Assembly: GCA_040260935.1 (NCBI GenBank)
Contig: JBDQOY010000194.1
Location: 717 to 64,716, forward strand
Direction of reading: 5' to 3'
Length of the DNA: 64,000 nucleotides
Origin: Pirellulales bacterium
Lineage (GTDB): Bacteria; Planctomycetota; Planctomycetia; Pirellulales; UBA1268
Part shown: positions 1-64,000 of the stretch, in pieces
How the letters are laid out: each line of letters opens with the position of its first letter
Numbering within the stretch: the first letter of the stretch is position 1
Translations under genes and position numbers: made by a program
The notes under the pieces: generated by a model
What the model was told of the DNA's origin: nothing
Databases searched by the model: none
What the model saw: the letters and a program-made list of their open reading frames with translations, nothing else

Positions 1-1100
1 AAGTCTTCACGGGCGATGGCTCCGGAGCAGCTGCAGGTCACCAGCACGCCACCTGGCTCCAGCAGATCGACTGCCAGCCGATTGATGCGGTGATAGGCTC
101 GCAAGGCATCGGCGGCGGTGGCCCGGCTGCGGGCGAATTTGGGCGGGTCGAGCACTACCATGCCGAACCGCGCCCCGGCAGCCTGCAGGGCAGCCAGCTT
201 CTCGAAGGCGTCGGCCTGTTCCACGGTCATGGTGGTGGCGGCATTGAGTTCGGCATTGGCCCGGGCCAACGCCACCGCGCCGGGGCTTGAGTCAACCGAC
301 AGCACGGCCGAGGCCTTTCCTGTGACTGCTGCTGCCACCCCGAAGCCACCGGAATAGCAGAACATGTCGAGCACTCGCCGCCCTCGGGCGTAGCGGGCCG
401 CCGCCTGCCGGTTGTCCCGCTGGTCGAGATAGTAGCCGGTCTTCTGCCCTTCGGTCAGATCGACCCCAAACCGGAGCCCGTGTTCGGTCACGAAGACAGG
501 CCCATCTGGACGGGTGCCTCGCAGCAAGCGATCGGGCAGGTGGAGCCCTTCCAGTTTGCCGAGACCGCGTTCAGCACCACGCAGGACTATGCCCTGAGGC
601 TTGATGAGTTGCTCCAGCGTGTCACAGATCGGCTCCAGCCGCTCTGCCATCGCCAGGGCGGTCACCTGGATCGTCAGATAGGCGCCATACCGGTCGATGA
701 TCAGCCCGGACAGATCATCGCCCTCGCTGTTGACCAGCCGGCAGCCCCCCTCGGGATTGTCGAGGCCCAACTGGTGACGGAGGCCGACCGCAGCGGCCAG
801 CCGGGTTTCCCACAACGCATCATCGAGCAGCTGCTCGGCGTCAAATGCGTAGAGTCTCACCCGCAGTCGGCTTGAACTGTTCCAAAGGCCACGGGCGATG
901 AACTGACCGTCGTGGGTCACCAGGTCGACCACTTCGCCATCGGCCGGACTGCCTTCGACTCGCTGGATGGCAGAGTCAAGCACCCAGGGATGGCGGCCAA
1001 AGAACGGCCGGGCCCGCTTCGGTTTGACAAACACAGTCGCGACAGCACCACCACGCTCGGGGCCATTGCCAGCCGCATCAGCGGCAGTCTCGTCAGGCAT
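1..1100 (-). CDS. class I SAM-dependent rRNA methyltransferase, RlmI-like (C-terminal end runs off the left edge of the window)
   Basis: This gene is absent from the ORF track because it has no stop codon inside the window. My reverse-complement translation reads MPDETAADAAGNG..FVKPKRARPFFGRHPWVLDSAIQRVEG (PUA-like N-terminus) .. RRVLDMFCYSGGFG .. MVVLDPPKFARS .. LLEPGGVLVTCSCSGAI, which are typical RlmI-type motifs. The ATG at 1098-1100 overlaps the stop of the upstream gene by 8 nt. Confidence 0.8.
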   Translation of the reverse strand, partial: MPDETAADAAGNGPERGGAVATVFVKPKRARPFFGRHPWVLDSAIQRVEGSPADGEVVDLVTHDGQFIARGLWNSSSRLRVRLYAFDAEQLLDDALWETRLAAAVGLRHQLGLDNPEGGCRLVNSEGDDLSGLIIDRYGAYLTIQVTALAMAERLEPICDTLEQLIKPQGIVLRGAERGLGKLEGLHLPDRLLRGTRPDGPVFVTEHGLRFGVDLTEGQKTGYYLDQRDNRQAAARYARGRRVLDMFCYSGGFGVAAAVTGKASAVLSVDSSPGAVALARANAELNAATTMTVEQADAFEKLAALQAAGARFGMVVLDPPKFARSRATAADALRAYHRINRLAVDLLEPGGVLVTCSCSGAIARED

Positions 1101-3648
1101 GGACGACCTGCTTGGCAGGCTCTGGCAGGACGTGCGGCTGGGGTAGCGAGTCAGTCCCTGGGTCGGCTTTGACCCGGCGATGGTCCTTGGCGGTCTTCTT
1201 CTTTTCCAGCCGCAACACACTCCAGCCGAAGATGTCACCGAGTGGTCCAGCAAGCAGAGCGGGCAGCAAGACAAGATTCCCCACCAGGGCGACGGTCAGC
1301 ATTGCCAGCATCATGTGGCCAAATCGCTGCGTCGGACCGAAGGGCGAAAGCGAAAAGACTGAGAGGCCGATGCCGATTACGCCCCAGCTCTGGTACATCG
1401 CCCGGGCACAGCCCTTGTATGCGAGCATGGTGGCGGCCTTGCGATCGAGGCCTTCGGCGATGCCTCGGCGGAACCAGAGCATGAAGTGAACCACGTCATC
1501 GACGGTGACACCGAGGGCCACGCTTGGGGCCATCACCGTGCCAATGTCGATCAACAGATTCCCGGTGCCGAGGTTTTTGAGCAGTTCATTGCCCCAGCCC
1601 ATGCCGCCGAAGACAACCACCGCAGGGAACGCGGCCGGCAGCAGCAGCACCAGGCCCGCCGAAGCTGCTCGGCAGAGCAACACCATCACCAGTACGATGA
1701 TCGCGAAGTCGCTGACGAAGCCGATAATCAGGCCGTCCAGCAACGAGTGCTGCGCCTTGTAGACCAGTGGCACCAGACCGGTGTAATCGACCGCCACTCC
1801 CTTGATGCCATCACCCTCATAGCGGGCGAGAATCGGGTCGATCTTCGACTGCAGATCGCGTTTGAAGTCGGCGTAGTCGACTTCTTTGGTGGCACTGACG
1901 CGGGCACTGATCCGCCAGAGTTCTTGATCGCGAACGCCCTGCTCATCTTCCACCGTCGCCTCGCGGAGGTAGTCGCCGTCCAGGAATTCGTGGCGGTGGG
2001 CTTCCAGCCGCCGGTTGAGCACGCTTCGCCGGGTGCGGGCTGTCAGGCCAAAGACCCGACCGGCAGCACCACCCAGGCCACTGCCGCCGACGTCGAGGCT
2101 GCGTCCAAAGGTGACCGTCGAGAGCGAACTGCCGACCTCGTTGAGCTGGCCGATCTCACGCTGGATCTCATCAACCAGTTCCATGCGTTCGAGGAAGTTC
2201 AGTTCGCACTGCTGCTGATCGACCCGAATGAGAATCTCCATCGGGACAAGCGGGCCCAGATTCTTCTCCAGCCAGCGATAGTCCTGCCGGATTCGGGCCT
2301 GCGGCGAGAACAGCCGCATCAACTGCACGCTGCTTTCAACCTTGGTCATGCCATAGGCGAAGCCGGCCATCGTGAGCAGGCAGACCGTGGCAACCGAGAC
2401 ATTGTGCCGCGTGATCCACTGCCCAACCCGCCACCAGGGGCTCTCTTCAATGGGTCGCCAGGTGTCTTCCTCATCGCCTTCCGCCAAGGCCCCAAGTCGC
2501 AGTTTGGGGGGAAACAGTTCGAGGAATGCCGGCATCAGCGTCAGCAAAATGATGAAGCTCACGACCACGCCAATGGCCGAGAAGATGCCGAACATCTTGA
2601 TCGGCACGAGTTCACTGACTGCCAGCGTGGCTAGGCCGACCGCCGTGGTGCCGGTGGCCAACGACAGCGGCAGCAAGGCGTGGTGGACGGATGCGCCGGC
2701 AGCTCCCTTGAGAACGCCCGTCTCGGCAAGCTGGTCCCGATAGTAGTTGGCCAGGTGGATCGCTCCACTGGTGGTGGCGACGTAGACCAGCGACGGCATG
2801 GTCAGCAGGATCGCATCGACCGGATAGCCCGAGTACCAGACGATGGCCAGACTGGCAAACATGCTGTAGACGCCCGAAGCGAGCACGAGGCCAACGAGCA
2901 CCTTGCTTTTCAGACTCCACCAACTGACGAAAAAGCCGACAACGAGCGACAGGCCAAAAAGCAGCGTCACACTGGTCTGGCCCGCGCGGTCGATCGAGAC
3001 GTTGTCGACCGGAGGACCGCCCATGTGCAGCGTCTCTTCGGGAATTCCACACTCCTCGACGGCAACATCTTTGATGGTGTCGATTGCCCCGTGCAGATTC
3101 GCCCGGGCAGCATCTGAGAGCGTGAGGACAAGACAGGTCTGCAGGCTGTCGACGTTCGCAACGACGGCTCGTTCAGTGTCTTGGGGGTTCGCTCCCGCTG
3201 CTGCGGCCGGATCGGCGTCCGGTGGATCACCAATCAATGCACCGGTGAGACGATCGACCGCCTCCTTGGGATCGAGGTTGAGCGGCTCCTCGGTCATCTG
3301 CTCGACCGCACGTGGCCCGGTCTGGGCGGTCTTGAAGAAGATCAGCCGACCAATTCGTGAGGCCTCTTCCGGTGGCGGCAGGAGTTTGCGGGCCAGCAGT
3401 TCCAGCCGTGGGTCCGCCATCGTGCAGCCATCCCAGCTGACGAGGATGAACTCTTCGCCCTGAAAGTTCTGGCGGAAGAATCGATAGGTCTGGGTTTCTG
3501 GATACTCCAGCGGCAACCAGCCTTTGACGTCATTCCGGTTGTTGCCCTTCGCCTTGATGGCACCCACAACCACCATGGGCAGCAGGAAGACCAGAATGGC
3601 AAGAATCCAGACGCTGTACCGTTCGTAAAAACCCGTTCGTTGGGACAT
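1093..3648 (-). CDS. RND/MMPL-family membrane transporter (HpnN-like)
   Basis: The protein has two bundles of about 6 hydrophobic helices separated by large soluble loops, which is the RND/MMPL layout. I place the start at ATG 3646-3648 (MSQRTGFYERYSVWILAILVFLL), which has GAGG 5 nt upstream. The longest ORF extends to 3741. Confidence 0.75.
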   Translation of the reverse strand: MSQRTGFYERYSVWILAILVFLLPMVVVGAIKAKGNNRNDVKGWLPLEYPETQTYRFFRQNFQGEEFILVSWDGCTMADPRLELLARKLLPPPEEASRIGRLIFFKTAQTGPRAVEQMTEEPLNLDPKEAVDRLTGALIGDPPDADPAAAAGANPQDTERAVVANVDSLQTCLVLTLSDAARANLHGAIDTIKDVAVEECGIPEETLHMGGPPVDNVSIDRAGQTSVTLLFGLSLVVGFFVSWWSLKSKVLVGLVLASGVYSMFASLAIVWYSGYPVDAILLTMPSLVYVATTSGAIHLANYYRDQLAETGVLKGAAGASVHHALLPLSLATGTTAVGLATLAVSELVPIKMFGIFSAIGVVVSFIILLTLMPAFLELFPPKLRLGALAEGDEEDTWRPIEESPWWRVGQWITRHNVSVATVCLLTMAGFAYGMTKVESSVQLMRLFSPQARIRQDYRWLEKNLGPLVPMEILIRVDQQQCELNFLERMELVDEIQREIGQLNEVGSSLSTVTFGRSLDVGGSGLGGAAGRVFGLTARTRRSVLNRRLEAHRHEFLDGDYLREATVEDEQGVRDQELWRISARVSATKEVDYADFKRDLQSKIDPILARYEGDGIKGVAVDYTGLVPLVYKAQHSLLDGLIIGFVSDFAIIVLVMVLLCRAASAGLVLLLPAAFPAVVVFGGMGWGNELLKNLGTGNLLIDIGTVMAPSVALGVTVDDVVHFMLWFRRGIAEGLDRKAATMLAYKGCARAMYQSWGVIGIGLSVFSLSPFGPTQRFGHMMLAMLTVALVGNLVLLPALLAGPLGDIFGWSVLRLEKKKTAKDHRRVKADPGTDSLPQPHVLPEPAKQVVHA

Positions 3649-3975
3649 GTCGCCTCGTGTCGAACCTTCGCTGGTCCGCTGCTGAAAGAACCGGACAAAC
3701 GCCGGTGGTGAATCGATGGCCTGGGGAGGCACTGCCTCCAATGACTTGGCCTGTGAACGCCTCCGCGAGTGCTTCCGGGAGCATCCCGGAAGAGCTCTCG
3801 AAGCCTTGAAAATTACCGATCGTCCAACCCAGAGTCTATATCGTCGCCGCCTGAGGCCGACCTTTTCTCCCGAACTTTCCGTGCGTAAACGTTGCCTCAG
3901 GAACGCTTCCTACCACCCGCAGCCTTTCCCAAAACTGCGCACTTTTCCAGCGACCCCCTCACAGTGACTGATTTT

Positions 3976-4266
3976 TCAGTCGTCGCCCTCCGGCTGCGCT
4001 GCGGCAGTCTCGCTGGCTCGAAACTGCCGCTCTCGATGCGAGCCGTCGCAGAACGGCCGGCAGCCTGAGTGGCCGCAGCGACACAGGGCGACAGCACGCT
4101 TGTGATCAGGCAGCCGGAAGGGCTGCCCGTGGTGGTCATTCACCCGTACCTCCGCCCTGACCTGTCCATCGGACTCTCGGGGCAGTTCGATCACCAGTGG
4201 ACCGTCTTCGCGGCAGCGGATGGTCACCACAGGCTTCTCGGCAGCATTGGACAGCGGCAGGTTCAT
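3976..4266 (-). CDS. CDGSH iron-sulfur domain-containing protein
   Basis: CRCGHSGCRPFCDGSH matches the CxCxxSxxxPxCDGSH 2Fe-2S signature. The start MNLPLSN at 4264-4266 overlaps the lgt stop as ATGA. The ORF-track extension to 4326 would overlap lgt. Confidence 0.8.
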   Translation of the reverse strand: MNLPLSNAAEKPVVTIRCREDGPLVIELPRESDGQVRAEVRVNDHHGQPFRLPDHKRAVALCRCGHSGCRPFCDGSHRERQFRASETAAAQPEGDD

Positions 4267-5336
4267 TCGCTGGATCCTCCGAGGGTGGCGGAACGCTCCC
4301 GCACTGGCTGCCGCGACAGCCACCACCAGAGCAGGCCTGCAGCAGTCAGCATGACGAGGGAGATCAACTGGGAGATCGACAGCGGCGTGCCAAGTGCCGG
4401 GGCTTCATCGATGCGGATTGTCTCAAGCAGGATGCGGGAGATCGGGTGCAGGGTCAGCACCAGCGCAAAGACCTCTCCGTCGCGGCGGGCAACCGGCGTG
4501 AAGGCGACTGCCAGCCCCGCCAGGATTGCGGCATCAAGTGCTGCGTAGAGTTGCGCTGGATGAACGGGCAGACTTGGACCAGCAACGCCGCCTGCAGCTG
4601 GATGTGGCAGCAGGCCTCGCGCGACCTGATCAAACCAGGGGGGGCTCCCCGGTGGAAACTGAACCGCCCAGGGCAACTCACAGAGCCCACCGTAACAGCA
4701 GCCGTTGAGGAAGCAGCCAATCCGGCCGAGGGCCAGCCCGACCAACAGCCCCGGTGCGATGCAGTCAGCCAGTTGCAGTAACGAAAGTCCCCGTCGCCGA
4801 GCAAACCACCAGGCTGCCACGGCGGCCGTGGGCAGGGCACCGAAGACGACCAGTCCGCCCGCAGCCAGGTTGAGCACTGCTGGAATCGCCGTGATCGGGC
4901 TCTGACCCGGCAGAAAGAACCGATCGTGGTACTCGATGACGTAGAAAAGTCGCGCTCCGATCAGCCCTGCCACAAAGACTTCAAGGGCCAAGGCGATGAT
5001 CGTGTCGGCATCGATGCCAACGCGGCGACCGCGGACGATTGAGAGCCAGGTGCCGGCCACAGCCGCGGCCAACAGCATGGCACCATACCCCCGAATCGGC
5101 ACACCCTGTCCATCATCGAGGGCCGGCAGCCCCCAAAGGATCAGCCCACCACTGATGGCGAATGGGGCAAGCAACGAGGAAAGGCCGGCCAGACCCTGGC
5201 GTCGGCCTATTGTCAGCCCAACGACGACAGCACTCACCACGGCCCAGACGGCAAGCAGCAGCCCCCAGCCAAACAGCGGCACCGATGTCGCGCCCACGGT
5301 GATCCGTGCCGGAATGTGAAAGAGCGTGGTCAGCAC
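4263..5336 (-). CDS. lgt: prolipoprotein diacylglyceryl transferase
   Basis: The 357-aa product is a polytopic membrane protein. Its N-terminus is LFHIPARITVG..VPLFGWGLLLA and it carries the GRIGCFLNGCCYG signature of Lgt. Confidence 0.9.
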   Translation of the reverse strand: MLTTLFHIPARITVGATSVPLFGWGLLLAVWAVVSAVVVGLTIGRRQGLAGLSSLLAPFAISGGLILWGLPALDDGQGVPIRGYGAMLLAAAVAGTWLSIVRGRRVGIDADTIIALALEVFVAGLIGARLFYVIEYHDRFFLPGQSPITAIPAVLNLAAGGLVVFGALPTAAVAAWWFARRRGLSLLQLADCIAPGLLVGLALGRIGCFLNGCCYGGLCELPWAVQFPPGSPPWFDQVARGLLPHPAAGGVAGPSLPVHPAQLYAALDAAILAGLAVAFTPVARRDGEVFALVLTLHPISRILLETIRIDEAPALGTPLSISQLISLVMLTAAGLLWWWLSRQPVRERSATLGGSSE

Positions 5337-6211
5337 GGGGCCTGGGTCCGCGGAGGAAGGAGAAGATTATCAATCAGGCGGGTTCCACCGAGTCGGCCGG
5401 CAATCAAGGCAATGGCAGATGTGGCCTGATCATCCGGAGCCAAGGGGTCAAGCGTATCGGCCGCAACCACGGTTGCGTAGTCAATGGCGATTGAGGCAGC
5501 CTCGAGGATCGCGGCCATGCGGTGCTCAATGTCCGAAATAGAGTGGCCCTGCTGCCAGTCGCCCTGAGCCTGCTTGAGGGCGGTCGACAGGGCAGTTGCC
5601 TGTCTGCGCTCGGGAACGGAGAGGTACGCATTCCGGGAACTGAGCGCCAGCCCGTCGGCGTCACGCACGGTCGGGCAGACAACCACCTCGATTGGCAGCC
5701 CAAGGTCGGCGACCATCCGTTTGACCACCAAGGTCTGCTGCCAATCCTTGGCGCCAAAATAAGCCGCGTCAGCTGGAACGCAGTGGAACAGACGACAGAC
5801 CACGGTGGCCACACCGGCAAAATGCCCCGGCCGCAGCTGGCCCTCAAACGGCTCGGCTGGCCCCGCCACCTCGACCCGGGTGGCATGGTCCGGGGGATAC
5901 ATCTCGATCACGTCCGGTGCGTAGATCCAGCGGACTCCAACCGGGGCAAGTCGTTCGCAGTCTGCCGCCAGATCTCGCGGGTAGCGATCGAAGTCTTCCT
6001 GCGGTCCAAACTGTGTCGGATTGACGAAGATTGAAACTGCCACGGCGGTACAGTCGTTGGCGGCTTGTTCCACTAAACTGGTGTGACCGGCATGCAGGCT
6101 TCCCATTGTCGGCACGAAGCCGACCCGCTCGCCATCGGTCTGGGCGGCTCGCACCCGTTGCCGCATCTCGTCGCTCCGGCGAATGATCGTCGGCGGTCGA
6201 TCCCCCTTCAT
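5330..6211 (-). CDS. panC: pantoate--beta-alanine ligase (pantothenate synthetase)
   Basis: VGFVPTMGSLHAGHTSLVEQA and YFGAKDWQQ are PanC hallmarks in a 293-aa product. The stop overlaps the lgt start by 7 nt, and the start overlaps the folK stop by 4 nt. Confidence 0.9.
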   Translation of the reverse strand: MKGDRPPTIIRRSDEMRQRVRAAQTDGERVGFVPTMGSLHAGHTSLVEQAANDCTAVAVSIFVNPTQFGPQEDFDRYPRDLAADCERLAPVGVRWIYAPDVIEMYPPDHATRVEVAGPAEPFEGQLRPGHFAGVATVVCRLFHCVPADAAYFGAKDWQQTLVVKRMVADLGLPIEVVVCPTVRDADGLALSSRNAYLSVPERRQATALSTALKQAQGDWQQGHSISDIEHRMAAILEAASIAIDYATVVAADTLDPLAPDDQATSAIALIAGRLGGTRLIDNLLLPPRTQAPC

Positions 6212-7347
6212 GCGATTGCCTCAACCGCGGCAACCGCATCGAGGACTGCCCGGCCGAGATCATCGGCAGCGAGGCGAATCACTGCCTTGGGCCGAGGGCA
6301 GCATCCTCCGCCGTGCAAAAGGCAGTCAGACATGGCCTCTTGGAGGGCCAGAAGGGTGGCCACGCCACGCTCGCCCCCGTCGGCGGCCTGGGTCGCGACC
6401 AGATCGGCAAAGACATCACTGCTGTCAGTGGCATGAGAGCGGTAGGCCATCCGCTCAACGAGCGTCTGCTGCCGCACCTCGAGAAACAGCACCACGTGTG
6501 GGCAGACCGTCTCGCGGCTCACCTGGTGAAAGGCCGACAGGAACGATTCCCTTTCCTCCGGGGGAAGCCACGCGTCAGCAGCCAGCCGCACACCTTCCAG
6601 CCAATAGTCGGCCACGGTTCCGTGCGGATCATCAGGCCACTGTGACTCGCGGAGCGGAGCAGCATAGGCCTCCACACGCTCAAGCCAGCCTTGATTGGCA
6701 GCGGTTGGTTCCGACTGGTGGGCAGCCACGCGACCGCAGCCAGGCAGAGCAGTTGGGGCGTGGAGAAGCCGGGCCAGTGTCACATCTGCGACCGCTGCCG
6801 CAACTTCGGCTGCCCCACTACCGGGCACGCCGGCAACGGCCACATGCAGATGACGCTGGGAGATATTTTCCAAGAGTTCTCTCAGGGTGCAGCCGGCAAC
6901 AGGATGCCGCAGGTCAGCAGCGATCTCGGTGGCAGGCTCCAGCACGAACCGCCGGGTTGTCATCCGCGGGTGAGGCACCTGGAGCCGTTCGGTTGTGATG
7001 ACCCGCTCGTCATACATCAGCAGATCAAGGTCGATCGTTCGGGGCCCCCAGCGGGTGTGCCGCTCACGGTGGAGTGTATTTTCAACCGCCGCCAGCATGT
7101 CGAGCATCTGTTCAGGCGCAAACCTGGTTTCCACCAGGCAGGCCGCGTTGAGAAAGGGCGGCTGGCCGGGCGGCCCGCCGATCGGCCGCGTCTCCACAAA
7201 CCGACTCACCTCGAGCATCTCCACGCCCGGCATGAACCGCAGCATGTCGATTGCCTGGTCGAGCTGCTCGCGGCGGCTGCCCAGATTGGCACCGCAGCCA
7301 ATCAAGCACCGTGAGGGTCGCACAACGCCTTCGGTTTCAGGAACCAT
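6208..7347 (-). CDS. folK: 2-amino-4-hydroxy-6-hydroxymethyldihydropteridine diphosphokinase fused to a deoxynucleoside-kinase-like domain with a degenerate P-loop
   Basis: The N-terminal ~150 aa (CLIGCGANLGSR..FVETRPIGGPPGQPPFLNAA..GPRTIDLDLLMYD..LQVPHPRM) is HPPK. The C-terminal ~230 aa has VAGVPGSGAAEV where a GxxGxGK[ST] Walker A would sit, and it has a dNK-like order of blocks. I set the start at MVPETEG (7345-7347). The longest ORF reaches 7425. Confidence 0.75.
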   Translation of the reverse strand: MVPETEGVVRPSRCLIGCGANLGSRREQLDQAIDMLRFMPGVEMLEVSRFVETRPIGGPPGQPPFLNAACLVETRFAPEQMLDMLAAVENTLHRERHTRWGPRTIDLDLLMYDERVITTERLQVPHPRMTTRRFVLEPATEIAADLRHPVAGCTLRELLENISQRHLHVAVAGVPGSGAAEVAAAVADVTLARLLHAPTALPGCGRVAAHQSEPTAANQGWLERVEAYAAPLRESQWPDDPHGTVADYWLEGVRLAADAWLPPEERESFLSAFHQVSRETVCPHVVLFLEVRQQTLVERMAYRSHATDSSDVFADLVATQAADGGERGVATLLALQEAMSDCLLHGGGCCPRPKAVIRLAADDLGRAVLDAVAAVEAIA

Positions 7348-7644
7348 CACGCATCCTCGTGGTGGACTGAACGCAGTTGAGCAGAACCCTGTGGGCGACC
7401 GGCCCGCAGTCGTCCGGCCCAGCATGGCTGGACGCCCTGCTCATGTCGCCGTCAGCGTGCGTTCATGCGGTCAACGACAGCGTGGCCCATTCTATGGGTT
7501 CGACCCGGAGGAAAAGCAAGCAGGGCCGAGATGGCCCGTGCTGCCCTCATGCCCCTCCGGCAAACGATTTCGAAGGCGGGGGGGACATCCAAGCCACGGC
7601 TGTTGCCGTCGACTGTCGATCCCTCACGTCGCCGCCCCCCTTAA

Positions 7645-7678
7645 GTCTTCGGACTTGCGTCTTCAAACTTGCGTCTTC
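7645..7678. repeat. three GTCTTC hexamers phased exactly 14 bp apart (7645, 7659, 7673), the last two within an 11-nt direct repeat CTTGCGTCTTC
   Basis: Read directly from the sequence: aaGTCTTCggacttgcGTCTTCaaacttgcGTCTTCgaaa. The repeat lies inside the 840-bp gene-free spacer. Confidence 0.6.
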
Positions 7679-8269
7679 GAAATCGTATTTTCGGAAACAC
7701 GTCTGTGCACGTGCTGGTATCACACCACCAATCACCACAACGATGCGGCCGCGAACCTCCTGATTTCCCTTCAGCATGGTCACCAGCCTCGAGCGGTGCC
7801 AGAATCGATCAAGCGTTTCCCTGACGTTGAGTGCAGCGAGCCTGAGTGATCGATGACTGAGGCTGCATTCTGTGAAGCCATAGCATTCTGTCAAGCACGA
7901 TGGCTGGCGTCCGCGAGAAGACTTTGCAAGGCTTCAAAAACACTGCTGCCGCACCATTGGAAATTCTGTTGTGCAAGCTGCGGAGACAGGCTGTTCACTG
8001 TGGTGTGGCGCAAAATCGGCAGCTTGCCTGCTGGTGGGGCAGGCGAGTTCGTGCCGGCACTTTCGTTGGTGCACCGATTGTCGATAGGTGCTGCCCGCAC
8101 CACCGCTGGTACCGCCGCACGCACACCCTCCGGCCTGTCGGAGCTGCCGTTTGCCGGGGAAAACATCGGTGTCTGATAGGAATCGCAGCATGCTGGTGGC
8201 GATGATGCTCACCAAGCGTTAGGTGTGGTTTGAGAAACCCGATATACTCCGGCATCCGTTCGCCAACAG

Positions 8270-8854
8270 ATGCGTCAGGTTGGGAACGGGTTGGTCGTGT
8301 GGAGGTTCGCCTTCGTGATTTCAGCCCGCCCCAGCGTCACCGAACTGGTTTTCCAGCTGTACGGACGGTCCCTTCACCCGGAACTGTTTCAGCAGCATGC
8401 GGTTCGCCGAGTTGAACGCGGGGCGTTTCAGGCCGAGGTCGCGATCACCGAAAGTGGGCATGTTGTCTGCTGGCGAGGGGAAGGGCTGACGCTGAGCGAG
8501 GTGGCCACATCGGCCGCTGCTCCGCTGCCGCTGAAGCGACGGCTGCTGTCGCACCCGATTCGGGGCGAACGGAGTGATTCACTGGAGTGCACCAACGGAG
8601 TCTGCTACGAGACCGCCTTCCAGTTGGAACGCGTCCAGCCCGACGTTTTTTGGACGTTTCAGCAGGAACTCTGTGACGATGGCATGACCCACGGACTGTT
8701 CCACCGATTTGCTACCGGTAGCAGGCTGGCCGTTGGTGCCGTCAGCTGGGTTCACGTCGAGACTCGGACGAAAAGCCTGATCGTCCAGGCCTTCCACACG
8801 TTCCCCGACGACTTCGCGATCGTGAAGAGCCAGTCGATTTTCCAGATTCCCTGA
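8270..8854 (+). CDS. DUF2617-like hypothetical protein
   Basis: The LVFQLYGRSLHPELF block near the N-terminus is what I remember as the DUF2617 hallmark. Coding-like GC3 is present. An alternative GTG start at 8315 is preceded by GGAGG 9 nt upstream. Confidence 0.55.
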   Translation: MRQVGNGLVVWRFAFVISARPSVTELVFQLYGRSLHPELFQQHAVRRVERGAFQAEVAITESGHVVCWRGEGLTLSEVATSAAAPLPLKRRLLSHPIRGERSDSLECTNGVCYETAFQLERVQPDVFWTFQQELCDDGMTHGLFHRFATGSRLAVGAVSWVHVETRTKSLIVQAFHTFPDDFAIVKSQSIFQIP

Positions 8855-8908
8855 AATTCCCGGTTCAGCCCCCTGCGACTGGCTGAGGGGCCGTGTAAAC
8901 TGCTGCCC

Positions 8909-9373
8909 ATGTCGAAAACCGCCACCAGCCGCATTTTGATTGCTGACGACAACGAGCCCAATCGGGAACTGCTCGAGGTCTATCTTGCTGATCTCGACTG
9001 CGAGATCACGACTGCCGTCGATGGACGCGATACCCTCGAAAAAGTCGCCTCGTTTCAGCCAGACGTGATCCTTCTCGACATCATGATGCCGAAGCTGTCG
9101 GGCTTTGAGGTCTGCCAGCAACTGAAGGCTTCCCCCGAGACGCGGCAGATCATGGTCTTGATGGTGACGGCTCTCGGTGAACTCGGTGACATCGAACGGG
9201 CTGTCGAGGCTGGCACCGACGACTTTCTGTCGAAGCCGGTCAACCGCGTTGAATTGGTCAAGCGGGTTGAGAACATGCTCAAACTGCGGCATGTCAGTGA
9301 CGAGCTCGAACGCCTCCGAAACTACATCAGCAGCATGGATGACGACCTGCCACCCCGGCAGGTTGATCGCTAG
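8909..9373 (+). CDS. single-domain response regulator (CheY-like receiver)
   Basis: ILIADDNEPNRELL..DVILLDIMMPKLSGFEV..MVTALGE..FLSKP gives the acidic pocket, the phospho-acceptor Asp, and the T and K positions. There is no output domain in the 154-aa product. Confidence 0.9.
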   Translation: MSKTATSRILIADDNEPNRELLEVYLADLDCEITTAVDGRDTLEKVASFQPDVILLDIMMPKLSGFEVCQQLKASPETRQIMVLMVTALGELGDIERAVEAGTDDFLSKPVNRVELVKRVENMLKLRHVSDELERLRNYISSMDDDLPPRQVDR

Positions 9374-9434
9374 CCACTGCGAGGCGGCCCTGCTGGCACG
9401 AGGGCTTCTCAGCATGCAGTCGCTGGACGTACGG

Positions 9435-10313
9435 TTATGACCGTGTCATGCCGACCTGCTCCAACACCCGAATCGCAGCGGGCGATTTGTTGAGCACGTA
9501 GAGGTGAAGGCCGGGCACCCCACCGGCAATTAACTCCTCGGCCTGCCGCGAGGCATATTCAACCCCGGCTTCAAACTGGGCTGCCGGATCGTCGCCGGCG
9601 GCTTCGAACGCCTTGGTGAAGGTCTCCGGTAGTTTGGCCTTGCAGAGGCTGGCAATGCGCTGAATCTGCTTAAAGTTCGTGACCGGCATCAGGCCTGGCA
9701 CAAGTGGCGTGTCGATCCCGATTGCGGTGCAGCGGTCCCGAAAGCGGAAAAAGTCGGTGTTGTTGTAGAAGAGTTGCGTCACCACCACATCGCCGCCGGC
9801 GGCACACTTCTGTTTGAGAAACTCAAGGTCAGCCTCGGGGCTGACCGCCTCCTGGTGGGTTTCGGGATACCCCGCCACCAGGATGTTGAACTGAGGGAAC
9901 TCCGTGCGAATGAGGGTCACCAGCTCAGCGGCATAGCGAAGCCCGTCAGCCACCGGCGTGAACGCGGCTTCGCCCTGAGGTGGATCACCCCGCAGGGCGA
10001 CAATCGCGGAAACCCCCCGCTGGTCTGCCGCGCGGAGGTAGTCCCGCAACTGATCGACCGTGCTGCCAACACAGGTGAGATGGCTGGCAACAGCCACGGC
10101 AGGATGTCGGCTGCGGACGCCATCGAGAACCTCCAGCGTCTTGGCTTGGGTTGAGCCGCCCGCACCGTAGGTGCAGGTGATCAGGGCCGGTTCGAAGCCC
10201 ACCAGCTCATCGACCGTCTGCCAGAGCATCGACTCGGACTCGGGCGTTTTGGGCGGAAACAATTCGAAGGACAGCGCAAACGAACCATTTTCAAAGGCGG
10301 TGCGAAGCGACAC
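9435..10313 (-). CDS. metF: methylenetetrahydrofolate reductase
   Basis: FALSFELFPPKT, ITCTYGAGGST and VALRGDPP are MTHFR motifs. I set the start at GTG 10311-10313 (VSLRTAFENG). The longest ORF reaches 10385. Confidence 0.85.
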   Translation of the reverse strand: MSLRTAFENGSFALSFELFPPKTPESESMLWQTVDELVGFEPALITCTYGAGGSTQAKTLEVLDGVRSRHPAVAVASHLTCVGSTVDQLRDYLRAADQRGVSAIVALRGDPPQGEAAFTPVADGLRYAAELVTLIRTEFPQFNILVAGYPETHQEAVSPEADLEFLKQKCAAGGDVVVTQLFYNNTDFFRFRDRCTAIGIDTPLVPGLMPVTNFKQIQRIASLCKAKLPETFTKAFEAAGDDPAAQFEAGVEYASRQAEELIAGGVPGLHLYVLNKSPAAIRVLEQVGMTRS

Positions 10314-10472
10314 GCGACATTCTCTCTGCGGATAGCGGGGTGTTGGGGGGCACAGAAGCGGCCCACCGACGCGGAACCTGATCACACCCTGTTACCCTAA
10401 CAAAAAACGGCCAAAAACGCATCGTTTGCGAGCCATGCAGGCCGCTCAAACACGGCTGCCAGGGCTGATTCG

Positions 10473-11768
10473 TCACCCGTCCGATGAGCCTGCCAGTTCC
10501 GCAACAGCTCGGAGGAGCTCCTGGTCGGCCGGGTGGAACGGCATCCCCCGGCGTTCCATCATGCGGCCAACCGCCGTTGCCAGGGGCTCAATGCCGGCGG
10601 GGCCATCTAGGGTCGGATCACCCAACTGGGTCATGAATGCCTCCACGCGGTTGGGGACCTGGCCTCCCAGGAGGGCTGCCGGCCCGATCAGACTGCCGCA
10701 GGAAATCGCCGTCTGAATGGCCGTTTTTGTAAAGTCTCCAATCAGACTGCCGAAGAACTGCCGGCCGGTATCACGGCTGGCACCGTCGGACTCCCGCAGC
10801 CGGATTGATCCGTAACTGAACTTCAGATTGCCGGTGACGGTTCCAGCAGCAAGGTTGACCCAACTGCCGAGATGGCTGTGGCCGAGGAAGCCTCCATGGG
10901 CCTTGTTGGAAAACGGCTCGATCACCGTGGCCGCGATCTCACCCCCCAGGCGGCAATCGTGCCCGGCCACCGTTCCGGCACCAATCCAACTGTGCGGATG
11001 CACCCTCGTGCGTCTGCCGATCCGAACAGGACCATCGAAACAGCAGAAGGGACCGATTTCCGCTGCGGCATCAACGAGAACGGGTCCCCCCCGAATCGCC
11101 ACCGTGTTAGCCACCACCGGTGCCAGTGCGGGGGTGTCGGTCTGCTCCACGAACAGTCCCGGCTGTTGTTCGGCATACCGGCCTGAATCGAGTGCCACCA
11201 CCAGCATGTCTTCCAGGCTGGCCTCATGGGCGGTGAGGAGATCCTGGGGTGACTCCAGCAGCGGCAGCGTGGCGTCGAGGTGGGGAAGGGTCGCCACGGC
11301 TGTGAATGCATCAAGGGGTTGTGCCCCAGCAATGACCGCATCAAGTAATCCCATCTCACCGCCTCTGCCAGTGGCATCGCGGTGGACCAGGGCGGCGGCA
11401 AGGGCATCTCCGGCGGTGACCAGCCCCGGCTGGCCGGCTTCAATCAGGGACCGCAGGGTGATCAGGCTGGGCCGACTCGGGATCAGCCGCGCGTTGACCA
11501 GCAGCATCAGCCGGCCCTGCTCTGAGGAAGACGGGCGGGCACGCTCCGGCAGCACAGGTCCGCCCCAGTGGGGCACCCGTTTGCCCCCGAGTGCAGCCAG
11601 GTAGGCCTGGAGGTGGGGCCGGAGGACACGATGCACCTGTCCCAGATGCGTTAGGAACTCGACGAGCGACCCTTCGCCGATGGTAAGGTCGCAGGCTGGC
11701 CGCGCCAGGGTGAGCGGGTTAAGGGCCGACACGGCGGTGTCTTCACAGACAAAAACGTTCATGGCCAA
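10473..11768 (-). CDS. putative sugar nucleotidyltransferase with a C-terminal left-handed beta-helix (GlmU-like)
   Basis: The N-terminus MNVFVCEDTAVSALNPLTLARPACDLTIGEGSL resembles the 'putative sugar nucleotidyl transferase' family. The C-terminal half contains hexapeptide-like repeats (IGAGTVAGHDCRLGGEI..VNLAAGTVTGNL). Confidence 0.6.
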   Translation of the reverse strand: MAMNVFVCEDTAVSALNPLTLARPACDLTIGEGSLVEFLTHLGQVHRVLRPHLQAYLAALGGKRVPHWGGPVLPERARPSSSEQGRLMLLVNARLIPSRPSLITLRSLIEAGQPGLVTAGDALAAALVHRDATGRGGEMGLLDAVIAGAQPLDAFTAVATLPHLDATLPLLESPQDLLTAHEASLEDMLVVALDSGRYAEQQPGLFVEQTDTPALAPVVANTVAIRGGPVLVDAAAEIGPFCCFDGPVRIGRRTRVHPHSWIGAGTVAGHDCRLGGEIAATVIEPFSNKAHGGFLGHSHLGSWVNLAAGTVTGNLKFSYGSIRLRESDGASRDTGRQFFGSLIGDFTKTAIQTAISCGSLIGPAALLGGQVPNRVEAFMTQLGDPTLDGPAGIEPLATAVGRMMERRGMPFHPADQELLRAVAELAGSSDG

Positions 11769-11847
11769 ACCCTAGCAAAGGTCTTCGCCCGCCAGCGAGG
11801 CCACTGCTGGCAAAACAGCCGCCCGTGGCGTAATCTTCGGGAACTCA

Positions 11848-11930
11848 GCCGGAGTGGCGGAATGGCAGACGCGACGGATTCAAAATCCGTTGCCCGCAAG
11901 GGCGTGTGGGTTCAAGTCCCACCTCCGGCA
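11848..11930 (+). tRNA. tRNA-Leu (anticodon CAA)
   Basis: I folded it by hand. The acceptor stem is GCCGGAG/CTCCGGC. The anticodon stem ACGGA/TCCGT closes the loop TTCAAAA. The long variable arm is GCCC-GCAA-GGGC and the T arm is GTGGG-TTCAAGT-CCCAC. CCA is not encoded. Confidence 0.95.
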
Positions 11931-11986
11931 TTTGGGCCCATCGCTTGGCCTTTGGCTGCCATTCGGCGAGTGACGCCCTGCGGGGT

Positions 11987-14900
11987 TTACCGCTTGCGGA
12001 TCTTGAGCACGTATCGCATCAGGTCGTTGAACTCCTGGCGATTCTTTAACTGTGCCACGAGGTGCTCTGGCATCAGCGAGACGGGTGATTCAAACAACTC
12101 GTCCAGGTCGTCCTTGCGGAAGGCAAGCGGCGTCGATTCGGCAAGATTACGGATCACAATTTCGTCGTCAGTCTCTGACACGCGGATGCCCGTGTGCTGC
12201 TTGCCGTCGGCCGTGATGACGGTGACCTGGGCATAGGCCTTGTCGATCACCTTCGACGGATAGAGCACGGACTCAATCACCTGTTCCGGTGAAACCTGCG
12301 TGCTAAGTTCCTGCAGGGCAGGTGCCAGCCGAAGGGTGCCAGCCGGCGGGTTATGACAGGTCGCACAGGCAGCTGCCGACGTGTAGAAAAGATCTTTGCC
12401 GCGTTTGGCATTGCCCTTCCGCATCGCAACCTCAGCCAGCTGATGCAATGGGGTTGCCAGCAGTTCCTGCTCGAGCGCAAGGTTCGCAGTGGCTTCCTGC
12501 TCACCTGCCGCGGCGGCGACAAGGGCCGGTTCAAGCGGATGCATTGCCAGCAGGTCGGCTGGCTTCCAAAATGTGGTCTGGCTGCGTGTTGCCTCCCGCA
12601 CCCGTGCGACAGTTTCAGGCCTGACAGTCGCCGCCTGATTGCCCCAGGTGTTCCGAACGAAGGTGAGCACCGCGGCCAGTTCTTTATCAGTTAGGAGGTT
12701 GCGGAAGGCTGTCATCGGGGGTACGCCACGGGCAGGGTCGTAGGTTTTTCCATGCACGACCAGTGGCCCCCACATGCCGTGGAGGGTTGCCTTGATGAGC
12801 CGCTCCTCGCTGCCACTGACCCAGGGGCTGTTGATCAGCGACGGATAGATGACGCCGTTGCCCTTGCCCGTATTCAAATGACAGGTGCCGCAGTGGGCCT
12901 CCCGCTGGTACACCTTTGACCCCTGTTCGTAGGCGGCATGCTCTGCCTTCGCGAGATGGGCAGGCGGAGCAAAGGTCACGATCTCGTGCTCAACCGGTGC
13001 CGCAAACCCACTCGCGCCGGTGGCATCAACAGTGTGCCAGAAGTGAGCGACCGTTTTGGCCGCGACCGCGGCATGTTTGACCTTCGATGCGAGAAGCCTC
13101 TGCAAGAGGTCTTCATTCCGGACATGGTGCTGCTGATGCAACCAGAGTGCCTCGAGGAGATGATGAGCTTCGGTTTCATTATTTGGGTCAAAGCCGGCCA
13201 TCCACGTTTGCGTTGCCGCGATGACGGCCTCGGAGTCACGGCTGCTGAGTTCTACGCGGGTTCGGTGCCGGACTCCATCGACCGGATGCTCGAGGTTTTT
13301 CAGCAGCGTCTCAAGTGGCTCGCCAGCGATTTTGACTGGAGGCTGGAGGGGTCGGTCTTTGGCTGTCAGTCGGTAGATGCGTCCGTGGGTATGGTCACGG
13401 CTGGGGTCGCGAATACTGTGCTGCATGTGGCCAATGATCACGTTCTGCCAGTCGGCGACGTAGAGTGCGCCATCCTCACCGACGATCGCATCCGTCGCCC
13501 GGAAGTTGGGGTCCTTGCTGTCGAGCAATGGCTTGACTGGCGTTCCCCAGACTTCACCGAACGCCCGCGAGGCAGTCACTTGGCTGGCGCTCGTATTGAT
13601 CTTGATCGCGAAGGACGCAACCACGTCCGTGCCGCGAAAGAATTCAATCGTGCCGTTATTGAACCGGTCTTCGAATCCCGGGCGATTCCAGACCCGGAGT
13701 TCACTCACCGGAATGGGCGTCTTGAAATCACCCCGCATCCAGGGGTTCTGCTGCTTGGTGGTGTGGGCAAAATTCCCTTTGTTGCCATCGACGAGCAGGC
13801 GGACTGGAAACTCGCCAGTGCCATAGTCGCTTGACTGCTGCATGTCAGCCATGTGGGCAACGTTCTTGCCGTCGCTGATGACTTCGACCTCGGCGATGTT
13901 CATCTGCTGAAAGCCGTTGACACTCAGTTTGAACCCGGTCACCGGGACTTGGTCGAGGCTCGGGAACGTGACCGTGATCAGTCTGCCGTCTGGCGAGATC
14001 TCAAGCCCTTCCTGATGGTGGTGGCTGACCGCGTCCTCATTGCCGGCGCCGTCGCGGTCGAGGTCGTACTGCTTCACGCCGAGAAATCCGATCGAATTGC
14101 AGATCAAAAAGTCTTGCTGCAGATCGTCGGGGAAGTGGCCTGAGGAAAGAATCTCACAGGCCGGCACCGGCCGGAACTCCTTCTCCAGCAATTTGTGCAT
14201 CTTGAATCCGCTGCCTTCCGGCCGCACCTGATAGGCCCGGCCACTGGTGCCATCGGTGGCGTAGCAGTAGCCCCACCGGTCAAAACTCGTGCCGTGTGGA
14301 TTGGGGCTGTTGGCTGCATGCGGGGTGATGGCAAAGGTTCGCGGGTCAAAGCGATACATGCCCGAATCACCGATTTGGAGGTTATGCATCCAAGGCATCT
14401 CATGATTGTTGACAAGAAAAATGCCACTTTGCCAGTAGATGCCCCCATCGGGGCCGTAGATCAGATTGTTCGCGGCATGGTGGGTATCGGCGGTTCCCAG
14501 ACCCTGTAGCAGGATGGTGCGAACGTCAGCCACGTCATCGCCATCGGTGTCCTTCAGGAAGAGCAGGTCAGGGCCCGAGGTGACGACAACACCCCCACCC
14601 CAGAACTCAAACCCGAGCGGATTGTGGACCCGGGCGAAGATCTTGCGACGGTCGGCCACGCCGTCATGATCGTCGTCCTCGAGAATGACGAGGGCATCGT
14701 CCATCTCCTGAAGCGGTTCCCACTTCGGGTAGGTGTTCCAGCAGGCGGCCCAGAGTCGGCCCTTGCCGTCCACCTGAAGTTGGACGGGGTTGGCAAAGCC
14801 TTCAAACATTTCCTCGGACGCAAAAACATTTAGTTCAAACCCTTCGGGCACCACGATGTTCTGGGCGCTTTCCTCGGGGCTGAGGTAGGCGACACTGCCC

Positions 14901-15922
14901 TCTTTGGCGGCACTGGAACTCGCACTGCCCCCGCCGACATTGGAGACCACCTTCACCGGTGGCGGCACGGCGTTGTCATCCGGCTGAATCATGCGGCCTG
15001 CAGCCGCCGCCCAGATGACCGGATCACGGTTCGCGGTCATCACGTCGAGCATCACCAGTTCGTGCTTGAGCACGTCAGCATTGCTCTGGCCATCGACAAA
15101 GGTCAGTTTTGAGCGGCTGCCCCAGATGTCATTGCCGTCAGTCGCACGATAACGATGGTGCCAGTGCCAATTCTTGTCTTGAACGGCGGCGTACAGGTTC
15201 TGCAGGTCCGCCTGAGCCGGCGGCTGCTTGCCCAGCAAGCCCTCCGCAATGATTCCAGCGAGTTGCCAGTAGCCGGTTGCATTGAGGTGGATGCCATTGA
15301 GGGTGAGCGGTTCGCTGGCTGACGTGAATCGCTGGCGGGTCGGCGTGGAGAGATCGACGAAAGCTGCCTGGCACTGTTTGGCCGCCTGCTGTGTCGCATC
15401 GGTATAGGCCGCCAAGTTGGTGTTCAGTTCCACCCCGTCGGGAAGATTGCGGCTGCCGGTCGACTCGTAGGCGATCGGGCTGAACAGAACAAAGCGGGCA
15501 TCGACACCCTGCTGCTTCCGCAGGCCGCGGTACTTCTCGACCAGTTTCACCAGTTCCTGCCGATAGGCTCCAGCAGCTTTTGGGCCAGCAAACGACTCGT
15601 TGTAGCCGTACATGATGAAGATGACGTTGGGGGCAACATGCTGCAGATAGGCTTCATCATTGGTGAACCCGCTGCTGCGGGGCTTCTTGCTGACGGTGTC
15701 ACCGGAAACGCTCAGGTTCCGGAATCGCACCCCGAGGCCTTGCAGGTGGTGCTGGAGCACTGTTTCGACCCAGGGTTCGTGCTGCATCCGGTCGGCCAGG
15801 CCGTTGCCATAGATGGCAACCGTGTCGCCCTGCTGAAAGCGAAACGGCTCGGTGGCGGTCACCGTGCCCGGAAGGCCGCAGCCGACAAGCAGGAGTCCCA
15901 AAACGAGGAGTTGGCGGGGCAT
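11987..15922 (-). CDS. PVC-type multidomain heme-binding protein (SGNH/GDSL-like domain + beta-propeller dehydrogenase-like region + HEAT-like region + two cytochrome c CxxCH domains)
   Basis: The protein has a signal peptide, [23 protein letters not shown]-like blocks ([23 protein letters not shown]) are present. Two CxxCH sites (CGTCH, CATCH) lie in the C-terminal third. I set the start at ATG 15920-15922. The longest ORF reaches 16072. Confidence 0.75.
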
Positions 15923-16144
15923 GATCACGGCACGATCCTTAGTGAGCGGTTTGGCTGGAGATGGAGCAGCTTCTCGGCAGGCCGCCGGGCGGGCCCGGGA
16001 GTTCGGGTGGCACTTCTCGTTGCGGTGCCGCTGCGTTCCGGCAGGCCGGACGGTTGCGGCCCCATTCGGCACTCACCAATTGTAGAACACGGTTCTTCCT
16101 TACGGTCGACTCGTTGTGCACGAGGCCGCTGGGTTCGAAAACCC

Positions 16145-16169
16145 CTTCAAACCGCGGCAAAACCGCGGG
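16145..16169 (-). terminator. putative intrinsic terminator downstream of the DUF1501 gene
   Basis: On the minus strand the sequence reads CCGCGG-ttttg-CCGCGG followed by tttgaaggggtttt. This is a 6-bp GC stem plus a T-rich tail, lying between the stop at 16180 and the next start at 15922. Confidence 0.4.
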
Positions 16170-16179
16170 AGGACTGCCG

Positions 16180-17622
16180 CTAGCCGAGCAGGGCCTGCAC
16201 CGGCTGAGCCGGCTCGACGCCGGTGAGCTTGGTATCGAGGCCCTGGTAGGGAACCGTAAACCGGTTGTGATCGATCCCCAGCAGGTGCAGCATTGTGGCG
16301 TGCAGGTCACGAACGTGCACCACATCCTCGATGGCGTGGTACCCGAACTCATCGGTCGCCCCATGGGTCACCCCGCCTTTGATGCCGCCGCCAGCCAGCA
16401 CCATGCTGAAGCCCTTGATGTGGTGGTCACGGCCAATGCCTTTTTTCTGTCCCTGTCCCATCGGCGTGCGGCCGAATTCACCACCGATCACCACGAGGGT
16501 TTCGTCGAGCAAGCCCCGGCGTTCCAGGTCGAGCAGCAGCCCTGCGGCTGCCCGGTCGGTGGGCGGACAGATCTCGTCCATGAAGGGCTCAATGCCGCCG
16601 TGATGATCCCAGTCGCTGTGGTAGAGATGCACAAACCGGACACCCCGCTCAACGAGCCGCCGGGCCATCAGGCAGTTGGTGCCGACGGTGGCCTTCCCAG
16701 GTTCTGCGCCGTAGAGCGCCAGCGTCTCAGCGGTTTCCCCAGAGAGATCGGCCAACTGCGGCACGCTGGTCTGCATGCGGAAGGCGAGTTCATACTGGTG
16801 AATGCGGGTGGCCACGTCAGGATCATGGAGGCTTTGCAGCCGATGGTGCTCGAGGGCGGCAACCGTTTTGATCAGATCGTGCTGGTGGGCTGCTGTGACA
16901 CCGGGAGGATTGCCAACGTAGTGCACCGGGGAGCCACTCGTCGCGAACTCAACGCCTTGGAACTGTCCGGGCAGAAACCCCGAGTGCCACTGCCGGGCAG
17001 CGATCGGCTGCGGATTACGGCCCATCTTGCTGGTCATCACGACGAAGCCGGGGAGATCGTCCGCCTCACAGCCCAGCCCATAGGTCACCCATGCCCCCAT
17101 GCTCGGCCGCCCCGAAAGTGCTGTGCCGCAATTCATGAAGGTGTGCGCCGGGTCGTGGTTGATTTGCTCGGTCACCATGCTGCGGACAATCGCATAGCGG
17201 TCGGCCAGGCTGCCGAGACGAGGGAAGTAATCGCTGACCTCGGCCCCACACTCGCCGTAGCGCTGAAAGGGCTTCCGCGGACCAAGACAGAGCAACTCTT
17301 TCCCCTGCAACTGGGCAATCGGCTGGCCAGCCGTCACGCTTTCGGGCATCGGTTTGCCGTCCAGTTCCGCAAGCAGCGGCTTGTGGTCGAAGGTCTCCAG
17401 ATGGCTTGGCCCCCCGGCCAGACAAAGGAAGATCACTGCCTTGGCCCGCGGGGCATGGTGCAGCGGGTTGATCACGCCGGCCATGTCTGATGGTGTGGGG
17501 CGGCGACCGGTCGTGGCAGCCAAGGCGTCGCGGGCCAGCAGCGAGGAGAGGGCGGCGCCACCCAGGTTGAGGCCACTCCGGGTCAGGAACGTCCGCCGCT
17601 GGATCTGGAGATTGGGCTGCAT
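16180..17622 (-). CDS. DUF1501 domain-containing protein (sulfatase-fold, TAT signal)
   Basis: The RRTFL twin-arginine leader and GRDHH..AGGGIKGG..HGATDEFG are the classical DUF1501 blocks. The gene lies directly downstream of a PSCyt/DUF1553 gene. Confidence 0.85.
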   Translation of the reverse strand: MQPNLQIQRRTFLTRSGLNLGGAALSSLLARDALAATTGRRPTPSDMAGVINPLHHAPRAKAVIFLCLAGGPSHLETFDHKPLLAELDGKPMPESVTAGQPIAQLQGKELLCLGPRKPFQRYGECGAEVSDYFPRLGSLADRYAIVRSMVTEQINHDPAHTFMNCGTALSGRPSMGAWVTYGLGCEADDLPGFVVMTSKMGRNPQPIAARQWHSGFLPGQFQGVEFATSGSPVHYVGNPPGVTAAHQHDLIKTVAALEHHRLQSLHDPDVATRIHQYELAFRMQTSVPQLADLSGETAETLALYGAEPGKATVGTNCLMARRLVERGVRFVHLYHSDWDHHGGIEPFMDEICPPTDRAAAGLLLDLERRGLLDETLVVIGGEFGRTPMGQGQKKGIGRDHHIKGFSMVLAGGGIKGGVTHGATDEFGYHAIEDVVHVRDLHATMLHLLGIDHNRFTVPYQGLDTKLTGVEPAQPVQALLG

Positions 17623-17697
17623 CGTGTCTCCCTGTTCTGCTCGCGTGAGGCTGTCTGTATGGAGTTGTCTGTGGGTGGCGGGGTGGCAGGCGTGGGT

Positions 17698-20301
17698 TCA
17701 ATAGCGACCGATGGCTTCCCGCAGGTTCAGCACGACCCGGGCGGTGGCTGTCCAGGCAGCCAGTTCGGTGGGGTCGAGTGTTTCATCCCGAGATGCGACG
17801 CCGACATGGAGCAACGCCGTGGCTGCCTCGGGGTCGGCGTGATAGTCCTGCCGACGCCGGTGCAGCAGGTCACCCAGCAGGGACTGCTCGGTCCCATCGG
17901 GTGGCCGGGAAACGGTTAGCCTCCAAAGCCTGCTGAGGCGGGTGGTGTCGTCGGCGTTTTCGGCCAACACCCGCTCGGCAAGTTTGCGGGCGGCTTCCAC
18001 AAACGTCGGGTCATTGAGGAGCACAAGCGCTGCCTTGGGCGTGTTGGACCGCATCCGCACCGCCGTGCATTCCTCCCGCGTCGGCGCGTCAAAGGCCAGT
18101 AACTGGGGGTGCAGGAACATCCGCTGCCAGTGCACGTAGAGGCCTCGTCGCCACTGCTGCTGGTTGTTGTCTCGCTTGTAGGTTCGTTTGGGAAAGTTCA
18201 GGTGCTGGTAATAGCCGGCCGGCTGGTATGGATGCACACTTGAGCCCCCGAGTTGTTCGATCAGCAGGCCACTCGCTGCCAGCGCGGCATCACGCACGCC
18301 CTCGGCCGGATACCGCCACCGGCCCTGACGAGCCAGCAGGCGATTGTCAGGGTCACGGGCCAGCATTTCGGTGGATGCGTTCGAGGTCATTCGGTAGGCC
18401 TCGCTGGTGACGATTGCACGGATCAAGTGCCGGAGATCCCAGCCCTGTTCAATCAGTTCCAACGCCAAGCGGTCGAGCAGTTCCGGATGGTCAGGGGGCT
18501 CTCCCTGGCCACCAAAGTCATCCGCGGATCGACAGAGGCCCGCTCCGAAGAACAACGCCCAGATCCGGTTGGCCGTCACCCGAGCGGTCAACTCACCGAT
18601 GCCCCCCTCTGCCACCGGCGTCACCAGCCAGCGGGCCAAGTCGGCCCGGTTGGCTCGGCCGGCTGTCTTCAGTTCGCCGAGAAACGCCGGAATGGCCGGC
18701 TCGACCACCGGCCCAGTCTCATTCATCCAGTCGCCCCGGGGCAGCACCCGTACCGTTCTCGGCTCAGCCAGTTGCCGGGTCACCATCAGCCGCCGGGTGA
18801 GTTCCTTCCGCTGCTTTTCCAGCTCGGCCAGCTGCCGCCGTTCTTCGGTGACAGATGCTGGTTCCGGTGGCGACGCAGCCACCTCGGCTGAAGCCGCGTT
18901 GGCTTCCGGGCTCTTCTCGGCCGCTGGTTGCGGACGGGGTGGGAGCCGTTTCCGGATCGTCTGGATTTCAGCGTCAAGCGCTGCCACCCGCTCGCGGTCA
19001 AACGGACCGATCACGGTCTGCTCTGGTTCGCGAGTCGTCGGAAGCTTGTTGGGGGCACCGCCAAACCCTGCCTTCCCCATGTGCTTCTCATCGTCGATGT
19101 CCGCGAAGAAGGCGCCGAGGGCGTAGAAGTCATGGCTGGTGTATGGGTCGTACTTATGATCATGGCACTGGGCACAGCCGACCGTTGCCCCGAGCCAGAC
19201 CCCGGAAACGTTGCGGATGCGATCGGCCTGATAGATCGCCCGGTACTCCTTGACTTGCAGCCCGCCTTCGTGGGTTGTCTGGAGCAGGCGGTTGTAGGCG
19301 GCAGCCAACACGTGATCGTCAGGGTGTTCACCGGGCGCCGGCTCAATCAGGTCGCCGGCCAGTTGCAGCAGCGTGAACCGGTCAAACGGGAGGTTGTCAT
19401 GGAAGGCGGCGATGACCCAGTCACGGTAGGGTGAGGCGTTGTGCGTCTGATCACCGTGATAGCCGACGGTGTCGGCGTAGCGAACGAGATCGAGCCACCA
19501 GGTGGCCATTCGCTCCGCGTGTCGAGGAGAAGTCAGCAGCCGATCGACCAGCCGCTCGTAGCGGTCAGCAGTGGTGTCGGCGAGATAGGCATCAACCTCT
19601 GCCGGTGTTGGAGGCAGTCCGGTCAGATCGAAGGTGACCCGCCGCACAAGGGTGATCGGGTCGGTCGCCGCTGCTGGTTCCAATCCTTCTGCCGCAAGGT
19701 CGGCGAGAATGAACCGGTCGATCCAGGTTTTGGACCACAACTCGTCGTTCCCTTCCGGCAGCGGCTGCCGCTGGGGCGGCACGTAGGCCCAGTGCGGCTG
19801 ATAGGCGGCCCCCTCTGCGATCCAACGGGTGAGCAAGTCTTTCTGCGCGGCAGTGAGCACATGGTTGCTCTCCGGCGGCGGCATGATGAGATCCGGATCG
19901 GTCTCGTTGATGCGGGCGACCAGGTCACTCTCGGAGGGGCTTCCCGGCACGATCGCCCGCAGCCCACTGTCCAATTCCGCAACGGCGGCAGCCCGTTCAT
20001 CGAGCCGCAGGCCCGCCTGGCGGTCATGCTCATCCGGTCCGTGGCAAGCAATGCAGTTGTGCGACAGGATCGGGCGGATGTCGCGGTTGAATGAGATCGC
20101 CGTCGGCTGGGCCCCGTTCGCCACGCCAAACCAAATAGCGACGAACGCCAGGGGCAGCCAGAACAGCCAGCCCTGGCGAGGGGGGAATCGGCTGGGGCCA
20201 GGCCGGAGGGAAAAACTGCGGCAACAAATCATGGAACCGTCTGTTCGCAGGTTGGGGCTCTTTGCGCCCCTCAGGAATGTTCTGTTGGGGCTAACGTGCA
20301 C
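17698..20301 (-). CDS. PSCyt1/DUF1549/DUF1553 (PSD1) domain-containing protein
   Basis: CIACHGPDEHDRQAGLRLD is the planctomycete cytochrome c motif. CAQCHDHKYDP is also present, together with the DUF1553-like C-terminal half. The start is uncertain: GTG at 20301 or ATG at 20232. Confidence 0.85.
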   Translation of the reverse strand: MHVSPNRTFLRGAKSPNLRTDGSMICCRSFSLRPGPSRFPPRQGWLFWLPLAFVAIWFGVANGAQPTAISFNRDIRPILSHNCIACHGPDEHDRQAGLRLDERAAAVAELDSGLRAIVPGSPSESDLVARINETDPDLIMPPPESNHVLTAAQKDLLTRWIAEGAAYQPHWAYVPPQRQPLPEGNDELWSKTWIDRFILADLAAEGLEPAAATDPITLVRRVTFDLTGLPPTPAEVDAYLADTTADRYERLVDRLLTSPRHAERMATWWLDLVRYADTVGYHGDQTHNASPYRDWVIAAFHDNLPFDRFTLLQLAGDLIEPAPGEHPDDHVLAAAYNRLLQTTHEGGLQVKEYRAIYQADRIRNVSGVWLGATVGCAQCHDHKYDPYTSHDFYALGAFFADIDDEKHMGKAGFGGAPNKLPTTREPEQTVIGPFDRERVAALDAEIQTIRKRLPPRPQPAAEKSPEANAASAEVAASPPEPASVTEERRQLAELEKQRKELTRRLMVTRQLAEPRTVRVLPRGDWMNETGPVVEPAIPAFLGELKTAGRANRADLARWLVTPVAEGGIGELTARVTANRIWALFFGAGLCRSADDFGGQGEPPDHPELLDRLALELIEQGWDLRHLIRAIVTSEAYRMTSNASTEMLARDPDNRLLARQGRWRYPAEGVRDAALAASGLLIEQLGGSSVHPYQPAGYYQHLNFPKRTYKRDNNQQQWRRGLYVHWQRMFLHPQLLAFDAPTREECTAVRMRSNTPKAALVLLNDPTFVEAARKLAERVLAENADDTTRLSRLWRLTVSRPPDGTEQSLLGDLLHRRRQDYHADPEAATALLHVGVASRDETLDPTELAAWTATARVVLNLREAIGRY

Positions 20302-20432
20302 AACCTTAAGGTCGGGCGGCAGGCCTGATTACTAACCAAATAGTCGTATCGTAGGCTTTGCTGGCCTCACGGATAAGAAAAATGCTTGTTGACGCTTTTG
20401 CCCACCGGGGCCCGCGAGGCTGCTGGGGCTCG

Positions 20433-20461
20433 TTGACGCCCCCCCGTTTCGCCCGTAGATT
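20433..20461 (+). promoter_or_regulatory. sigma-70-like promoter candidate for ppdK (TTGACG-N17-TAGATT)
   Basis: I read TTGACG at 20433-20438 and TAGATT at 20456-20461, separated by a 17-nt spacer. The candidate lies about 85 nt upstream of the ppdK ATG. Two short hairpins (CGACGA/TCGTCG and GTGCAG/CTGCAC) follow it. Confidence 0.4.
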
Positions 20462-20544
20462 CTCAGTCCGACGACAGAAAAGCATCGTCGTGCAGCACGG
20501 TTTCTGCACGGCTCACCCCCGACCAGGAAAGGTTCCGACCCCCG

Positions 20545-23325
<2,781 letters not shown>

Positions 23326-23367
23326 CCTGCTGATGTCGGCCCTGCCGACGCGACTTCAGGTGTTGGT

Positions 23368-24798
23368 ATGGAACTCACCTACGAAGCCACTGCCCTGGCC
23401 TGGATTCTGGCCGGGGTAGTGGTGCTCTGGGTCACCGAGGCACTGCCCCTGCCCGTCTCCGCGTTGCTGGCGGCAGTGGCCTGCGTGATCGGTGGCGTGG
23501 CCCCGGCGGCTGATGTCTTTCGGCCCTTCTCCCAGCCGCTGGTGTTTTTGTTCATCGGCTCGTTCATTCTGGCGGAGGCAATCCGCATCCATCGGCTCGA
23601 TCGACGGCTGGCGTTTGCGGTGCTGGCGCTGCCCGTGGTGGGGGAGTCACCGCTGCGGATCATGCTGGCGGTGGCGGCTATCTCGGGGGTGGTGAGCGGC
23701 TTCATCTCCAACACCGCCACCACCGCGATGATGGTGGCCATCGTGGTGGGCATGCTTGATGCCGTCACGGAGGCTGGCAATCGCTCCGGCCACCAGCCGG
23801 CTCCTGCATTTGCCACGGGTTTGCTTCTCTGCGTTGCGTTTGCCGCTTCGATCGGCGGTCTGGCAACCCCGATTGGCACGCCCCCGAATGTGATTGGGCT
23901 CGCTTTCATCGACCAGCAACTCAACGTGCAGATCAGTTTTTTCGAGTGGTGCCTCGTCGGTGGTCCGGTAGCCCTCTGTTTGATCAGCGTTGCCACCCTC
24001 CTGTTAGCGGTGGCCTTTCCGGCTGGTGTACCCCGGATCGAAGGCATGAGCCGTCTGGTCGCTGACCAGCGGCGGCAGCTTGGATTCTGGACAGTGGCGC
24101 AGCGTTCGACGGCTTTGGCATTTGCCGTGACCGTGGCCCTCTGGGTGACGCCGGGGCTGTTGGCTCTTTCGCTTGGGGCGAAGCATCCGCTCTGCCAGTG
24201 GTTTCGGGGGCACATTCCCGAAGGTGTGGCTGCCATCCTTGGTGCGATTCTCTTGTTCGTCCTGCCTGGAAACCGGGCGGCTGGTGACCGGCGTCGCCCC
24301 CGTGTGCTTACCTGGCAGCAGGCCGCCGGAATCGACTGGGGCATCATTCTGCTCTACGGCGGTGGCATGGCACTCGGCTCACTCGCCTTTCAGACGGGCC
24401 TAGCCGAAGCGATTGGCACGGGGCTGACTAGCTGGTTGCCGACGGGAAGTGGCACCTGGCTGCTTGTCGCTGCGGCCTCCGTCGTCGCCGTCTTCACCAG
24501 TGAATTCACCAGCAATACGGCCAGCGCCAATATGGTGGTGCCGGTCGCCATCGCCCTGGCTATTGCCGCCGGTGGCGATCCGCTTGCGACGGCCATTGCA
24601 GCCACGCTCGCCGCCAGTCTCGGCTTCATGATGCCGGTCAGCACCCCCTGCAATGCCATCGTCTACGGAACCGGCCGCGTCCCATTACGGGCGATGATGA
24701 AGGCCGGGGTGCTGCTCGACATGGTCGGCGCGGCTGTGATCACAGCGCTTGTCCTAACGTTGGCACCGCAGGTGTTCGGAGCCTACGTACCCGGATAG
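23368..24798 (+). CDS. SLC13/DASS-family anion:sodium symporter (ArsB/NhaD permease superfamily)
   Basis: The 476-aa product is polytopic. The hairpin-like motifs SGFISNTATTAMM and SEFTSNTASANMVVP are typical of DASS transporters. Confidence 0.75.
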   Translation: MELTYEATALAWILAGVVVLWVTEALPLPVSALLAAVACVIGGVAPAADVFRPFSQPLVFLFIGSFILAEAIRIHRLDRRLAFAVLALPVVGESPLRIMLAVAAISGVVSGFISNTATTAMMVAIVVGMLDAVTEAGNRSGHQPAPAFATGLLLCVAFAASIGGLATPIGTPPNVIGLAFIDQQLNVQISFFEWCLVGGPVALCLISVATLLLAVAFPAGVPRIEGMSRLVADQRRQLGFWTVAQRSTALAFAVTVALWVTPGLLALSLGAKHPLCQWFRGHIPEGVAAILGAILLFVLPGNRAAGDRRRPRVLTWQQAAGIDWGIILLYGGGMALGSLAFQTGLAEAIGTGLTSWLPTGSGTWLLVAAASVVAVFTSEFTSNTASANMVVPVAIALAIAAGGDPLATAIAATLAASLGFMMPVSTPCNAIVYGTGRVPLRAMMKAGVLLDMVGAAVITALVLTLAPQVFGAYVPG

Positions 24799-25193
24799 AG
24801 CGGCATGCCGCAGTGGTGGCAGTGCGGCACCGACAGTGGACGGGGCGAGGGCATGAAGCCTTTCCGCCAGCCATGGAACCGTGGAAACGCCGGTGGCAGG
24901 TCGATGCAGTGCTCGCGGGCCTCTTGCCGAGCCTGAAGCTGCCCACAAGGATCGGCATGAAAGAGTGTTGGTGGCGGACAGCAGGGGCGATTACAGCAGG
25001 GATCGGCAACATTGCCATGCCAGGGCGGCTGGCGGTCGGTCTGGCAATCGCAGGCAGCGGGCCTCACCAATGACGGCATGACCACCTCTCCGGCAGTCCC
25101 AGTCGCGGAACAGAACACGCCAGCAACGGCCACGAACGCGGGGACCCAGATCCACGCATGGCGATAGTGGCGGGCATATGGCTCTGAATGCAT
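24783..25193 (-). CDS. small secreted Cys/Pro-rich hypothetical protein
   Basis: I took the start at MHSEPYARHYRHAWIWVPAFVAVAGVFCSA, which looks like a signal peptide. It is followed by CDC..DPCCNRPCCPPP..LPPAFPRFHG..PHCHHCG. The upstream part of the 236-aa ORF looks non-coding. Confidence 0.4.
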   Translation of the reverse strand: MHSEPYARHYRHAWIWVPAFVAVAGVFCSATGTAGEVVMPSLVRPAACDCQTDRQPPWHGNVADPCCNRPCCPPPTLFHADPCGQLQARQEAREHCIDLPPAFPRFHGWRKGFMPSPRPLSVPHCHHCGMPLYPGT

Positions 25194-25695
25194 CACTCTA
25201 TACTCCATCCGGCCTCGAGGGGTTGGCCGGGCGACACCTGCCCTGAGCCGACACTGCCTGCTCCCACCGTTCGCGTTTGCGGGAGCGACAAGGCAGCCCG
25301 AGACGCTGGCCGCCTGCCATCGATGGAAATCGACCCCGACTGAGACGGGCGTGAGTGATGCCGCGAAAGGTTGCCCCATGGCGGTTGAACCGAACGAAAC
25401 GATCGGTTCTGGCGTAGGGGTAGTGCGTGTCATGCGTCCAGCGGGTGCCCGCTGGTGAAGGGGAGTGGCGGTGTAACCCACAAAAGTGTCCAAGACATTC
25501 GGTTGGATGAGCTAGCAGGGGGCTCGCGGCCTGAGAGGCTGTTGACGCCCGGAAAACCCCGGCTACTGTTATGCAAAACGTTTGCACCTGCAAATAACTT
25601 GCGTGACTTTCGCCCGGGAGTCGGGCATACTAATCCGGGCGTTTCAGCCGTTCTTTCTGTTTTTCTTCGTTGCTCTTCGGATTGGATTGTCTGCC

Positions 25696-26643
25696 ATGAA
25701 CAAGTTTCCCGTCCAGAACCTTCGCCAGGGCCAGTCTGCCCTGCGTCCGGCCTTCACCCTCATCGAACTGTTGGTCGTCATCGCGGTCATCGGCGTCTTG
25801 GTCGGCCTGCTTTTGCCAGCCGTGCAACAGGCGCGGGAAGCCGCTCGAAGGCTGGCCTGCTCCAACAACATGAAGCAGATCGGCCTAGGCCTGCACAACT
25901 ACGCCCATGCCAATCGAGAGTATCTGCCCAAGGGCTGGATCAGCGATGCGGGCCATGAGGACGAAGGGTTGGGCTGGGGCTGGAGTGCCCAGATTCTGCC
26001 GTTCTTGGAGCAGAACGTGATCCATGACCAAATGAATTTCAGGACGAGCATTGCCTCACACGGCAGCGGTGTGAAAACGGCAGCGATTGAGACCTTCCTC
26101 TGTCCTTCCGATGTCCGGGACGGCGCCCAGACCTTTGCCATCGGTGAGGAGTCGGGCTGCGACGAGGACAGCCCCGACACCAGCGCGGCCGGTGATGTCT
26201 ATGGGCTGTCGAACTACGTCGGCGTTTTTGGTGCTGACCATATGGACCATGGTCATGGTGGCGGTGGTGGTCACACTGGCCTCGATCCGGACGATGGTGA
26301 TGGCGTTTTCTTTGCCAACAGCCGTGTCCCTTTCCGGCACATTACGGATGGCCTGAGCAAGACCATTGCTGTCGGTGAGCGGGATTCCCGGATTGGTGGG
26401 AGTACGTGGATTGGTATGATCGAAGGCAAATGCGAGGCCATGTCCCGGGTGGTAGGTGTCGGCGAACATATGTTCAATGAAGCGGATCCCCATTTCGAGG
26501 ATTTTTACAGCCAGCATCCCAATGGCATGAATGTTGTCTTTGCCGATGGGCATGTCGCCTTCCTGCCGAGTTCGATGCAGGAAGCAACCTTCCAGGCTCT
26601 CTGTACCCGCAAAGGCGGGGAGCCGGTCAGTTCTGGCTACTGA
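25696..26643 (+). CDS. DUF1559 domain-containing protein with a prepilin-type N-terminal cleavage/methylation motif
   Basis: RPAFTLIELLVVIAVIGVLVGLLLPAVQQAREAARRLACSNNMKQIGLGLHNY is the stereotyped planctomycete type II pseudopilin/DUF1559 N-terminus. The start is ATG 25696. Confidence 0.9.
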   Translation: MNKFPVQNLRQGQSALRPAFTLIELLVVIAVIGVLVGLLLPAVQQAREAARRLACSNNMKQIGLGLHNYAHANREYLPKGWISDAGHEDEGLGWGWSAQILPFLEQNVIHDQMNFRTSIASHGSGVKTAAIETFLCPSDVRDGAQTFAIGEESGCDEDSPDTSAAGDVYGLSNYVGVFGADHMDHGHGGGGGHTGLDPDDGDGVFFANSRVPFRHITDGLSKTIAVGERDSRIGGSTWIGMIEGKCEAMSRVVGVGEHMFNEADPHFEDFYSQHPNGMNVVFADGHVAFLPSSMQEATFQALCTRKGGEPVSSGY

Positions 26644-26757
26644 GCTCTACTGACGGTCTGATGCCACCGTCTCGGTGAATTTCGGCTGAGCCTTTCGCTC
26701 GCTGCTGCTGGCGGCGTAGACTCCGCTGAAATTGTTTCCCCGCAGCGACTCATCATC

Positions 26758-27978
26758 TTGAATATTGACTTGGAGTACGGCACAGCCCACCCGCTGTCAC
26801 TCGATGTTCCGGCCGGCATCCCCGTGACGATGCATCACGGCCCCGAGGCCCTTGCTGAGCCAGCTTCCAGCCTTGAGATTGCCCTCACTCGGCCCGTGGC
26901 AGGACCGCCGCTGGCCGCCCATGTGGTGCCCGGAGATCGGGTGGTCATCGCCCTGGCTGGCGATTTGCCAGGGGGGCTGCCAACGCACGAACTGGTCCAG
27001 TGCGCGGTCACCGAGCAGTTGGTTGCCGGTGGTGTCGCACCAAGCGAGGTGAGGCTGCTCACAGCGCCGCCGCTGGCCTTGCTGGGGGAGCGGCCACCGG
27101 CAGGCCGGTCGGTTGACGCGGCAACCGTGTTCAACGCTGCGATGGCTGACGAAACCGCCTACCTGCTTGCTGATGACGAGGGGACGCCCCTGCACCTGGC
27201 CCGCCCCCTGGTTGACGCCGATGTGGTCATCGCGGTGGGAGGTTTTGGCTATGATGCCGCGCTCGGCGGCCGCTCGCCCGACGGAGAACTCTGGCCCGGC
27301 TTCGGCCGGCATGAACGGCAGCAGGCGTTCACACTCGGACTCCTCCGGAAACAGCGTTCGACGCTGGAAACCTGGCGAGAACTCACCGGACAGGTCACCT
27401 TCCAACTTGGCATCATGGCCTCCCTGAGGCTGGTCCGAGGCCGCGGCAACTCACTGGCGGGCATCAGTTTTGGTCTTCCGGAGGCCACCACTGCGGCGGC
27501 CCGCCAGTTGGCCCGCCCGTGGCGGCCCGCTGCCCCGGCAAGCGATCTGACCATTGGTGGCATCGCGACGGCGAACTGCGATATGGCGGCCGTCACCCGG
27601 GCTGTTGCTGCAGCCGCGCGGACGACCCGCCCCGGAGGCACAATCTGCATCGCATGTACCCTCAGCGAGTCCCCGGGTATTGTCTTCACGCGGTGGCGGC
27701 AGGCCGCGGAACTCGTGCCTCTGATTCGCGAGGCCGCGCATTCGGGTGACGCCAGCCTGATCACCGAGGGCCTCCAGACCAAACTCTTTGCCCGAGCACT
27801 TGGCGATCGCCGCCTGGTGCTGCTGTCTGGGCTCGACCAAGACCTTGTCGAGGATCTCGACATCGGCCATGCGAGTAGTCCAGATGCCATTGAACGGCTG
27901 ATGCACCAGGCGGACTCAGTCACGTTCCTCCATGAGGCTGACCATCTCTGTCCGAGGCGGGTAGAGGGCCGGGAATAA
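26758..27978 (+). CDS. LarA-like (lactate racemase N-terminal domain, DUF2088) protein, divergent
   Basis: The N-terminus IDLEYGTAHPLSLDVPAG..ALTRPVAGPPLAAHVVPGDRVVIAL follows the LarA_N pattern. The call is made by pattern memory only. Confidence 0.45.
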   Translation: MNIDLEYGTAHPLSLDVPAGIPVTMHHGPEALAEPASSLEIALTRPVAGPPLAAHVVPGDRVVIALAGDLPGGLPTHELVQCAVTEQLVAGGVAPSEVRLLTAPPLALLGERPPAGRSVDAATVFNAAMADETAYLLADDEGTPLHLARPLVDADVVIAVGGFGYDAALGGRSPDGELWPGFGRHERQQAFTLGLLRKQRSTLETWRELTGQVTFQLGIMASLRLVRGRGNSLAGISFGLPEATTAAARQLARPWRPAAPASDLTIGGIATANCDMAAVTRAVAAAARTTRPGGTICIACTLSESPGIVFTRWRQAAELVPLIREAAHSGDASLITEGLQTKLFARALGDRRLVLLSGLDQDLVEDLDIGHASSPDAIERLMHQADSVTFLHEADHLCPRRVEGRE

Positions 27979-29134
27979 GGGGCTGCCCAGTACGGGAGTC
28001 AAGGCGGAAACCAGTTCCGGAACCTGGGCAGTCGATCACCTCGCCGACGATCGCAGTCAGTGGCAGCCCGCCCCAGTGGCGGCTGTCCCGACTGGCCGCC
28101 GGGCAATCACCCAGCACAACCACCTGCCCCGGTGGCACTGACCAGTGGCTCTGGCCGGCGGGCGGCAGCCAGTGGACATCCCTCCAGACGACCAGCCTTC
28201 GTACGGTGAGGGCCGCTGCTGCGGACGGCCCCTGGTTCTGTTGGGAGCCATCCTCAGTCAGGACCGCAGCCGCCAGGGTCAACGGAAAAACCGACGGGGC
28301 GTCACTCACTGGGCTGGACGCCTGCCAGGCTGCCGGGGCCCAAGGCGGCAGGGCCGATCGGGCGGTCCCATCGAGCCATGCAGTAAGCAGGTGGTCTGTC
28401 TCCAGGTCCTGTGCGAGCGGCCACGCTGCGGCAACGAACTGCCCGTCGAGTCGTCCGGCGACAACGGCAACCAGACCGCTGCCTCGCACAACCATCCGGG
28501 CGGTCTGGGAACCGCAGCGGAGCGTAATCGCCAGCTCATCATTTTGGAGTTCACCTACCTCGATAACTGCCGCCAGTCCAGCATCCCGTACCGGCGTAAG
28601 CCGACGCCGTTCGTCAACCAGCCAGGGTGAGTCGTCATAGATCACCGGTGTGTCGTGCGGCTGTGGCTGCCGCGTCACCTGTTGTGGATCAACGGACAGT
28701 ACATCAGAGCCGGTCGCGTTCGCCGCCTGCCAGTGCCACGTGTCATCCGCCATGCTCCAGCCAGATGCCGTCCTGCTGCGGAGGGCCGTTCCATCGCCAA
28801 TCACGGTTGCCAGTTCGGCCAGCACCTGCGGCGACTTCACCAAGAGCGTGCCATCGGCGGTCAGGTCGCCTGCCAGGCAGGCAAGATGTTCACCGGGGAA
28901 CCCCAGCACTCGCTTGACGATCTGTGGGCCCGCATCAAGTTGGCAGATGACCCGAGCATACCGGCCTGGCGTTCCCACACGAGGACTCCAGTTGACCACG
29001 TCACCATCCCGCAGTGCGGGGGCCATCGAGTGGCCCACCACCCGGGCGAACCGGCAGGTGCTGTCATGTTCCAGGCAGCCGGATAGTACCACGGCGGCAG
29101 CCAGCGAGAGGGTGATTCGCCCGGACGCTATCAC
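27920..29134 (-). CDS. S26-family signal-peptidase-I-like protein, predicted lipoprotein, with a ~250-aa insertion
   Basis: The lipobox VVLSGC lies at residues 16-20. GHSMAPAL carries the Ser nucleophile box, IVKRVLGFPGE the Lys box, and GDCPAASRDSRHWG the box E. About 250 residues lie between the Lys box and box E. Confidence 0.75.
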   Translation of the reverse strand: MIASGRITLSLAAAVVLSGCLEHDSTCRFARVVGHSMAPALRDGDVVNWSPRVGTPGRYARVICQLDAGPQIVKRVLGFPGEHLACLAGDLTADGTLLVKSPQVLAELATVIGDGTALRSRTASGWSMADDTWHWQAANATGSDVLSVDPQQVTRQPQPHDTPVIYDDSPWLVDERRRLTPVRDAGLAAVIEVGELQNDELAITLRCGSQTARMVVRGSGLVAVVAGRLDGQFVAAAWPLAQDLETDHLLTAWLDGTARSALPPWAPAAWQASSPVSDAPSVFPLTLAAAVLTEDGSQQNQGPSAAAALTVRRLVVWRDVHWLPPAGQSHWSVPPGQVVVLGDCPAASRDSRHWGGLPLTAIVGEVIDCPGSGTGFRLDSRTGQPLIPGPLPASDRDGQPHGGT

Positions 29135-29213
29135 TGCATACTCCTGATGAGCCAGACGAGTGCCTCGGCAGACGAGGCAACGCCCCGCAAGCCATCCGGC
29201 GCGTACCTGGCGA

Positions 29214-30356
29214 TCAGTCCAACACGCCCTTGACCGGTCCCGGCTTTCGCCGCGGAGGAGGATTCGCCGGTGGAGGTGGTTTCACGCCGATCTTGTAGCC
29301 ACTAAACAGGACATGGTGATAACTCCCAGGATCACTCGGCTGCCAGCCAGCGTAAAAACCTGCTGAATCAGTCACCTTGCGGATCGCCATGTAGGCTTCG
29401 AATGAGTTTGGTTCAACGAGGTAGTTGAGATACCACTTGCCCTGATTGTTTCTTAGGACGGTCTGGAAAATCCCGCGGACAGCGTCTTGTGGCTCCTCGC
29501 CGCACTCCTCGGTGGGCTCAAGCTGCACGTTAATCCGGCTCCCATCTTTCAGTAGGATGATATCAAAATATTTGTTTTTGGCCGGATCGCTGTTGAACTC
29601 AGTAATCATCTGTTCCGCTTTTTTCGCGTCAGCAATGTAATTGCCTTCGCCCACTTGAATCCCGTTCTTTTCAATGAGGAATTTCAGGCGATCCTTAATC
29701 GCATTCTCAAGGCCCTTTCCTGGGTCGACAAATGGGATGACCTTGCCGTCTCGTACGAGCACCTTCCGCTCTTGAAGAATTTGATTGCCGTTGTTGTCAC
29801 GGGGAACATCCTTGGGCGTTGGCGGCCGAACTTCCTTGGGTGGTGGCGGCTTGGGGATCGGCGTATCTTCGAGTTTCGCGAGGATATCTTCCTTGGCGAC
29901 AATATATTTCTTTTCTTTTTCTTCCAGTTCCGCCAGTTGCCGCAGCAGTTGCTGCCGGAGCTCTTCAGCGGCCAGTTTCTTCTCCTCGGCCTCTTTTTCC
30001 TTGGCCGTCACGATCATCATGTCCTGCTTGGCCTTTTCCTCGGCGGCAGATAGCTCTTCTCTCAGCGATGCCAATAATTTCTCGGGGTCGATCTTGTCGC
30101 GATTCTCTTCCTGCTGAATGGCCTGCTGCAGTTTTTCCAGTTCTGCCTTCGCGTCCGCAGCCTGTTGATCGATCTTCTGCTGCTCAGTGGGATCGATCTT
30201 CTCGATCATCTCCTCCATCCGGCGAGCCGCCTCTTGGCTGGAGATCTGTACTGCGACCAGCACGATGACCAGAATGCCAACCACATTCGTCAAGGCATCA
30301 AGGAGGGAGTCCATGTTGCCGCCAGTTGCGGATGTCTTGCTTCGACGTCGCGCCAT
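29214..30356 (-). CDS. ExbD/TolR-like membrane anchor with a long coiled-coil and proline-rich spacer (TonB/TolA-like layout)
   Basis: MARRRSK..MDSLLDALTNVVGILVIVLVAV is a basic N-terminus followed by a single TM helix with an Asp at its cytoplasmic edge, as in ExbD/TolR/MotB. About 150 aa of Glu/Lys/Gln-rich heptad-like sequence follow, then PIPKPPPPKEVRPPTPKDVP. The C-terminal globular domain contains YLNYLVEPNSFEAYMAIRKV. The protein ends in GVLD. Confidence 0.6.
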   Translation of the reverse strand: MARRRSKTSATGGNMDSLLDALTNVVGILVIVLVAVQISSQEAARRMEEMIEKIDPTEQQKIDQQAADAKAELEKLQQAIQQEENRDKIDPEKLLASLREELSAAEEKAKQDMMIVTAKEKEAEEKKLAAEELRQQLLRQLAELEEKEKKYIVAKEDILAKLEDTPIPKPPPPKEVRPPTPKDVPRDNNGNQILQERKVLVRDGKVIPFVDPGKGLENAIKDRLKFLIEKNGIQVGEGNYIADAKKAEQMITEFNSDPAKNKYFDIILLKDGSRINVQLEPTEECGEEPQDAVRGIFQTVLRNNQGKWYLNYLVEPNSFEAYMAIRKVTDSAGFYAGWQPSDPGSYHHVLFSGYKIGVKPPPPANPPPRRKPGPVKGVLD

Positions 30357-30403
30357 TGTTTCCTCCTCTCTCTGTTGGATTCGGTCGTGGGTCAGCCCGC
30401 TGC

Positions 30404-31300
30404 CTAATCGAGCACAATCTGTCCCTCGCCGGGCAGCGGGGCCTTCCCGGTCAGCCCATCGAGCAAGGGGGCTCCATTGGGCAGCATGCCGATGACGAGT
30501 TTCTTTTCGTTGGCTTGTTCAAACTGATTGACCGCATTTTTGACACCACGGTAGGCATTGATGGCATCGGGCCGAATCAGGAACGTCACGATCGTGTCCC
30601 GTCGGTTGCGGAGCAACCCAGTCTGGCCAGCATGCGTCAGCACGTAGTCCAGCAGTTTTTTAAAGTCGGGGTTGTTGCCGATGTTTGCCAGCGGAATCTG
30701 TCGGGGCTTCTCGTCACCAAACAGGTTCTTGTAATCGAGTTTGTTGGGCAGCAACACGAGGGCAGAATTCGTTACCTCTGCAAAGAAGGGCCGCCGGACA
30801 CCGCCTTTGCCCTTATTCTCGTAAAGAATGGAAATGGACTGATCGGGCTTTTCCTTGCGTTTCTCAACCTCGCCCTCGATCCGCCGGATCTCCTTGACGA
30901 TCTGCTGAATCCCAAGCTCACGCTCCTTGACCTTGGCTAGGTCTTCTTTGTCAGGAGGTGGAGGCGGGGGCGGAATCTGCCGCAGCCGCTCACGGGCCTC
31001 CTGCTGCTGCTGAATCGCCTCGGCCAGTTGCTTTTCAGCTCGCTCAATTCGCTTGTCGCCGGCGATGCTCTCCCGCTTGAGTTTCTCAAGTTCCTTCTTC
31101 AGTTCCGCCACCGTCTGCAGATTCTGCTGCGTCTGCTTCTGGACCGCCTCTCGCTTCGCCTGTTCGGCGATTGGCTTAGTGTCGACCTGCTCGAGCACCA
31201 CCGCCGTGATGATCAGGATCAGATTGCCGATCACGCAGGCAAGAATGTCGAGAAAGGGGAAGAGGGAAACTTCCTGTTTCTTCTTCTCTCTACGAGCCAT
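30404..31300 (-). CDS. ExbD/TolR-like membrane anchor with a coiled-coil and polyproline spacer (paralogue of 29214-30356)
   Basis: MARREKKKQEVSLFPFLDILACVIGNLILIITAV matches the ExbD-type P-x-x-D TM motif. A coiled coil follows, then IPPPPPPPD. The C-terminal domain contains IVTFLIRPDAINAYRGVKNAV (ExbD-like v.i.aD...y..v). The protein ends in IVLD. Confidence 0.65.
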   Translation of the reverse strand: MARREKKKQEVSLFPFLDILACVIGNLILIITAVVLEQVDTKPIAEQAKREAVQKQTQQNLQTVAELKKELEKLKRESIAGDKRIERAEKQLAEAIQQQQEARERLRQIPPPPPPPDKEDLAKVKERELGIQQIVKEIRRIEGEVEKRKEKPDQSISILYENKGKGGVRRPFFAEVTNSALVLLPNKLDYKNLFGDEKPRQIPLANIGNNPDFKKLLDYVLTHAGQTGLLRNRRDTIVTFLIRPDAINAYRGVKNAVNQFEQANEKKLVIGMLPNGAPLLDGLTGKAPLPGEGQIVLD

Positions 31301-31372
31301 AGCGTTTACTTCCAGCGGCGGGCCGGCTGTTGCCTGGCCCGACGCGTTTCCTGGGAAAGAACTGCAGGGCGG

Positions 31373-32983
31373 TTACGACCGATAGCGGATGTTGGAGTTT
31401 TCCTCCGTCTTTGCCTTTTTGCTACCGCCCCGGCTGAACCAGCCGCGAGACGTTGTCTCGACAGTGAGGGTCTGTCCGTTGAGACGCTCAATGGTATCGG
31501 CGAGCCCGGCTAGGCTCTGCTGCAAGGAGCCGGTGTACTCCTGCACATTGCTGGCCGCCTCGGTCATCAACTCAGCGGCCCGTCCCCGCGCCTCCTGCGC
31601 TGTCGAGGTCATGGCGGCAATCTCATCCCGGGTTGACTGCACCATCTGGCCGAGTTGCTCCACCTGGCCGGCATTCTTCTCGTAGAGCCGATCATGGACA
31701 TTGCTCCAGCCCTCTTCGACTTTGGCAGCAAGTTTTTCTCCCATGCCGTCGAGGTGGCCGACGAAATTCGACAGCGACTGCTCCGTCTGGGCAATCCGCT
31801 CGGTCTGCTTCTCATCGATCTTCTTCCACGAGTCATACAAGTCGGCTGAGACGCTTTTGCCGAGGGTCTTCAGCTGCGCACCCCAGCCCTCAAGTTCCGC
31901 CCGATGAGCCTTCAGGGCGGCATTGACAACCTCCTGCATGTCTACGCGGCTGGCCGTCGGCATTGGCTGGTCGGGCCCACCCCGGCCATCTTCCAGCCGC
32001 CGCAACAGGTATTCGTTGGTGTATTCGTCAACCTCACCAATCACATCACCTTCCAGTTTCTGGAGGGCACTGACGGGGAAGGTAAGGATCATTGCCATCG
32101 CCAGAGCGACCAGCGTCGTGTCGAACGAGGTGCCCAGGCCGCCGGTGATGTTCTTGAGGCCAGACTTGAGCGACTCCATATCGCTGGAGTTGCTCAGCGT
32201 GTCGGTAAACCCGCCGACGGCGGAACTTACACCGATAACCGTGCCAAGAAACCCAAGGATCGGAATCGCCCAGATGAAGACGTGGAACATCGTGTAACTC
32301 GAGTCGACGCTCCCGGCATCGAGATCAGACTGGCTGGAGAGCATCGTGGCGGTGTCGGCTGCGCTCTTTCGCACCCGAAAGTGTTCCAGGCCGCGGACAC
32401 AGCGGGTCACCAGGAAGCTCCCGACCGCACTCTTGGGGAGTTCGCTGATGTAGGCCAGGAACTTGTCGATGTTCCGAACCGTAATTTTCTCACCAATGTC
32501 ACTGGGCAGCACATCAAATAGCATCGCCCGCTGCTGCCGTCGGATCTTGAAGAGTTTGCTGACCAGCATGCTGGCGGCCCAGCAGAAGAGAAAGACTTCG
32601 GTGTAGGGCACCCACATACCGGTCGCCATCGAAGCGGTCTCACCACCAAAGAACAGTCGCCCAAGGTAGGAACGTTTTTCCGGGGGGCCAGCGAATGGAA
32701 GCAGGAGCAGGTAGAAGACGACGGTCGCTGCCAAGCCCACCAGAATGTAGAAGCCGACACTGACATTCGTGTTTGCCGTGACCGAGAGCACCTTTGAACG
32801 GGCCGCAGCGGAATCGCTCGCGCCCTCTGTTCCGGCAGCCTGTCCTGCGGCAAGCGGTGGTGGGGAAGGCCGCTGCACAGTGATCGACCCGCGACAGTGC
32901 GGGCAACGAGCGGTGCTGCCGACAAGCTCATCACGAACCTTGAGGCTCTTCTGGCAGTGTGGGCAAGGCATGTTGAAATACAT
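31373..32983 (-). CDS. MotA/TolQ/ExbB-family proton channel protein with an N-terminal zinc ribbon and a C-terminal helical tail
   Basis: CPHCQ..x16..CPHCRG lies at the N-terminus. Two TM helices follow, then a soluble loop. The family core follows, with AIPILGFLGTVIGV and LGTSFDTTLVALAMAMILTFPVSAL. About 190 aa of helical, heptad-like sequence then run to the C-terminus. Confidence 0.75.
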   Translation of the reverse strand: MYFNMPCPHCQKSLKVRDELVGSTARCPHCRGSITVQRPSPPPLAAGQAAGTEGASDSAAARSKVLSVTANTNVSVGFYILVGLAATVVFYLLLLPFAGPPEKRSYLGRLFFGGETASMATGMWVPYTEVFLFCWAASMLVSKLFKIRRQQRAMLFDVLPSDIGEKITVRNIDKFLAYISELPKSAVGSFLVTRCVRGLEHFRVRKSAADTATMLSSQSDLDAGSVDSSYTMFHVFIWAIPILGFLGTVIGVSSAVGGFTDTLSNSSDMESLKSGLKNITGGLGTSFDTTLVALAMAMILTFPVSALQKLEGDVIGEVDEYTNEYLLRRLEDGRGGPDQPMPTASRVDMQEVVNAALKAHRAELEGWGAQLKTLGKSVSADLYDSWKKIDEKQTERIAQTEQSLSNFVGHLDGMGEKLAAKVEEGWSNVHDRLYEKNAGQVEQLGQMVQSTRDEIAAMTSTAQEARGRAAELMTEAASNVQEYTGSLQQSLAGLADTIERLNGQTLTVETTSRGWFSRGGSKKAKTEENSNIRYRS

Positions 32984-33174
32984 AACGGCGACTTCCCTGG
33001 ACGAACTCTGGACGGAACGAAGAACGGACGCAAACCTGTGAGGGAGAGCGGCTCGGCTTGTTATGGCGACTGCCCCAGGCTGCCCTGGTTTTGACCGCCC
33101 TCTCCCACTACCGTCCGCTCAGCCTATCCCGCCTGAAACAACAAGGCAACTTCCCCGGGTGGGCATGCCGCCCA

Positions 33175-34317
33175 TTACGATTTTCCGACATTCACCCACT
33201 GGTGACTCTGGGCGCTGGCCAGCACCGCATCGCAGACCTGCTGGGTTTCCAGGGCGTCGCGGAAGGTGGGCCGACAGGGCTTGCCCTTGGCGTAAGCCGC
33301 GAGAAAATCGGCTACGTGATGGACAAACGAGTGCTCATAGCCAATCGCGAGCCCCGGCACCCACCAGTTGGCCATATAGGGATGGTCACCGTCGGTGACA
33401 TGCACACTCTTCCAGCCGCGTTCGGGACCTTCGTCGCTGTAGTCAAAAATTTCGAGCCGGTGGAGATCGTGCAGATCCCACTTCAGGCTCATGTTCTCTC
33501 CGTTGATCTCAAAGGTGTAGAGCGCCTTGTGGCCCCGGGCATACCGGGTGCTTTCAAAAAGGCCCAGGGATCCATTCTGAAAATGGCAGAGGAATGAACA
33601 GGCGTCATCAATCTCGACCTTTTCCTTTTTGCCAGTCAGTTGGTGTGTCCGCTCTTTGACAAACGTTTCGGTCATCGCCGTCACATCGCTCACCGATCCA
33701 TTGAGCCAGATCGCAGTGTCGATGCAGTGGGCCAGCAGGTCACCGGTCACGCCGCTGCCAGCCGCCTTGGCGTCGAGCCGCCAGAGAGCCGCCCCGCCCT
33801 GAGGCAGGTCAGCGTTGATGGTCCAGTCTTGGAGGAAGTTCGCCCGGTAGTGGAACACGCGGCCGAGCCGGCCGGAGTCGATCAGGTGCTTGGCGAAGGT
33901 GACGGCCGGGATTCTTCGGTAGTTGTACCAGACGGTATTAGGGACCCCGGCTGCCTCGACTGCCGCGCACATCCGCTCACCTTCGGCCGTGTCCATCGAC
34001 AGCGGCTTCTCGCAGAGAATGGCCTTGCCATGTTTGGCGGCCTCAATGGCGATGTCGGCATGCAGGTTGTTCGGGGTGCAGATATCGATCGCGTCGATGT
34101 CATCAGCGGCCACCAGTTTTCGCCAGTCGGTCTCCACCCGCTGGTACCCCCAGCGGTCAGCAAAGGCCTGTGCTTTCTCGCTGTCCCGCGCACTGACCGC
34201 CTGCAGTATCGGCAGGTACTCCAGATCGAAAAAATCCTTGACCCGGTTGTAGCCATTGGAGTGGGCCCGGCCCATGAAGCCGTAGCCGATCATGCCGATG
34301 CGGAGCGGTTTTGCCAT
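33175..34317 (-). CDS. Gfo/Idh/MocA-family oxidoreductase
   Basis: [16 protein letters not shown] is the Rossmann N-terminus, and EKPLS and other family blocks are present. The product is 380 aa. Confidence 0.85.
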
Positions 34318-34341
34318 CAGGGAGTCCTTTCGTAACTCAGG

Positions 34342-35373
<1,032 letters not shown>

Positions 35374-35767
35374 CGCGTTATTCCTTCCCGCTGTGGGCTG
35401 AGCAGATGGGTACGTGACTGTGAAAGAGTGTGAGAGCGGATCATACCCCAAAGCCGCCAGCGAACGGAGGCCTGCGCCTGCGGTCATCTCTTGCAAGCTC
35501 TTCCACGCAGGGTGCCGTATGGTCACCGAGGAATTACCCCGCTGGGACAATGTTGTATGACCGCACCCCGGGGACCGCAACCAACGTCGCAGGGCATTCA
35601 CGATCCAAGACGCTGCCCAGTCGTTTCTGCGGGGCGTGCCTGACCGGTTTCAAGCCGACACGCGACCGCCACCCGTTATCCTGCTCTTTTCCCGCCTGCG
35701 GCATAATGCGGGCTGAATCGGCGACATTCCTGCTGGCGTATCCCTGCTGAAACGTGCCTCCCCGAAC

Positions 35768-36445
35768 ATGATGGCTGAATCCCGTAAACAAGCGTCGACA
35801 GCAGTCTCTGCCGTGGTCTTTGATCTAGACGGCTTGCTGGTCAACACGGAAGAGCTCTACCAAGACGTCGGTTCGGAGTTGCTGCGGCGGCGAGGCAAGG
35901 TCTTCGCTGCCGATCTGCTCGACGCCATGATGGGCCGCCCACAGCAGGTCGCTCTCCAAATCATGATTGATTGGCACGAACTTGACGCGACGGTCGAGGC
36001 ATTGGCCGCCGAGACGGAGCAGATCTTTCAGGGCCTGCTCCCGACTCGCTTAGCAGCGATGCCCGGGGCGGTCGATCTCGTTGCGCTGGTCTCCCGTCGC
36101 GGGCTGCCCCAGGGTGTCGCGACCAGCAGCGGGCCGGCGTTCGCTCACGACGTGCTCGCACGGGTAGGACTGCTCGATCGCTTCGACTTCGTGCTGACCG
36201 CGGCTGACATTACCCAGGGCAAGCCCCATCCGGAAATCTACGAAACGGCTGCCGCGCGAGCCGGCGTGTCGGCGGCCCAGATGCTCGTCTGTGAAGATTC
36301 ACAGAATGGCTGCCGGGCGGCTGTCGCTGCCGGTGCAGTCGTCGTGGCCGTGCCAGGGGGGCATAGCCACCGCCACGACTTCACGGGCGCAGCCCTCATC
36401 GCCGACTCGCTGGCTGATCCGCGGATTCAAGCTCTGCTGGACTGA
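35768..36445 (+). CDS. HAD-family hydrolase (beta-phosphoglucomutase-like subfamily IA)
   Basis: VVFDLDGLLVNTE is motif I. TSS.. is motif II and KPHPEIY..EDSQNG are motifs III/IV. The product is 225 aa. Confidence 0.85.
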   Translation: MMAESRKQASTAVSAVVFDLDGLLVNTEELYQDVGSELLRRRGKVFAADLLDAMMGRPQQVALQIMIDWHELDATVEALAAETEQIFQGLLPTRLAAMPGAVDLVALVSRRGLPQGVATSSGPAFAHDVLARVGLLDRFDFVLTAADITQGKPHPEIYETAAARAGVSAAQMLVCEDSQNGCRAAVAAGAVVVAVPGGHSHRHDFTGAALIADSLADPRIQALLD

Positions 36446-36457
36446 CGGGCTCTCCCG

Positions 36458-39400
36458 CTAGCGACTTGTGACGGGAAGGCTTTGCGACCGGGCGGAGAAT
36501 TCGGGCGCGTACCGGCTGCGAATCGTGGCAAACCCGCTGGAGGCCTTGCCGCGGTGTGCGACGCGGAGCGAATACTCAAAGACGTGGGTGCCAGGTGGCA
36601 GTCGCTCAAAGAACAACTGCGTGCTGGCATCCCGGGTCACCTGGTACCAGCCCACACCATCGCCCCACTTCCAGCCCGAAAGCACATCGACAGGCTCCGT
36701 CAGACTCGGGCGATGATCGGCCAGTTCGAGGAACTCGTAGGCCCGGTCGCTGGTCACCACCAGCCGCACCACCAATTCGTCACCCACCTCCACTGCTGTG
36801 GTAGTCGGCACCGGCTCAAGCACAGGCCCTGCCTTGGTGAAGGTTTTCTTGAACAGGGCCTTAGTGACCGCCAATTCTGTTCGGCCTGCTGCCTCGACGT
36901 TCTCTATTTGATCAAGGTACTGCCAGTGGACACCACCAAAGGCCAGTCCACCACCCGCCGGCTTCGCAAAGGTCACCTCGGCCATGGCGGGCCCGATCTC
37001 CCGCCGCACGAAGCGGGTCTCGAAAAAGCCGGTGCCCGCCTCGGGCGCGCTTGCTCCAGCCTCCCCTGGCTTGATCGATTCACCGCCCACGGTGATCGCC
37101 ATCAGGCTTTTATCACCAAGCAGATCATGGCCCCGACCCAGCAGGACGCCGACGGCATCGGCGGTGGCCTGACTGCCCGACCAGCGGCTGGTGCGCTTCT
37201 GTTGGACGAGCCATGCCTTCATCGCCTCAACCGATGCGGCATCACCGGCCACCTCATCAAAGGCCTCAATTAAAACTGACTGGGTTTCAATCGGTGCCGC
37301 CAGCCAACTCCACCAGCCGGGATGGCGCTCTCGCCACCACATGCCCTGCCAATTCTCTTCACCACGGTCAGCAGTCTGTTCGCCCCGCGGACCACCCACC
37401 GCCCGCTGCCGCAGGCTTTCGATGATCGACAAGGCGGACTCCCGCTCGCTGTTGCGAGCCAGCGCGATTGCCAGCTGCCCTTGGCTGCGGTTGTGCGAGA
37501 GCTCGGTCCAGCTCTGCCGGCCGACCTTGACACACCAGGCATGGGCGGCGGCGGCCGGTCCTTGGAGCGGCACGTCCTTGAGGAAGAAACTTCGGGCATA
37601 GAGGGCAAAGACCCCCAGCGAGGTGAGCACAGGCTCTTCTGCGAAGGCAGCGTTGCCGGCTTTGCGGGCCCGCTCAGCCCGCCGTTCAAAGAATTCCTTT
37701 TCTTCAATCAGCCGCTGATCGATCCAGGGCACTGCTGCCAAGGCAGGGGCCACATCAATTGTCACGCCATTAGCCCGCAGCCGCCCGAAGCCGGCCGCAA
37801 TCGAAAGGGTGATTGAATCGCACGATTGGCCGCCGGGGAACCAGGGCCAGCCTCCGTCGGGGTTGCGTAGTCTGTTCAGGCGAGCGATCGCTGCGGCAAT
37901 CTCGTTTTCCACCCGGGTCTTGTCGAAAAGCAGGGCGATGCGGGCTCGGGCCTCGCGTTCGTCGGTCGCCTCACGGAACCAGGGGGTTTCCGCGAGCAGG
38001 GTTTGGACGAGGTCGCTGTTCTTCTCCAGCGGGCTTTCCAAGGCGTCGGTGCCCCGCCACTGGTCGAACACCTGCGCAATCCGCGGGTCAGCGGCGACTA
38101 GGTGTCGGGCGTAGGCGTTGGCATAGAGCCGTTGGAACAGTGTGTCGATGCTTTCGCATCCCTCTTCCATCAGGTAGGGCAGGGCCATCACCGCATACCA
38201 GGCCGGGTTGGAGACTGCCTGCACGACGAGCGACTGGTTTTCGATCGTTGCCTCTGCCTGCTGTGCCATGGCAGCGAGTTTCTCAAGACGGACGTGGCGG
38301 GTTTCTCCCCCGCGAACAGTTACGGGAATCGTCTCGGTCACCAGCACCTTGCGGGGCAGGACGGGCAGCAGGGCTTCTTCGCCGTCGCTCAGCGGTCGGG
38401 CCGATCCGGTCGTGGAGCCGGTCGCCAGATAGCGGAGCACATCGGTGCCGTCGGCAACCCGAATCGTGAAGAAGACAGCCTCGCTTGCCCCCGCCGCAAG
38501 GTCGAAGGTTCGCTCGGCCGGGCCGTCAAGGAGTGCCTCACGAGAATCATTGCTGCGGGCATCAAACAGAGCCAGCCGCACCCGGCCGGTCAGCCGCCCG
38601 GTGGAACCATTACTCACCTTGACGGGGAACTGCACCACGTCGCCCTCACGAAGGAACCGCGGTGGCTGGGGCTCGACCATCAGATCCTTGGCCGTCACGC
38701 AGGTGTCGAACAGCGTGCCGCTGCGGAGCTGCTCATCATGGGCAATCGCCTTAAACTGCCAGGTGGTCAGCGTGTCGGGCAGCGTGAACTCCAGCGTCAC
38801 GGTGCCGTTGGCGTCCGAGACCAGTGCCGGTAGGAAGAAGGCCGTCTCGGCCAGGTTGCGACGCGGGGGTGGGGCGGTGGCCGCAGCGGGCTCGGCACCG
38901 GCGGCTTGCTCTTCCGCAGCCGCCTCGGGCTCGCCCGTCGCGTTTGCCGACTCTTTCATCATGGCCCCAAGAGGTATGGCATCTGCCGCCATTGCGGCGT
39001 CCTCCATCATCATTCCCTCGGCCATCGCGGGTGCCGCCATCGCTGCCATCGGCCCCCGGCGAAACATCCGTCCGCCCATCAAGCTACCCAAGCCTCCCTG
39101 CAGCGGGGAACCAAACGGAGCCCGCAGGTGGTGGTAGGAGATCGAGACGCCCTCAAACCGCCGCGCCCAGTTACCGAAGATTGGCTGCAATTGCTGGGCA
39201 ACGTTCGTGAATTGAAGCTGCCGCGAACTTGACTCCCCGGCGAAGAGCCCGAGAAAGCCCCCCGGCCAGGCATGCGGAGCGAGTGCATCGAGGGACTGGT
39301 CGTAGAGGGTCGCCACCATTTCAGCGACGGCGGGAGCCGACGGGCCCGCCAACGGATCGGCGACGGTGCGGATGGTTGCCCGCCAGATCTCCTGGGCGGC

Positions 39401-42400
39401 GGGCTCGAGTTTTCGCGTGAAGCGTTCCCAGACAACGGAGAGCTGCTTGTTGGTCCACGGCACCGCGATCGTCCGTGAGTCGTGGTGCAGGCGACCGTCC
39501 CGCACCATCCAGGCTCGAACCGTCACACCGCCACGATGGGCGTCGGTCAGTTTCAAGCGAATGGGCGTCTGGGTCCGGTTGGGTTCGGTCCAGAACCGCT
39601 CGAGCATGCGGCCTGCCTTGACCAGTTCAACCAGCATCCGCCCCTGTTCGTAGCCCGTACCGACGAGGGCCACGAGTTCACTGTCCACGTCGACCGTTGT
39701 TTTTTCTGTCCGCAGGACAAAGGCCCGCTTGATGCCATAGGTGCTTGCAGCAGGGTCGACGACCTCTATCAACCGGGTGGCCTGTACCGCAGGGCGATCC
39801 TTGCTGTTGGCCACCTCAAAGATTGCCCGGTAGATGCCTGCCGACAGGGTCGCCGTCGCGACCGCCTTGCCGGTGGCGGCGTCGGTTGTGTTGTCGGCCG
39901 CAAACACTTCCTCCCCCTCTGCCCAGGTCTCGGGGTTGGCGGGATCGGGGTCCCTCACTGCAGGATTATTGACGGGGCCCCCTGTTCGAAACGCGGGGTA
40001 CGGGACCGGGCGGCTGGTGAGATCACCGCGGCTCACGTCTGATGGCTGGACGAGCCGAACGACCCGAAGCCGCCCCGTTACTCCCCGCGGCGCTCCGTCG
40101 AGGGAGGTTGTTGTGATGGTCAGCGGCACCGCCGCCGGTTCGCCGCTGTGAGATGCCTGCCAGGCAGCCACCTCAACCGTGGCCTCAACGTCGGTATATC
40201 CTGCCGCAACGCGGCGATCAGCGGAACGAGTCTCTCCAGCAGTGTCGGTGACATCGGCGGTCACCGCATACGTAAAAACCGGCAGCGAGGCTTGTGGCAC
40301 GCTACGGTCAGGCACCGCCGGGAAATGAATGGTGAAACTGCCGTCGCCATCCGTGGTGGCCGTGCCCCGGGCAATCCGCCGGCTGCCGCTGTCGAAGGGG
40401 AGCCAGGGGTAGACCCAGCGGCACCAGATCGGAAACCGCATCTGCCGTTCAACCCGCCAGACCACCTTGGCCCCAGCAACTGCCAGCCCGGTGTAGCTGG
40501 TGGCCGTCCCTGTAAGACGAACGTCTCGGTTGAGTTGCACTGATTCAGTGGGAGCAGCCAGTTCAACCTTGAACTTCGGCCGCTTGTATTCCTCAACACG
40601 AATCGCGGTCGACCCTGATCCCCCGCTGCCTCGAGCCTGAACCGACCAGCCACCAGGCAGAGCCCCGGTTGGGATCGGGAAGCTGCCTTGGAACGAGCCG
40701 AACCGATTGGTCGTGGCAGCAAGCTTTGCGACCTCACGACGATTGGCATCTCGGAGGACGACCTCGACGCGGCCTGCTTCAATCGCCCGGGCACTGCGGC
40801 CATCGGCTGCCCGCTCAAGGAGCACCCCCTTGAACTGGACGAGTTGCCCGGGCCGGTAGATGCCGCGATCACTCATCAAGACAATCGACCGTTGGGCCTG
40901 CGGCTGGTGGCGGTGATGCCAGTAGTTCAGCGGCTCACTGAGGATCGTCTGGCTGTGACCAGCAATGCTGGCAGTGGCGACCAGGACCGCCTGGCGGCCC
41001 GTGGTGGCGGCCAGTTCATAGCGGCCCTCGGCATCGGTCTGGGTGCTGCCGGCCTTCTCGAACCGGTGCGGCCGATCTCCGTGCTGTTGCTGCTGCCAGA
41101 CGGTGACCGTTGCTCCCGCAACTGACGCACCGCTCCCGCTTTCGACGACATAGCCCGTGTGCCGGGCCTGCGGCTGCGGATGATTGGTCGTGCTGACCAG
41201 AGTCAGCCGGCTGACCCAGACAAGCGTGACTGCAACCACGTTGTCTTGGTCGCCAAAATTTTCTCGATTGCTCGCAAGCAGCCAGTAAGCCCCTGGTTCA
41301 AGTTCGGTCGCATCAAAGGCGGTGGCGACTGGAATCTGATGGATCGCTTGTCGGTAATCAACCGTCGCGGGCAAGTCAGCGACAAAGGTTTTGACTGCCG
41401 GCAGGGCCCGCAGGGCCTGAAGATCCTCGGCATCCCGCCAGTTGCCCGAAGGTTTGCCTGCGGCGAGCCGGCCCTCCCAGTCGGCTCGTGCCAGCCGCAG
41501 ATGGACCTTGGTGAGGTTGCGATAGGTCACGGTGACAGTTGGCCAGGGCGCCGCCCAGGTCCGCTCTGCCTCAAGTGAGATTTCTTTGGCTTCAATGTTT
41601 TTGATGAGGTTTCGGCACTGTTTCCCGCCAACGCTGTCGGGGTGGGCTTCGCTCCCTGCCAGGGCGATGGCTCTTGCCTCAGCCGGATCGTCTTCCCGCA
41701 GGCTGGATGCCAGATGAAACCGGGCCTGAGCCGACAACGCATGGTCTGCTGCCCGCTCGATGAAATCTCGCAGCGCTGCCTGGAGGGCTTCCTGCGGCTG
41801 GGCGGTGGCATCGGCAACAGCGACGTCGCCGGCCCAGAGCAGCCGGTCGAGATCAGTTGCCAAGAAGGCAGTGCGGTCGGCGTCATCGGCATGGAAGGCC
41901 AACAGGGCTTGATAAAGACCGGCCACAGCCAGCAGGGGCGACTCGGTATCGCTGACAGCCCCACCGCCATCTGGCCCGGCTGTCTTCCATCGGCGAAAGG
42001 CCTCAACGTCCTGGAGGGCAGGGCTTGATGCCTCAAGTTCAAACGCATCTTCAGGCTCAGCAAATCCGCGTTCCCCCATTGTGTGAAAAGCAATCGCATC
42101 ATGAACCACCACATCCCAGATGGTGGGGCGATAGGCGGCTCCCATGCTGCCCGGTTCAACCAGCATCGCCCAGTCATCGACAGGCAGTTGCTTCAGGCCA
42201 GCCTCATCAGCAAGCGCTACGGCAAACTGATGCTGAATCTCATCCACAATCTGCCGGAGATCCCACGAAGCCATCTCCGCAAGGTCGCGGTCGGCGTCTC
42301 CAGCAGCCTGGCTTGTCCGCTGGGAAAACCGCCAGCGGTTGGCCTGGAAAAAGCCCCATGTCCAGTTGGCACGAATGGCCTCGAGCACGCTGCGGGTTGG

Positions 42401-42757
42401 GACGGCGGCTGCCTTTGTCGCCGCAGCGAGGTCGATCAGCCGCTGCGGGTCATCGCCGGGCCGGTCGGCATTAGTTACCAGGACCCGCGTGGCAATTGCG
42501 CGGCCCACCTCATCCCAGGCTTCTTCGGTGGCGGCTGCCTGCTCGACGCCAGTGAGGAGTTCCCCGGCTGTCTTGGGTTTGCCCTCACGGAGCGCCTTGT
42601 CAATTTGCTTCCAAATATCTTGACGTGGAACCTGTAACTGAGCAGCGGAGGCCTGGGCCAGCAGGTTGATAAGGCTCCAAAGGCAGACGGTGAGGCCGCA
42701 GAGAAACCAGCAGTAAGCAGCGACGTTTCGCCGAAATTGAAAGGGAGAAAATGGCAT
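36458..42757 (-). CDS. alpha-2-macroglobulin-family giant protein (about 2100 aa), no canonical thioester motif seen
   Basis: The MG-domain hallmarks SDRGIYRPGQLVQFKG, VEEYKRPKFKVEL and AETAFFLPALVSDANGTVTLEFTLPDTLTTWQFKA are present. The position expected for CxEQ reads GCESID. I set the start at MPFSPFQFRR (ATG 42755-42757). The longest ORF reaches 42820. Confidence 0.85.
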   Translation of the reverse strand: MPFSPFQFRRNVAAYCWFLCGLTVCLWSLINLLAQASAAQLQVPRQDIWKQIDKALREGKPKTAGELLTGVEQAAATEEAWDEVGRAIATRVLVTNADRPGDDPQRLIDLAAATKAAAVPTRSVLEAIRANWTWGFFQANRWRFSQRTSQAAGDADRDLAEMASWDLRQIVDEIQHQFAVALADEAGLKQLPVDDWAMLVEPGSMGAAYRPTIWDVVVHDAIAFHTMGERGFAEPEDAFELEASSPALQDVEAFRRWKTAGPDGGGAVSDTESPLLAVAGLYQALLAFHADDADRTAFLATDLDRLLWAGDVAVADATAQPQEALQAALRDFIERAADHALSAQARFHLASSLREDDPAEARAIALAGSEAHPDSVGGKQCRNLIKNIEAKEISLEAERTWAAPWPTVTVTYRNLTKVHLRLARADWEGRLAAGKPSGNWRDAEDLQALRALPAVKTFVADLPATVDYRQAIHQIPVATAFDATELEPGAYWLLASNRENFGDQDNVVAVTLVWVSRLTLVSTTNHPQPQARHTGYVVESGSGASVAGATVTVWQQQQHGDRPHRFEKAGSTQTDAEGRYELAATTGRQAVLVATASIAGHSQTILSEPLNYWHHRHQPQAQRSIVLMSDRGIYRPGQLVQFKGVLLERAADGRSARAIEAGRVEVVLRDANRREVAKLAATTNRFGSFQGSFPIPTGALPGGWSVQARGSGGSGSTAIRVEEYKRPKFKVELAAPTESVQLNRDVRLTGTATSYTGLAVAGAKVVWRVERQMRFPIWCRWVYPWLPFDSGSRRIARGTATTDGDGSFTIHFPAVPDRSVPQASLPVFTYAVTADVTDTAGETRSADRRVAAGYTDVEATVEVAAWQASHSGEPAAVPLTITTTSLDGAPRGVTGRLRVVRLVQPSDVSRGDLTSRPVPYPAFRTGGPVNNPAVRDPDPANPETWAEGEEVFAADNTTDAATGKAVATATLSAGIYRAIFEVANSKDRPAVQATRLIEVVDPAASTYGIKRAFVLRTEKTTVDVDSELVALVGTGYEQGRMLVELVKAGRMLERFWTEPNRTQTPIRLKLTDAHRGGVTVRAWMVRDGRLHHDSRTIAVPWTNKQLSVVWERFTRKLEPAAQEIWRATIRTVADPLAGPSAPAVAEMVATLYDQSLDALAPHAWPGGFLGLFAGESSSRQLQFTNVAQQLQPIFGNWARRFEGVSISYHHLRAPFGSPLQGGLGSLMGGRMFRRGPMAAMAAPAMAEGMMMEDAAMAADAIPLGAMMKESANATGEPEAAAEEQAAGAEPAAATAPPPRRNLAETAFFLPALVSDANGTVTLEFTLPDTLTTWQFKAIAHDEQLRSGTLFDTCVTAKDLMVEPQPPRFLREGDVVQFPVKVSNGSTGRLTGRVRLALFDARSNDSREALLDGPAERTFDLAAGASEAVFFTIRVADGTDVLRYLATGSTTGSARPLSDGEEALLPVLPRKVLVTETIPVTVRGGETRHVRLEKLAAMAQQAEATIENQSLVVQAVSNPAWYAVMALPYLMEEGCESIDTLFQRLYANAYARHLVAADPRIAQVFDQWRGTDALESPLEKNSDLVQTLLAETPWFREATDEREARARIALLFDKTRVENEIAAAIARLNRLRNPDGGWPWFPGGQSCDSITLSIAAGFGRLRANGVTIDVAPALAAVPWIDQRLIEEKEFFERRAERARKAGNAAFAEEPVLTSLGVFALYARSFFLKDVPLQGPAAAAHAWCVKVGRQSWTELSHNRSQGQLAIALARNSERESALSIIESLRQRAVGGPRGEQTADRGEENWQGMWWRERHPGWWSWLAAPIETQSVLIEAFDEVAGDAASVEAMKAWLVQQKRTSRWSGSQATADAVGVLLGRGHDLLGDKSLMAITVGGESIKPGEAGASAPEAGTGFFETRFVRREIGPAMAEVTFAKPAGGGLAFGGVHWQYLDQIENVEAAGRTELAVTKALFKKTFTKAGPVLEPVPTTTAVEVGDELVVRLVVTSDRAYEFLELADHRPSLTEPVDVLSGWKWGDGVGWYQVTRDASTQLFFERLPPGTHVFEYSLRVAHRGKASSGFATIRSRYAPEFSARSQSLPVTSR

Positions 42758-43006
42758 GGTGAAGGCCCCAGTGTGGAAGAAAACGCTGAATTGGCGAACG
42801 AACGCTGAAAACGCCGTCACAACACATCTCTGCGGTCGGTTAACGCTGCCGATTGGTTGCCGTTACAGGAAAAGTAGGTAAGAATTAAGAAGTCAGAAAA
42901 CTTCCCGCCGATCGATCCTCGCTCTTCGTAGGGTCCGCGTTTCTGGGCCGGCTGCCTGGAAACGGCGACGTGGGTGTTCCCAACCAGACTCTTAGGAGTT
43001 TCGTCC

Positions 43007-46000
43007 ATGGAACCCTCGCCTTTGCGGCCGTGGTCCCGTCTCCCTCGTTGGCTCAGTTGGTGTATTGCAGGCGGCGGCATCGCCGTCTGTCAACTTGGTC
43101 TGCCCACCGCTGTACCCGCGGCTGACGCCCCGCTCTCGTACAACGAGCACATTCGGCCGATTCTTGTCGAGAACTGCTTCTCCTGTCATGGGGCTGACTC
43201 AGCCAGTCGAGAAGCCGACCTGCGGCTTGACCGGCGGGATGACGCCATTGAATACGGCGCCATTGTGCCGGGTGACCCCGACTCGACGGTGATGCTCGAC
43301 CGGGTCTATGCCGACGATCCTGATGAGGTGATGCCGCCGCCAGAAACCAAGAAGACACTTTCGGCTGAGCAAAAAGCGTTGCTGACCCGCTGGGTCAAAG
43401 AAGGGGCCGAGTACGAGCCGCATTGGTCATTCATTCCACCAACGCGGCCGCCACTGCCAGAAGTGCAAAAGACCGATTGGGTGCGGAATCCGATCGACCA
43501 ATTCATTCTCGCCCGGCTCGAAGCCGATGGCCTTGCCCCGGCTGCTGAAGCCGACCGTCGGACGCTTGCCCGCCGGGTTGCCTTCGAACTGACTGGCCTC
43601 CCGCCTGATCCAACGCTGGTTGAGGCCTTTGTGCTTGACCCGCATGCCGATGCCTATGAGCGGCTGGTCGATACGCTGCTGGCGAGCCTCGAGTGGGGTG
43701 AGCACCGCGGCCGGCACTGGCTCGACTACGCCCGCTATGCCGACACCCATGGCATCCACTTCGACAACTACCGTGAGATGTGGACCTACCGGCAGTGGGT
43801 GATCAATGCCTTCAACCGCAACATGCCCTTCGACGAGTTCACCATCCTGCAACTCGCCGGGGACCTGGTGGCAGACCATGGCCCGAATGCCACCCCTGAT
43901 CAGATCCTCGACAACAAGATTGCCAGTGGCTTCAACCGCTGCAATATGACGACCAACGAGGGGGGTATCATCGACGAAGAGTACCTGGTGCTCTATGCCC
44001 GGGACCGGACTGAGACGACCGCCCAGGTCTTCATGGGCCTGACGGCCGGCTGTGCGGTCTGCCATGACCACAAGTTTGATCCGCTTTCTCAACGCGAGTT
44101 CTACGAGCTTTCGGCCTTTTTTAATAACACGACCCAGCGGGCGAGAGACGGCAACGTCTTCAATACCCCGCCGATTTTGCCGGTGCCACTGGCGGCTGAC
44201 CGGCCGCGGTTCCGGGCGCTTCAGCAGGAGTTGCCGGCGGCACGGCAGGCGGTTGCCACACGCAAGCGAACGGCACGGCCTGACTTCGAGATATGGGTCA
44301 CGAAGGCAACCATGGCCGACATCGCCACCGCGCTGCCGCAGGATACGCCACTGGTGCAGGTGGCCCTTTCCGAGGGGGAAGGAGCCTCAACGAAGGCGAG
44401 TCTTCTCGGTAAGCAGACCGACCTGCCGCTTACCTCCACCACGACGTGGCAGGCCGGTCCGAGTGGCAAGCCCGCTGCGTTGCTTGATGGCCGAGCCTTG
44501 GAACTGCCGGGGCAGGCGGACCTTGAGCACGACCAGCCCTTCAGCGTGAGTTGCTGGGTCAACGTGCCTGCCGTTGATTCTATGTATGCACTCGTTTCCA
44601 AAATGGACGAGGGCCAGGCCCATCGGGGCTGGGATGTCTGGGTCGAAGGCCGCCGCGTTGGCATGCACCTCATTCATTCCTGGCCGGAGAACGCTCTCAA
44701 AGTCGTCGCGGGTGATCAACTCAAGGCCAACACCTGGACCTTGGTGACAGTCACCTATGACGGCTCGGGCACGGCTGCGGGCGTAAAGATCTATTACGAC
44801 GGCAAACTCCAGACCAAGCCGCGAGTCGCCAACAACAAGTTCAAGAAGGAGACAACTCGGACAGAGGTGCCATTGGTCGTCGGCGGCCGCTCGACAGGGG
44901 CAGATGCCCACGCCGTTGGCTTAACTGATCTCACCATCTGGGGTCGGAGCCTGTCGGCAGCCGAAGTCGAGGGCGTTTCTCGCGCAGACGCCATCGCAGA
45001 CATTGTCGCTCTGCCTGCCGATCAGCGGGTGGCGGCGGCCAAGGGGCTCTATGACTGGTGGCTGGGGAGTTTTGACGATGCCTTCCAGCAGGCTGCCGCC
45101 CACGAGGCTGCCCTTGCCGCCGAGGAGGCGAAGATCACGAGGCGAGGAACCATCGCCCATGTGATGCAGGAAAAGCCAGAGATGCCCAAGGCCTATATTC
45201 TGGATCGGGGTGAATATGACAGGCGACTCGACGAGGTCGGTGCCAACACGCCCGAAATGTTGCCGGCCTTTCCTGAGGCGTTGCCCCGCAATCGGCTTGG
45301 GTTAGCCCAATGGCTGTTACTGCAGGATCACCCGTTGACAACGCGGGTGACGGTGAACCGGTTCTGGCAGGAGGTCTTTGGCACTGGACTTGTTCGAACG
45401 AGTGGCGATTTTGGCGTTACCGGTGAACTGCCCAGCCACCCCGATCTCCTCGACTGGCTAGCCGTTGAGTTCAGGGAGAGCGGCTGGGATGTGAAGCGGC
45501 TCTTCCGGCTGTTTGTCACCAGCGCTGCCTATCGTCAGGCGGCGGCAACAACCCCTGACAAGCTCACCAAAGATCGCGACAACCGGCTGCTCTCGCGGGG
45601 GCCTCGATACCGCATGGATGCCGAGATGGTCCGTGACACTGCGCTGGCCGCCAGCGGCCTGCTGGTCCGCAAGATCGGCGGGCCGAGTGTGAAGCCCTAT
45701 CAGCCGCCAGGGGTCTGGTCCGCCGTTGCGATGCCAGAAAGTGACACGAAAAAATACACCGCGAGCGCAGGAGCCGATCTGTACCGAAGAAGCATGTACT
45801 GGTTCTGGAAGCGGTCAGCCCCGCCGACGTCGATGGACATCTTGAATGCTCCCTCACGGGAAGTCTGCACTGTCCAGCGGGAACGGACCAACACACCGTT
45901 GCAGGCATTGGTCACCCTCAACGACCCACAGTTTGTTGAGGCGGCCCGGGTTCTCGCCGATGAGGCCCTGTTCCTTGGTGGTGAGAGTGACGACGCGCGG

Positions 46001-46234
46001 GTTGACTTCATTGCCAGCCGGCTGATCGCACGGCCACTGGGGCCGGCTGAGAAGACAATCGTGAAGAAGTCACTGGCGAATCTCTCGGCGTGGTACAAGG
46101 CTCACCCCAACGATGCCAAGGCAGTGATTGCGGTGGGACAGTCGGCACCGCGGCATGATGATGCCGTGCTGCTGGCCAGTTGGACGATGCTGACCAATGA
46201 ATTGATGAACCTCGACGAAGTCCTCTGCAAATAG
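43007..46234 (+). CDS. PSCyt/DUF1549/DUF1553 (PSD1) protein with an inserted LamG/concanavalin-like domain
   Basis: CFSCHGADSASREADLRLD and CAVCHDHKFDP are present. The central segment FSVSCWVNV..WTLVTVTYDG..IYYDGKL..LTIWGRSLSAAEV is LamG-like. ATG 43007 has AGGAG 8 nt upstream. The ORF track starts at GTG 42974. Confidence 0.85.
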   Translation: MEPSPLRPWSRLPRWLSWCIAGGGIAVCQLGLPTAVPAADAPLSYNEHIRPILVENCFSCHGADSASREADLRLDRRDDAIEYGAIVPGDPDSTVMLDRVYADDPDEVMPPPETKKTLSAEQKALLTRWVKEGAEYEPHWSFIPPTRPPLPEVQKTDWVRNPIDQFILARLEADGLAPAAEADRRTLARRVAFELTGLPPDPTLVEAFVLDPHADAYERLVDTLLASLEWGEHRGRHWLDYARYADTHGIHFDNYREMWTYRQWVINAFNRNMPFDEFTILQLAGDLVADHGPNATPDQILDNKIASGFNRCNMTTNEGGIIDEEYLVLYARDRTETTAQVFMGLTAGCAVCHDHKFDPLSQREFYELSAFFNNTTQRARDGNVFNTPPILPVPLAADRPRFRALQQELPAARQAVATRKRTARPDFEIWVTKATMADIATALPQDTPLVQVALSEGEGASTKASLLGKQTDLPLTSTTTWQAGPSGKPAALLDGRALELPGQADLEHDQPFSVSCWVNVPAVDSMYALVSKMDEGQAHRGWDVWVEGRRVGMHLIHSWPENALKVVAGDQLKANTWTLVTVTYDGSGTAAGVKIYYDGKLQTKPRVANNKFKKETTRTEVPLVVGGRSTGADAHAVGLTDLTIWGRSLSAAEVEGVSRADAIADIVALPADQRVAAAKGLYDWWLGSFDDAFQQAAAHEAALAAEEAKITRRGTIAHVMQEKPEMPKAYILDRGEYDRRLDEVGANTPEMLPAFPEALPRNRLGLAQWLLLQDHPLTTRVTVNRFWQEVFGTGLVRTSGDFGVTGELPSHPDLLDWLAVEFRESGWDVKRLFRLFVTSAAYRQAAATTPDKLTKDRDNRLLSRGPRYRMDAEMVRDTALAASGLLVRKIGGPSVKPYQPPGVWSAVAMPESDTKKYTASAGADLYRRSMYWFWKRSAPPTSMDILNAPSREVCTVQRERTNTPLQALVTLNDPQFVEAARVLADEALFLGGESDDARVDFIASRLIARPLGPAEKTIVKKSLANLSAWYKAHPNDAKAVIAVGQSAPRHDDAVLLASWTMLTNELMNLDEVLCK

Positions 46235-46255
46235 CGCAGTGCAGGAGAAGATTCT

Positions 46256-47752
46256 ATGAATCCCCCAATTCGCTCACCGCTGGATGAACTCGGCCTGAAC
46301 CTCACCCGGCGGCGGTTCTTCGAGCAGGGGAGCCACTTACTCGGCGGTGCGGCGCTGGCCTCCCTGTTGCCCAGCGGACAGGCCCAAGCTGCAGTTCCTG
46401 CCGCCAGCGGCAACGCCGGCTTTGCAAAAGTGCCCGGTGCCATCGGCCCCCACTTTGCGCCGAAGGCCAAGCATGTGATCTACCTGCACATGGTTGGCGG
46501 ACCGCCGCAGCAGGACATGTTTGACTACAAGCCACAGATGAATGACTGGTACGACAAGGACCTGCCGGAGAGCGTCCGCAATGGTCAGCGGCTGACCACC
46601 ATGACCTCGGGACAGAAGCGGTTTCCGATTGCGCCGTCAAAGTTCAAGTTCACCCAGCATGGCGAGTGCGGCATGTGGGTGACGGAACTGCTGCCCTGGA
46701 CGGCCAAGATGGTCGACGACATGTGCTTTATCCGCAGCATGCACACCGAGGCGATCAACCATGAGCCGGCGATCACCTACATGCAGACCGGGAATCAGAT
46801 CACCGGCCGGCCCTGCCTTGGATCGTGGACCAGCTATGGACTCGGCAGCCTGAATGACGATCTACCTGCATTCGTGGTGCTCGTCGCCAAATCGACGAAA
46901 CCGGCCCAGGCCCAGGCGATTGGGGCCCGGCTCTGGTCGAGTGGCTACCTGCCGGGTGAATACGCTGGCGTCAGTTTCCGTTCCAGCGGCGACCCCATTC
47001 TCTACCTCACCAATCCGCCGGGCGTGCCCGATGCTGTTCGCCGCCAGACGCTCGACGGCCTGCAGGCGCTTAACCAGCGGACCTTCGAGCAGATTGGAGA
47101 TCCAGAAATCCGCACCCGAATCGCCCAGTATGAGATGGCCTATCGGATGCAAACCAGTGTGCCGGAGTTGACCGACCTTTCGAGTGAGTCGGCCAGCACG
47201 TTGGGCCTCTATGGTGATCAGGTCACCGATCCGGGTTCGTTTGCCAACTCGGTCCTGATGGCTCGGCGGATGGTCGAGCGGGGCGTGCGGTTTGTCCAGC
47301 TCTATCTGAACCACTGGGACACTCACGGCGACGTTGCCGGCCGGCTGCCCAATGGCTGTCGCGACATCGACCAGGCATGTTATGGCCTCGTACAAGACCT
47401 CAAGGCGAGGGGCCTGCTTGACGACACGCTGATTATCTGGGGCGGCGAGTTCGGCCGCACGGTGTATTCACAGGGAGGCCTGTCGAAGCAGAACTACGGC
47501 CGCGACCATCACCCACGGTGCTTCACCATGTGGATGTGCGGCGGTGGGGCTCGGCCGGGGCAGATCTACGGCGAGACCGACGACTTCTCCTACAACATCG
47601 TCAAAGACCCGGTGCATATCCGTGACTTCCATGCCACGGCGTTGCATCTGCTGGGCTTCGATCATGAGCGGTTCACGTATCGGCATCTTGGGCTCGATCA
47701 GAAATTGACCGGCGTCGAGCACGCTCGGGTGATTCCTGACCTGATTGCCTGA
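46256..47752 (+). CDS. DUF1501 domain-containing protein
   Basis: [28 protein letters not shown] is present, and the sequence has the same block order as the 16180-17622 paralogue throughout. GGAG lies upstream of the ATG. The gene sits 21 nt downstream of its DUF1553 partner. Confidence 0.85.
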
Positions 47753-47851
47753 CGGCTCTGCGACGCCACGCGGCTGTCAGCGTGTTTGCTTGTGCCGCGA
47801 GGCATGCTGGTCGTATCATCCTCGAAGGACGACCAAGTCCTTCAGATCAAC

Positions 47852-47924
47852 GCCCTCGTAGCTCAGGGGATAGAGCACCGCTTTCCTAAAGCGGGTGTCG
47901 CAGGTTCGAATCCTGCCGGGGGTA
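47852..47924 (+). tRNA. tRNA-Arg (anticodon CCT)
   Basis: I folded it by hand. The acceptor stem GCCCTCG/CGGGGGT has G1-U72 and U5-G68 wobble pairs. The D arm is GCTC-AGGGGATA-GAGC. The anticodon stem CCGCT/AGCGG closes the loop TTCCTAA. The T arm is GCAGG-TTCGAAT-CCTGC. A run of six T residues follows. Confidence 0.85.
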
Positions 47925-48118
47925 CTTTTTTGTTGGTTCCCCGTTCTCAAGTCGCTCTGGCAGGAAAACGAGATGCGTCCGACACGGACCATGATTCAGA
48001 AGCGGCTCCATTCAAGTCTGTTCTGGGTCGCACGGGGATGCGTGCATCCGGTCCACAACACGAGTAAAACACAGCGGGTAGAGACAGGGGGGACCCTGCT
48101 TCGCCCCATCGCTAGAAA

Positions 48119-49546
48119 GTGAATGCCATGGCCCACTTGCGAACGCTCGTTGTCTCGACGCTATGCGCTTTCTTCCTTCCTGCGGCCATGCTCCATGGCC
48201 AGGCGGCGGAGGTCGCCAAGCCGAATATCCTCTTCATCATGGTCGATGACCTCGGGAAGGACTGGGTCAGTTGCTACGGGGCGGATGACATCAAGACGCC
48301 GAACATCGATGCCCTCGCCGAAGGCGGGATGAAGTTTCATAACGCATACTCGATGGGATCATGCTCGCAGTCGCGGACAACGCTGCTGACCGGCAAGTAT
48401 CCCTATCGCACCGGGTGGGTCAGTCATTGGGATGTGCCGCGTTGGGGAGTTGGGTATTTCGATTGGAAGAAGACGGAAAACACCACGTTTGCCCGTCTCC
48501 TAAAAGATCTGGGCTATGCGACCTGTGCGGCAGGAAAGTGGCAGATCAATGATTTCCGGGTAGAGCCAGCTGCCTTGCGGAAGCATGGCTTCGATGACTG
48601 GGCGATGTGGACCGGCTTCGAGACCGGCAACCCACCGAGCGATAAGCGGTATCAAGATCCTTACATCAACACGCCGGAGGCTGGCAGCCGAACCTATGCC
48701 GGACAATTTGGTCCCGACATCTACACCGATCGGTTGATCGGGTTCATGCGGGCTCATCACAACGAGCCGATGATGCTTTACTGTCCGATGCCGCTGTTGC
48801 ACGGCCCATGGGTTGCTACACCAGACGAACCAAATGTGAGGAGCCGTTTGGACCGTCACAAAGCCATGGTCCGTTACGTCGACAAGTTGGTCGGCCAATT
48901 GGTGAACACGCTGAACGAGTTGGGTATTCGGGACCGCACCATTGTCTTTCTGGCCAGCGACAATGGGACCGATGCGAAGATCACCGGTTCACTGAATGGA
49001 CAGGCGGTCACGGGAGCAAAGGGCTCCCAGAGCGAGGCCGGGGTTTGTGGGCCCTTTCTTGTCAACTGCCCGGGGCTGGTGCCTGCAGGAATCGAAACGG
49101 ATGCCCTCACTGATTTGTCCGATATGTTGCCGACTTTTGTTGAGCTCGGTGGCGGGGCCGTGCCCGACAATCTGATTGTCGATGGAGTGTCGCTTGTTCC
49201 ACTTATCCTCGGGCAGAAGCAGGATTCTCCGCGTGAGTGGATCATGTCCCTGAGTTTTGGCTCTGGAACGTTGGACGAACAAGGTGTCCGGCCCCGCCGA
49301 GATTTTGGGCCCCGGGTGATTCGTGACAAGCGGTACAAGGTGTGGGTCTCCAGCAACAGGAAGATTGATCGGATGCACGATTTGGCGGAAGACCCCCTGG
49401 AAAAAGTGGATCTGCTTGGCAGCAAAGAGCCGGAGCACCAGCAGGCCCTCGCAAAGTTCGCACAGATCGTCGAATCACTTCCCGAAATAGATGGTCGTCC
49501 GCTGTACGTGCCGAGGGCACCGAACCCATGGGACAGAGGAAGATAG
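48119..49546 (+). CDS. sulfatase (arylsulfatase A family, S1) with a variant active-site motif
   Basis: KPNILFIMVDDLG..CSQSRTTLLTGKYP..GKWQ are sulfatase blocks, and a signal peptide is present. An in-frame ATG at 48128 is an alternative start. Confidence 0.85.
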   Translation: MNAMAHLRTLVVSTLCAFFLPAAMLHGQAAEVAKPNILFIMVDDLGKDWVSCYGADDIKTPNIDALAEGGMKFHNAYSMGSCSQSRTTLLTGKYPYRTGWVSHWDVPRWGVGYFDWKKTENTTFARLLKDLGYATCAAGKWQINDFRVEPAALRKHGFDDWAMWTGFETGNPPSDKRYQDPYINTPEAGSRTYAGQFGPDIYTDRLIGFMRAHHNEPMMLYCPMPLLHGPWVATPDEPNVRSRLDRHKAMVRYVDKLVGQLVNTLNELGIRDRTIVFLASDNGTDAKITGSLNGQAVTGAKGSQSEAGVCGPFLVNCPGLVPAGIETDALTDLSDMLPTFVELGGGAVPDNLIVDGVSLVPLILGQKQDSPREWIMSLSFGSGTLDEQGVRPRRDFGPRVIRDKRYKVWVSSNRKIDRMHDLAEDPLEKVDLLGSKEPEHQQALAKFAQIVESLPEIDGRPLYVPRAPNPWDRGR

Positions 49547-49675
49547 TGAAAAAGCCAAGTCATTTTTTGGCCTGAATCCAGTTCTCATGCTAGCCGTGCT
49601 CTTGTTATCGGTAGTAAACTAGTCACCGTCGTCAGCCCACACACTCAATGCAAAGGCTTGTAGGAAGAGCAACCA

Positions 49676-49975
49676 ATGAAACTCAATCGCGTGAAACTGA
49701 AAAAGTCATTGGCACTTATCAACGTCGCAGTGTTCGTTGCAGCAGTTGGATTTCTTCCGCGAAAAACTGGTGGCAGTTACTTTTGGGAGAATGAGTTTGA
49801 GCGATTTATCAAGCGGTATACCCACAACCTTCCTTATGCACAGATTCTGCTTGTGTGTGGCATCGCGCTGCTTGTCACGTTTGCAATTTATTTTTGGATC
49901 GATGCCTTTTGTGGTGAGGACAGGGAATCTGGCACGAATGCTTCGGAGCAAGCGATCCAACCAAAACAAGGCTAA
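49676..49975 (+). CDS. hypothetical small membrane protein (low-GC islet)
   Basis: There are two clear hydrophobic helices, LALINVAVFVAAVGFL and ILLVCGIALLVTFAIYFWI. GGAAGAG lies 6 nt upstream of the ATG. I recognised no homology. Confidence 0.45.
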   Translation: MKLNRVKLKKSLALINVAVFVAAVGFLPRKTGGSYFWENEFERFIKRYTHNLPYAQILLVCGIALLVTFAIYFWIDAFCGEDRESGTNASEQAIQPKQG

Positions 49976-50059
49976 GAGCCGGTTGCCTCATTGCTACGCC
50001 ATTCTTCCGTGGAAAAAAGAAGACGCGGTCTGTTTGGTCTTCCTTAAGAGGCTGTAGAA

Positions 50060-50383
50060 ATGACCGCTTTTGCGCGAACACGAGTCGCAGTGGGCTTTGC
50101 ATCAGCGTCTCTTGTTTTTTCGGCATGCACGTGGGCGTGGGTGCTTTGTCGCCCGGAAGAAACGTTTCATGATCAGGGTGGATTGGCAATAACGCTCATC
50201 TATTTTCCGGCCACATTCTGCACCTGGCTGGTATGTGCGATGCTTTCGGCTGGGCTGCTCTTCTTGGGTAACAGCAGGTCGATGGGCGTCGGCATCATGC
50301 AAAGAAGGAGGCTCCGCTGGATCGCGCTGGGTCTTGTCGCCCTTGGTTTGTGTTTGAGTGTTGGCACACTCATTCTGAGGTAA
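50060..50383 (+). CDS. hypothetical membrane protein (low-GC islet)
   Basis: The product has three to four hydrophobic segments. AAGAGG lies 8 nt upstream of the ATG. I recognised no homology. Confidence 0.4.
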   Translation: MTAFARTRVAVGFASASLVFSACTWAWVLCRPEETFHDQGGLAITLIYFPATFCTWLVCAMLSAGLLFLGNSRSMGVGIMQRRRLRWIALGLVALGLCLSVGTLILR

Positions 50384-50413
50384 GAAAGAAAAAGCCCAAG
50401 GGGAATTCTCACA

Positions 50414-50713
50414 ATGTTCGACTACGTCCGGACCGCGAATCGGCAAGCGTGGGAGGCAATGTCAACTGCATCGAGGCTTGGGGCCGTGGGCTTGACGGCT
50501 GTGAGTTTGAGTGTGTCAGCGATAACGTTCTATGAATTCTGCTATGTAGCGCATATGGCTGCAGGTGTTTTCCTGATTGCAGCGGCCCTTCTCTTTTGGA
50601 TTTTTGCTTTTCCGGGACCGTTGAATTCACTGTATGCAGGGGTGATCACTGCAGTTCGAGAGTTCACTGGCCGCTCGATGCCGCCCTGCCAGAAATATCC
50701 ACAGTCACGCTAG
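50414..50713 (+). CDS. hypothetical membrane protein (low-GC islet)
   Basis: Hydrophobic helices include LGAVGLTAVSLSVSAITF and AAGVFLIAAALLFWIFAF. AAGGGG lies upstream of the ATG. Confidence 0.4.
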   Translation: MFDYVRTANRQAWEAMSTASRLGAVGLTAVSLSVSAITFYEFCYVAHMAAGVFLIAAALLFWIFAFPGPLNSLYAGVITAVREFTGRSMPPCQKYPQSR

Positions 50714-50821
50714 ACTGTAATTGGGTGATGCTGAAGCCGAGCTTGCGAAGGTTGGGCGAGAGCTTAGTCGGGGTTGCTTTAGGCGTAAGGGCAACGCCTC
50801 GATATGTCGGAGGAGCCAAGC

Positions 50822-51538
50822 ATGGAAACTTCTATTGGGATTGGTGTCCTCTGCTGCTTTTTGATGATCTTCGTTGTGGCTATCGTCGCGGGAAAGCGAC
50901 ATGCCCGGGCGATGAAGGCCTTTGCCGAATCAATAGGCTTTTCGTACGTGCCACATGCGGAAGACGACGAGGAATTCCTTCGGCCATTCAGCCGCCTGCC
51001 GCTTTTCTCACTCGGGCGTGAACGGGACGTGTGGAACATGATGACAGGAAAGGTCAACAATTGTCATGTCACGATCCTTGATTTTCGATATAGCTACAAC
51101 ACCGCGAGTAGACAATCTATCGGTGAAGTATTGACCCAAACGGTCGTTGTCCTTGACTTACCGCAGCAAGACATACCAACGTTCTCACTTCGCCCACACC
51201 GTCGTAAAGACGAAGTAGGCAAAAATCTTTTTTCCGCATTAATACCCGGGCTTGCCGAGCTGACGCCGGAGGATATCGACTTTCCCGCCCATCCAGTATT
51301 TTCAGACTACTATCTCCTCCACGGAACGCGAAAAAACGAGGCGGCAGTCCGAAGCCTCTTTCGTGACGATGTCATCGAGTACTTTGAGAACCACAGGGGG
51401 CTCTGTGCTGACGGAGGAGGCACCCAGGTTGCGTGTTACACGCGAGGCAAAGAGCTTTCGCCCAAGGACATCATGCCACTTCTGAACCAGGCTGTTGAAG
51501 TGAGCAAGCTTCTTCGCGCCGCCGACGCTTCGTTTTGA
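50822..51538 (+). CDS. hypothetical N-terminally anchored protein (low-GC islet; possible distant DUF3137-like layout)
   Basis: The METSIGIGVLCCFLMIFVVAIVAG anchor is followed by a ~210-aa soluble domain. GGAGGA lies 7 nt upstream of ATG 50822. The ORF track starts at 50804. Confidence 0.5.
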   Translation: METSIGIGVLCCFLMIFVVAIVAGKRHARAMKAFAESIGFSYVPHAEDDEEFLRPFSRLPLFSLGRERDVWNMMTGKVNNCHVTILDFRYSYNTASRQSIGEVLTQTVVVLDLPQQDIPTFSLRPHRRKDEVGKNLFSALIPGLAELTPEDIDFPAHPVFSDYYLLHGTRKNEAAVRSLFRDDVIEYFENHRGLCADGGGTQVACYTRGKELSPKDIMPLLNQAVEVSKLLRAADASF

Positions 51539-51572
51539 CGGCAGCTGTCCCGGCGTGTGGGAGCAGTCGCCG

Positions 51573-51812
51573 TCAGGGGTGGTTGGGGTCGTCAGCGACC
51601 ACTGCGTGGACGATCAGTTTCACCAGCGGTGAGACCAGTGCGATGGTCGGCCAGGCAATCACCCACGAGACTGCCCAGGCTTGGAGCCATGCTAGCACTA
51701 GGTCTGGCCTGAGGCCCCGGTGCAGCAGCGTGATAACGAGTGACATCAGGCCGGACATGAGCACGGACATCACGAACGAAAAGACCAGGCCGGCATAGCG
51801 TGAGGGCAGCAT
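51573..51812 (-). CDS. DUF2798 domain-containing membrane protein
   Basis: MLPSRYAGLVFSFVMSVLMSGLMSLVIT..WLQAWAVSWVIAWP follows the DUF2798 pattern. I set the start at the internal Met. The longest ORF reaches 51884. Confidence 0.6.
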   Translation of the reverse strand: MLPSRYAGLVFSFVMSVLMSGLMSLVITLLHRGLRPDLVLAWLQAWAVSWVIAWPTIALVSPLVKLIVHAVVADDPNHP

Positions 51813-51852
51813 CGTCTCTCTGCAGTCTGGCTGGCTCCGCTGGCTGGCTCCG

Positions 51853-52809
51853 TTAGTTGCTGGCGGCCTTTCCCTGTCGATCATGCCGAGGCTGAATCAC
51901 GTTGGTGGCGAGGCCCACGCTCTTGAGCAGCAGAATGAAGTAGTAGGTCACGTCAAATTCCCACCAGCGATGCTGCACGCTGGCACTCGCTGGGTCGTGG
52001 TGATGGTTGTTGTGCCAGCCTTCCCCCATCGCCAGCAGGGCCACCAGCCAGTTGTTCCGGCTGTCTTCACCCGTGGTGTAGGTGCGGTAGCCAAACAGGT
52101 GTGTCAGTGAATTGACGCTCCAGGTGATGTGCCAGACCAGGACGGTCCGCAGGAACACGCCCCAGACGACCCAACTGGCGGCGAGTTGTGTGGCCAAATG
52201 CCAGTCATGGTTGAGAAGGTATCCGACCAGCAGGCCTGTTAACCCAAACAGCGCCGCGTGAGCCAAATAAATCCAGAGGGTAGCCGTCGGGTGTCGTTCA
52301 AGCGTGCGGTAATACTTGTCCGCGAGGATATCGCGAGCGTAGCGATCCAGGAAGGCGAGCGATCGCCGTTGTGGTGCTGGCCGAAAGAGCCAGCCCATGT
52401 GGGACCAGACAATGCCGTCCCGGGGTGAATGAGGGTCGGGCTCGGTATCGGAGTGGCAGTGATGCAGCCGATGATTGGCCACCCAGCGAGCCGGCGTGTC
52501 TTCAAGTGAGCAGAGGGCAAAGGTGGCCAGGATGCGTTCCAGCCATTGCGGGACCGCCAGGCTGCGATGGCTCAGCAGCCGGTGATAGCAGAGATTGATG
52601 CCCAGCGTGCCGAAGACCATCGTACCGATGAGTGCCAGGGCCACCCCCGACCAACTGAAGCACCAGGGAAGGATCACGAGCCCGGCAAGCAGATGCACCG
52701 TCGCGATGGGAACGAGGTATTCCCAATGGATAGCGTGCCGGGCTGGGCCTGGCGAATGGACGGACGAAGCCACGGGTTGAAAGAGGTTGAGGGCGTCGTC
52801 GCCCGACAT
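51853..52809 (-). CDS. acyl-CoA/acyl-lipid delta-9-type fatty acid desaturase
   Basis: Three histidine boxes are present: HRLLSH, HRLHHCHSD and HNNHHHDP. I set the start at MSGDDALNLF (ATG 52807-52809). The longest ORF reaches 53082, which would overlap selO. Confidence 0.85.
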   Translation of the reverse strand: MSGDDALNLFQPVASSVHSPGPARHAIHWEYLVPIATVHLLAGLVILPWCFSWSGVALALIGTMVFGTLGINLCYHRLLSHRSLAVPQWLERILATFALCSLEDTPARWVANHRLHHCHSDTEPDPHSPRDGIVWSHMGWLFRPAPQRRSLAFLDRYARDILADKYYRTLERHPTATLWIYLAHAALFGLTGLLVGYLLNHDWHLATQLAASWVVWGVFLRTVLVWHITWSVNSLTHLFGYRTYTTGEDSRNNWLVALLAMGEGWHNNHHHDPASASVQHRWWEFDVTYYFILLLKSVGLATNVIQPRHDRQGKAASN

Positions 52810-52978
52810 TGCGTCTGGGATATCGAAGTATCTCAGTGTTCGAAGGAAACCACAACGATGCAGCGTCTGCTTGCCGGAAAAGCACTGCCTTGTGGGCATC
52901 AAGCCGCTGCATGGCTGTTTCCTGCTGCAGGCATCGGTCATCAGGGGCCGCAGGTGGCCGGTCGCGACACTTGCCCGG

Positions 52979-54460
52979 TTAGGTTCCGCAAAAGGTACAG
53001 TACGCGGGGCTCCCGGCTGGGGCACCGGCGCGATAGGCCTCATTCGCTGGCGTCTCACAGAACGGCTTGCTGATGACCTCAAGCAGGCGTAGCGTCGGTG
53101 CGAGATCCCCGGCCTCTGCGGCGGTAAGGGCTTCTTCCACCCGCAGATTGCGGGGAATGATCACCGGGTTGGCCGCACGCATCTGCCTGGAAGCCTCGCC
53201 CGGTGCACCTGGCTCCCGTGCCAGGCGCTCGTGCCACCGTGCCAGCCAGGGGGTAAAGGCTGGGGCCAGTGGTGATGCCAGCGAGCCCGGCTGGGCTTCC
53301 AGCTGAGCAGCGAGCGCGACGAAGCTGGTAGTGAAGTCAGACTCTGTCTCCTGCAGCACTGCCAGGAACGCCGCATAGAGGTCCGCGTCGCCCGCGTCCT
53401 GGGTTGTCAGTCCCAACTTGGCCCGGGCACCGGCCAGCAGGTGCCGCCCGTAGCGCTCAGGGAATGTGCGGAGGATCGCCACCAGCTTTTCAATTGCCTG
53501 CTCCTGCTCACCCTGCACCAACGGCAGCAGACTCTCCGCCAGTCGAGCCAGATTCCACTGGGCGATGGTCGGCTGCTGGGCATACGCGTACCGCCCCCCA
53601 TGGTCGATCGAACTGAACACCGTGTCGGGGTGATAGACATCAAGAAAGGCACAGGGGCCGTAGTCAATCGTCTCGCCCGACACGGTCATGTTGTCGGTGT
53701 TCATCACGCCATGAACGAAGCCGACGAGCATCCAGCGGGCAATCAGGCTGGCCTGCCGCTCGACCACCTCATCAAGGAAGGCCAGGGCTGGCTCCTCAGC
53801 CTGCTGCAGGTCAGGGGCATGCCGGGCGATTGTGTAATCGAGCAAGACAGCGAGCAGGTCGGGTCTCCCAAGGGCTGCGGCATACTGAAAGGTGCCAACC
53901 CGGATGTGGCTGGCGGCTACCCGGGTGAGGACTGCCCCGGGCAGCGGCCGGTCGCGGAGCACGCTTTCCCCAGTCGCTGCCACTGCCAGACTGCGGGTGG
54001 TGGGAATGCCGAGGGCATACATGCCTTCGCTGATGATGTACTCCCGCAGCATCGGTCCGAGTACGGCCCGGCCATCGCCGCCCCGGGAATACCGGGTCCG
54101 GCCCGAGCCCTTCAGCTGGATGTCATATCGCAGGCCTGCTGGCGTCCGCTGCTCACCAAGCAGGAGTGCCCGGCCATCACCGAGAGTGGTGAAGTGTCCA
54201 AACTGATGGCCCGCATACGCCTGGGCGATCGGGTCGGCTCCCGGGGGAAGGTCGTTCCCAGCAAAAACTGCCACCCCTCCGTGCCGCAGGACATCGGCAT
54301 CAAGTCCGAGGTCTGCAGCCAGCGGATCATTGAGCATGGTGAGGGCCGCAAACCGTACTGGCAGCAGCTTTTCTCGGGTGAAGAGTGCTTCGGGCAGCTG
54401 ACTGTAACTGTGTTCAAGGTTCCAGCCGGCATTCCCGCCGGGGCCATTCACTGTGGTCAT
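52979..54460 (-). CDS. selO: protein adenylyltransferase SelO (YdiU family)
   Basis: AQAYAGHQFGHFTTLGDGRALLLGE, HGVMNTDNMTVSGETIDYGP and the C-terminal CTFCGT are typical of SelO. The product is 493 aa. Confidence 0.9.
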   Translation of the reverse strand: MTTVNGPGGNAGWNLEHSYSQLPEALFTREKLLPVRFAALTMLNDPLAADLGLDADVLRHGGVAVFAGNDLPPGADPIAQAYAGHQFGHFTTLGDGRALLLGEQRTPAGLRYDIQLKGSGRTRYSRGGDGRAVLGPMLREYIISEGMYALGIPTTRSLAVAATGESVLRDRPLPGAVLTRVAASHIRVGTFQYAAALGRPDLLAVLLDYTIARHAPDLQQAEEPALAFLDEVVERQASLIARWMLVGFVHGVMNTDNMTVSGETIDYGPCAFLDVYHPDTVFSSIDHGGRYAYAQQPTIAQWNLARLAESLLPLVQGEQEQAIEKLVAILRTFPERYGRHLLAGARAKLGLTTQDAGDADLYAAFLAVLQETESDFTTSFVALAAQLEAQPGSLASPLAPAFTPWLARWHERLAREPGAPGEASRQMRAANPVIIPRNLRVEEALTAAEAGDLAPTLRLLEVISKPFCETPANEAYRAGAPAGSPAYCTFCGT

Positions 54461-54859
54461 ATCCGTCCCACCAAAGAATCTAGGGTCCTACAGGTGTCGA
54501 CCGCTCCACCGCTGACAGGACAAGCAGTCGAGCACGCTTTCGCTTCCTCCACTGTAACCCGTTCAACTCGTTCTGCCCGCCGCCATTGCCTCAGCACGCA
54601 GAGCATGGTAGTGTTCACGGAACGGAAGTGATGCAGGCAAACGCCCCGCAGTTTGAGTGGGAGGAAGTTGCCGCGATCGCCATCTCTCGATGCGACCGAT
54701 GGTCTGTGATGAGCGTTTCTCGCAAACGTTTCTCCCCTCCACCATCTTTTGACCGGGTAGCCAACGATCCATCGCACGGATCCCGGTGTGTCTCCGTCTG
54801 TTAGACGGCACCGTGCCACCCGCCTTCCGTAGCCTGTCCGCCCGAGCGGTGACCATGCC

Positions 54860-56278
54860 TTGGTCGAACTGCGGGAGGACTCCACTGAAAGCACTCTCGT
54901 GAGCACTATCGACTCGACTCCAGGAACATTCTCCGAACTTGGCCTCTCGGCCCCGCTGCTCCGCAGCTTGGCAGATGAGGGCTACACCACTCCAACTCCG
55001 ATCCAGGCCAAAGCCATTCCGCACATCCTCGACGGCCGTGATCTGTTCGGCTGCGCCCAGACGGGAACTGGCAAGACAGCCGCCTTTGCCCTGCCGCTGA
55101 TCGAGCAGATGCGGGCGAAGGCGACGCAGCCTGCTCCCCGCCGCTGTCGTACGCTGGTCCTTGCCCCCACCCGTGAACTGGCGGCCCAAATTCACGAGAG
55201 TTTTCTCGCCTACGGAAGACACTGCGGTATCCAGGCTGCCGTTATCTACGGCGGGGTGGGGCAACAGCGGCAGGCCAGGGCGATGCTCAAGGGCGTCGAC
55301 GTGCTGGTGGCTACGCCTGGCCGGCTGCTCGATCTCATCACGCAGCGGCTGGTCGACATCCGCCAGGTTGAGTTTCTCGTGCTCGATGAGGCTGACCGTA
55401 TGCTCGACATGGGGTTCATCCACGACATGCGGCGGATCATCGCCATGCTGCCCACCCAGCGACAGACCCTCTTCTTTTCGGCCACGCTGCCCAAGGCTGT
55501 TCGGCAGCTCGCCGACTCGATGCTGCAGAATCCGCTGGAGATCAAAACCGCACCGCAATCGTCTCCCGCCGAGACCGTCAGCCAATCAGTCTTCCATGTG
55601 CCGAAACGGGAGAAGAAATCACTGCTGATCAAACTGCTGCAAGAAGAAGCAACCGGACGAGTGATTGTCTTTGCACGGACCAAGCACGGTGCCGACAAGC
55701 TGCAACGCGACCTGACCCGGGCCGGCATTCCGACCGCAGCAATCCACGGCAATAAATCACAGCCACAACGCGAGCGGGCGTTGGCAGCCTTCAAGTCGAC
55801 AGAGCCGCCGGTGCTGGTTGCTACTGACATTGCTGCCCGAGGTATCGATGTTGATGAAGTGGCTCATGTGATCAACTATGAACTCCCACATGAACCGGAG
55901 ACCTACGTTCATCGGATTGGCCGAACTGGCCGCGCCGGCCAGGTCGGCGCGGCGGTGAGTTTCTGCGACGCCGAAGAACAGCCCCGGCTGGTGGCGATTG
56001 AGCGTCTTCTACGGCGGGCAATCCCTGCCCGGAACAAACTGGCTGCGGCAACGACCACCAGCAGACCAGCGCAGGCTGACCAGCCAAACCGGACGCAGAG
56101 CCAGCAATCCCGACGTGGCAAGAGCAGCCGTTCCGCCGGGCAGCGGCCTCGCAGGCGGCCTGCCGCCCAACCGCAAGCTGACCGCTCGGCCCGCGCTCCG
56201 GCGGCCTCGCCAGGGGCCACCCCGCTGACCACGGCCGGCTCTCGCGGGGGCCGCAGCAGGCATCGACGGGCGTTGTGA
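54860..56278 (+). CDS. DEAD-box ATP-dependent RNA helicase (RhlE-like) with a basic low-complexity C-terminal tail
   Basis: The Q motif TPTPIQ, AQTGTGKT, the DEAD box (LDEAD), SAT, and ARGID/HRIGRTGRAG are all present. A TTG start at 54860 and a GTG at 54900 are both possible. Confidence 0.9.
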   Translation: MVELREDSTESTLVSTIDSTPGTFSELGLSAPLLRSLADEGYTTPTPIQAKAIPHILDGRDLFGCAQTGTGKTAAFALPLIEQMRAKATQPAPRRCRTLVLAPTRELAAQIHESFLAYGRHCGIQAAVIYGGVGQQRQARAMLKGVDVLVATPGRLLDLITQRLVDIRQVEFLVLDEADRMLDMGFIHDMRRIIAMLPTQRQTLFFSATLPKAVRQLADSMLQNPLEIKTAPQSSPAETVSQSVFHVPKREKKSLLIKLLQEEATGRVIVFARTKHGADKLQRDLTRAGIPTAAIHGNKSQPQRERALAAFKSTEPPVLVATDIAARGIDVDEVAHVINYELPHEPETYVHRIGRTGRAGQVGAAVSFCDAEEQPRLVAIERLLRRAIPARNKLAAATTTSRPAQADQPNRTQSQQSRRGKSSRSAGQRPRRRPAAQPQADRSARAPAASPGATPLTTAGSRGGRSRHRRAL

Positions 56279-56345
56279 CGGGACGCACGGTCGCTGCTCC
56301 TCCAGGTTTCTCAGCCACAACACCTCACCTGTTTCGCGTGCCGCC

Positions 56346-56768
56346 ATGACAACGAATGGGATACGCCATGTCTTTGTTTATGGAACCTTGCGGCCAGCGC
56401 TGGCGACAGGCGAGCCCAGCATGCTGATCGCCTCCCTTCAGCAGGACGGCCCTGCCACGGTCAGAGGGCAGCTATTTGATCTTGGTGATTATCCAGGCCT
56501 CGTTGATGGGCCCGGAAGCGTGTACGGTGACCTGCTGCTGGTTGAAACGACGGCTCACTTGACGAGCCTTGATGCCTACGAAGAATGCGACCCAGCCTGC
56601 CCGCTGTATCGTCGCGAGACGACAACTGCCCGCCGTCCAGATGGCCAGGAGGTGACAGCGTGGGTCTACCGCTACTGTCGCTCGCTCAGGGACGCTGTGC
56701 CGATTCCTTCTGGAGACTACCTCTGCTACCGGACGGGTGGCGGAGGCAGCGCGGCCCCAAGCCGGTAG
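56346..56768 (+). CDS. gamma-glutamylcyclotransferase (AIG2-like) family protein
   Basis: The VFVYGTLRP N-terminal motif and the 140-aa size are typical of the family. Confidence 0.7.
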   Translation: MTTNGIRHVFVYGTLRPALATGEPSMLIASLQQDGPATVRGQLFDLGDYPGLVDGPGSVYGDLLLVETTAHLTSLDAYEECDPACPLYRRETTTARRPDGQEVTAWVYRYCRSLRDAVPIPSGDYLCYRTGGGGSAAPSR

Positions 56769-56899
56769 GGCACGCCGGGCTTTGGCTGCGGGGTTTCAAG
56801 GCACTTGCGCTGGCCGGCTGCCACCTTTTTGGGCGACAGACAGAAAACGCTTGCACCGCCTACCCCAATTTTTATGATGCAGTTGAGGTTCTCAAAGGT

Positions 56900-56914
56900 T
56901 GGCATGTTTTTTGC
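56900..56914 (+). promoter_or_regulatory. sigma-54 (-24/-12) type promoter candidate upstream of glnII
   Basis: The sequence is TGGCAT-gtttt-TTGC, which gives the exact GG-N10-GC geometry of the consensus TGGCAC-N5-TTGC. It lies about 170 nt upstream of the glnII ATG. Confidence 0.45.
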
Positions 56915-57086
56915 GGTCGTTGCATTCGTTGCCTGAGGCTTTCCAGACACCGACGAGGCGGCTGCATGTGCCCCGATTCTTTGGGTACTCTCAGCCCTGC
57001 CGGGTATGCAGGTCGATGTCGCGTCGTCCTGCAGTCGTCAGGCTCTTAGTTTTCAGCCCCTCTAGAAGTAAGGACGAGCTTCAGTC

Positions 57087-58112
57087 ATGAGTACGAAGTC
57101 GAAACTCGAGTACATCTGGCTCGACGGGTACAAGCCCACGCAGAGCCTGCGATCCAAGACCCGGATTGCCAAAGATTTCGGTGGCACCTTGGAAGAGTGC
57201 CCCATGTGGTGTTTTGATGGCAGCAGCACCGAGCAGGCAGCAGGTGGAGATTCGGACTGCCTGCTGAAGCCCGTGGCCATTTTTCCTGATCCGTGCCGGG
57301 CGGATGCCTACCTCGTCATGACCGAAGTGCTGAATGCCGACGGCACGCCCCACGAATCCAACGGTCGTGCGACCATCGACGATGATGATGATTTCTGGTT
57401 CGGTTTCGAGCAGGAGTATTTCCTCTGGGACATCAAGAACCACAATCCACCGGGCTTCCCCGCCGGTGGCTATCCCAAGCCGCAGGGGCCTTACTATTGC
57501 TCAGTCGGTGCCAGCAATTCCCATGGCCGCGACTGTGTCGAGGAGCATCTCGACGCCTGCCTCGAGGCAGGGCTGAACGTTGAGGGCATCAACGCGGAAG
57601 TGGCTGCTGGCCAGTGGGAGTTCCAGATTTTCGCTAAGGGCGCGAGAGAAGCTGGGGACCAGATTTGGGTTGCTCGGTACCTGCTGGAGCGGATCGGTGA
57701 GCAGTATGGCTACGCCATTGAGTGGCACCCCAAGCCACTGGGCAAGACCGACTGGAACGGCTCTGGCATGCACGCCAACTTCTCCAATGAACTGATGCGG
57801 ACCTGTGGCGACAAGGAAGTCTTCATGAGCATCTGCGAAGGGTTCGGTGGGGTCGTTGATCGTCATATCAGTGTCTATGGTGCCGATAATGACCAGCGAC
57901 TGACGGGCCAGCATGAAACCCAGCGAATTGATCAGTTCAGCTACGGTGTCTCTGATCGTGGTGCATCGATTCGGATTCCAGTCGGAACCATCGAAGATGG
58001 CTGGAAGGGTCGGCTGGAAGACCGCCGTCCTGCTTCCAACGCCGATCCCTACAAGGTGGCGGCAGCAATCATCAAGACCGTGAAGGAGGCCATCTCGGCT
58101 GCTGCAGTCTAA
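57087..58112 (+). CDS. glnII: glutamine synthetase type II
   Basis: KLEYIWLDGYKPTQSLRSKTRI..MWCFDGSSTEQAAGGDSDCLLKPVA closely follows the rhizobial GlnII N-terminus as I remember it. NAEVAAGQWEFQI is also present. The product is 341 aa. Confidence 0.9.
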   Translation: MSTKSKLEYIWLDGYKPTQSLRSKTRIAKDFGGTLEECPMWCFDGSSTEQAAGGDSDCLLKPVAIFPDPCRADAYLVMTEVLNADGTPHESNGRATIDDDDDFWFGFEQEYFLWDIKNHNPPGFPAGGYPKPQGPYYCSVGASNSHGRDCVEEHLDACLEAGLNVEGINAEVAAGQWEFQIFAKGAREAGDQIWVARYLLERIGEQYGYAIEWHPKPLGKTDWNGSGMHANFSNELMRTCGDKEVFMSICEGFGGVVDRHISVYGADNDQRLTGQHETQRIDQFSYGVSDRGASIRIPVGTIEDGWKGRLEDRRPASNADPYKVAAAIIKTVKEAISAAAV

Positions 58113-58138
58113 GGTTGTTTGAAAAGCTCAAAACGGAA

Positions 58139-58170
58139 GCCGCCCGGGGCACTGCCCCGGGCGGCTTTTG
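58139..58170. terminator. bidirectional intrinsic terminator between glnII and the kinase gene
   Basis: A perfect 12-bp GC-rich stem, GCCGCCCGGGGC-act-GCCCCGGGCGGC, is followed by TTTTG on the plus strand. An A-rich tract precedes it, which gives a T-rich tail on the minus strand. Confidence 0.8.
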
Positions 58171-58182
58171 TGGTTCCCACGT

Positions 58183-59163
58183 TCAGGAATCAAAGTCAAT
58201 TGCCCGCAGCGATTCCAGCATCTGCCGCATGGTCTGGTACCGGTCGGCAGGATTCTTGCTGATCGCTTTCATCACGACGTCGTCAAAGGCAGCGGGAATC
58301 CCCCGATCTGGCGCGGCGGCAGAGGGCGGGGGTGGATTGTCGTGGATGATATTTTCGAACGTTTCTTGGATGACACGGCCCCGAAACGGTTCGCGGAGGG
58401 CAGCCGCCTCATAGAGCACCACCCCCATGCTGAAAATATCGCTCCGTTCATCGACGGTCGCCCGATTCACATTGACCTGTTCTGGCGACATGTACAGCGG
58501 AGTCCCCGGACGATCGCCTGCCATGGTCAATGCCTGAATTGACTCCTGCTGAATCTTGGCCAGCTGCAACTGTGCTGGTTCATCATCCGGCTGCCCCCAG
58601 ACCTTGGCCACGCCCCAATCAAGCAGGATCACCTCGCCGAAGTTTCCCACCCAGATATTTTCTGGTTTCACATCACGATGGATAACGCCACGGGCATGGG
58701 CGTACATCAAGGCAAGGCCAGCGGTTGCGACAATTTCTACCCGTCGCGAGAGCGGAAACTCGGCCTCAGCTTCCGGACCATGCTGCTGTGCAACCCGGGA
58801 AAGAATCGAAAAAAAGTTCTCTCCCGAAATTCGCTTCATTGTGAAGTAGAGCCCCTGCCGATGGTCGCGGCCGATTTCATAGACCGGTACGGTGTTGGGG
58901 TGCTGGAGTTGGGCGGTGATTCGTGCCTCCCGCAGCAGCCGCCGGTTTTCTTGGCGATCCACCAGAAACTTGGTCAGCAGCGACTTCATCACGACCGTCC
59001 GGCCGGTAATCTGGTCAAAGCAGGTCCGCAGAACCGCCGAGCCCCCCCGGGCCATCTCGCGGAATCCCGTATATTTATCGATGCCTTCCGGGAGTGTTTT
59101 CGGTAGTTTGTAATCGGTGGCCGAAAGAAAGATCGGCCCTTGGCCATCAGTGGGCTGTGGCAT
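58183..59163 (-). CDS. serine/threonine protein kinase, catalytic domain only
   Basis: VVMKSL carries the VAIK-type Lys. HRDVKPENIW is present, DWGVAK replaces DFG with DWG, and MSPEQ is present. The 326-aa product has no TM helix or sensor domain. Confidence 0.85.
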   Translation of the reverse strand: MPQPTDGQGPIFLSATDYKLPKTLPEGIDKYTGFREMARGGSAVLRTCFDQITGRTVVMKSLLTKFLVDRQENRRLLREARITAQLQHPNTVPVYEIGRDHRQGLYFTMKRISGENFFSILSRVAQQHGPEAEAEFPLSRRVEIVATAGLALMYAHARGVIHRDVKPENIWVGNFGEVILLDWGVAKVWGQPDDEPAQLQLAKIQQESIQALTMAGDRPGTPLYMSPEQVNVNRATVDERSDIFSMGVVLYEAAALREPFRGRVIQETFENIIHDNPPPPSAAAPDRGIPAAFDDVVMKAISKNPADRYQTMRQMLESLRAIDFDS

Positions 59164-59303
59164 GAATCACTCCTTTTGCCGCCTCATTTGGTGAGCCTGT
59201 CACCCGGTATGATCCGGTCATTATTGCGATTGGAAAGGATATCCACTGCGAGTCCGGCGACCGGTGTGTCCTATTGAGCTCAGCGTGTTGCAGTTTACCG
59301 AGC

Positions 59304-60134
59304 ATGTCGATCCACCACAGCATCAAACATCTCCTTGTCATGGCCACTCTGTCTCAGGCGTGCCTCGCCAGTGACCCGCTGATCACTGGCCATCGAGGAG
59401 CATCGGCCACCGCCCCCGAAAACACGTTGGCTGCCTTTCGGCAGGCGTGGAGCGATGGAGCCGATGCCATTGAGGGCGACTTCCGTCTCACGGCTGATGG
59501 TGCCCTTGTCTGCATCCACGATGCCGACACCAAACGGGTGACTGGATACGACCGGGTGGTGGCCTCCTGCACGCTCGCCGAACTGAAGCAACTCGACTTC
59601 GGTGCCTGGAAGGATCGGCGGTTTCAGGGCGAGTCCTGCCCCACGTTTGCCGAGGTCTGCAGGACGCTGCCGCCGGCGGGCCGGTTCTTCGTGGAGCTCA
59701 AAGCAGGTCCGGAAATCGTTCCGCCTTTGGCAGCGGCGATCAATCGGCAGCCACCCGGGGTGGCGAAGCGACTGCTCATCATTACCTTTGATGCCGATAC
59801 GGTGCTGGCCTGCAAACAGACCTTGCCCATGGTGCCGGTTCACTGGCTCACGGCGTTTCGAAAACGGCCCAGAACTACCGGAACCTGGGAGCCGACGGCA
59901 GCTGCGATCGCCACCACGGTTCGCCGCCTGGGGGCCGATGGGGTCGGCCTGCAGGCCAATCGGCAGGTTTTGACCCAGGCATTTCTCCAGCGTCTCAAGG
60001 CCGGTGGCGTTGGGGAGTTCCATGTATGGACGGTCGATGACTCAGACGCGGCCCACTATTTTTTGACAGCAGGCGCGATGGGGATCACCACCAATCGCCC
60101 CGCTGCGGTTCGCGCCAGCCTCGGGCTTCGCTGA
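59304..60134 (+). CDS. glycerophosphodiester phosphodiesterase family protein (secreted)
   Basis: ITGHRGASATAPENTLAAFRQAW..GADAIEGDFRLTADGALVCIHD is the GDPD core. The signal peptide is MSIHHSIKHLLVMATLSQACLA, starting at ATG 59304. Confidence 0.85.
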   Translation: MSIHHSIKHLLVMATLSQACLASDPLITGHRGASATAPENTLAAFRQAWSDGADAIEGDFRLTADGALVCIHDADTKRVTGYDRVVASCTLAELKQLDFGAWKDRRFQGESCPTFAEVCRTLPPAGRFFVELKAGPEIVPPLAAAINRQPPGVAKRLLIITFDADTVLACKQTLPMVPVHWLTAFRKRPRTTGTWEPTAAAIATTVRRLGADGVGLQANRQVLTQAFLQRLKAGGVGEFHVWTVDDSDAAHYFLTAGAMGITTNRPAAVRASLGLR

Positions 60135-60141
60135 CGGCCGC

Positions 60142-60351
60142 CTACTCCTCGCCGAAGAGACCGTCTTCCCGCTGCCGGCGGCGTTCCTGCCGGCGGCGTT
60201 TTCGGCGGCGCTGCTGGGCGGCGAGTGCTCGCTGGGCAACCCGGTCCTGAGCTTTGGTGGCCTCTGCCTCCGTCGCCACTCCCATCTCGACCAGTAGGCT
60301 CAACCAGCCCGCCTCATAGGGATGCAGCCGATGTTTCCCAGGCCCACGCAT
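60142..60351 (-). CDS. hypothetical small protein with an Arg-rich C-terminus
   Basis: The 69-aa ORF has GC3-rich codons. I recognised no homology. It is convergent with the GDPD gene and lies 8 nt from its stop. Confidence 0.3.
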   Translation of the reverse strand: MRGPGKHRLHPYEAGWLSLLVEMGVATEAEATKAQDRVAQRALAAQQRRRKRRRQERRRQREDGLFGEE

Positions 60352-60449
60352 AGAAGACTCCTCGTGATGCGTCGTGGTGGCGAACGTCCCTGCCCGCCGT
60401 TTCCGTATTCAACCATCTTTCCGAGCAGATGGACAGCCTGCCGAAGGTG

Positions 60450-60656
60450 TTAGCGACGGCGGGGGACAAAAAACGCTTTCAGCAGCGGTCCGACGATCAC
60501 GTAGGCCAGCAGCATGGCAACGGTTCGAACGGCATAGATCGTGAGTAGCGTAGGTTGCTGACCCTGCAACGCGGCAGCCACCATCCAGAGGCCGAGAAAG
60601 TGTCCGGCCAGTGGGCAGATCACAAAATAGATGAGGACCAGCAGCAGAATACGCAT
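60450..60656 (-). CDS. hypothetical small membrane protein
   Basis: Two hydrophobic helices are present. GAGGTGG lies 5 nt upstream of the Met that starts MRILLLVLIYF. Confidence 0.4.
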   Translation of the reverse strand: MRILLLVLIYFVICPLAGHFLGLWMVAAALQGQQPTLLTIYAVRTVAMLLAYVIVGPLLKAFFVPRRR

Positions 60657-60782
60657 GAAGACCACCTCGCTTTCTCAGCAGCATATATAGTTTCTTGGGA
60701 GTTTGTCTGGTTCGCGATGTTTGCTCCGACGCCAGACAGTCTGCTGCGGCTGCAGCACTGCCCCAGGAGGGAGGATACCGCC

Positions 60783-61004
60783 ATGCGTCTTGGCACCAAT
60801 TTGGACCGACTTCAGCGACTGATTCATCGGCCGGTCTCGTCACGGCCCGACTGGCTGAAGCATGCTCGCGAAGATGCTGAGGAACTGCTCTGGCTCGCTC
60901 AGCGGGCCGGCGACGATCAGAATTACGATCGCCTGGAAGAACTTGAGGAAGAGGCTGCTGCCATCGCGGATCGGATTGAAGAGCGAATGGACAAGGATTG
61001 TTGA
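60783..61004 (+). CDS. hypothetical acidic helical protein (73 aa)
   Basis: A strong SD, GGAGGGAGGA, lies 8 nt upstream of ATG 60783. A clean terminator hairpin follows the gene. The upstream part of track ORF 60555-61004 lies antisense to the small membrane protein gene at 60450-60656. Confidence 0.5.
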   Translation: MRLGTNLDRLQRLIHRPVSSRPDWLKHAREDAEELLWLAQRAGDDQNYDRLEELEEEAAAIADRIEERMDKDC

Positions 61005-61017
61005 GAGGAAAAGCAGA

Positions 61018-61055
61018 GGGCCGCTCCGGCACGGCCGGGAGCGGCCCTTGTGTTG
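61018..61055. terminator. intrinsic terminator between convergent small genes
   Basis: GGGCCGCTCC-ggcacggccg-GGAGCGGCCC is a 10-bp stem, followed by TTGTGTTG. Confidence 0.7.
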
Positions 61056-61101
61056 CTTCGCTGACTTCGTGACCACTTCTCAGCGGCCACCGAGGCAGGG
61101 C

Positions 61102-61449
61102 TCAGTCATTGGTGTGCACGACATGGGGCTCACCGCACCGATCCCAGCGGATCTTGGCCTTGAAGCCGCAGCAGCAGTACTCAACGTGCGTGACGCCACT
61201 GCCGATGATCGCACAGCGGGTCGAGATTGACGGCTGCTCGCTGAGGCAGCACTCCGGCACGCAAAGGGTGACAGGCTTGGGGCAGCAGTCGCACGGGCTG
61301 CAGAGCATCAGGCAGACTTCGACCTTCGGCGGCGGCGGGCAGCAATCATCACAGCCGCGGCGGCAGAACAGCCCGGCATCGGCCGACAGACTGGAAAGAC
61401 CAGCAGCCAGCACGATGGCGGCCACGAGGAAACGACGCAGGAACGTCAT
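61102..61449 (-). CDS. secreted Cys-rich small protein (planctomycete CCPPPP / CVPxCC type)
   Basis: The signal peptide is MTFLRRFLVAAIVLAAGLSSLSADA. I count 17 Cys in about 90 mature residues (CDDCCPPPPKVEVC..CDCCPKPVTLCVPECC..YCCCG). AAGGAG lies upstream of ATG 61447-61449. Confidence 0.65.
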   Translation of the reverse strand: MTFLRRFLVAAIVLAAGLSSLSADAGLFCRRGCDDCCPPPPKVEVCLMLCSPCDCCPKPVTLCVPECCLSEQPSISTRCAIIGSGVTHVEYCCCGFKAKIRWDRCGEPHVVHTND

Positions 61450-61654
61450 GGGAGTTCTCCTTGGGGAAATAGACTGAAAGGTTTGCGGATTACGCAGAGT
61501 TTGACGCCTATTATGCCTCGTCACAGGTTCATGGCAAATCGGGGCAGAAATCAGCCAAAAGACCCCATGAAACCGGGCCCGTGCCGCTTCGTAGGGGTCC
61601 AGGGCGCATGCGTCATCGCGAACCCCTCAAGCTCCAAGCCGCTCCCGACCAGGT

Positions 61655-63070
61655 TTAGCTGGCGTCAACGTCCCAGCCTTCCCGGTAGGTCCGGCTGACA
61701 AACTGGTTCACCTCAGGCACGTTCGGGCTCTTGAGTTGGGCCGCATCCCACTCGATGCGGGTGCCCTCGGCCGCCCGCAATGCCAGATTGCCAATCAAAA
61801 TGGTTTCGGTCAGGCGACCCGCGTAGCCGAAGTTCGACATCGTGCCGGGCTCGTAGTCACCCTTGATGGTGCTGACAAACTCCCACTTCTGTCGCTGGTC
61901 CCCTCCAGCCTTGAAGGGAATCCGAGGCAGGGTCTGCGCTGGTGGCTTGAAGTTCGTGAAGTCAGCCTCGGGTAACAAAACGTATTGCGATCCATAGTCA
62001 TTCGGTGAAAACATCAGGCCTTTGCTTCCAACAAGCACCGCGCCGCTGGTCTTCCGGTCACCTTCCCGCTGCTGAGCGACTCGTTTCTGGAATGACTCGG
62101 GAAGTTGGGCAATGATCTCTTCGGATGGCAACTCACCGCCGTCGTACCAGTGGAACCGACACGGCGGCAGGCCATCCCGTTCGCCAAACTCAAAGAGCAA
62201 ATGGGAACTTTCCGGAAAAGTCTCGCCCTCAACAAGGCCAGCGTTTTTGAGGGGTGTCACTGCATCGGCATCAAAGAGTTTGAGTGCCATGATCGGCATA
62301 TTGGTCGTATGGCAGGCCATGTCACCGAGGGCCCCTGTACCGAAGTCGACCCAGCCCCGCCAATTGAATGAGTGATAGACACCCTTTTTGTATGGACGCA
62401 TTGGCGCCGGCCCAATCCAGGCATCCCAGTTAAGCCCTTCGGGAATCGGGTCTTCCCCCGCAGGCCGGCCCTTGCCCTGTGGCCAGACAGGGCGGTTCGA
62501 CCAGATGTGCACTTCAGTGACATCACCAATTGCACCACTCCGAATCACCTCCACCGCCTCCCGCAGGCCATCTTCGCTGGTGCCCTGGTTGCCCATTTGC
62601 GTGACCACGCCCATCTGCTCGGCGGTCTCCCGCATCAGTCGGGCCTCATGGATCGACCAAGTGAGTGGCTTCTGGCAGTAGACATGTTTTTTCATCCGCA
62701 TCGCCTTCAGTGCGGCCACAGCATGGGTGTGATCGGGCGTGCTGACGGTGACAATGTCGACCTTGTCGCCAAGGGCATCGAGCATTTCCCGGAAATCGGT
62801 GTACTGGGCCGCATCAGGAAACTCGCGGGCTTTCTTGTCGATCCGGGCCTGCTCAATGTCGCAGAGCCCGACAATTTTCACGCCCTGCTCGGCGATATGA
62901 CTGCAGTCGCCGCCTCCCTTGCCGCCAATGCCGATGCAGGCAGCCGTAAGCCCCTGAAGCGGCGAATCCTCTGCCCGCAGGAGCGGCCCCGTGCCCGACC
63001 AGACGCCAAGGCCCGCACCGACGGCTGACGCCGTTCCCAGAAACTTCCTTCGTGATGTCCCTGATTTCAT
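61655..63070 (-). CDS. Gfo/Idh/MocA-family oxidoreductase with a twin-arginine signal
   Basis: MKSGTSRRKFLGTASAVGAGLG is the TAT leader. The Rossmann-type CIGIGGKGG and the EKPL-equivalent QKPLT are present. AAGGA lies 9 nt upstream of ATG 63068-63070. Confidence 0.8.
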   Translation of the reverse strand: MKSGTSRRKFLGTASAVGAGLGVWSGTGPLLRAEDSPLQGLTAACIGIGGKGGGDCSHIAEQGVKIVGLCDIEQARIDKKAREFPDAAQYTDFREMLDALGDKVDIVTVSTPDHTHAVAALKAMRMKKHVYCQKPLTWSIHEARLMRETAEQMGVVTQMGNQGTSEDGLREAVEVIRSGAIGDVTEVHIWSNRPVWPQGKGRPAGEDPIPEGLNWDAWIGPAPMRPYKKGVYHSFNWRGWVDFGTGALGDMACHTTNMPIMALKLFDADAVTPLKNAGLVEGETFPESSHLLFEFGERDGLPPCRFHWYDGGELPSEEIIAQLPESFQKRVAQQREGDRKTSGAVLVGSKGLMFSPNDYGSQYVLLPEADFTNFKPPAQTLPRIPFKAGGDQRQKWEFVSTIKGDYEPGTMSNFGYAGRLTETILIGNLALRAAEGTRIEWDAAQLKSPNVPEVNQFVSRTYREGWDVDAS

Positions 63071-63343
63071 TGCAATCATTCCTTTTGAAGCACGTTCGTG
63101 GAGTTCTCAAAGGGTATTCGGGAGAAATCAGCGGACACCGCCGACCTTTCCGACATTCCACCGGCCATATACTCGCTGGACAAAAATTTTTTGAAAACGG
63201 GAAACGGTTCCTCGTCTTCTTGCCTGTGAACCAGGGCAGCACTGTTCATGTAACGAAATGTGCATGTACGACCTTGCCTTATGCCGGGTAGCGTCTATTT
63301 TCTCCTCCAACGCTGCTCGGCTGACACCCCCCCACCATTACCA

Positions 63344-64000
63344 ATGCCCATGAGCCACCCTGCCCTTCGCCTAGCCCTTTGCAGCACGACTGTAGTTGTT
63401 GCCACCGCTGTCTTGCAACCAGCGGTGGCGGTCGATCTGAGTGTGGTTGTTGAAACAGCCTCCACCATCAAATACGACGAGGCTGGAGCGATCGTTGACG
63501 TCGACCTCAGTGACCAGGCGGTTGACGACAAGGTGGTCGAGGCACTTGCCACCCTCGACAGTCTTTCTGTTCTCCGGCTCAGGCGGACGGCGATCAGCGA
63601 TGCGCAGTTGGCGAAGCTCCCTCGCCTGAACCTCCGGATGGTCGATCTCCGGAACACCAATATTTCGGATGCCGGCCTCGTGCACCTGGCGAAGATCCCG
63701 TCGCTCGTCGACATCCAGCTTGAGAAAAGCAAAGTCACCGACGACGGCATCGAGGCACTCAAGGATCTGACACTCAAGAGTTTCAACGTCAACTACTGCA
63801 CCAGCGTGAGTAATGAGGGGCTCGCCATCGTGGCAGCCATGCCCAGCATGGAGCAACTTCAGTTCGACTATACGTCGATTGACGATGACGGCATGGCGAT
63901 CCTTGCGGCTGCTTCCAACCTCAAGCGACTTCGCATCCGCGGCGTTGATGTCACCGGCGTCGGTATCGCTCACCTGGCCAACCTCACGAATCTCTCCCGG
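63344..64000 (+). CDS. leucine-rich-repeat protein with a signal peptide (C-terminus beyond the window)
   Basis: This gene is absent from the ORF track because it has no stop in the window. My translation reads MPMSHPALRLALCSTTVVVATAVLQPAVA.. and then repeats of about 24 aa: LRLRRTAISDAQLAKLPRL, VDLRNTNISDAGLVHLAKIPSL, LEKSKVTDDGIEALKDL. The two minus-strand ORFs here are its antisense. Confidence 0.75.
   Translation, partial: MPMSHPALRLALCSTTVVVATAVLQPAVAVDLSVVVETASTIKYDEAGAIVDVDLSDQAVDDKVVEALATLDSLSVLRLRRTAISDAQLAKLPRLNLRMVDLRNTNISDAGLVHLAKIPSLVDIQLEKSKVTDDGIEALKDLTLKSFNVNYCTSVSNEGLAIVAAMPSMEQLQFDYTSIDDDGMAILAAASNLKRLRIRGVDVTGVGIAHLANLTNLSR

What the first reader, a model, noticed from the sequence alone, without database searches (positions are those of the whole stretch)
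29214..31300. Two tandem ExbD/TolR-like paralogues with coiled-coil and polyproline spacers and a shared C-terminal VLD
Both proteins start MARR + basic residues and then have one TM helix with an Asp at its N-terminal edge (FPFLDILACVIG and SLLDALTNVVG). Each then has 100-150 aa of Glu/Lys/Gln-rich heptads and a proline run (IPPPPPPPD and PIPKPPPPKEVRPPTPKDVP). The globular domains align to each other and match the ExbD periplasmic-domain pattern (IVTFLIRPDAINAYRGVKNAV versus YLNYLVEPNSFEAYMAIRKV). Both terminate in ..G-x-(I/G)-VLD-stop (GQIVLD and VKGVLD). Canonical ExbD/TolR proteins are about 140 aa with no spacer. The spacer is instead reminiscent of TonB or TolA, so each protein looks like an ExbD-TonB/TolA hybrid. 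Two different B-type subunits next to one A-type subunit suggests a heterodimeric plug.
Basis: seen in the sequence. Interest (0 to 1): 0.6.

Follow-up and report, generated by a model that had tools for sequence, protein, structure and literature searches.

The report
Planctomycete three-gene proton motor module
Two neighbouring genes encode related membrane-anchored proteins with long stalks that, with the MotA/ExbB-type channel gene upstream, form a three-gene module kept throughout Planctomycetota and most likely an uncharacterised proton-driven motor reaching across the cell envelope.

Summary
ORFs 30404-31300 (B1, 298 aa) and 29214-30356 (B2, 380 aa) on the minus strand have every quoted motif. 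They follow a 536-aa MotA/ExbB-domain gene (A, 31373-32983).

The order A, B1, B2 is kept in every one of 79 Planctomycetota loci that holds enough sequence.

- **Paralogy:** B1 and B2 are distant paralogues. Profile comparison aligns the N-terminal helix and a beta-alpha core of the C-terminal domains.
- **ExbD link:** B1 is a very divergent ExbD/TolR relative with about 110 helical residues inserted. With that insert removed, 99 columns align co-linearly (P 0.004; 0 of 150 shuffles reach the score). It stays below Pfam's cut-off and Foldseek finds no PDB match. B2 links to ExbD only through B1.
- **Membrane Asp:** B2 keeps two Asp and a terminal hydrophobic-Asp in all full-length copies. B1's Asp is Ser in 28 of 63 species, and Ala in a paralogous module.
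- **Terminal VLD:** the shared VLD is not homologous by alignment.
- **Heads:** secreted proteins that fuse both C-terminal domains exist.

Best reading: an A5:B1:B2 motor with a heterodimeric stalk, a new variant of a known kind. Its cellular function is unknown.

The parts
31373..32983 (-). A subunit, 536 aa. MotA/ExbB-type channel protein with an N-terminal zinc ribbon and a long helical C-terminal tail.
   Evidence: Pfam PF01618 scores 30.8 bits (cut-off 22.9) at aa 199-307. It is 70% identical in a relative whose B2 is only 41% identical. It was found in 136 Planctomycetota species genomes.
32885..32971 (-). CxxC...CxxC zinc ribbon of A (aa 5-33), presumably cytoplasmic.
   Evidence: Weak Zn_ribbon and MJ0042 matches. 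The CxxC-x(8-25)-CxxC pattern is present in 73 of 76 A orthologues.
32063..32389 (-). MotA_ExbB domain of A (aa 199-307). It holds the motifs IPILGFLGTVIGV and FDTTLVAL.
   Evidence: Pfam alignment range. These columns are invariant across three A proteins that are 44-70% identical. The resemblance to the ExbB/TolQ signature is from my own knowledge.
31376..31966 (-). Helical C-terminal tail of A (aa 340-536).
   Evidence: Weak matches to ZorA tails in PADLOC (E 3.6e-7) and to apolipoprotein A-IV helical repeats (E 1.3e-3). The ending ...YRS is conserved.
30404..31300 (-). B1, 298 aa. Divergent ExbD/TolR-like subunit with an inserted helical spacer.
   Evidence: With the spacer removed, 99 columns align co-linearly with ExbD/TolR (P 0.004; 0 of 150 shuffles reach the score). 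IMG names one cluster member ExbD.
31190..31267 (-). B1 membrane helix (aa 12-37), SLFPFLDILACVIG, with Asp18.
   Evidence: It aligns in register with ExbD eINvtPliDVM. LFPF is invariant in 116 of 116 family members. Position 18 is Ser in 100 and Asp in 13 of the 116 sequences in the family alignment, and Asp in 35 against Ser in 28 species loci.
30851..31183 (-). B1 helical spacer (aa 40-150), interrupted by IPPPPPPPD (aa 109-117, nt 30950-30976).
   Evidence: 53% of residues are E, K, Q or R. The 3.5-residue hydrophobic periodicity has p<0.001. The polyproline run is kept in close relatives only.
30407..30850 (-). B1 C-terminal globular domain (aa 151-298).
   Evidence: AF2 model with pLDDT 89.5 and pTM 0.83. 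Family motifs are PxFVE, FLxRPD..Y and GKxPxPGxG. hhalign against the ExbD periplasmic domain gives P 0.014 with 0 of 150 shuffles reaching the score. Foldseek against the PDB finds no significant match.
29214..30356 (-). B2, 380 aa. The Asp-bearing B-type subunit, a paralogue of B1.
   Evidence: It always follows B1 in the loci.
30237..30314 (-). B2 membrane helix (aa 15-40), MDSLLDALTNVVG, with Asp16 and Asp20.
   Evidence: Both Asp are present in all 66 full-length orthologues (60 by pattern, 6 by eye). They are invariant in the alignment. Asp20 aligns with B1 Asp18.
29862..30236 (-). B2 charged helical spacer (aa 41-165).
   Evidence: 49% of residues are E, K, Q or R, with no significant heptad periodicity. 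Pro56 and Pro91 are invariant. The spacer length matches that of B1 (medians 158 and 155 residues).
29802..29861 (-). B2 proline-rich linker PIPKPPPPKEVRPPTPKDVP (aa 166-185).
   Evidence: V176, R177, P179 and P181 are invariant in the 18-sequence B2 alignment. The wider family has (L/P)PxP(R/K) at this place. The same linker joins the two domains in the secreted fusion proteins.
29286..29801 (-). B2 C-terminal globular domain (aa 186-357).
   Evidence: AF2 model with pLDDT 91.0 and pTM 0.80. Its core YLVEPDSFExY aligns with B1 FLVRPDGxxTY. Foldseek against the PDB finds no significant match; TolR 5by4 appears only at rank 24 with E 0.32.
29217..29285 (-). B2 proline-rich tail ending in VLD at the carboxy terminus (aa 358-380).
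   Evidence: The terminal pattern (V/I/L/D/T)(V/I/L)D is present in 65 of 66 orthologues; the exception runs off its contig. The tail has pLDDT 77-87 in the model.

Best explanation
The three genes A (31373-32983), B1 (30404-31300) and B2 (29214-30356) most likely encode one inner-membrane, ion-driven motor of the MotA/ExbB 5:2 class, specific to Planctomycetota.

**Proposed assembly (inferred)**
- Five A subunits form the ring.
- The N-terminal helices of one B1 and one B2 sit inside the ring as a heterodimeric axle.
- B2 carries the proton-binding Asp residues. B1 is a partner whose equivalent residue may be Asp, Ser or Ala.

**Proposed reach (inferred)**
- In each B protein, about 110-125 helical residues and a proline-rich stretch are inserted between the pore helix and an ExbD-derived head.
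- The two length-matched spacers would run side by side as a periplasmic stalk of roughly 15-20 nm. That length is my estimate from 0.15 nm per helical residue.
- The stalk would carry a B1-head/B2-head heterodimer and the B2 proline-rich tail, with its invariant terminal hydrophobic-Asp, towards the cell wall or outer membrane.
- Each B chain would therefore combine the roles that ExbD/TolR and TonB/TolA divide between two proteins.

**Shown here**
- Gene order and conservation.
- Domain anatomy.
- A's membership of PF01618.
- B1-B2 paralogy.
- A weak B1-ExbD relationship.
- The invariant Asp pair in B2.
- Fusions of the two heads.

**Not shown**
- Stoichiometry, rotation, the stalk geometry, the partner at the far end and the cellular process served.
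For: **A is a MotA/ExbB-type protein.** PF01618 scores 30.8 bits against a cut-off of 22.9.

**The module is conserved.**
- The A-B1-B2 order holds in every locus with enough sequence among 79 loci from Planctomycetota species genomes.
- It also holds in metagenome loci L001-L003 and L005.
- No other neighbour is conserved.

**B1 and B2 are paralogues.**
- N-termini: hhalign E 1.1e-6, probability 91%.
- C-terminal domains: E 1.9e-5.
- Shuffle control: score 31.7 against 12.2 +/- 2.3, and 0 of 100 shuffles reach it.

**B1 is related to ExbD/TolR.**
- With the spacer removed, 99 columns align co-linearly from the pore-helix signature to helix 2. P is 0.004 and 0 of 150 shuffles reach the score.
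- The C-terminal domain alone gives P 0.014, with 0 of 150 shuffles reaching the score.
- The order of secondary-structure elements in the AF2 models has a strand-strand-helix-strand-helix-strand core.

**B2 looks like the proton-binding subunit.** Asp16 and Asp20 are invariant in 66 of 66 orthologues, and the terminal hydrophobic-Asp in 65 of 66.

**The two B proteins appear to work as a pair.**
- Spacer lengths match, with medians of 155 and 158 residues.
- Stand-alone secreted proteins fuse the B1 head to the B2 head through the RPPTPKDVPR-type linker.

**Precedents exist.** AglR5-AglQ-AglS is predicted to have a heterodimeric plug (PMC11761067). Pairs of unlike transpore-helix-vWA proteins sit next to TolQ-like genes (PMC12204202).
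Against: - No complex was modelled or measured.
- The ExbD relationship is weak:
  - B1 is below Pfam's cut-off (16.9 against 25.4 bits) and the match covers only aa 5-101, not the head.
  - There are no Pfam hits for the heads or for consensus sequences.
  - There are no PDB sequence hits to ExbD, TolR or MotB.
  - Foldseek of both confident models finds nothing significant in the PDB.
- I chose the boundaries of the excised spacer in the mini-B1 test.
- B1's pore-position residue is not conserved (Asp 35, Ser 28; Ala in L103). That would also fit a B1 that is not in the pore.
- The B2 spacer shows no heptad periodicity, so a canonical two-stranded coiled coil along the whole stalk is unproven.
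- A has no detectable sequence match to solved ExbB, TolQ or MotA chains.
- Nothing in the neighbourhood points to a cellular process.
Confidence: 0.6

Rival explanations
1. This is a Ton/Tol-like three-component arrangement. A B2 homodimer forms the Asp-bearing axle inside A5. B1 binds on the outside of the ring, as TonB or TolA does, and is the force transducer (A5:B2x2:B1).
For: - B2's Asp pair is invariant, whereas B1's equivalent residue varies between Asp, Ser and Ala.
- B1 has the three-part TonB/TolA plan of membrane helix, helical or proline-rich spacer and small C-terminal domain.
- The family consensus has Ser18, Cys22 and Leu29. From my own knowledge, this spacing loosely recalls the Ser-His-Leu-Ser motif of TonB and TolA.
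Against: - B1's helix aligns with the ExbD pore-helix signature (xxxP-hydrophobic-hydrophobic-D) in the correct register.
- B1's helix also aligns with B2's helix.
- B1 has no His at the motif position.
- There is no TonB_C or TolA_C match.
- B1's head resembles the ExbD periplasmic domain and B2's head.
- B2 has an equally long spacer of matched length.
- The 1:1 fusions of the two heads argue for a 1:1 pair.
Confidence: 0.2
2. This is a Zorya-like sensor or defence motor. The B stalk senses an envelope disturbance, and rotation is passed into the cytoplasm through the long helical tail and zinc ribbon of A.
For: - There are weak PADLOC matches of A to ZorA models, including tail regions (best E 3.6e-7) and a weak NCBIfam ZorA match (E 0.013).
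- A has a helical C-terminal tail of about 200 aa.
- A has a conserved cytoplasmic zinc ribbon.
Against: - No ZorC, ZorD or ZorE-like or other effector genes lie nearby, and no neighbour is conserved beyond the triad.
- B1 and B2 lack an OmpA-type peptidoglycan-binding domain.
- The only ZorB match is B1 at E 0.082.
- The module appears vertically conserved. A's identity falls from 97% to 32% roughly in line with the taxon labels, and the neighbours are housekeeping-type genes.
- The ZorA matches are far below NCBIfam cut-offs (13.8 against 190 bits).
Confidence: 0.07
3. This is an ordinary ExbB-ExbD1-ExbD2 energiser for TonB-dependent uptake that has simply diverged in sequence.
For: - A has the MotA_ExbB domain.
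- IMG names a B1 cluster member as ExbD.
- From my own knowledge, tandem exbD genes are common in other phyla.
Against: - Both B proteins are two to three times the ExbD length because of a conserved insert of about 110-125 residues.
- Neither reaches the Pfam or NCBIfam cut-offs.
- No TonB-like gene or TonB-dependent receptor gene is conserved next to the module.
- A has extra domains at both ends.
Confidence: 0.08

Closest known systems
ExbB-ExbD and TolQ-TolR (with TonB or TolA) proton-driven motors
   Same: - The A gene has the MotA_ExbB domain.
- Single-pass B proteins follow it, each with a basic N-terminus and an Asp in the helix.
- B1 keeps the ExbD signature P-x-x-D in register and aligns co-linearly with ExbD through the periplasmic domain.
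- The overall logic is the same: an inner-membrane motor coupled to something further out.
   Different: - The B proteins are 298 and 380 aa rather than about 140.
- A helical or proline-rich spacer is inserted between the pore helix and the head, so the reach that TonB or TolA provides is built into the B chains.
- There are two unlike B genes.
- B1's Asp is often Ser.
- There is no TonB_C or TolA_C domain.
- A has a zinc ribbon and a long tail.
- Similarity is below family cut-offs.
AglR-AglQ-AglS gliding motor of Myxococcus xanthus
   Same: One A-type gene with two different TolR-like B genes. It is predicted to form an A5 ring with a heterodimeric plug (PMC11761067).
   Different: - In that model, reach across the periplasm is supplied by GltG (compared there to TolA), not by long spacers in AglQ and AglS.
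- No Glt-like genes accompany the planctomycete module.
Transpore-helix-vWA proteins next to TolQ-like genes (Origin and Evolution of Bacterial Periplasmic Force Transducers, PMC12204202)
   Same: - B-type pore helices are fused directly to a distal periplasmic effector domain.
- The genes are found mostly as unlike pairs beside a TolQ-like gene with no separate tolR/exbD.
- They are proposed to transduce force by rotating inside the pentamer.
   Different: - The distal domain there is vWA. Here it is an ExbD-derived head on a long helical stalk.
- That family is reported mainly from Proteobacteria and Verrucomicrobia. This one was found only in Planctomycetota.
- Each vWA partner is reported to keep its Asp.
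GldL-GldM / PorL-PorM motor of Bacteroidota (from my own knowledge)
   Same: A 5:2-class motor whose B-type subunit itself spans the periplasm as a long dimeric stalk.
   Different: - GldM is a homodimer of multi-domain arms, not a coiled stalk with ExbD-like heads.
- No sequence similarity was detected in any search here.
Zorya ZorA-ZorB
   Same: The A subunit has a long helical C-terminal tail, and there are weak profile matches to ZorA.
   Different: There is no peptidoglycan-binding ZorB domain, no ZorC/D effectors and no defence-island context.

Membership tests
MotA/ExbB/TolQ 5:2 ion-driven motors (the system as a whole) | The A subunit carries the MotA_ExbB (PF01618) channel domain. | tested here: met
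   30.8 bits against a cut-off of 22.9, E 2.7e-7, aa 199-307. Precomputed PF01618 hits are also on record for the A genes of L001, L005, L103 and L104.
MotA/ExbB/TolQ 5:2 ion-driven motors (the system as a whole) | The B subunit gene is adjacent to and co-oriented with the A gene. | tested here: met
   The A-B1-B2 order on one strand holds in all loci with enough sequence. In the window the gaps are 72 and 47 nt, and no terminator-like site lies between the genes on the coding strand.
MotA/ExbB/TolQ 5:2 ion-driven motors (the system as a whole) | The B subunit has a single N-terminal membrane helix with a conserved, protonatable Asp. | tested here: met
   B2: Asp16 and Asp20 are present in 66 of 66 orthologues. 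B1 meets this feature in the window and its clade only: 35 Asp against 28 Ser.
MotA/ExbB/TolQ 5:2 ion-driven motors (the system as a whole) | Five A subunits around two B helices, with rotation driven by ion flow. | not testable with these tools
ExbD/TolR (Pfam PF02472) | The score reaches the curated family threshold. | tested here: not met
   - B1 scores 16.9 bits against 25.4, and only over aa 5-101. B2 has no hit.
- TolR NCBIfam scores 15.2 against 162.
- Spacer-excised and consensus sequences give at best E 0.24.
- The 43 head sequences give no hit.
ExbD/TolR (Pfam PF02472) | Pore-helix signature x-x-x-P-hydrophobic-hydrophobic-D followed by a hydrophobic helix. | tested here: met
   B1 VSLFPFLDIL aligns with ExbD eINvtPliDVM in register. 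Taken alone the support is marginal (P 0.04; 4 of 100 shuffles reach the score). B2 lacks the Pro; its Asp20 aligns but without significance (P 0.17).
ExbD/TolR (Pfam PF02472) | Periplasmic domain with the ExbD/TolR fold (strand-strand-helix-strand-helix-strand). | tested here: inconclusive
   **For**
- hhalign of the B1 head against an ExbD/TolR alignment gives 63 co-linear columns at P 0.014, with 0 of 150 shuffles reaching the score.
- With the spacer removed, 99 columns align at P 0.004, with 0 of 150 shuffles reaching the score.
- The order of elements in the AF2 models fits.

**Against**
- Foldseek against the PDB finds no significant match for either head. TolR 5by4 appears only at rank 24 with E 0.32 for B2.
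ExbD/TolR (Pfam PF02472) | Compact protein of about 140 aa with a short linker between helix and domain. | tested here: not met
   The proteins are 298 and 380 aa. The distance from the pore residue to the start of the head is about 150-177 residues across the family.
TonB / TolA force transducers | Ser-His-Leu-Ser motif with the essential His in the membrane helix. | tested here: not met
   Neither helix contains a His. B1 has Cys22 at the comparable spacing in 107 of 116 family members.
TonB / TolA force transducers | TonB_C or TolA_C C-terminal domain. | tested here: not met
   No such Pfam match for the full proteins, the heads or the consensus sequences, with E-value limits of 1 to 10.
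TonB / TolA force transducers | Long proline-rich or helical periplasm-spanning middle region. | tested here: met
   B1 aa 40-150 and B2 aa 41-185.
Zorya (ZorAB) defence system | ZorA and ZorB family membership plus ZorC/D or ZorE effector genes. | tested here: not met
   - NCBIfam ZorA scores 13.8 against 190 bits.
- PADLOC ZorA matches are weak. The only ZorB match is B1 at E 0.082.
- No conserved accessory genes are present.

The most novel reading that the evidence does not exclude
The module may be an intrinsically asymmetric 5:1:1 motor. Only one of the two axle helices (B2, with two invariant Asp one helical turn apart) would bind protons. The other (B1, with Ser or Ala in many lineages) would be a passive partner. 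The power stroke would then differ from the alternating two-Asp cycle of all solved 5:2 motors. Its built-in stalk would make it the Planctomycetota-specific machine that carries inner-membrane energy to the wall or outer membrane.
Probability: 0.25. Interest if true: 0.75.

Novelty: new variant of a known kind. Interest (0 to 1): 0.58.

Why it matters
**A family of motors with no known job.** From my own knowledge, Planctomycetota have an unusual cell envelope and unusual ways of dividing and taking up large molecules. How they deliver energy to the outer layers is poorly understood. This work defines a module that looks like such an energy-delivery machine:
- It has three genes in a strictly conserved order.
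- It was found in at least 136 species genomes.
- A profile of B1 finds more than a thousand sequence clusters at 50% identity.
- None of its three proteins has a described function, and B1 and B2 are not covered by Pfam.

**New material for how this class of motor works.**
- The reach across the periplasm is built into the axle subunits.
- The two axle subunits are unlike each other, and one often lacks the proton-binding Asp.
- Natural fusions of the two heads exist as separate secreted proteins.

**It is testable.** Cultured relatives such as Planctopirus carry the module.

Tried and rejected
- **Direct BLASTP of B1 against B2:** not significant.
- **PDB sequence searches** with the B1, B2 and B1-head profiles: only coiled-coil noise.
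- **PDB sequence search with the A profile:** only helical-repeat proteins.
- **Pfam scans** of 43 B1 heads one by one, of family consensus sequences and of spacer-excised constructs: no ExbD, TonB or TolA match to the heads.
- **Foldseek** of both AF2 head models against the PDB: nothing significant.
- **B2 head or spacer-excised B2 against ExbD/TolR:** no signal.
- **Correlation of B1 and B2 spacer lengths across loci:** the range is too narrow to be informative (rho 0.22, p 0.12). Only the matched medians are reported. Two earlier pattern definitions missed many loci and were replaced.
- **Cross-hits of my local B1 and B2 HMMs** on each other's proteins: I discounted them because the B2 alignment included fusion proteins that contain the B1 head.
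- **Conserved neighbours:**
  - The S26 peptidase-like gene occurs in only 13 close loci.
  - Gfo/Idh/MocA genes occur at varying positions.
  - I did not accept either as part of the module.
- **Promoter and terminator scan:** uninformative.
- **Literature searches:** no paper on this family in Planctomycetota. The exbB/exbD genes named in the Rhodopirellula transcriptome paper could not be tied to this module.


Full report
**1. What is in the sequence**

The interval 29214-31300 holds two complete minus-strand ORFs. B1 is at 30404-31300 (298 aa) and B2 at 29214-30356 (380 aa).

- They are separated by 47 nt, and B2 has a GAGGAGGA ribosome-binding site.
- A 536-aa ORF, A (31373-32983), ends 72 nt upstream of B1.
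- No terminator-like site lies between the three genes on the coding strand.

Both B proteins have the same plan. [quoted passage not shown]

**2. The upstream gene**

A matches Pfam MotA_ExbB above the curated cut-off (30.8 against 22.9 bits, aa 199-307).

- It has an N-terminal CxxC...CxxC zinc ribbon, kept in 73 of 76 orthologues.
- It has a helical C-terminal tail of about 200 aa. The tail gives only weak matches, to ZorA tails (PADLOC E 3.6e-7) and to apolipoprotein A-IV repeats (E 1.3e-3).
- It has no detectable sequence match to solved ExbB, TolQ or MotA chains.

**3. Conservation and gene context**

B1 has 371 homologues and B2 has 207 at E<=1e-3. Those that carry a source name come from Planctomycetota metagenome-assembled genomes. 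A B1 profile finds 1148 clusters at 50% identity in 1.8 billion representatives, 149 of them at E<=1e-10.

A scan of one genome per species with the A protein confirmed 136 relatives, and the 79 loci kept were examined. They are labelled Pirellulales, Thermoguttaceae, Rhodopirellula, Rubripirellula, Planctopirus hydrillae and others.

- In every locus with enough sequence, the order is A, then B1, then B2 on one strand.
- The same holds in metagenome loci L001-L003 and L005.
- Clustering of all flanking ORFs found no further conserved neighbour.
- The S26 signal-peptidase-like gene downstream in the window (27920-29134) recurs in only 13 close loci. Gfo/Idh/MocA genes occur at varying positions.

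The functional unit is therefore the triad.

**4. Are B1 and B2 paralogues?**

BLASTP says no (E 0.84). Profile comparison says yes.

- The first 41 residues align at E 1.1e-6 with probability 91%. A column-shuffle control on a rougher alignment was passed by 1 of 100 shuffles.
- The head-only alignments match at E 1.9e-5 over 50 columns.
- These alignments hold 43 B1-type sequences and 22-23 B2-type sequences.
- In the shuffle control the score was 31.7 against 12.2 +/- 2.3, and 0 of 100 shuffles reached it.

**5. Are they ExbD/TolR-like?**

Standard tests fail.

- B1 scores 16.9 bits on Pfam ExbD (cut-off 25.4), and only over aa 5-101. B2 has no hit.
- The heads, consensus sequences and spacer-excised constructs give nothing.
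- PDB sequence searches give nothing.

I then built an ExbD/TolR reference alignment of 13 sequences from annotated plasmid genes and the E. coli protein.

- The B1 head profile aligns to the ExbD periplasmic domain over 63 co-linear columns. P is 0.014. The score is 18.1 against 10.2 +/- 2.0 for shuffles, and 0 of 150 shuffles reach it.
- With the helical spacer cut out of the B1 family alignment, 99 columns align. They run from the pore-helix signature (VSLFPFL[D/S]IL against eINvtPliDVM), through the V-x-V-x-P linker, to helix 2.
- For that alignment P is 0.004. The score is 23.8 against 12.1 +/- 2.6, the best shuffle scores 23.7, and 0 of 150 reach it.
- B2 shows no direct signal.

The order of secondary-structure elements in both models contains a strand-strand-helix-strand-helix-strand core. 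B2 has an inserted helix-helix-hairpin. From my own knowledge, that core is the ExbD/TolR order.

My reading is that B1 is a very divergent ExbD/TolR derivative with a large insertion, and that B2 is a further diverged paralogue. The support is real but modest, and formal family membership is not met.

**6. The membrane Asp**

In B2 the motif D-S-(L/M)-L-D-(A/T)-x-T-N-V-V-G, with both Asp, is present in all 66 full-length orthologues.

B1's Asp18 aligns with B2's Asp20 and with ExbD's Asp25. It varies across the family:
- Asp in 35 and Ser in 28 species loci.
- Ser in 100 and Asp in 13 of the 116 sequences in the family alignment.
- Ala in a paralogous triad.

B2 looks like the obligatory proton-binding subunit.

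**7. The C-termini**

B2 ends in a proline-rich tail and (V/I/L/D/T)(V/I/L)D at the carboxy terminus in 65 of 66 orthologues. This is a genuine, unexplained invariant.

B1 family members usually end in GKLPxxGxGx(I/L)DLSxF plus a few residues. The window's clade stops early at G(E)G(K/Q)I(L/V)LD, and its last Asp aligns with the Ser of DLS. The shared VLD is thus not homologous by alignment. It may be convergent.

**8. Spacers**

- The B1 spacer has significant 3.5-residue hydrophobic periodicity (p<0.001). The B2 spacer does not (p=0.47). The B2 spacer has invariant Pro56 and Pro91.
- The distance from the pore residue to the start of the head is 150-177 residues in B1 (median 155) and 147-164 in B2 (median 158) across the family.
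- The B1 polyproline run is clade-specific.
- The B2 linker has V176, R177, P179 and P181 invariant in its 18-sequence alignment. The wider family has (L/P)PxP(R/K) at this place.

**9. Two side findings that bear on mechanism**

(a) Secreted head-head fusions.
- Several divergent proteins consist of a signal peptide, the B1 head, an RPPTPKDVPR-type linker and the B2 head ending in VLD. They are P0222, P0257, P0319 and the truncated P0244. P0284 has the same two heads, but its called N-terminus shows no signal peptide.
- They are stand-alone genes that do not lie next to an A gene.
- Such fusions argue that the two heads work together one-to-one in the periplasm.

(b) A paralogous triad on other planctomycete contigs (L103, L104).
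- A' has no zinc ribbon.
- B1' is 514-632 aa, with Ala at the pore position and a second head-like repeat.
- B2' begins DSFLDIVANLVG.

The arrangement of one variable and one Asp-bearing B subunit is therefore a recurring design.

**10. Mechanism proposed**

I propose an A5 ring with a B1/B2 heterodimeric axle driven by the proton gradient. The two length-matched spacers would form a stalk of about 15-20 nm, by my estimate. The stalk would present a head heterodimer and the B2 tail to a partner in the wall or outer membrane. Each B chain would thus combine ExbD/TolR-like and TonB/TolA-like roles.

Precedents are the predicted AglR5-AglQ-AglS heterodimeric plug (PMC11761067) and the unlike pairs of transpore-helix-vWA proteins beside TolQ-like genes (PMC12204202).

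Stoichiometry, rotation, stalk geometry, the partner and the cellular process are all inferred and untested.

The rivals are:
- a B2 homodimer axle with B1 bound outside like TonB or TolA;
- a Zorya-like sensor;
- a merely divergent ExbB-ExbD1-ExbD2.

**11. Novelty**

No paper on this family in Planctomycetota was found. Public annotations are 'hypothetical', 'DUF4200', 'ExbD', 'MotB', 'barstar' or 'CheA'. It belongs to a known class of machine but has a distinct, conserved architecture. I therefore rate it a new variant of a known kind, with moderate to good interest.

Noticed in passing
P0222, P0257, P0284, P0319, P0244; loci L007 and L099-L102: Proteins made of the B1 head, an RPPTPKDVPR-type linker and the B2 head ending in VLD. 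P0222, P0257, P0319 and P0244 start with a signal peptide. P0284 does not, as called. They are stand-alone genes on short contigs and do not lie next to a MotA/ExbB gene. One sits after a gene whose product looks to me like a formylglycine-generating-enzyme-type protein (not scanned).
   Followed up: partly
L103:2959-6661 and L104:445-4429: A paralogous triad in planctomycete contigs. It has a MotA_ExbB protein without a zinc ribbon. It has a 514-632-aa B1-like protein with Ala at the pore position (SLFPFLAVLIC) and a second head-like repeat. It has a 340-aa B2-like protein starting DSFLDIVANLVG.
   Followed up: partly
window 27920-29134 (-): A 404-aa signal-peptidase-I-like protein (Peptidase_S26). 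Its two catalytic-domain pieces (about aa 25-97 and 306-367) are split by an insert of about 200 aa. It lies directly downstream of B2 and is conserved there only in 13 closely related loci.
   Followed up: partly
window 31376-31966 (-), the tail of A: The C-terminal tail of the MotA/ExbB-like protein resembles apolipoprotein A-IV amphipathic helical repeats (E 1.3e-3). It ends in a conserved W-F..GG...YRS. Its role is unknown.
   Followed up: partly
B2 aa 16 and 20 (window about 30297-30311): B2 has two invariant Asp residues one helical turn apart in the same membrane helix (D-S-L-L-D). ExbD aligns only with the second (Asp25). From memory, MotB also has a single Asp.
   Followed up: partly
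L025, L030, L032, L033, L035, L036, L042 and others: Genomes labelled 'Chitinophagaceae' or 'Candidatus Kuenenia' carry A proteins 62-81% identical to this Pirellulales-type protein. These look like mislabelled or contaminated bins.
   Followed up: no
window 48001-52000: G+C content falls to 0.551, against 0.58-0.65 elsewhere in the window. This may be foreign or otherwise atypical DNA.
   Followed up: no
window 36458-42820 (-): A very large ORF of 2120 aa lies near the module. It was not examined.
   Followed up: no
window 25582-26643 (+): A protein with a prepilin-type N-terminal methylation motif plus DUF1559 (SBP_bac_10), a family typical of Planctomycetota.
   Followed up: yes
window 33175-35601 (-): A Gfo/Idh/MocA oxidoreductase gene and a xylose-isomerase-like TIM-barrel gene lie directly upstream of A. 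The same pair recurs upstream in close relatives (the TIM-barrel gene in 16 loci) and in L001. Gfo/Idh/MocA genes also appear near more distant modules, but at varying positions.
   Followed up: partly
window 17701-20328 (-): An ORF with a weak match to my local B1 HMM (E 8.8e-4), probably through coiled-coil composition.
   Followed up: no

Follow-up and report, generated by a model that had tools for sequence, protein, structure and literature searches.

A zinc-ribbon, tailed ExbB-like protein and two linked partner proteins as a candidate ion-driven motor of Planctomycetota

What kind of motor, if any, would carry a zinc ribbon at one end and a long helical tail at the other? Five families of 5:2 ion-driven motors, MotAB, ExbBD, TolQR, GldLM and ZorAB, are understood in some detail, and each has shown a different way to turn ion flow into work. 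The question is raised by a gene, here called A, in a 64,000-nucleotide stretch of a Pirellulales bacterium (contig JBDQOY010000194.1 of assembly GCA_040260935.1), referred to below as the window. Gene A lies on the minus strand at positions 31373 to 32983, stop codon included, and this span is exactly one open reading frame for a protein of 536 residues, while the plus-strand frame across it is full of stops. The protein starts MYFNMPCPHCQ, four codons upstream of the N-terminus quoted in an earlier note on this DNA, and M[YF]F is kept at the start of 57 of 57 aligned homologues. The architecture described there is otherwise as claimed: a CxxC...CxxC zinc ribbon at the N-terminus is joined by a Pro/Ala linker to four transmembrane (TM) helices, which include a PF01618 core, and some 190 residues of helical tail close the protein.

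We found at least 532 full-length homologues of A, at 46 to 97% identity, which rules out a chance origin of this architecture. A profile search with the A family retrieved 542 clusters (50% identity) at an E value of 1e-30 or below, and the family is present in Planctomycetota and in at least one Verrucomicrobiota metagenome-assembled genome (MAG), that is, in two PVC phyla. The tailed, zinc-ribbon A is a large and common family of Planctomycetota rather than a rarity. It could have turned out to be the standard ExbB of that phylum, with a known TonB partner. This is not what we found, because the family is common there but is not a characterized ExbB with a known TonB partner. The NCBI name for the homologues is the generic "MotA/TolQ/ExbB proton channel family protein," and a paper describing the architecture was not found in the literature searched. 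JGI often misannotates A homologues as "RpoP." The best reading is that A is a divergent member of the known MotA/ExbB/TolQ motor superfamily and that, with the two genes described below, it makes up a previously uncharacterized family.

The zinc ribbon occupies residues 1 to 37 (32873 to 32983, minus strand, as are all features below) and is supported by cysteine conservation, an AlphaFold2 (AF2) model and subthreshold HMM matches. In alignment A1, 90% or more of the homologues keep C7, C10, C27 and C30, and AF2 predicts four short strands with a pLDDT of about 90; the HMM scores are 15.8 bits for PF13717 (cutoff, 30.3) and 14.7 for TIGR02098 (cutoff, 20.9). In GltJ, the corresponding zinc ribbon cysteines are C5, C8, C28 and C31 (PMC11135422). 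The ribbon of A may be of the MJ0042/ZitP/GltJ type: its cysteine spacing is as in GltJ, it sits at the extreme N-terminus and it is followed by a flexible linker. This Pro/Ala-rich linker, residues 38 to 75 (32759 to 32872), is gap-rich and variable in alignment A1 and differs in length among homologues, and its pLDDT falls below 50 at residues 43 to 56 and 65 to 69.

The membrane part begins with an extra helix, TM1, at residues 76 to 98 (32690 to 32758), with a Kyte-Doolittle hydropathy of 2.47 and an AF2 helix over the same residues. TM2 (residues 124 to 146; 32546 to 32614; AF2 helix 124 to 153) is followed by KIRRQQR, and K143, K146, I147, R148 and Q150 at and after its end are invariant. 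A cytoplasmic loop (residues 147 to 233; 32285 to 32545), delimited from alignment A1 and AF2 helices at 172 to 205, holds the near-invariant GSFLVTRCxRGLEHFRVRKSAxDTATML. The channel core then runs from residue 234 to 307 (32063 to 32284) and comprises TM3 (234 to 257), a periplasmic loop and TM4 (283 to 307). It reads FHVFIWAIPILGFLGTVIGVS ... FDTTLVALxMAMILTFP, nearly every residue of which is invariant, and lies inside the PF01618 match, which covers residues 199 to 307 with 30.8 bits against a cutoff of 22.9. Among the matches listed, precomputed PF01618 assignments cover all but two A homologues. T248 is invariant and T289 and T290 are at least 90% conserved; a low-confidence hhalign alignment to a TolQ sequence, at 3% probability, puts T248 opposite TolQ T145 and T290 opposite TolQ T178. 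Beyond TM4 lie its cytoplasmic extension, with the conserved motif LQKxEGD..VDEYTNExLLRRLxDGR, and a Gly-rich hinge (together residues 308 to 345; 31949 to 32062), the hinge falling below a pLDDT of 50 at residues 338 to 345.

The AF2 model of A (pLDDT, 74) matched ExbB chains in Foldseek with E values of 1.2e-4 to 9e-4 and TMt values of 0.53 to 0.62. ExbB ranked first, followed by TolQ and then by MotA and PomA, with a TM-score of about 0.4 for MotA, and no ZorA chain was among the best 50 matches. When the family profile was run against PDB sequences, no ExbB, TolQ, MotA or ZorA was retrieved at an E value of 1 or below, so superfamily membership rests on one Pfam match together with the likeness of the predicted fold. 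The model places the core closest to an ExbB-type three-TM unit with one extra N-terminal TM helix. The protein had been called a MotA-like four-TM subunit; the count of four stands, and the likeness to MotA does not, since ExbB and then TolQ are nearer in Foldseek. Because TM1 adds one pass to an ExbB-type core with its N-terminus outside, and because the invariant KIRRQQR follows TM2, both ribbon and tail are predicted to be cytoplasmic, as had been proposed. It had also been said that canonical ExbB, TolQ and MotA lack both appendages. The solved chains matched by Foldseek, of only about 210 to 250 residues, align to the core of A over about 215 to 285 columns, and chains of that size leave no space for them.

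Directly downstream of A lie two further genes, B1 (298 amino acids; 30404 to 31300) and B2 (380 amino acids; 29214 to 30356). Wherever the contig reaches far enough, the three genes follow one another as A-B1-B2, even at loci in which A is only 46 to 50% identical; the exceptions are the low-quality loci L014, L037, L045 and L046, in which B genes are split, truncated or undetected. B1 is directly 3' of A wherever the contig reaches, except in L037, and B2 is present in every locus that reaches far enough. In the Verrucomicrobiota MAG, a 905-amino-acid A stands in the same triad, with hhalign probabilities of 99.7% to the B1 profile and 99.9% to the B2 profile, and the triad is also found beside an A of 1,033 amino acids. 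No neighbor other than these three genes is conserved across the loci. A promoter and terminator scan was uninformative: it gave no sigma-70-like sites, and of its 8 terminator-like hairpins (4.8 ± 2.4 expected) not one separates A, B1 and B2 on their own strand, the minus strand. One hairpin, at 33142 to 33157, lies downstream of the upstream GFO gene. The earlier note did not connect A with these co-conserved downstream genes.

The N-terminus of each partner is basic, and each has a single TM helix. In B1, delineated from alignments A2 and A5, an AF2 model and linkage to A, the helix spans residues 14 to 38 and carries an invariant D18 in SLFPFLDIL; helices with a poly-Pro break follow at 41 to 149, then an alpha/beta domain at 170 to 263 and a conserved PLPGxG near the C-terminus. 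In B2, delineated from alignment A3, hhalign and linkage to A, D16 and D20 are invariant in MDSxLDxLxNVVGIL. Besides these, B2 has a long stretch of helix, the Pro-rich motif PPxKEVRxPxP, a C-terminal domain larger than that of B1 and, at its end, Pro-rich sequence whose last residue is an invariant Asp. BLASTP of B1 against B2 gave no significant match, while their profiles align colinearly in hhalign at 98% (E value, 2e-13). Judged by profile-profile comparison, the only kind in which the relationship is seen, B1 and B2 are paralogues.

How the partners relate to ExbD and TolR is a question chiefly of this one helix. The B1/B2 N-terminal profile matched an ExbD+TolR profile, itself of low diversity and drawn from Enterobacteriaceae only, at 61% (E value, 8e-5), with the match confined to the TM helix and the invariant Asp aligned with ExbD D25 and TolR D23. 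The B1/B2 N-terminus is probably an ExbD/TolR-type trans-pore helix with its Asp, an assignment that rests on one helix and in which we have moderate confidence at best. PF02472 stayed below its cutoff of 25.4 bits on B1 (best score, 16.9; subthreshold matches in 15 of 63 B1 proteins) and was absent from all 17 of 17 B2 proteins. In hhalign, neither the B1 nor the B2 profile gave a significant match to single ExbD and TolR sequences of E. coli; the ExbD query is 99% identical to a database entry, and the TolR query has TolR entries as its top matches. Neither Pfam nor PDB sequence profiles nor Foldseek found the ExbD/TolR periplasmic domain in the C-terminal parts of B1 and B2, and the profile-profile probabilities of their periplasmic parts against that domain were 12% and 2%. 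The order of elements in the B1 model, beta-beta-beta-alpha-beta-alpha, is compatible with the ExbD/TolR domain and undiagnostic of it. The C-terminal domains belong to no detectable family, and the B1, B2 and N-terminal profiles matched only coiled-coil or GPCR noise among PDB sequences.

B1 and B2, with their Asp-bearing putative trans-pore helices, are the key to the mechanism of A. We think it probable, at roughly 60%, that A, B1 and B2 form one membrane machine and represent an uncharacterized family of MotA/ExbB/TolQ "5:2" ion-driven motors. By analogy with the solved ExbBD, TolQR, MotAB and ZorAB complexes, and with indirect backing from the strict linkage of the three genes, five A subunits would form a ring, and one B1 and one B2 would insert their N-terminal helices in its center, so that B1 D18 and B2 D20 would face the conserved Thr-bearing TM3 and TM4 of A. 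Protons or other ions passing through the Asp site would then turn the A ring and the B axle relative to each other. In the periplasm, the helical, partly Pro-rich segments of B1 and B2 and their family-specific alpha/beta domain may make a stalk to the wall or outer membrane, and the two proteins would thereby unite roles that are split between TolR and TolA or between ExbD and TonB. On the cytoplasmic side, each A would add a flexibly linked zinc ribbon, of the GltJ/ZitP type that mediates contacts between proteins, and a tail in the form of an amphipathic helix of lineage-specific length with a conserved aromatic-basic tip. Ribbon, tail and tip could serve to dock or to move some partner in the cytoplasm or at the membrane surface; they are conserved, which argues that they are not decorative.

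The tail proper covers residues 346 to 500 (31484 to 31948). AF2 predicts two long helices, at 346 to 436 and 441 to 500 (pLDDT, 55 to 77), with a break at 437 to 440, so the tail is helical, as had been proposed, rather than disordered; residues 504 to 536 are of low confidence. Repeats of about 40 residues bear tryptophans, with W367 and W426 invariant, and their copy number differs among homologues. The hydrophobic period is 3.64 (power, 140 versus 40 ± 11 in shuffles), whereas a period of 3.50 has no more power than noise, so that the tail is hendecad-like and not, as the earlier note had it, heptad-like. Strongly amphipathic character with a period of 3.64 is found in short and long family members alike, and in long-tail members the period stays in phase over 545 to 700 residues (power, 268 to 447 versus about 45 in shuffles). 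Across the family, the tail ranges from about 60 to about 760 residues while B1 and B2 keep their size. The tip, residues 501 to 536 (31376 to 31483), is an aromatic-basic peptide conserved in family representatives. It reads L..L.G(K)Q..V.. followed by the aromatic-basic SRGWFSRGGSKKAK..., and aromatic and basic residues are both present in the last 25 residues of 109 of 116 representatives; a control window has them in 6 of 116.

A fuller version of the motor reading can be drawn from these properties. B1 and B2 would form a heterodimeric, stalked stator held fast in the envelope, and a rotating A5 with tails of 60 to 760 residues and a conserved tip would couple the envelope to a cytoplasmic or membrane-surface partner in the core cell biology of Planctomycetota and their relatives, vertically inherited and outside defense. 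We offer it tentatively, as possible but on the unlikely side. In ZorA, the last TM helix runs straight on into the tail. In A, unlike in ZorA, a Gly-rich, low-confidence hinge parts TM4 from the tail, and five tails therefore need not make one bundle.

In the same complex, the tail may instead behave like the amphipathic helices of apolipoproteins, lying along the cytoplasmic side of the membrane or folding back to it, and the aromatic-basic tip would then be a membrane anchor. Aromatic-basic C-termini are typical of membrane-targeting peptides, and that of A is conserved at the frequency given above. A period of 3.64 is near the 11/3 spacing of 11-mer amphipathic repeats, and the break at residues 437 to 440 could, in the model, make a hairpin that brings the tip back to the membrane. 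The sole PDB sequence match of the A family profile was to apolipoprotein A-IV, on the tail (E value, 0.0089), and Pfam Apolipoprotein matched A at 0.008. All these apolipoprotein-type matches are weak and composition sensitive, however, and the in-phase period over 545 to 700 residues also fits a long straight bundle. We regard a membrane-lying tail as conceivable though rather unlikely.

Next in plausibility is a conventional Ton/Tol system, in which A would be an ExbB/TolQ paralogue, B1 and B2 two ExbD/TolR proteins (as in ExbB-ExbD-ExbD operons) with TonB or TolA encoded elsewhere, and ribbon and tail accessory. Much of A-B1-B2 is indeed like ExbB-ExbD and like TolQ-TolR: the PF01618 match, the nearest predicted fold, a three-TM core with a long cytoplasmic helical loop, a conserved GTV motif in the penultimate TM helix, and partners directly downstream with a basic N-terminus and one TM helix bearing an essential-type Asp. 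The best structural matches, ExbB and then TolQ, and the weak ExbD and TolR HMM matches on the B1 N-terminus favor this reading, as do the Pro-rich segments of B2, which recall TonB, and a single JGI record that labels a B1 homologue "TonB." In contrast to ExbB and TolQ, A has an extra N-terminal TM helix, a zinc ribbon and a long tail. B1 and B2 are two different partners, two to three times the length of ExbD and with long helical inserts, and their periplasmic parts were unlike the ExbD/TolR domain by Pfam, PDB profile, profile-profile comparison and Foldseek. No TonB, TolA, TolB or Pal gene was linked to the module in any locus examined, and the A profile retrieved no ExbB or TolQ from the PDB. 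We consider a conventional Ton/Tol system improbable.

The module lies among ordinary chromosomal genes, encoding a GFO/IDH/MocA oxidoreductase, a xylose-isomerase-like protein, PPDK and PSCyt/PSD1 proteins, and the synteny of these flanking housekeeping genes is conserved in close relatives. Conserved synteny and wide retention make the pattern that of a core gene set, not of a defense island. Since the module stands among housekeeping genes and is vertically inherited, we favor a core envelope or cell-biological role in PVC bacteria over phage defense.

This context bears on a divergent Zorya-like antiphage sensor, in which A would be a short-tailed ZorA, B1 and B2 would replace ZorB, and the effectors would lie elsewhere. 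A variable-length cytoplasmic helical tail is the hallmark of ZorA (PMC11946911). The tail of A shares that C-terminal position and lineage-variable length; its period above 3.6 would allow a right-handed supercoil, such as has been proposed for the tail of ZorA, and its tip, too, is likely functionally important. PADLOC models matched A, with ZorA1 best (E value, 3.6e-7; 27 bits) and ZorA3 at 4.5e-6, partly via helical low-complexity sequence. ZorA3 also matched the periplasmic helical segment of B2 at 4.7e-5; because an unrelated segment reaches a similar level, these tail-to-tail matches reflect composition. The antiphage_ZorA_1 model NF033914 scored 13.8 bits on A against a cutoff of 190. 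The earlier note had seen no ZorB-type peptidoglycan-binding domain and no ZorC, ZorD or ZorE, and the PADLOC, NCBIfam and Pfam scans agree. Neither the four proteins searched with PADLOC and NCBIfam (A, B1, B2 and the downstream S26-like protein, the only nonmodule neighbor scanned with PADLOC) nor the eight searched with Pfam showed a peptidoglycan-binding domain of the OmpA type. The same four had no PADLOC match to ZorC, ZorD or ZorE, the S26-like protein had no PADLOC match to any effector, ZorF and ZorG included, and B1 and B2 had no other peptidoglycan-binding match above threshold. The missing ZorC/D/E and peptidoglycan-binding ZorB and the housekeeping neighbors rule against identifying A-B1-B2 as Zorya. 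With a fold nearer ExbB than ZorA, a Gly-rich hinge between TM4 and tail, a heterologous B1/B2 pair, scores far below ZorA cutoffs and retention across the sampled Planctomycetota loci and the Verrucomicrobiota MAG, a divergent Zorya-like sensor is very improbable.

Other machines, compared here by description, share single features with the proposed A-B1-B2 motor. The AglR-AglQ-AglS machine of Myxococcus gliding has one TolQ-like gene and two different TolR-like genes, a gene set that implies a heterodimeric axle, as it does for A-B1-B2. GldL, of the type IX secretion and gliding motor, has two TM helices, and its partner GldM forms homodimers, is built of Ig-like domains and is not known to carry a TM Asp. 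GldL-GldM nonetheless resembles A-B1-B2 in that the C-terminus of the A-type subunit is extended in the cytoplasm and the B-type subunit reaches far into the periplasm and passes the mechanical output across it. In the Agl-Glt machine, the N-terminal four-Cys zinc ribbon of GltJ, on its flexible linker, binds cytoplasmic regulators (PMC11135422). In A, by contrast, the ribbon is fused to the TolQ-like protein itself, and B1 and B2 are much larger than AglQ and AglS; no glt genes were found linked to A-B1-B2. Heterologous pairs of TolR-like "trans-pore helix" proteins encoded beside a tolQ-like gene have been proposed to act as axle and direct force transducers (PMC12204202). There, too, two different single-pass Asp-helix proteins adjoin the tolQ-like gene, but those partners end in vWA domains, as B1 and B2 do not, and the TolQ-like protein has no reported zinc ribbon or tail.

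The cell biology of Planctomycetota, with its enlarged periplasm, membrane invaginations, budding and, in many members, FtsZ-less division, is poorly understood. A-B1-B2 would unite features known separately: an ExbB-like ring, two Asp-bearing axle proteins with periplasmic stalks, a regulator-type zinc ribbon and a ZorA-style variable tail. If the tailed rotary motor set out above were real, its candidate roles would include membrane remodeling, budding or FtsZ-independent division and envelope surveillance, and it would be a housekeeping counterpart, possibly an evolutionary source, of a tail principle so far known only from Zorya. For genetic work in tractable planctomycetes, the module is a defined target of three genes, and the A family offers a natural tail-length series for testing what such tails do. 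The main texts of Tn-seq studies of Planctopirus limnophila and Verrucomicrobium spinosum make no mention of MotA, ExbB or TolQ. Matched by annotation name only, at least two "MotA/TolQ/ExbB" genes appear in the P. limnophila supplement, Plim_0746 and Plim_2583, and both are nonessential.

The minus strand at 31373-32983 holds exactly one ORF, of 536 aa, which we call gene A; the plus-strand frame of the same interval is riddled with stops. Its first residues are MYFNMPCPHCQ, with the M[YF]F start kept in all aligned homologues. A Pfam match to PF01618 (MotA_ExbB) spans aa 199-307 (30.8 bits; cutoff, 22.9). The layout was read from hydropathy together with an AlphaFold2 model made from a 57-sequence alignment (mean pLDDT 74): a zinc ribbon of four strands (aa 1-37, pLDDT ~90), a Pro/Ala linker modelled with low confidence, TM1 (aa 76-98), TM2 (aa 124-146), a helical loop on the cytoplasmic side, TM3 (aa 234-257), TM4 (aa 283-307), a low-confidence Gly-rich hinge (aa 338-345), two long tail helices (aa 346-436 and 441-500, pLDDT 55-77) and a low-confidence C terminus. 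Cys7, Cys10, Cys27 and Cys30 are kept in at least 90% of homologues, and TM3 and TM4 are nearly invariant. The Pfam match, this layout and the conserved cysteines establish the architecture that the earlier note had described, a MotA/ExbB core between a zinc ribbon and a C-terminal tail, and the tail is helical as claimed there.

A Foldseek search with the AlphaFold2 model found ExbB as the closest fold to the core (6ye4, 5sv0 and 9ddo; E values of 1e-4 to 9e-4; TM-score on target, 0.53-0.62), followed by TolQ, with MotA and PomA further off at ~0.4 and no ZorA chain among the top 50 matches. Searched against PDB sequences, the A family profile retrieved neither ExbB nor TolQ at E<=1. ExbB spans the membrane with three TM helices, its N terminus being in the periplasm. 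Since A has one TM helix more, TM1 would return its N terminus to the inside and the zinc ribbon would be cytoplasmic, with which the invariant KIRRQQR after TM2 agrees; the tail, coming after TM4, would then also be cytoplasmic. A is better described as a three-TM core of the ExbB type with one further TM helix at the N terminus than as "MotA-like," the label given to it earlier.

A word-indexed search with A returned at least 532 matches; among the 120 listed, nearly all were full length (a few were fragments, with 60-79% query coverage), and PF01618 was precomputed for every one except two. When the family profile was run exhaustively over 1.84 billion representatives, 542 clusters passed E<=1e-30 and 2101 passed E<=1e-10, and CxxC...CxxC lay within the first 70 residues in 105 of the best 149 profile matches. 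Source names for the homologues were [quoted passage not shown] "hypothetical" and, because of the zinc ribbon, "RpoP." JGI often calls them "DNA-directed RNA polymerase subunit RPC12/RpoP" or "phage FluMu protein Com," misleading names that evidently come from the zinc ribbon alone. The literature that we searched yielded no paper on the architecture formed by A and the two genes after it. The family is real, conserved and apparently undescribed, and it falls inside a known superfamily; its parts are combined in a distinctive way, and its tail shows striking natural variation in length.

Directly downstream of A lies B1 (30404-31300, minus strand; 298 aa), followed by B2 (29214-30356, minus strand; 380 aa), with intergenic gaps of 72 bp (A-B1) and 47 bp (B1-B2). 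At the start of each are a basic stretch and a single, very hydrophobic helix that bears an Asp (SLFPFLDILACVIG in B1, MDSLLDALTNVVGIL in B2). BLASTP detected no significant similarity between them. Profile-profile comparison aligned the two families colinearly from end to end (hhalign, 98%; E = 2e-13), and judged from this alignment they are old paralogues. B1 D18 and B2 D16 and D20 are invariant, D18 falling on D20 in the joint alignment, and the joint N-terminal profile aligns the Asp with ExbD D25/TolR D23 (hhalign, 61%; E = 8e-5). The Pfam ExbD model matched 15 of 63 B1 proteins, all below threshold, and 0 B2 proteins. Past the helix, kinship with ExbD/TolR or another family was not detectable: there was no profile-profile signal with ExbD/TolR, the C-terminal parts had no Pfam match, and the profiles met only coiled-coil noise among PDB sequences. 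In the AlphaFold2 model of B1 (pLDDT 68), which had no Foldseek match, the TM helix (14-38) is followed by helices 41-77, 83-107 and 118-149, with a break of poly-Pro, and by an alpha/beta domain (170-263). B2 further has the conserved motif PPxKEVRxPxP; its domain is larger and its C terminus rich in Pro. With an Asp helix and no detectable family relation past it, B1 and B2 look like axle subunits with new periplasmic parts. The last codon of B2 (29214-29216, minus strand) encodes an invariant terminal Asp after the Pro-rich stretch (...VLD, ...LVD or ...LID in A3, the alignment of B2 homologues), and B1 also ends ...LD in close relatives of the window sequence; these ends may be a terminal recognition motif.

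We looked at one genome per GTDB species and obtained 43 loci, all from MAGs and mostly titled Planctomycetota or Pirellulales; the labels "Kuenenia" and "Chitinophagaceae" on a few third-party MAG records were not trusted. By tblastn and all-against-all ORF clustering, the A-B1-B2 order was kept wherever the contig reaches far enough, even where A is only 46-50% identical. On a contig with a 46%-identical A, genes for 509, 258 and 375 aa follow one another among unrelated housekeeping genes. In a Verrucomicrobiota MAG, the two genes after a 905-aa A member (MBM3875435.1) encode 261 and 371 aa, and hhalign matches their products to the B1 and B2 profiles (99.7% and 99.9%, respectively); after a 1033-aa member come genes for 246 and 340 aa. 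Exceptions to the conserved order among the 43 loci are the low-quality L014, L037, L045 and L046, with B genes split, truncated or undetected. In L045 (10327-11438), L046 (9352-10395), L014 (5261-6161) and L037 one of the B genes is broken into two ORFs, although near-identical contigs (L044) have it whole; the splits are probably frameshift errors or occasional pseudogenes.

The span from TM4 to the C terminus ranges from ~60 to ~760 residues among the best 149 profile matches (median, ~200), and B1 and B2 stay steady in size while tail length differs more than tenfold among members. In the window's A the hydrophobic period of the tail is 3.64 residues (power 140; shuffles, 40 +/- 11), with power no higher than noise at 3.50, so the tail is hendecad-like and not, as had been proposed, heptad-like. 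Long members hold a period of 3.62-3.64 in phase over 545-700 residues (power 268-447, versus ~45 shuffled); their tails are helical Q/A/E-rich repeats bearing a W-x18-W unit, present once or twice in the window's A. The tip (31376-31483, minus strand) carries an aromatic-basic peptide kept whatever the tail length: GWFSRGGSKKAK here, and RRGWFGRRK, RSWWPFG or KWRLWGKKG elsewhere. Of 116 representatives, 109 have it in their last 25 residues, compared with 6 of 116 in a control window. A G(K)QVV(I/V)(E/Q)-like motif usually comes before it, and it resembles a membrane-targeting or partner-binding peptide. The tails may form a projecting bundle like that of ZorA, the tailed MotA-like subunit of the anti-phage system Zorya; they may instead lie on the membrane, as the 11/3-like periodicity and weak apolipoprotein matches would suggest.

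The pentameric coiled-coil tail of ZorA, ~70 nm long, is continuous with the last TM helix, its partner ZorB has a peptidoglycan-binding domain, and Zorya includes linked effectors (PMC11946911). In A, by contrast, the AlphaFold2 model has a hinge between TM4 and the tail. The ZorA NCBIfam model gave A 13.8 bits against a cutoff of 190. PADLOC matches were weak and reflect composition, since the periplasmic helical segment of B2 scores similarly against ZorA3. Scans of A, B1, B2 and the neighbouring S26-like protein against PADLOC and NCBIfam, and of eight proteins against Pfam, found no peptidoglycan-binding domain, and the PADLOC scan of those four found no ZorC/D/E, as the earlier note had said. 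Given the HMM score, a fold nearer ExbB, the hinge, these missing parts and an ordinary planctomycete chromosomal context (PSCyt/PSD1 and DUF1501 pairs, sulfatase, PPDK, alpha-2-macroglobulin), A-B1-B2 is not filed under Zorya. A principle of the tail may nevertheless be common to A and ZorA.

As in Ton/Tol, the ring of A would be ExbB-like; unlike there, its partners B1 and B2 lack the ExbD domain, and no TonB, TolA, TolB or Pal genes are linked to A. A 2025 survey described other PVC clusters of TPR, tolQ-like, two tolR-like and vWA genes, and also vWA protein pairs with TolR-like trans-pore helices that adjoin tolQ-like genes (PMC12204202). Heterologous axle-plus-transducer proteins thus have a precedent there, though this family does not. 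MotAB relatives were surveyed by phylogeny and structure in another 2025 paper, which reports diverse N- and C-terminal extensions in "generic ion transporters"; the passages of it drawn on here do not describe the A architecture (PMC12505986). The zinc ribbons of GltJ and ZitP share with that of A their position, Cys spacing and a flexible linker after them. They are protein-protein interaction modules on membrane proteins, GltJ belonging to the TolQR-type Agl-Glt gliding machine (PMC11135422). As HMM support for the A ribbon is below threshold, possible kinship is a lead, not a claim of membership.

Solved 5:2 motors suggest, by analogy, that an A5 ring would surround a B1/B2 heterodimer and that ion flow past D18, D20 and the Thr-bearing helices of A would cause relative rotation. 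T248 of A is invariant; T290 lies opposite TolQ T178 in a low-confidence alignment. The stalks and C-terminal domains of B1 and B2 might extend to the wall or outer membrane or be anchored there, and the ribbons, tails and tips of A might engage a partner in the cytoplasm or at the inner-membrane face.

Other neighbours are common to close relatives only: an S26-like peptidase, a LarN-like protein, a GFO/IDH/MocA oxidoreductase and a xylose-isomerase-like protein. The S26-like, signal-peptidase-I-like protein (27920-29134, minus strand; 404 aa) starts 79 bp downstream of B2, a position it holds in close relatives only. Its S26 match is split (aa 25-97 and ~306-367) by an insert of ~200 aa, and it diverges much faster than its neighbours, with 77% identity in locus L001 (A, 97%) and 30-46% where A is ~80% identical. 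The LarN-like gene (26758-27978, plus strand) converges on it, the 3' ends overlapping by 59 bp. An alpha-2-macroglobulin-like protein of 2120 aa (36458-42820, minus strand) has MG2, A2M and bMG10 domains and an N-terminal TM/signal region. Planctomycete-type gene sets (42974-46234 with 46256-47752, plus strand; 17698-20301, minus strand) encode PSCyt1/PSCyt2/PSD1 proteins, one followed by a DUF1501 protein; with a DUF1559/N-methyl (type IV pilin-like) protein (25582-26643) and a sulfatase (48119-49546), they confirm a Planctomycetota chromosome.
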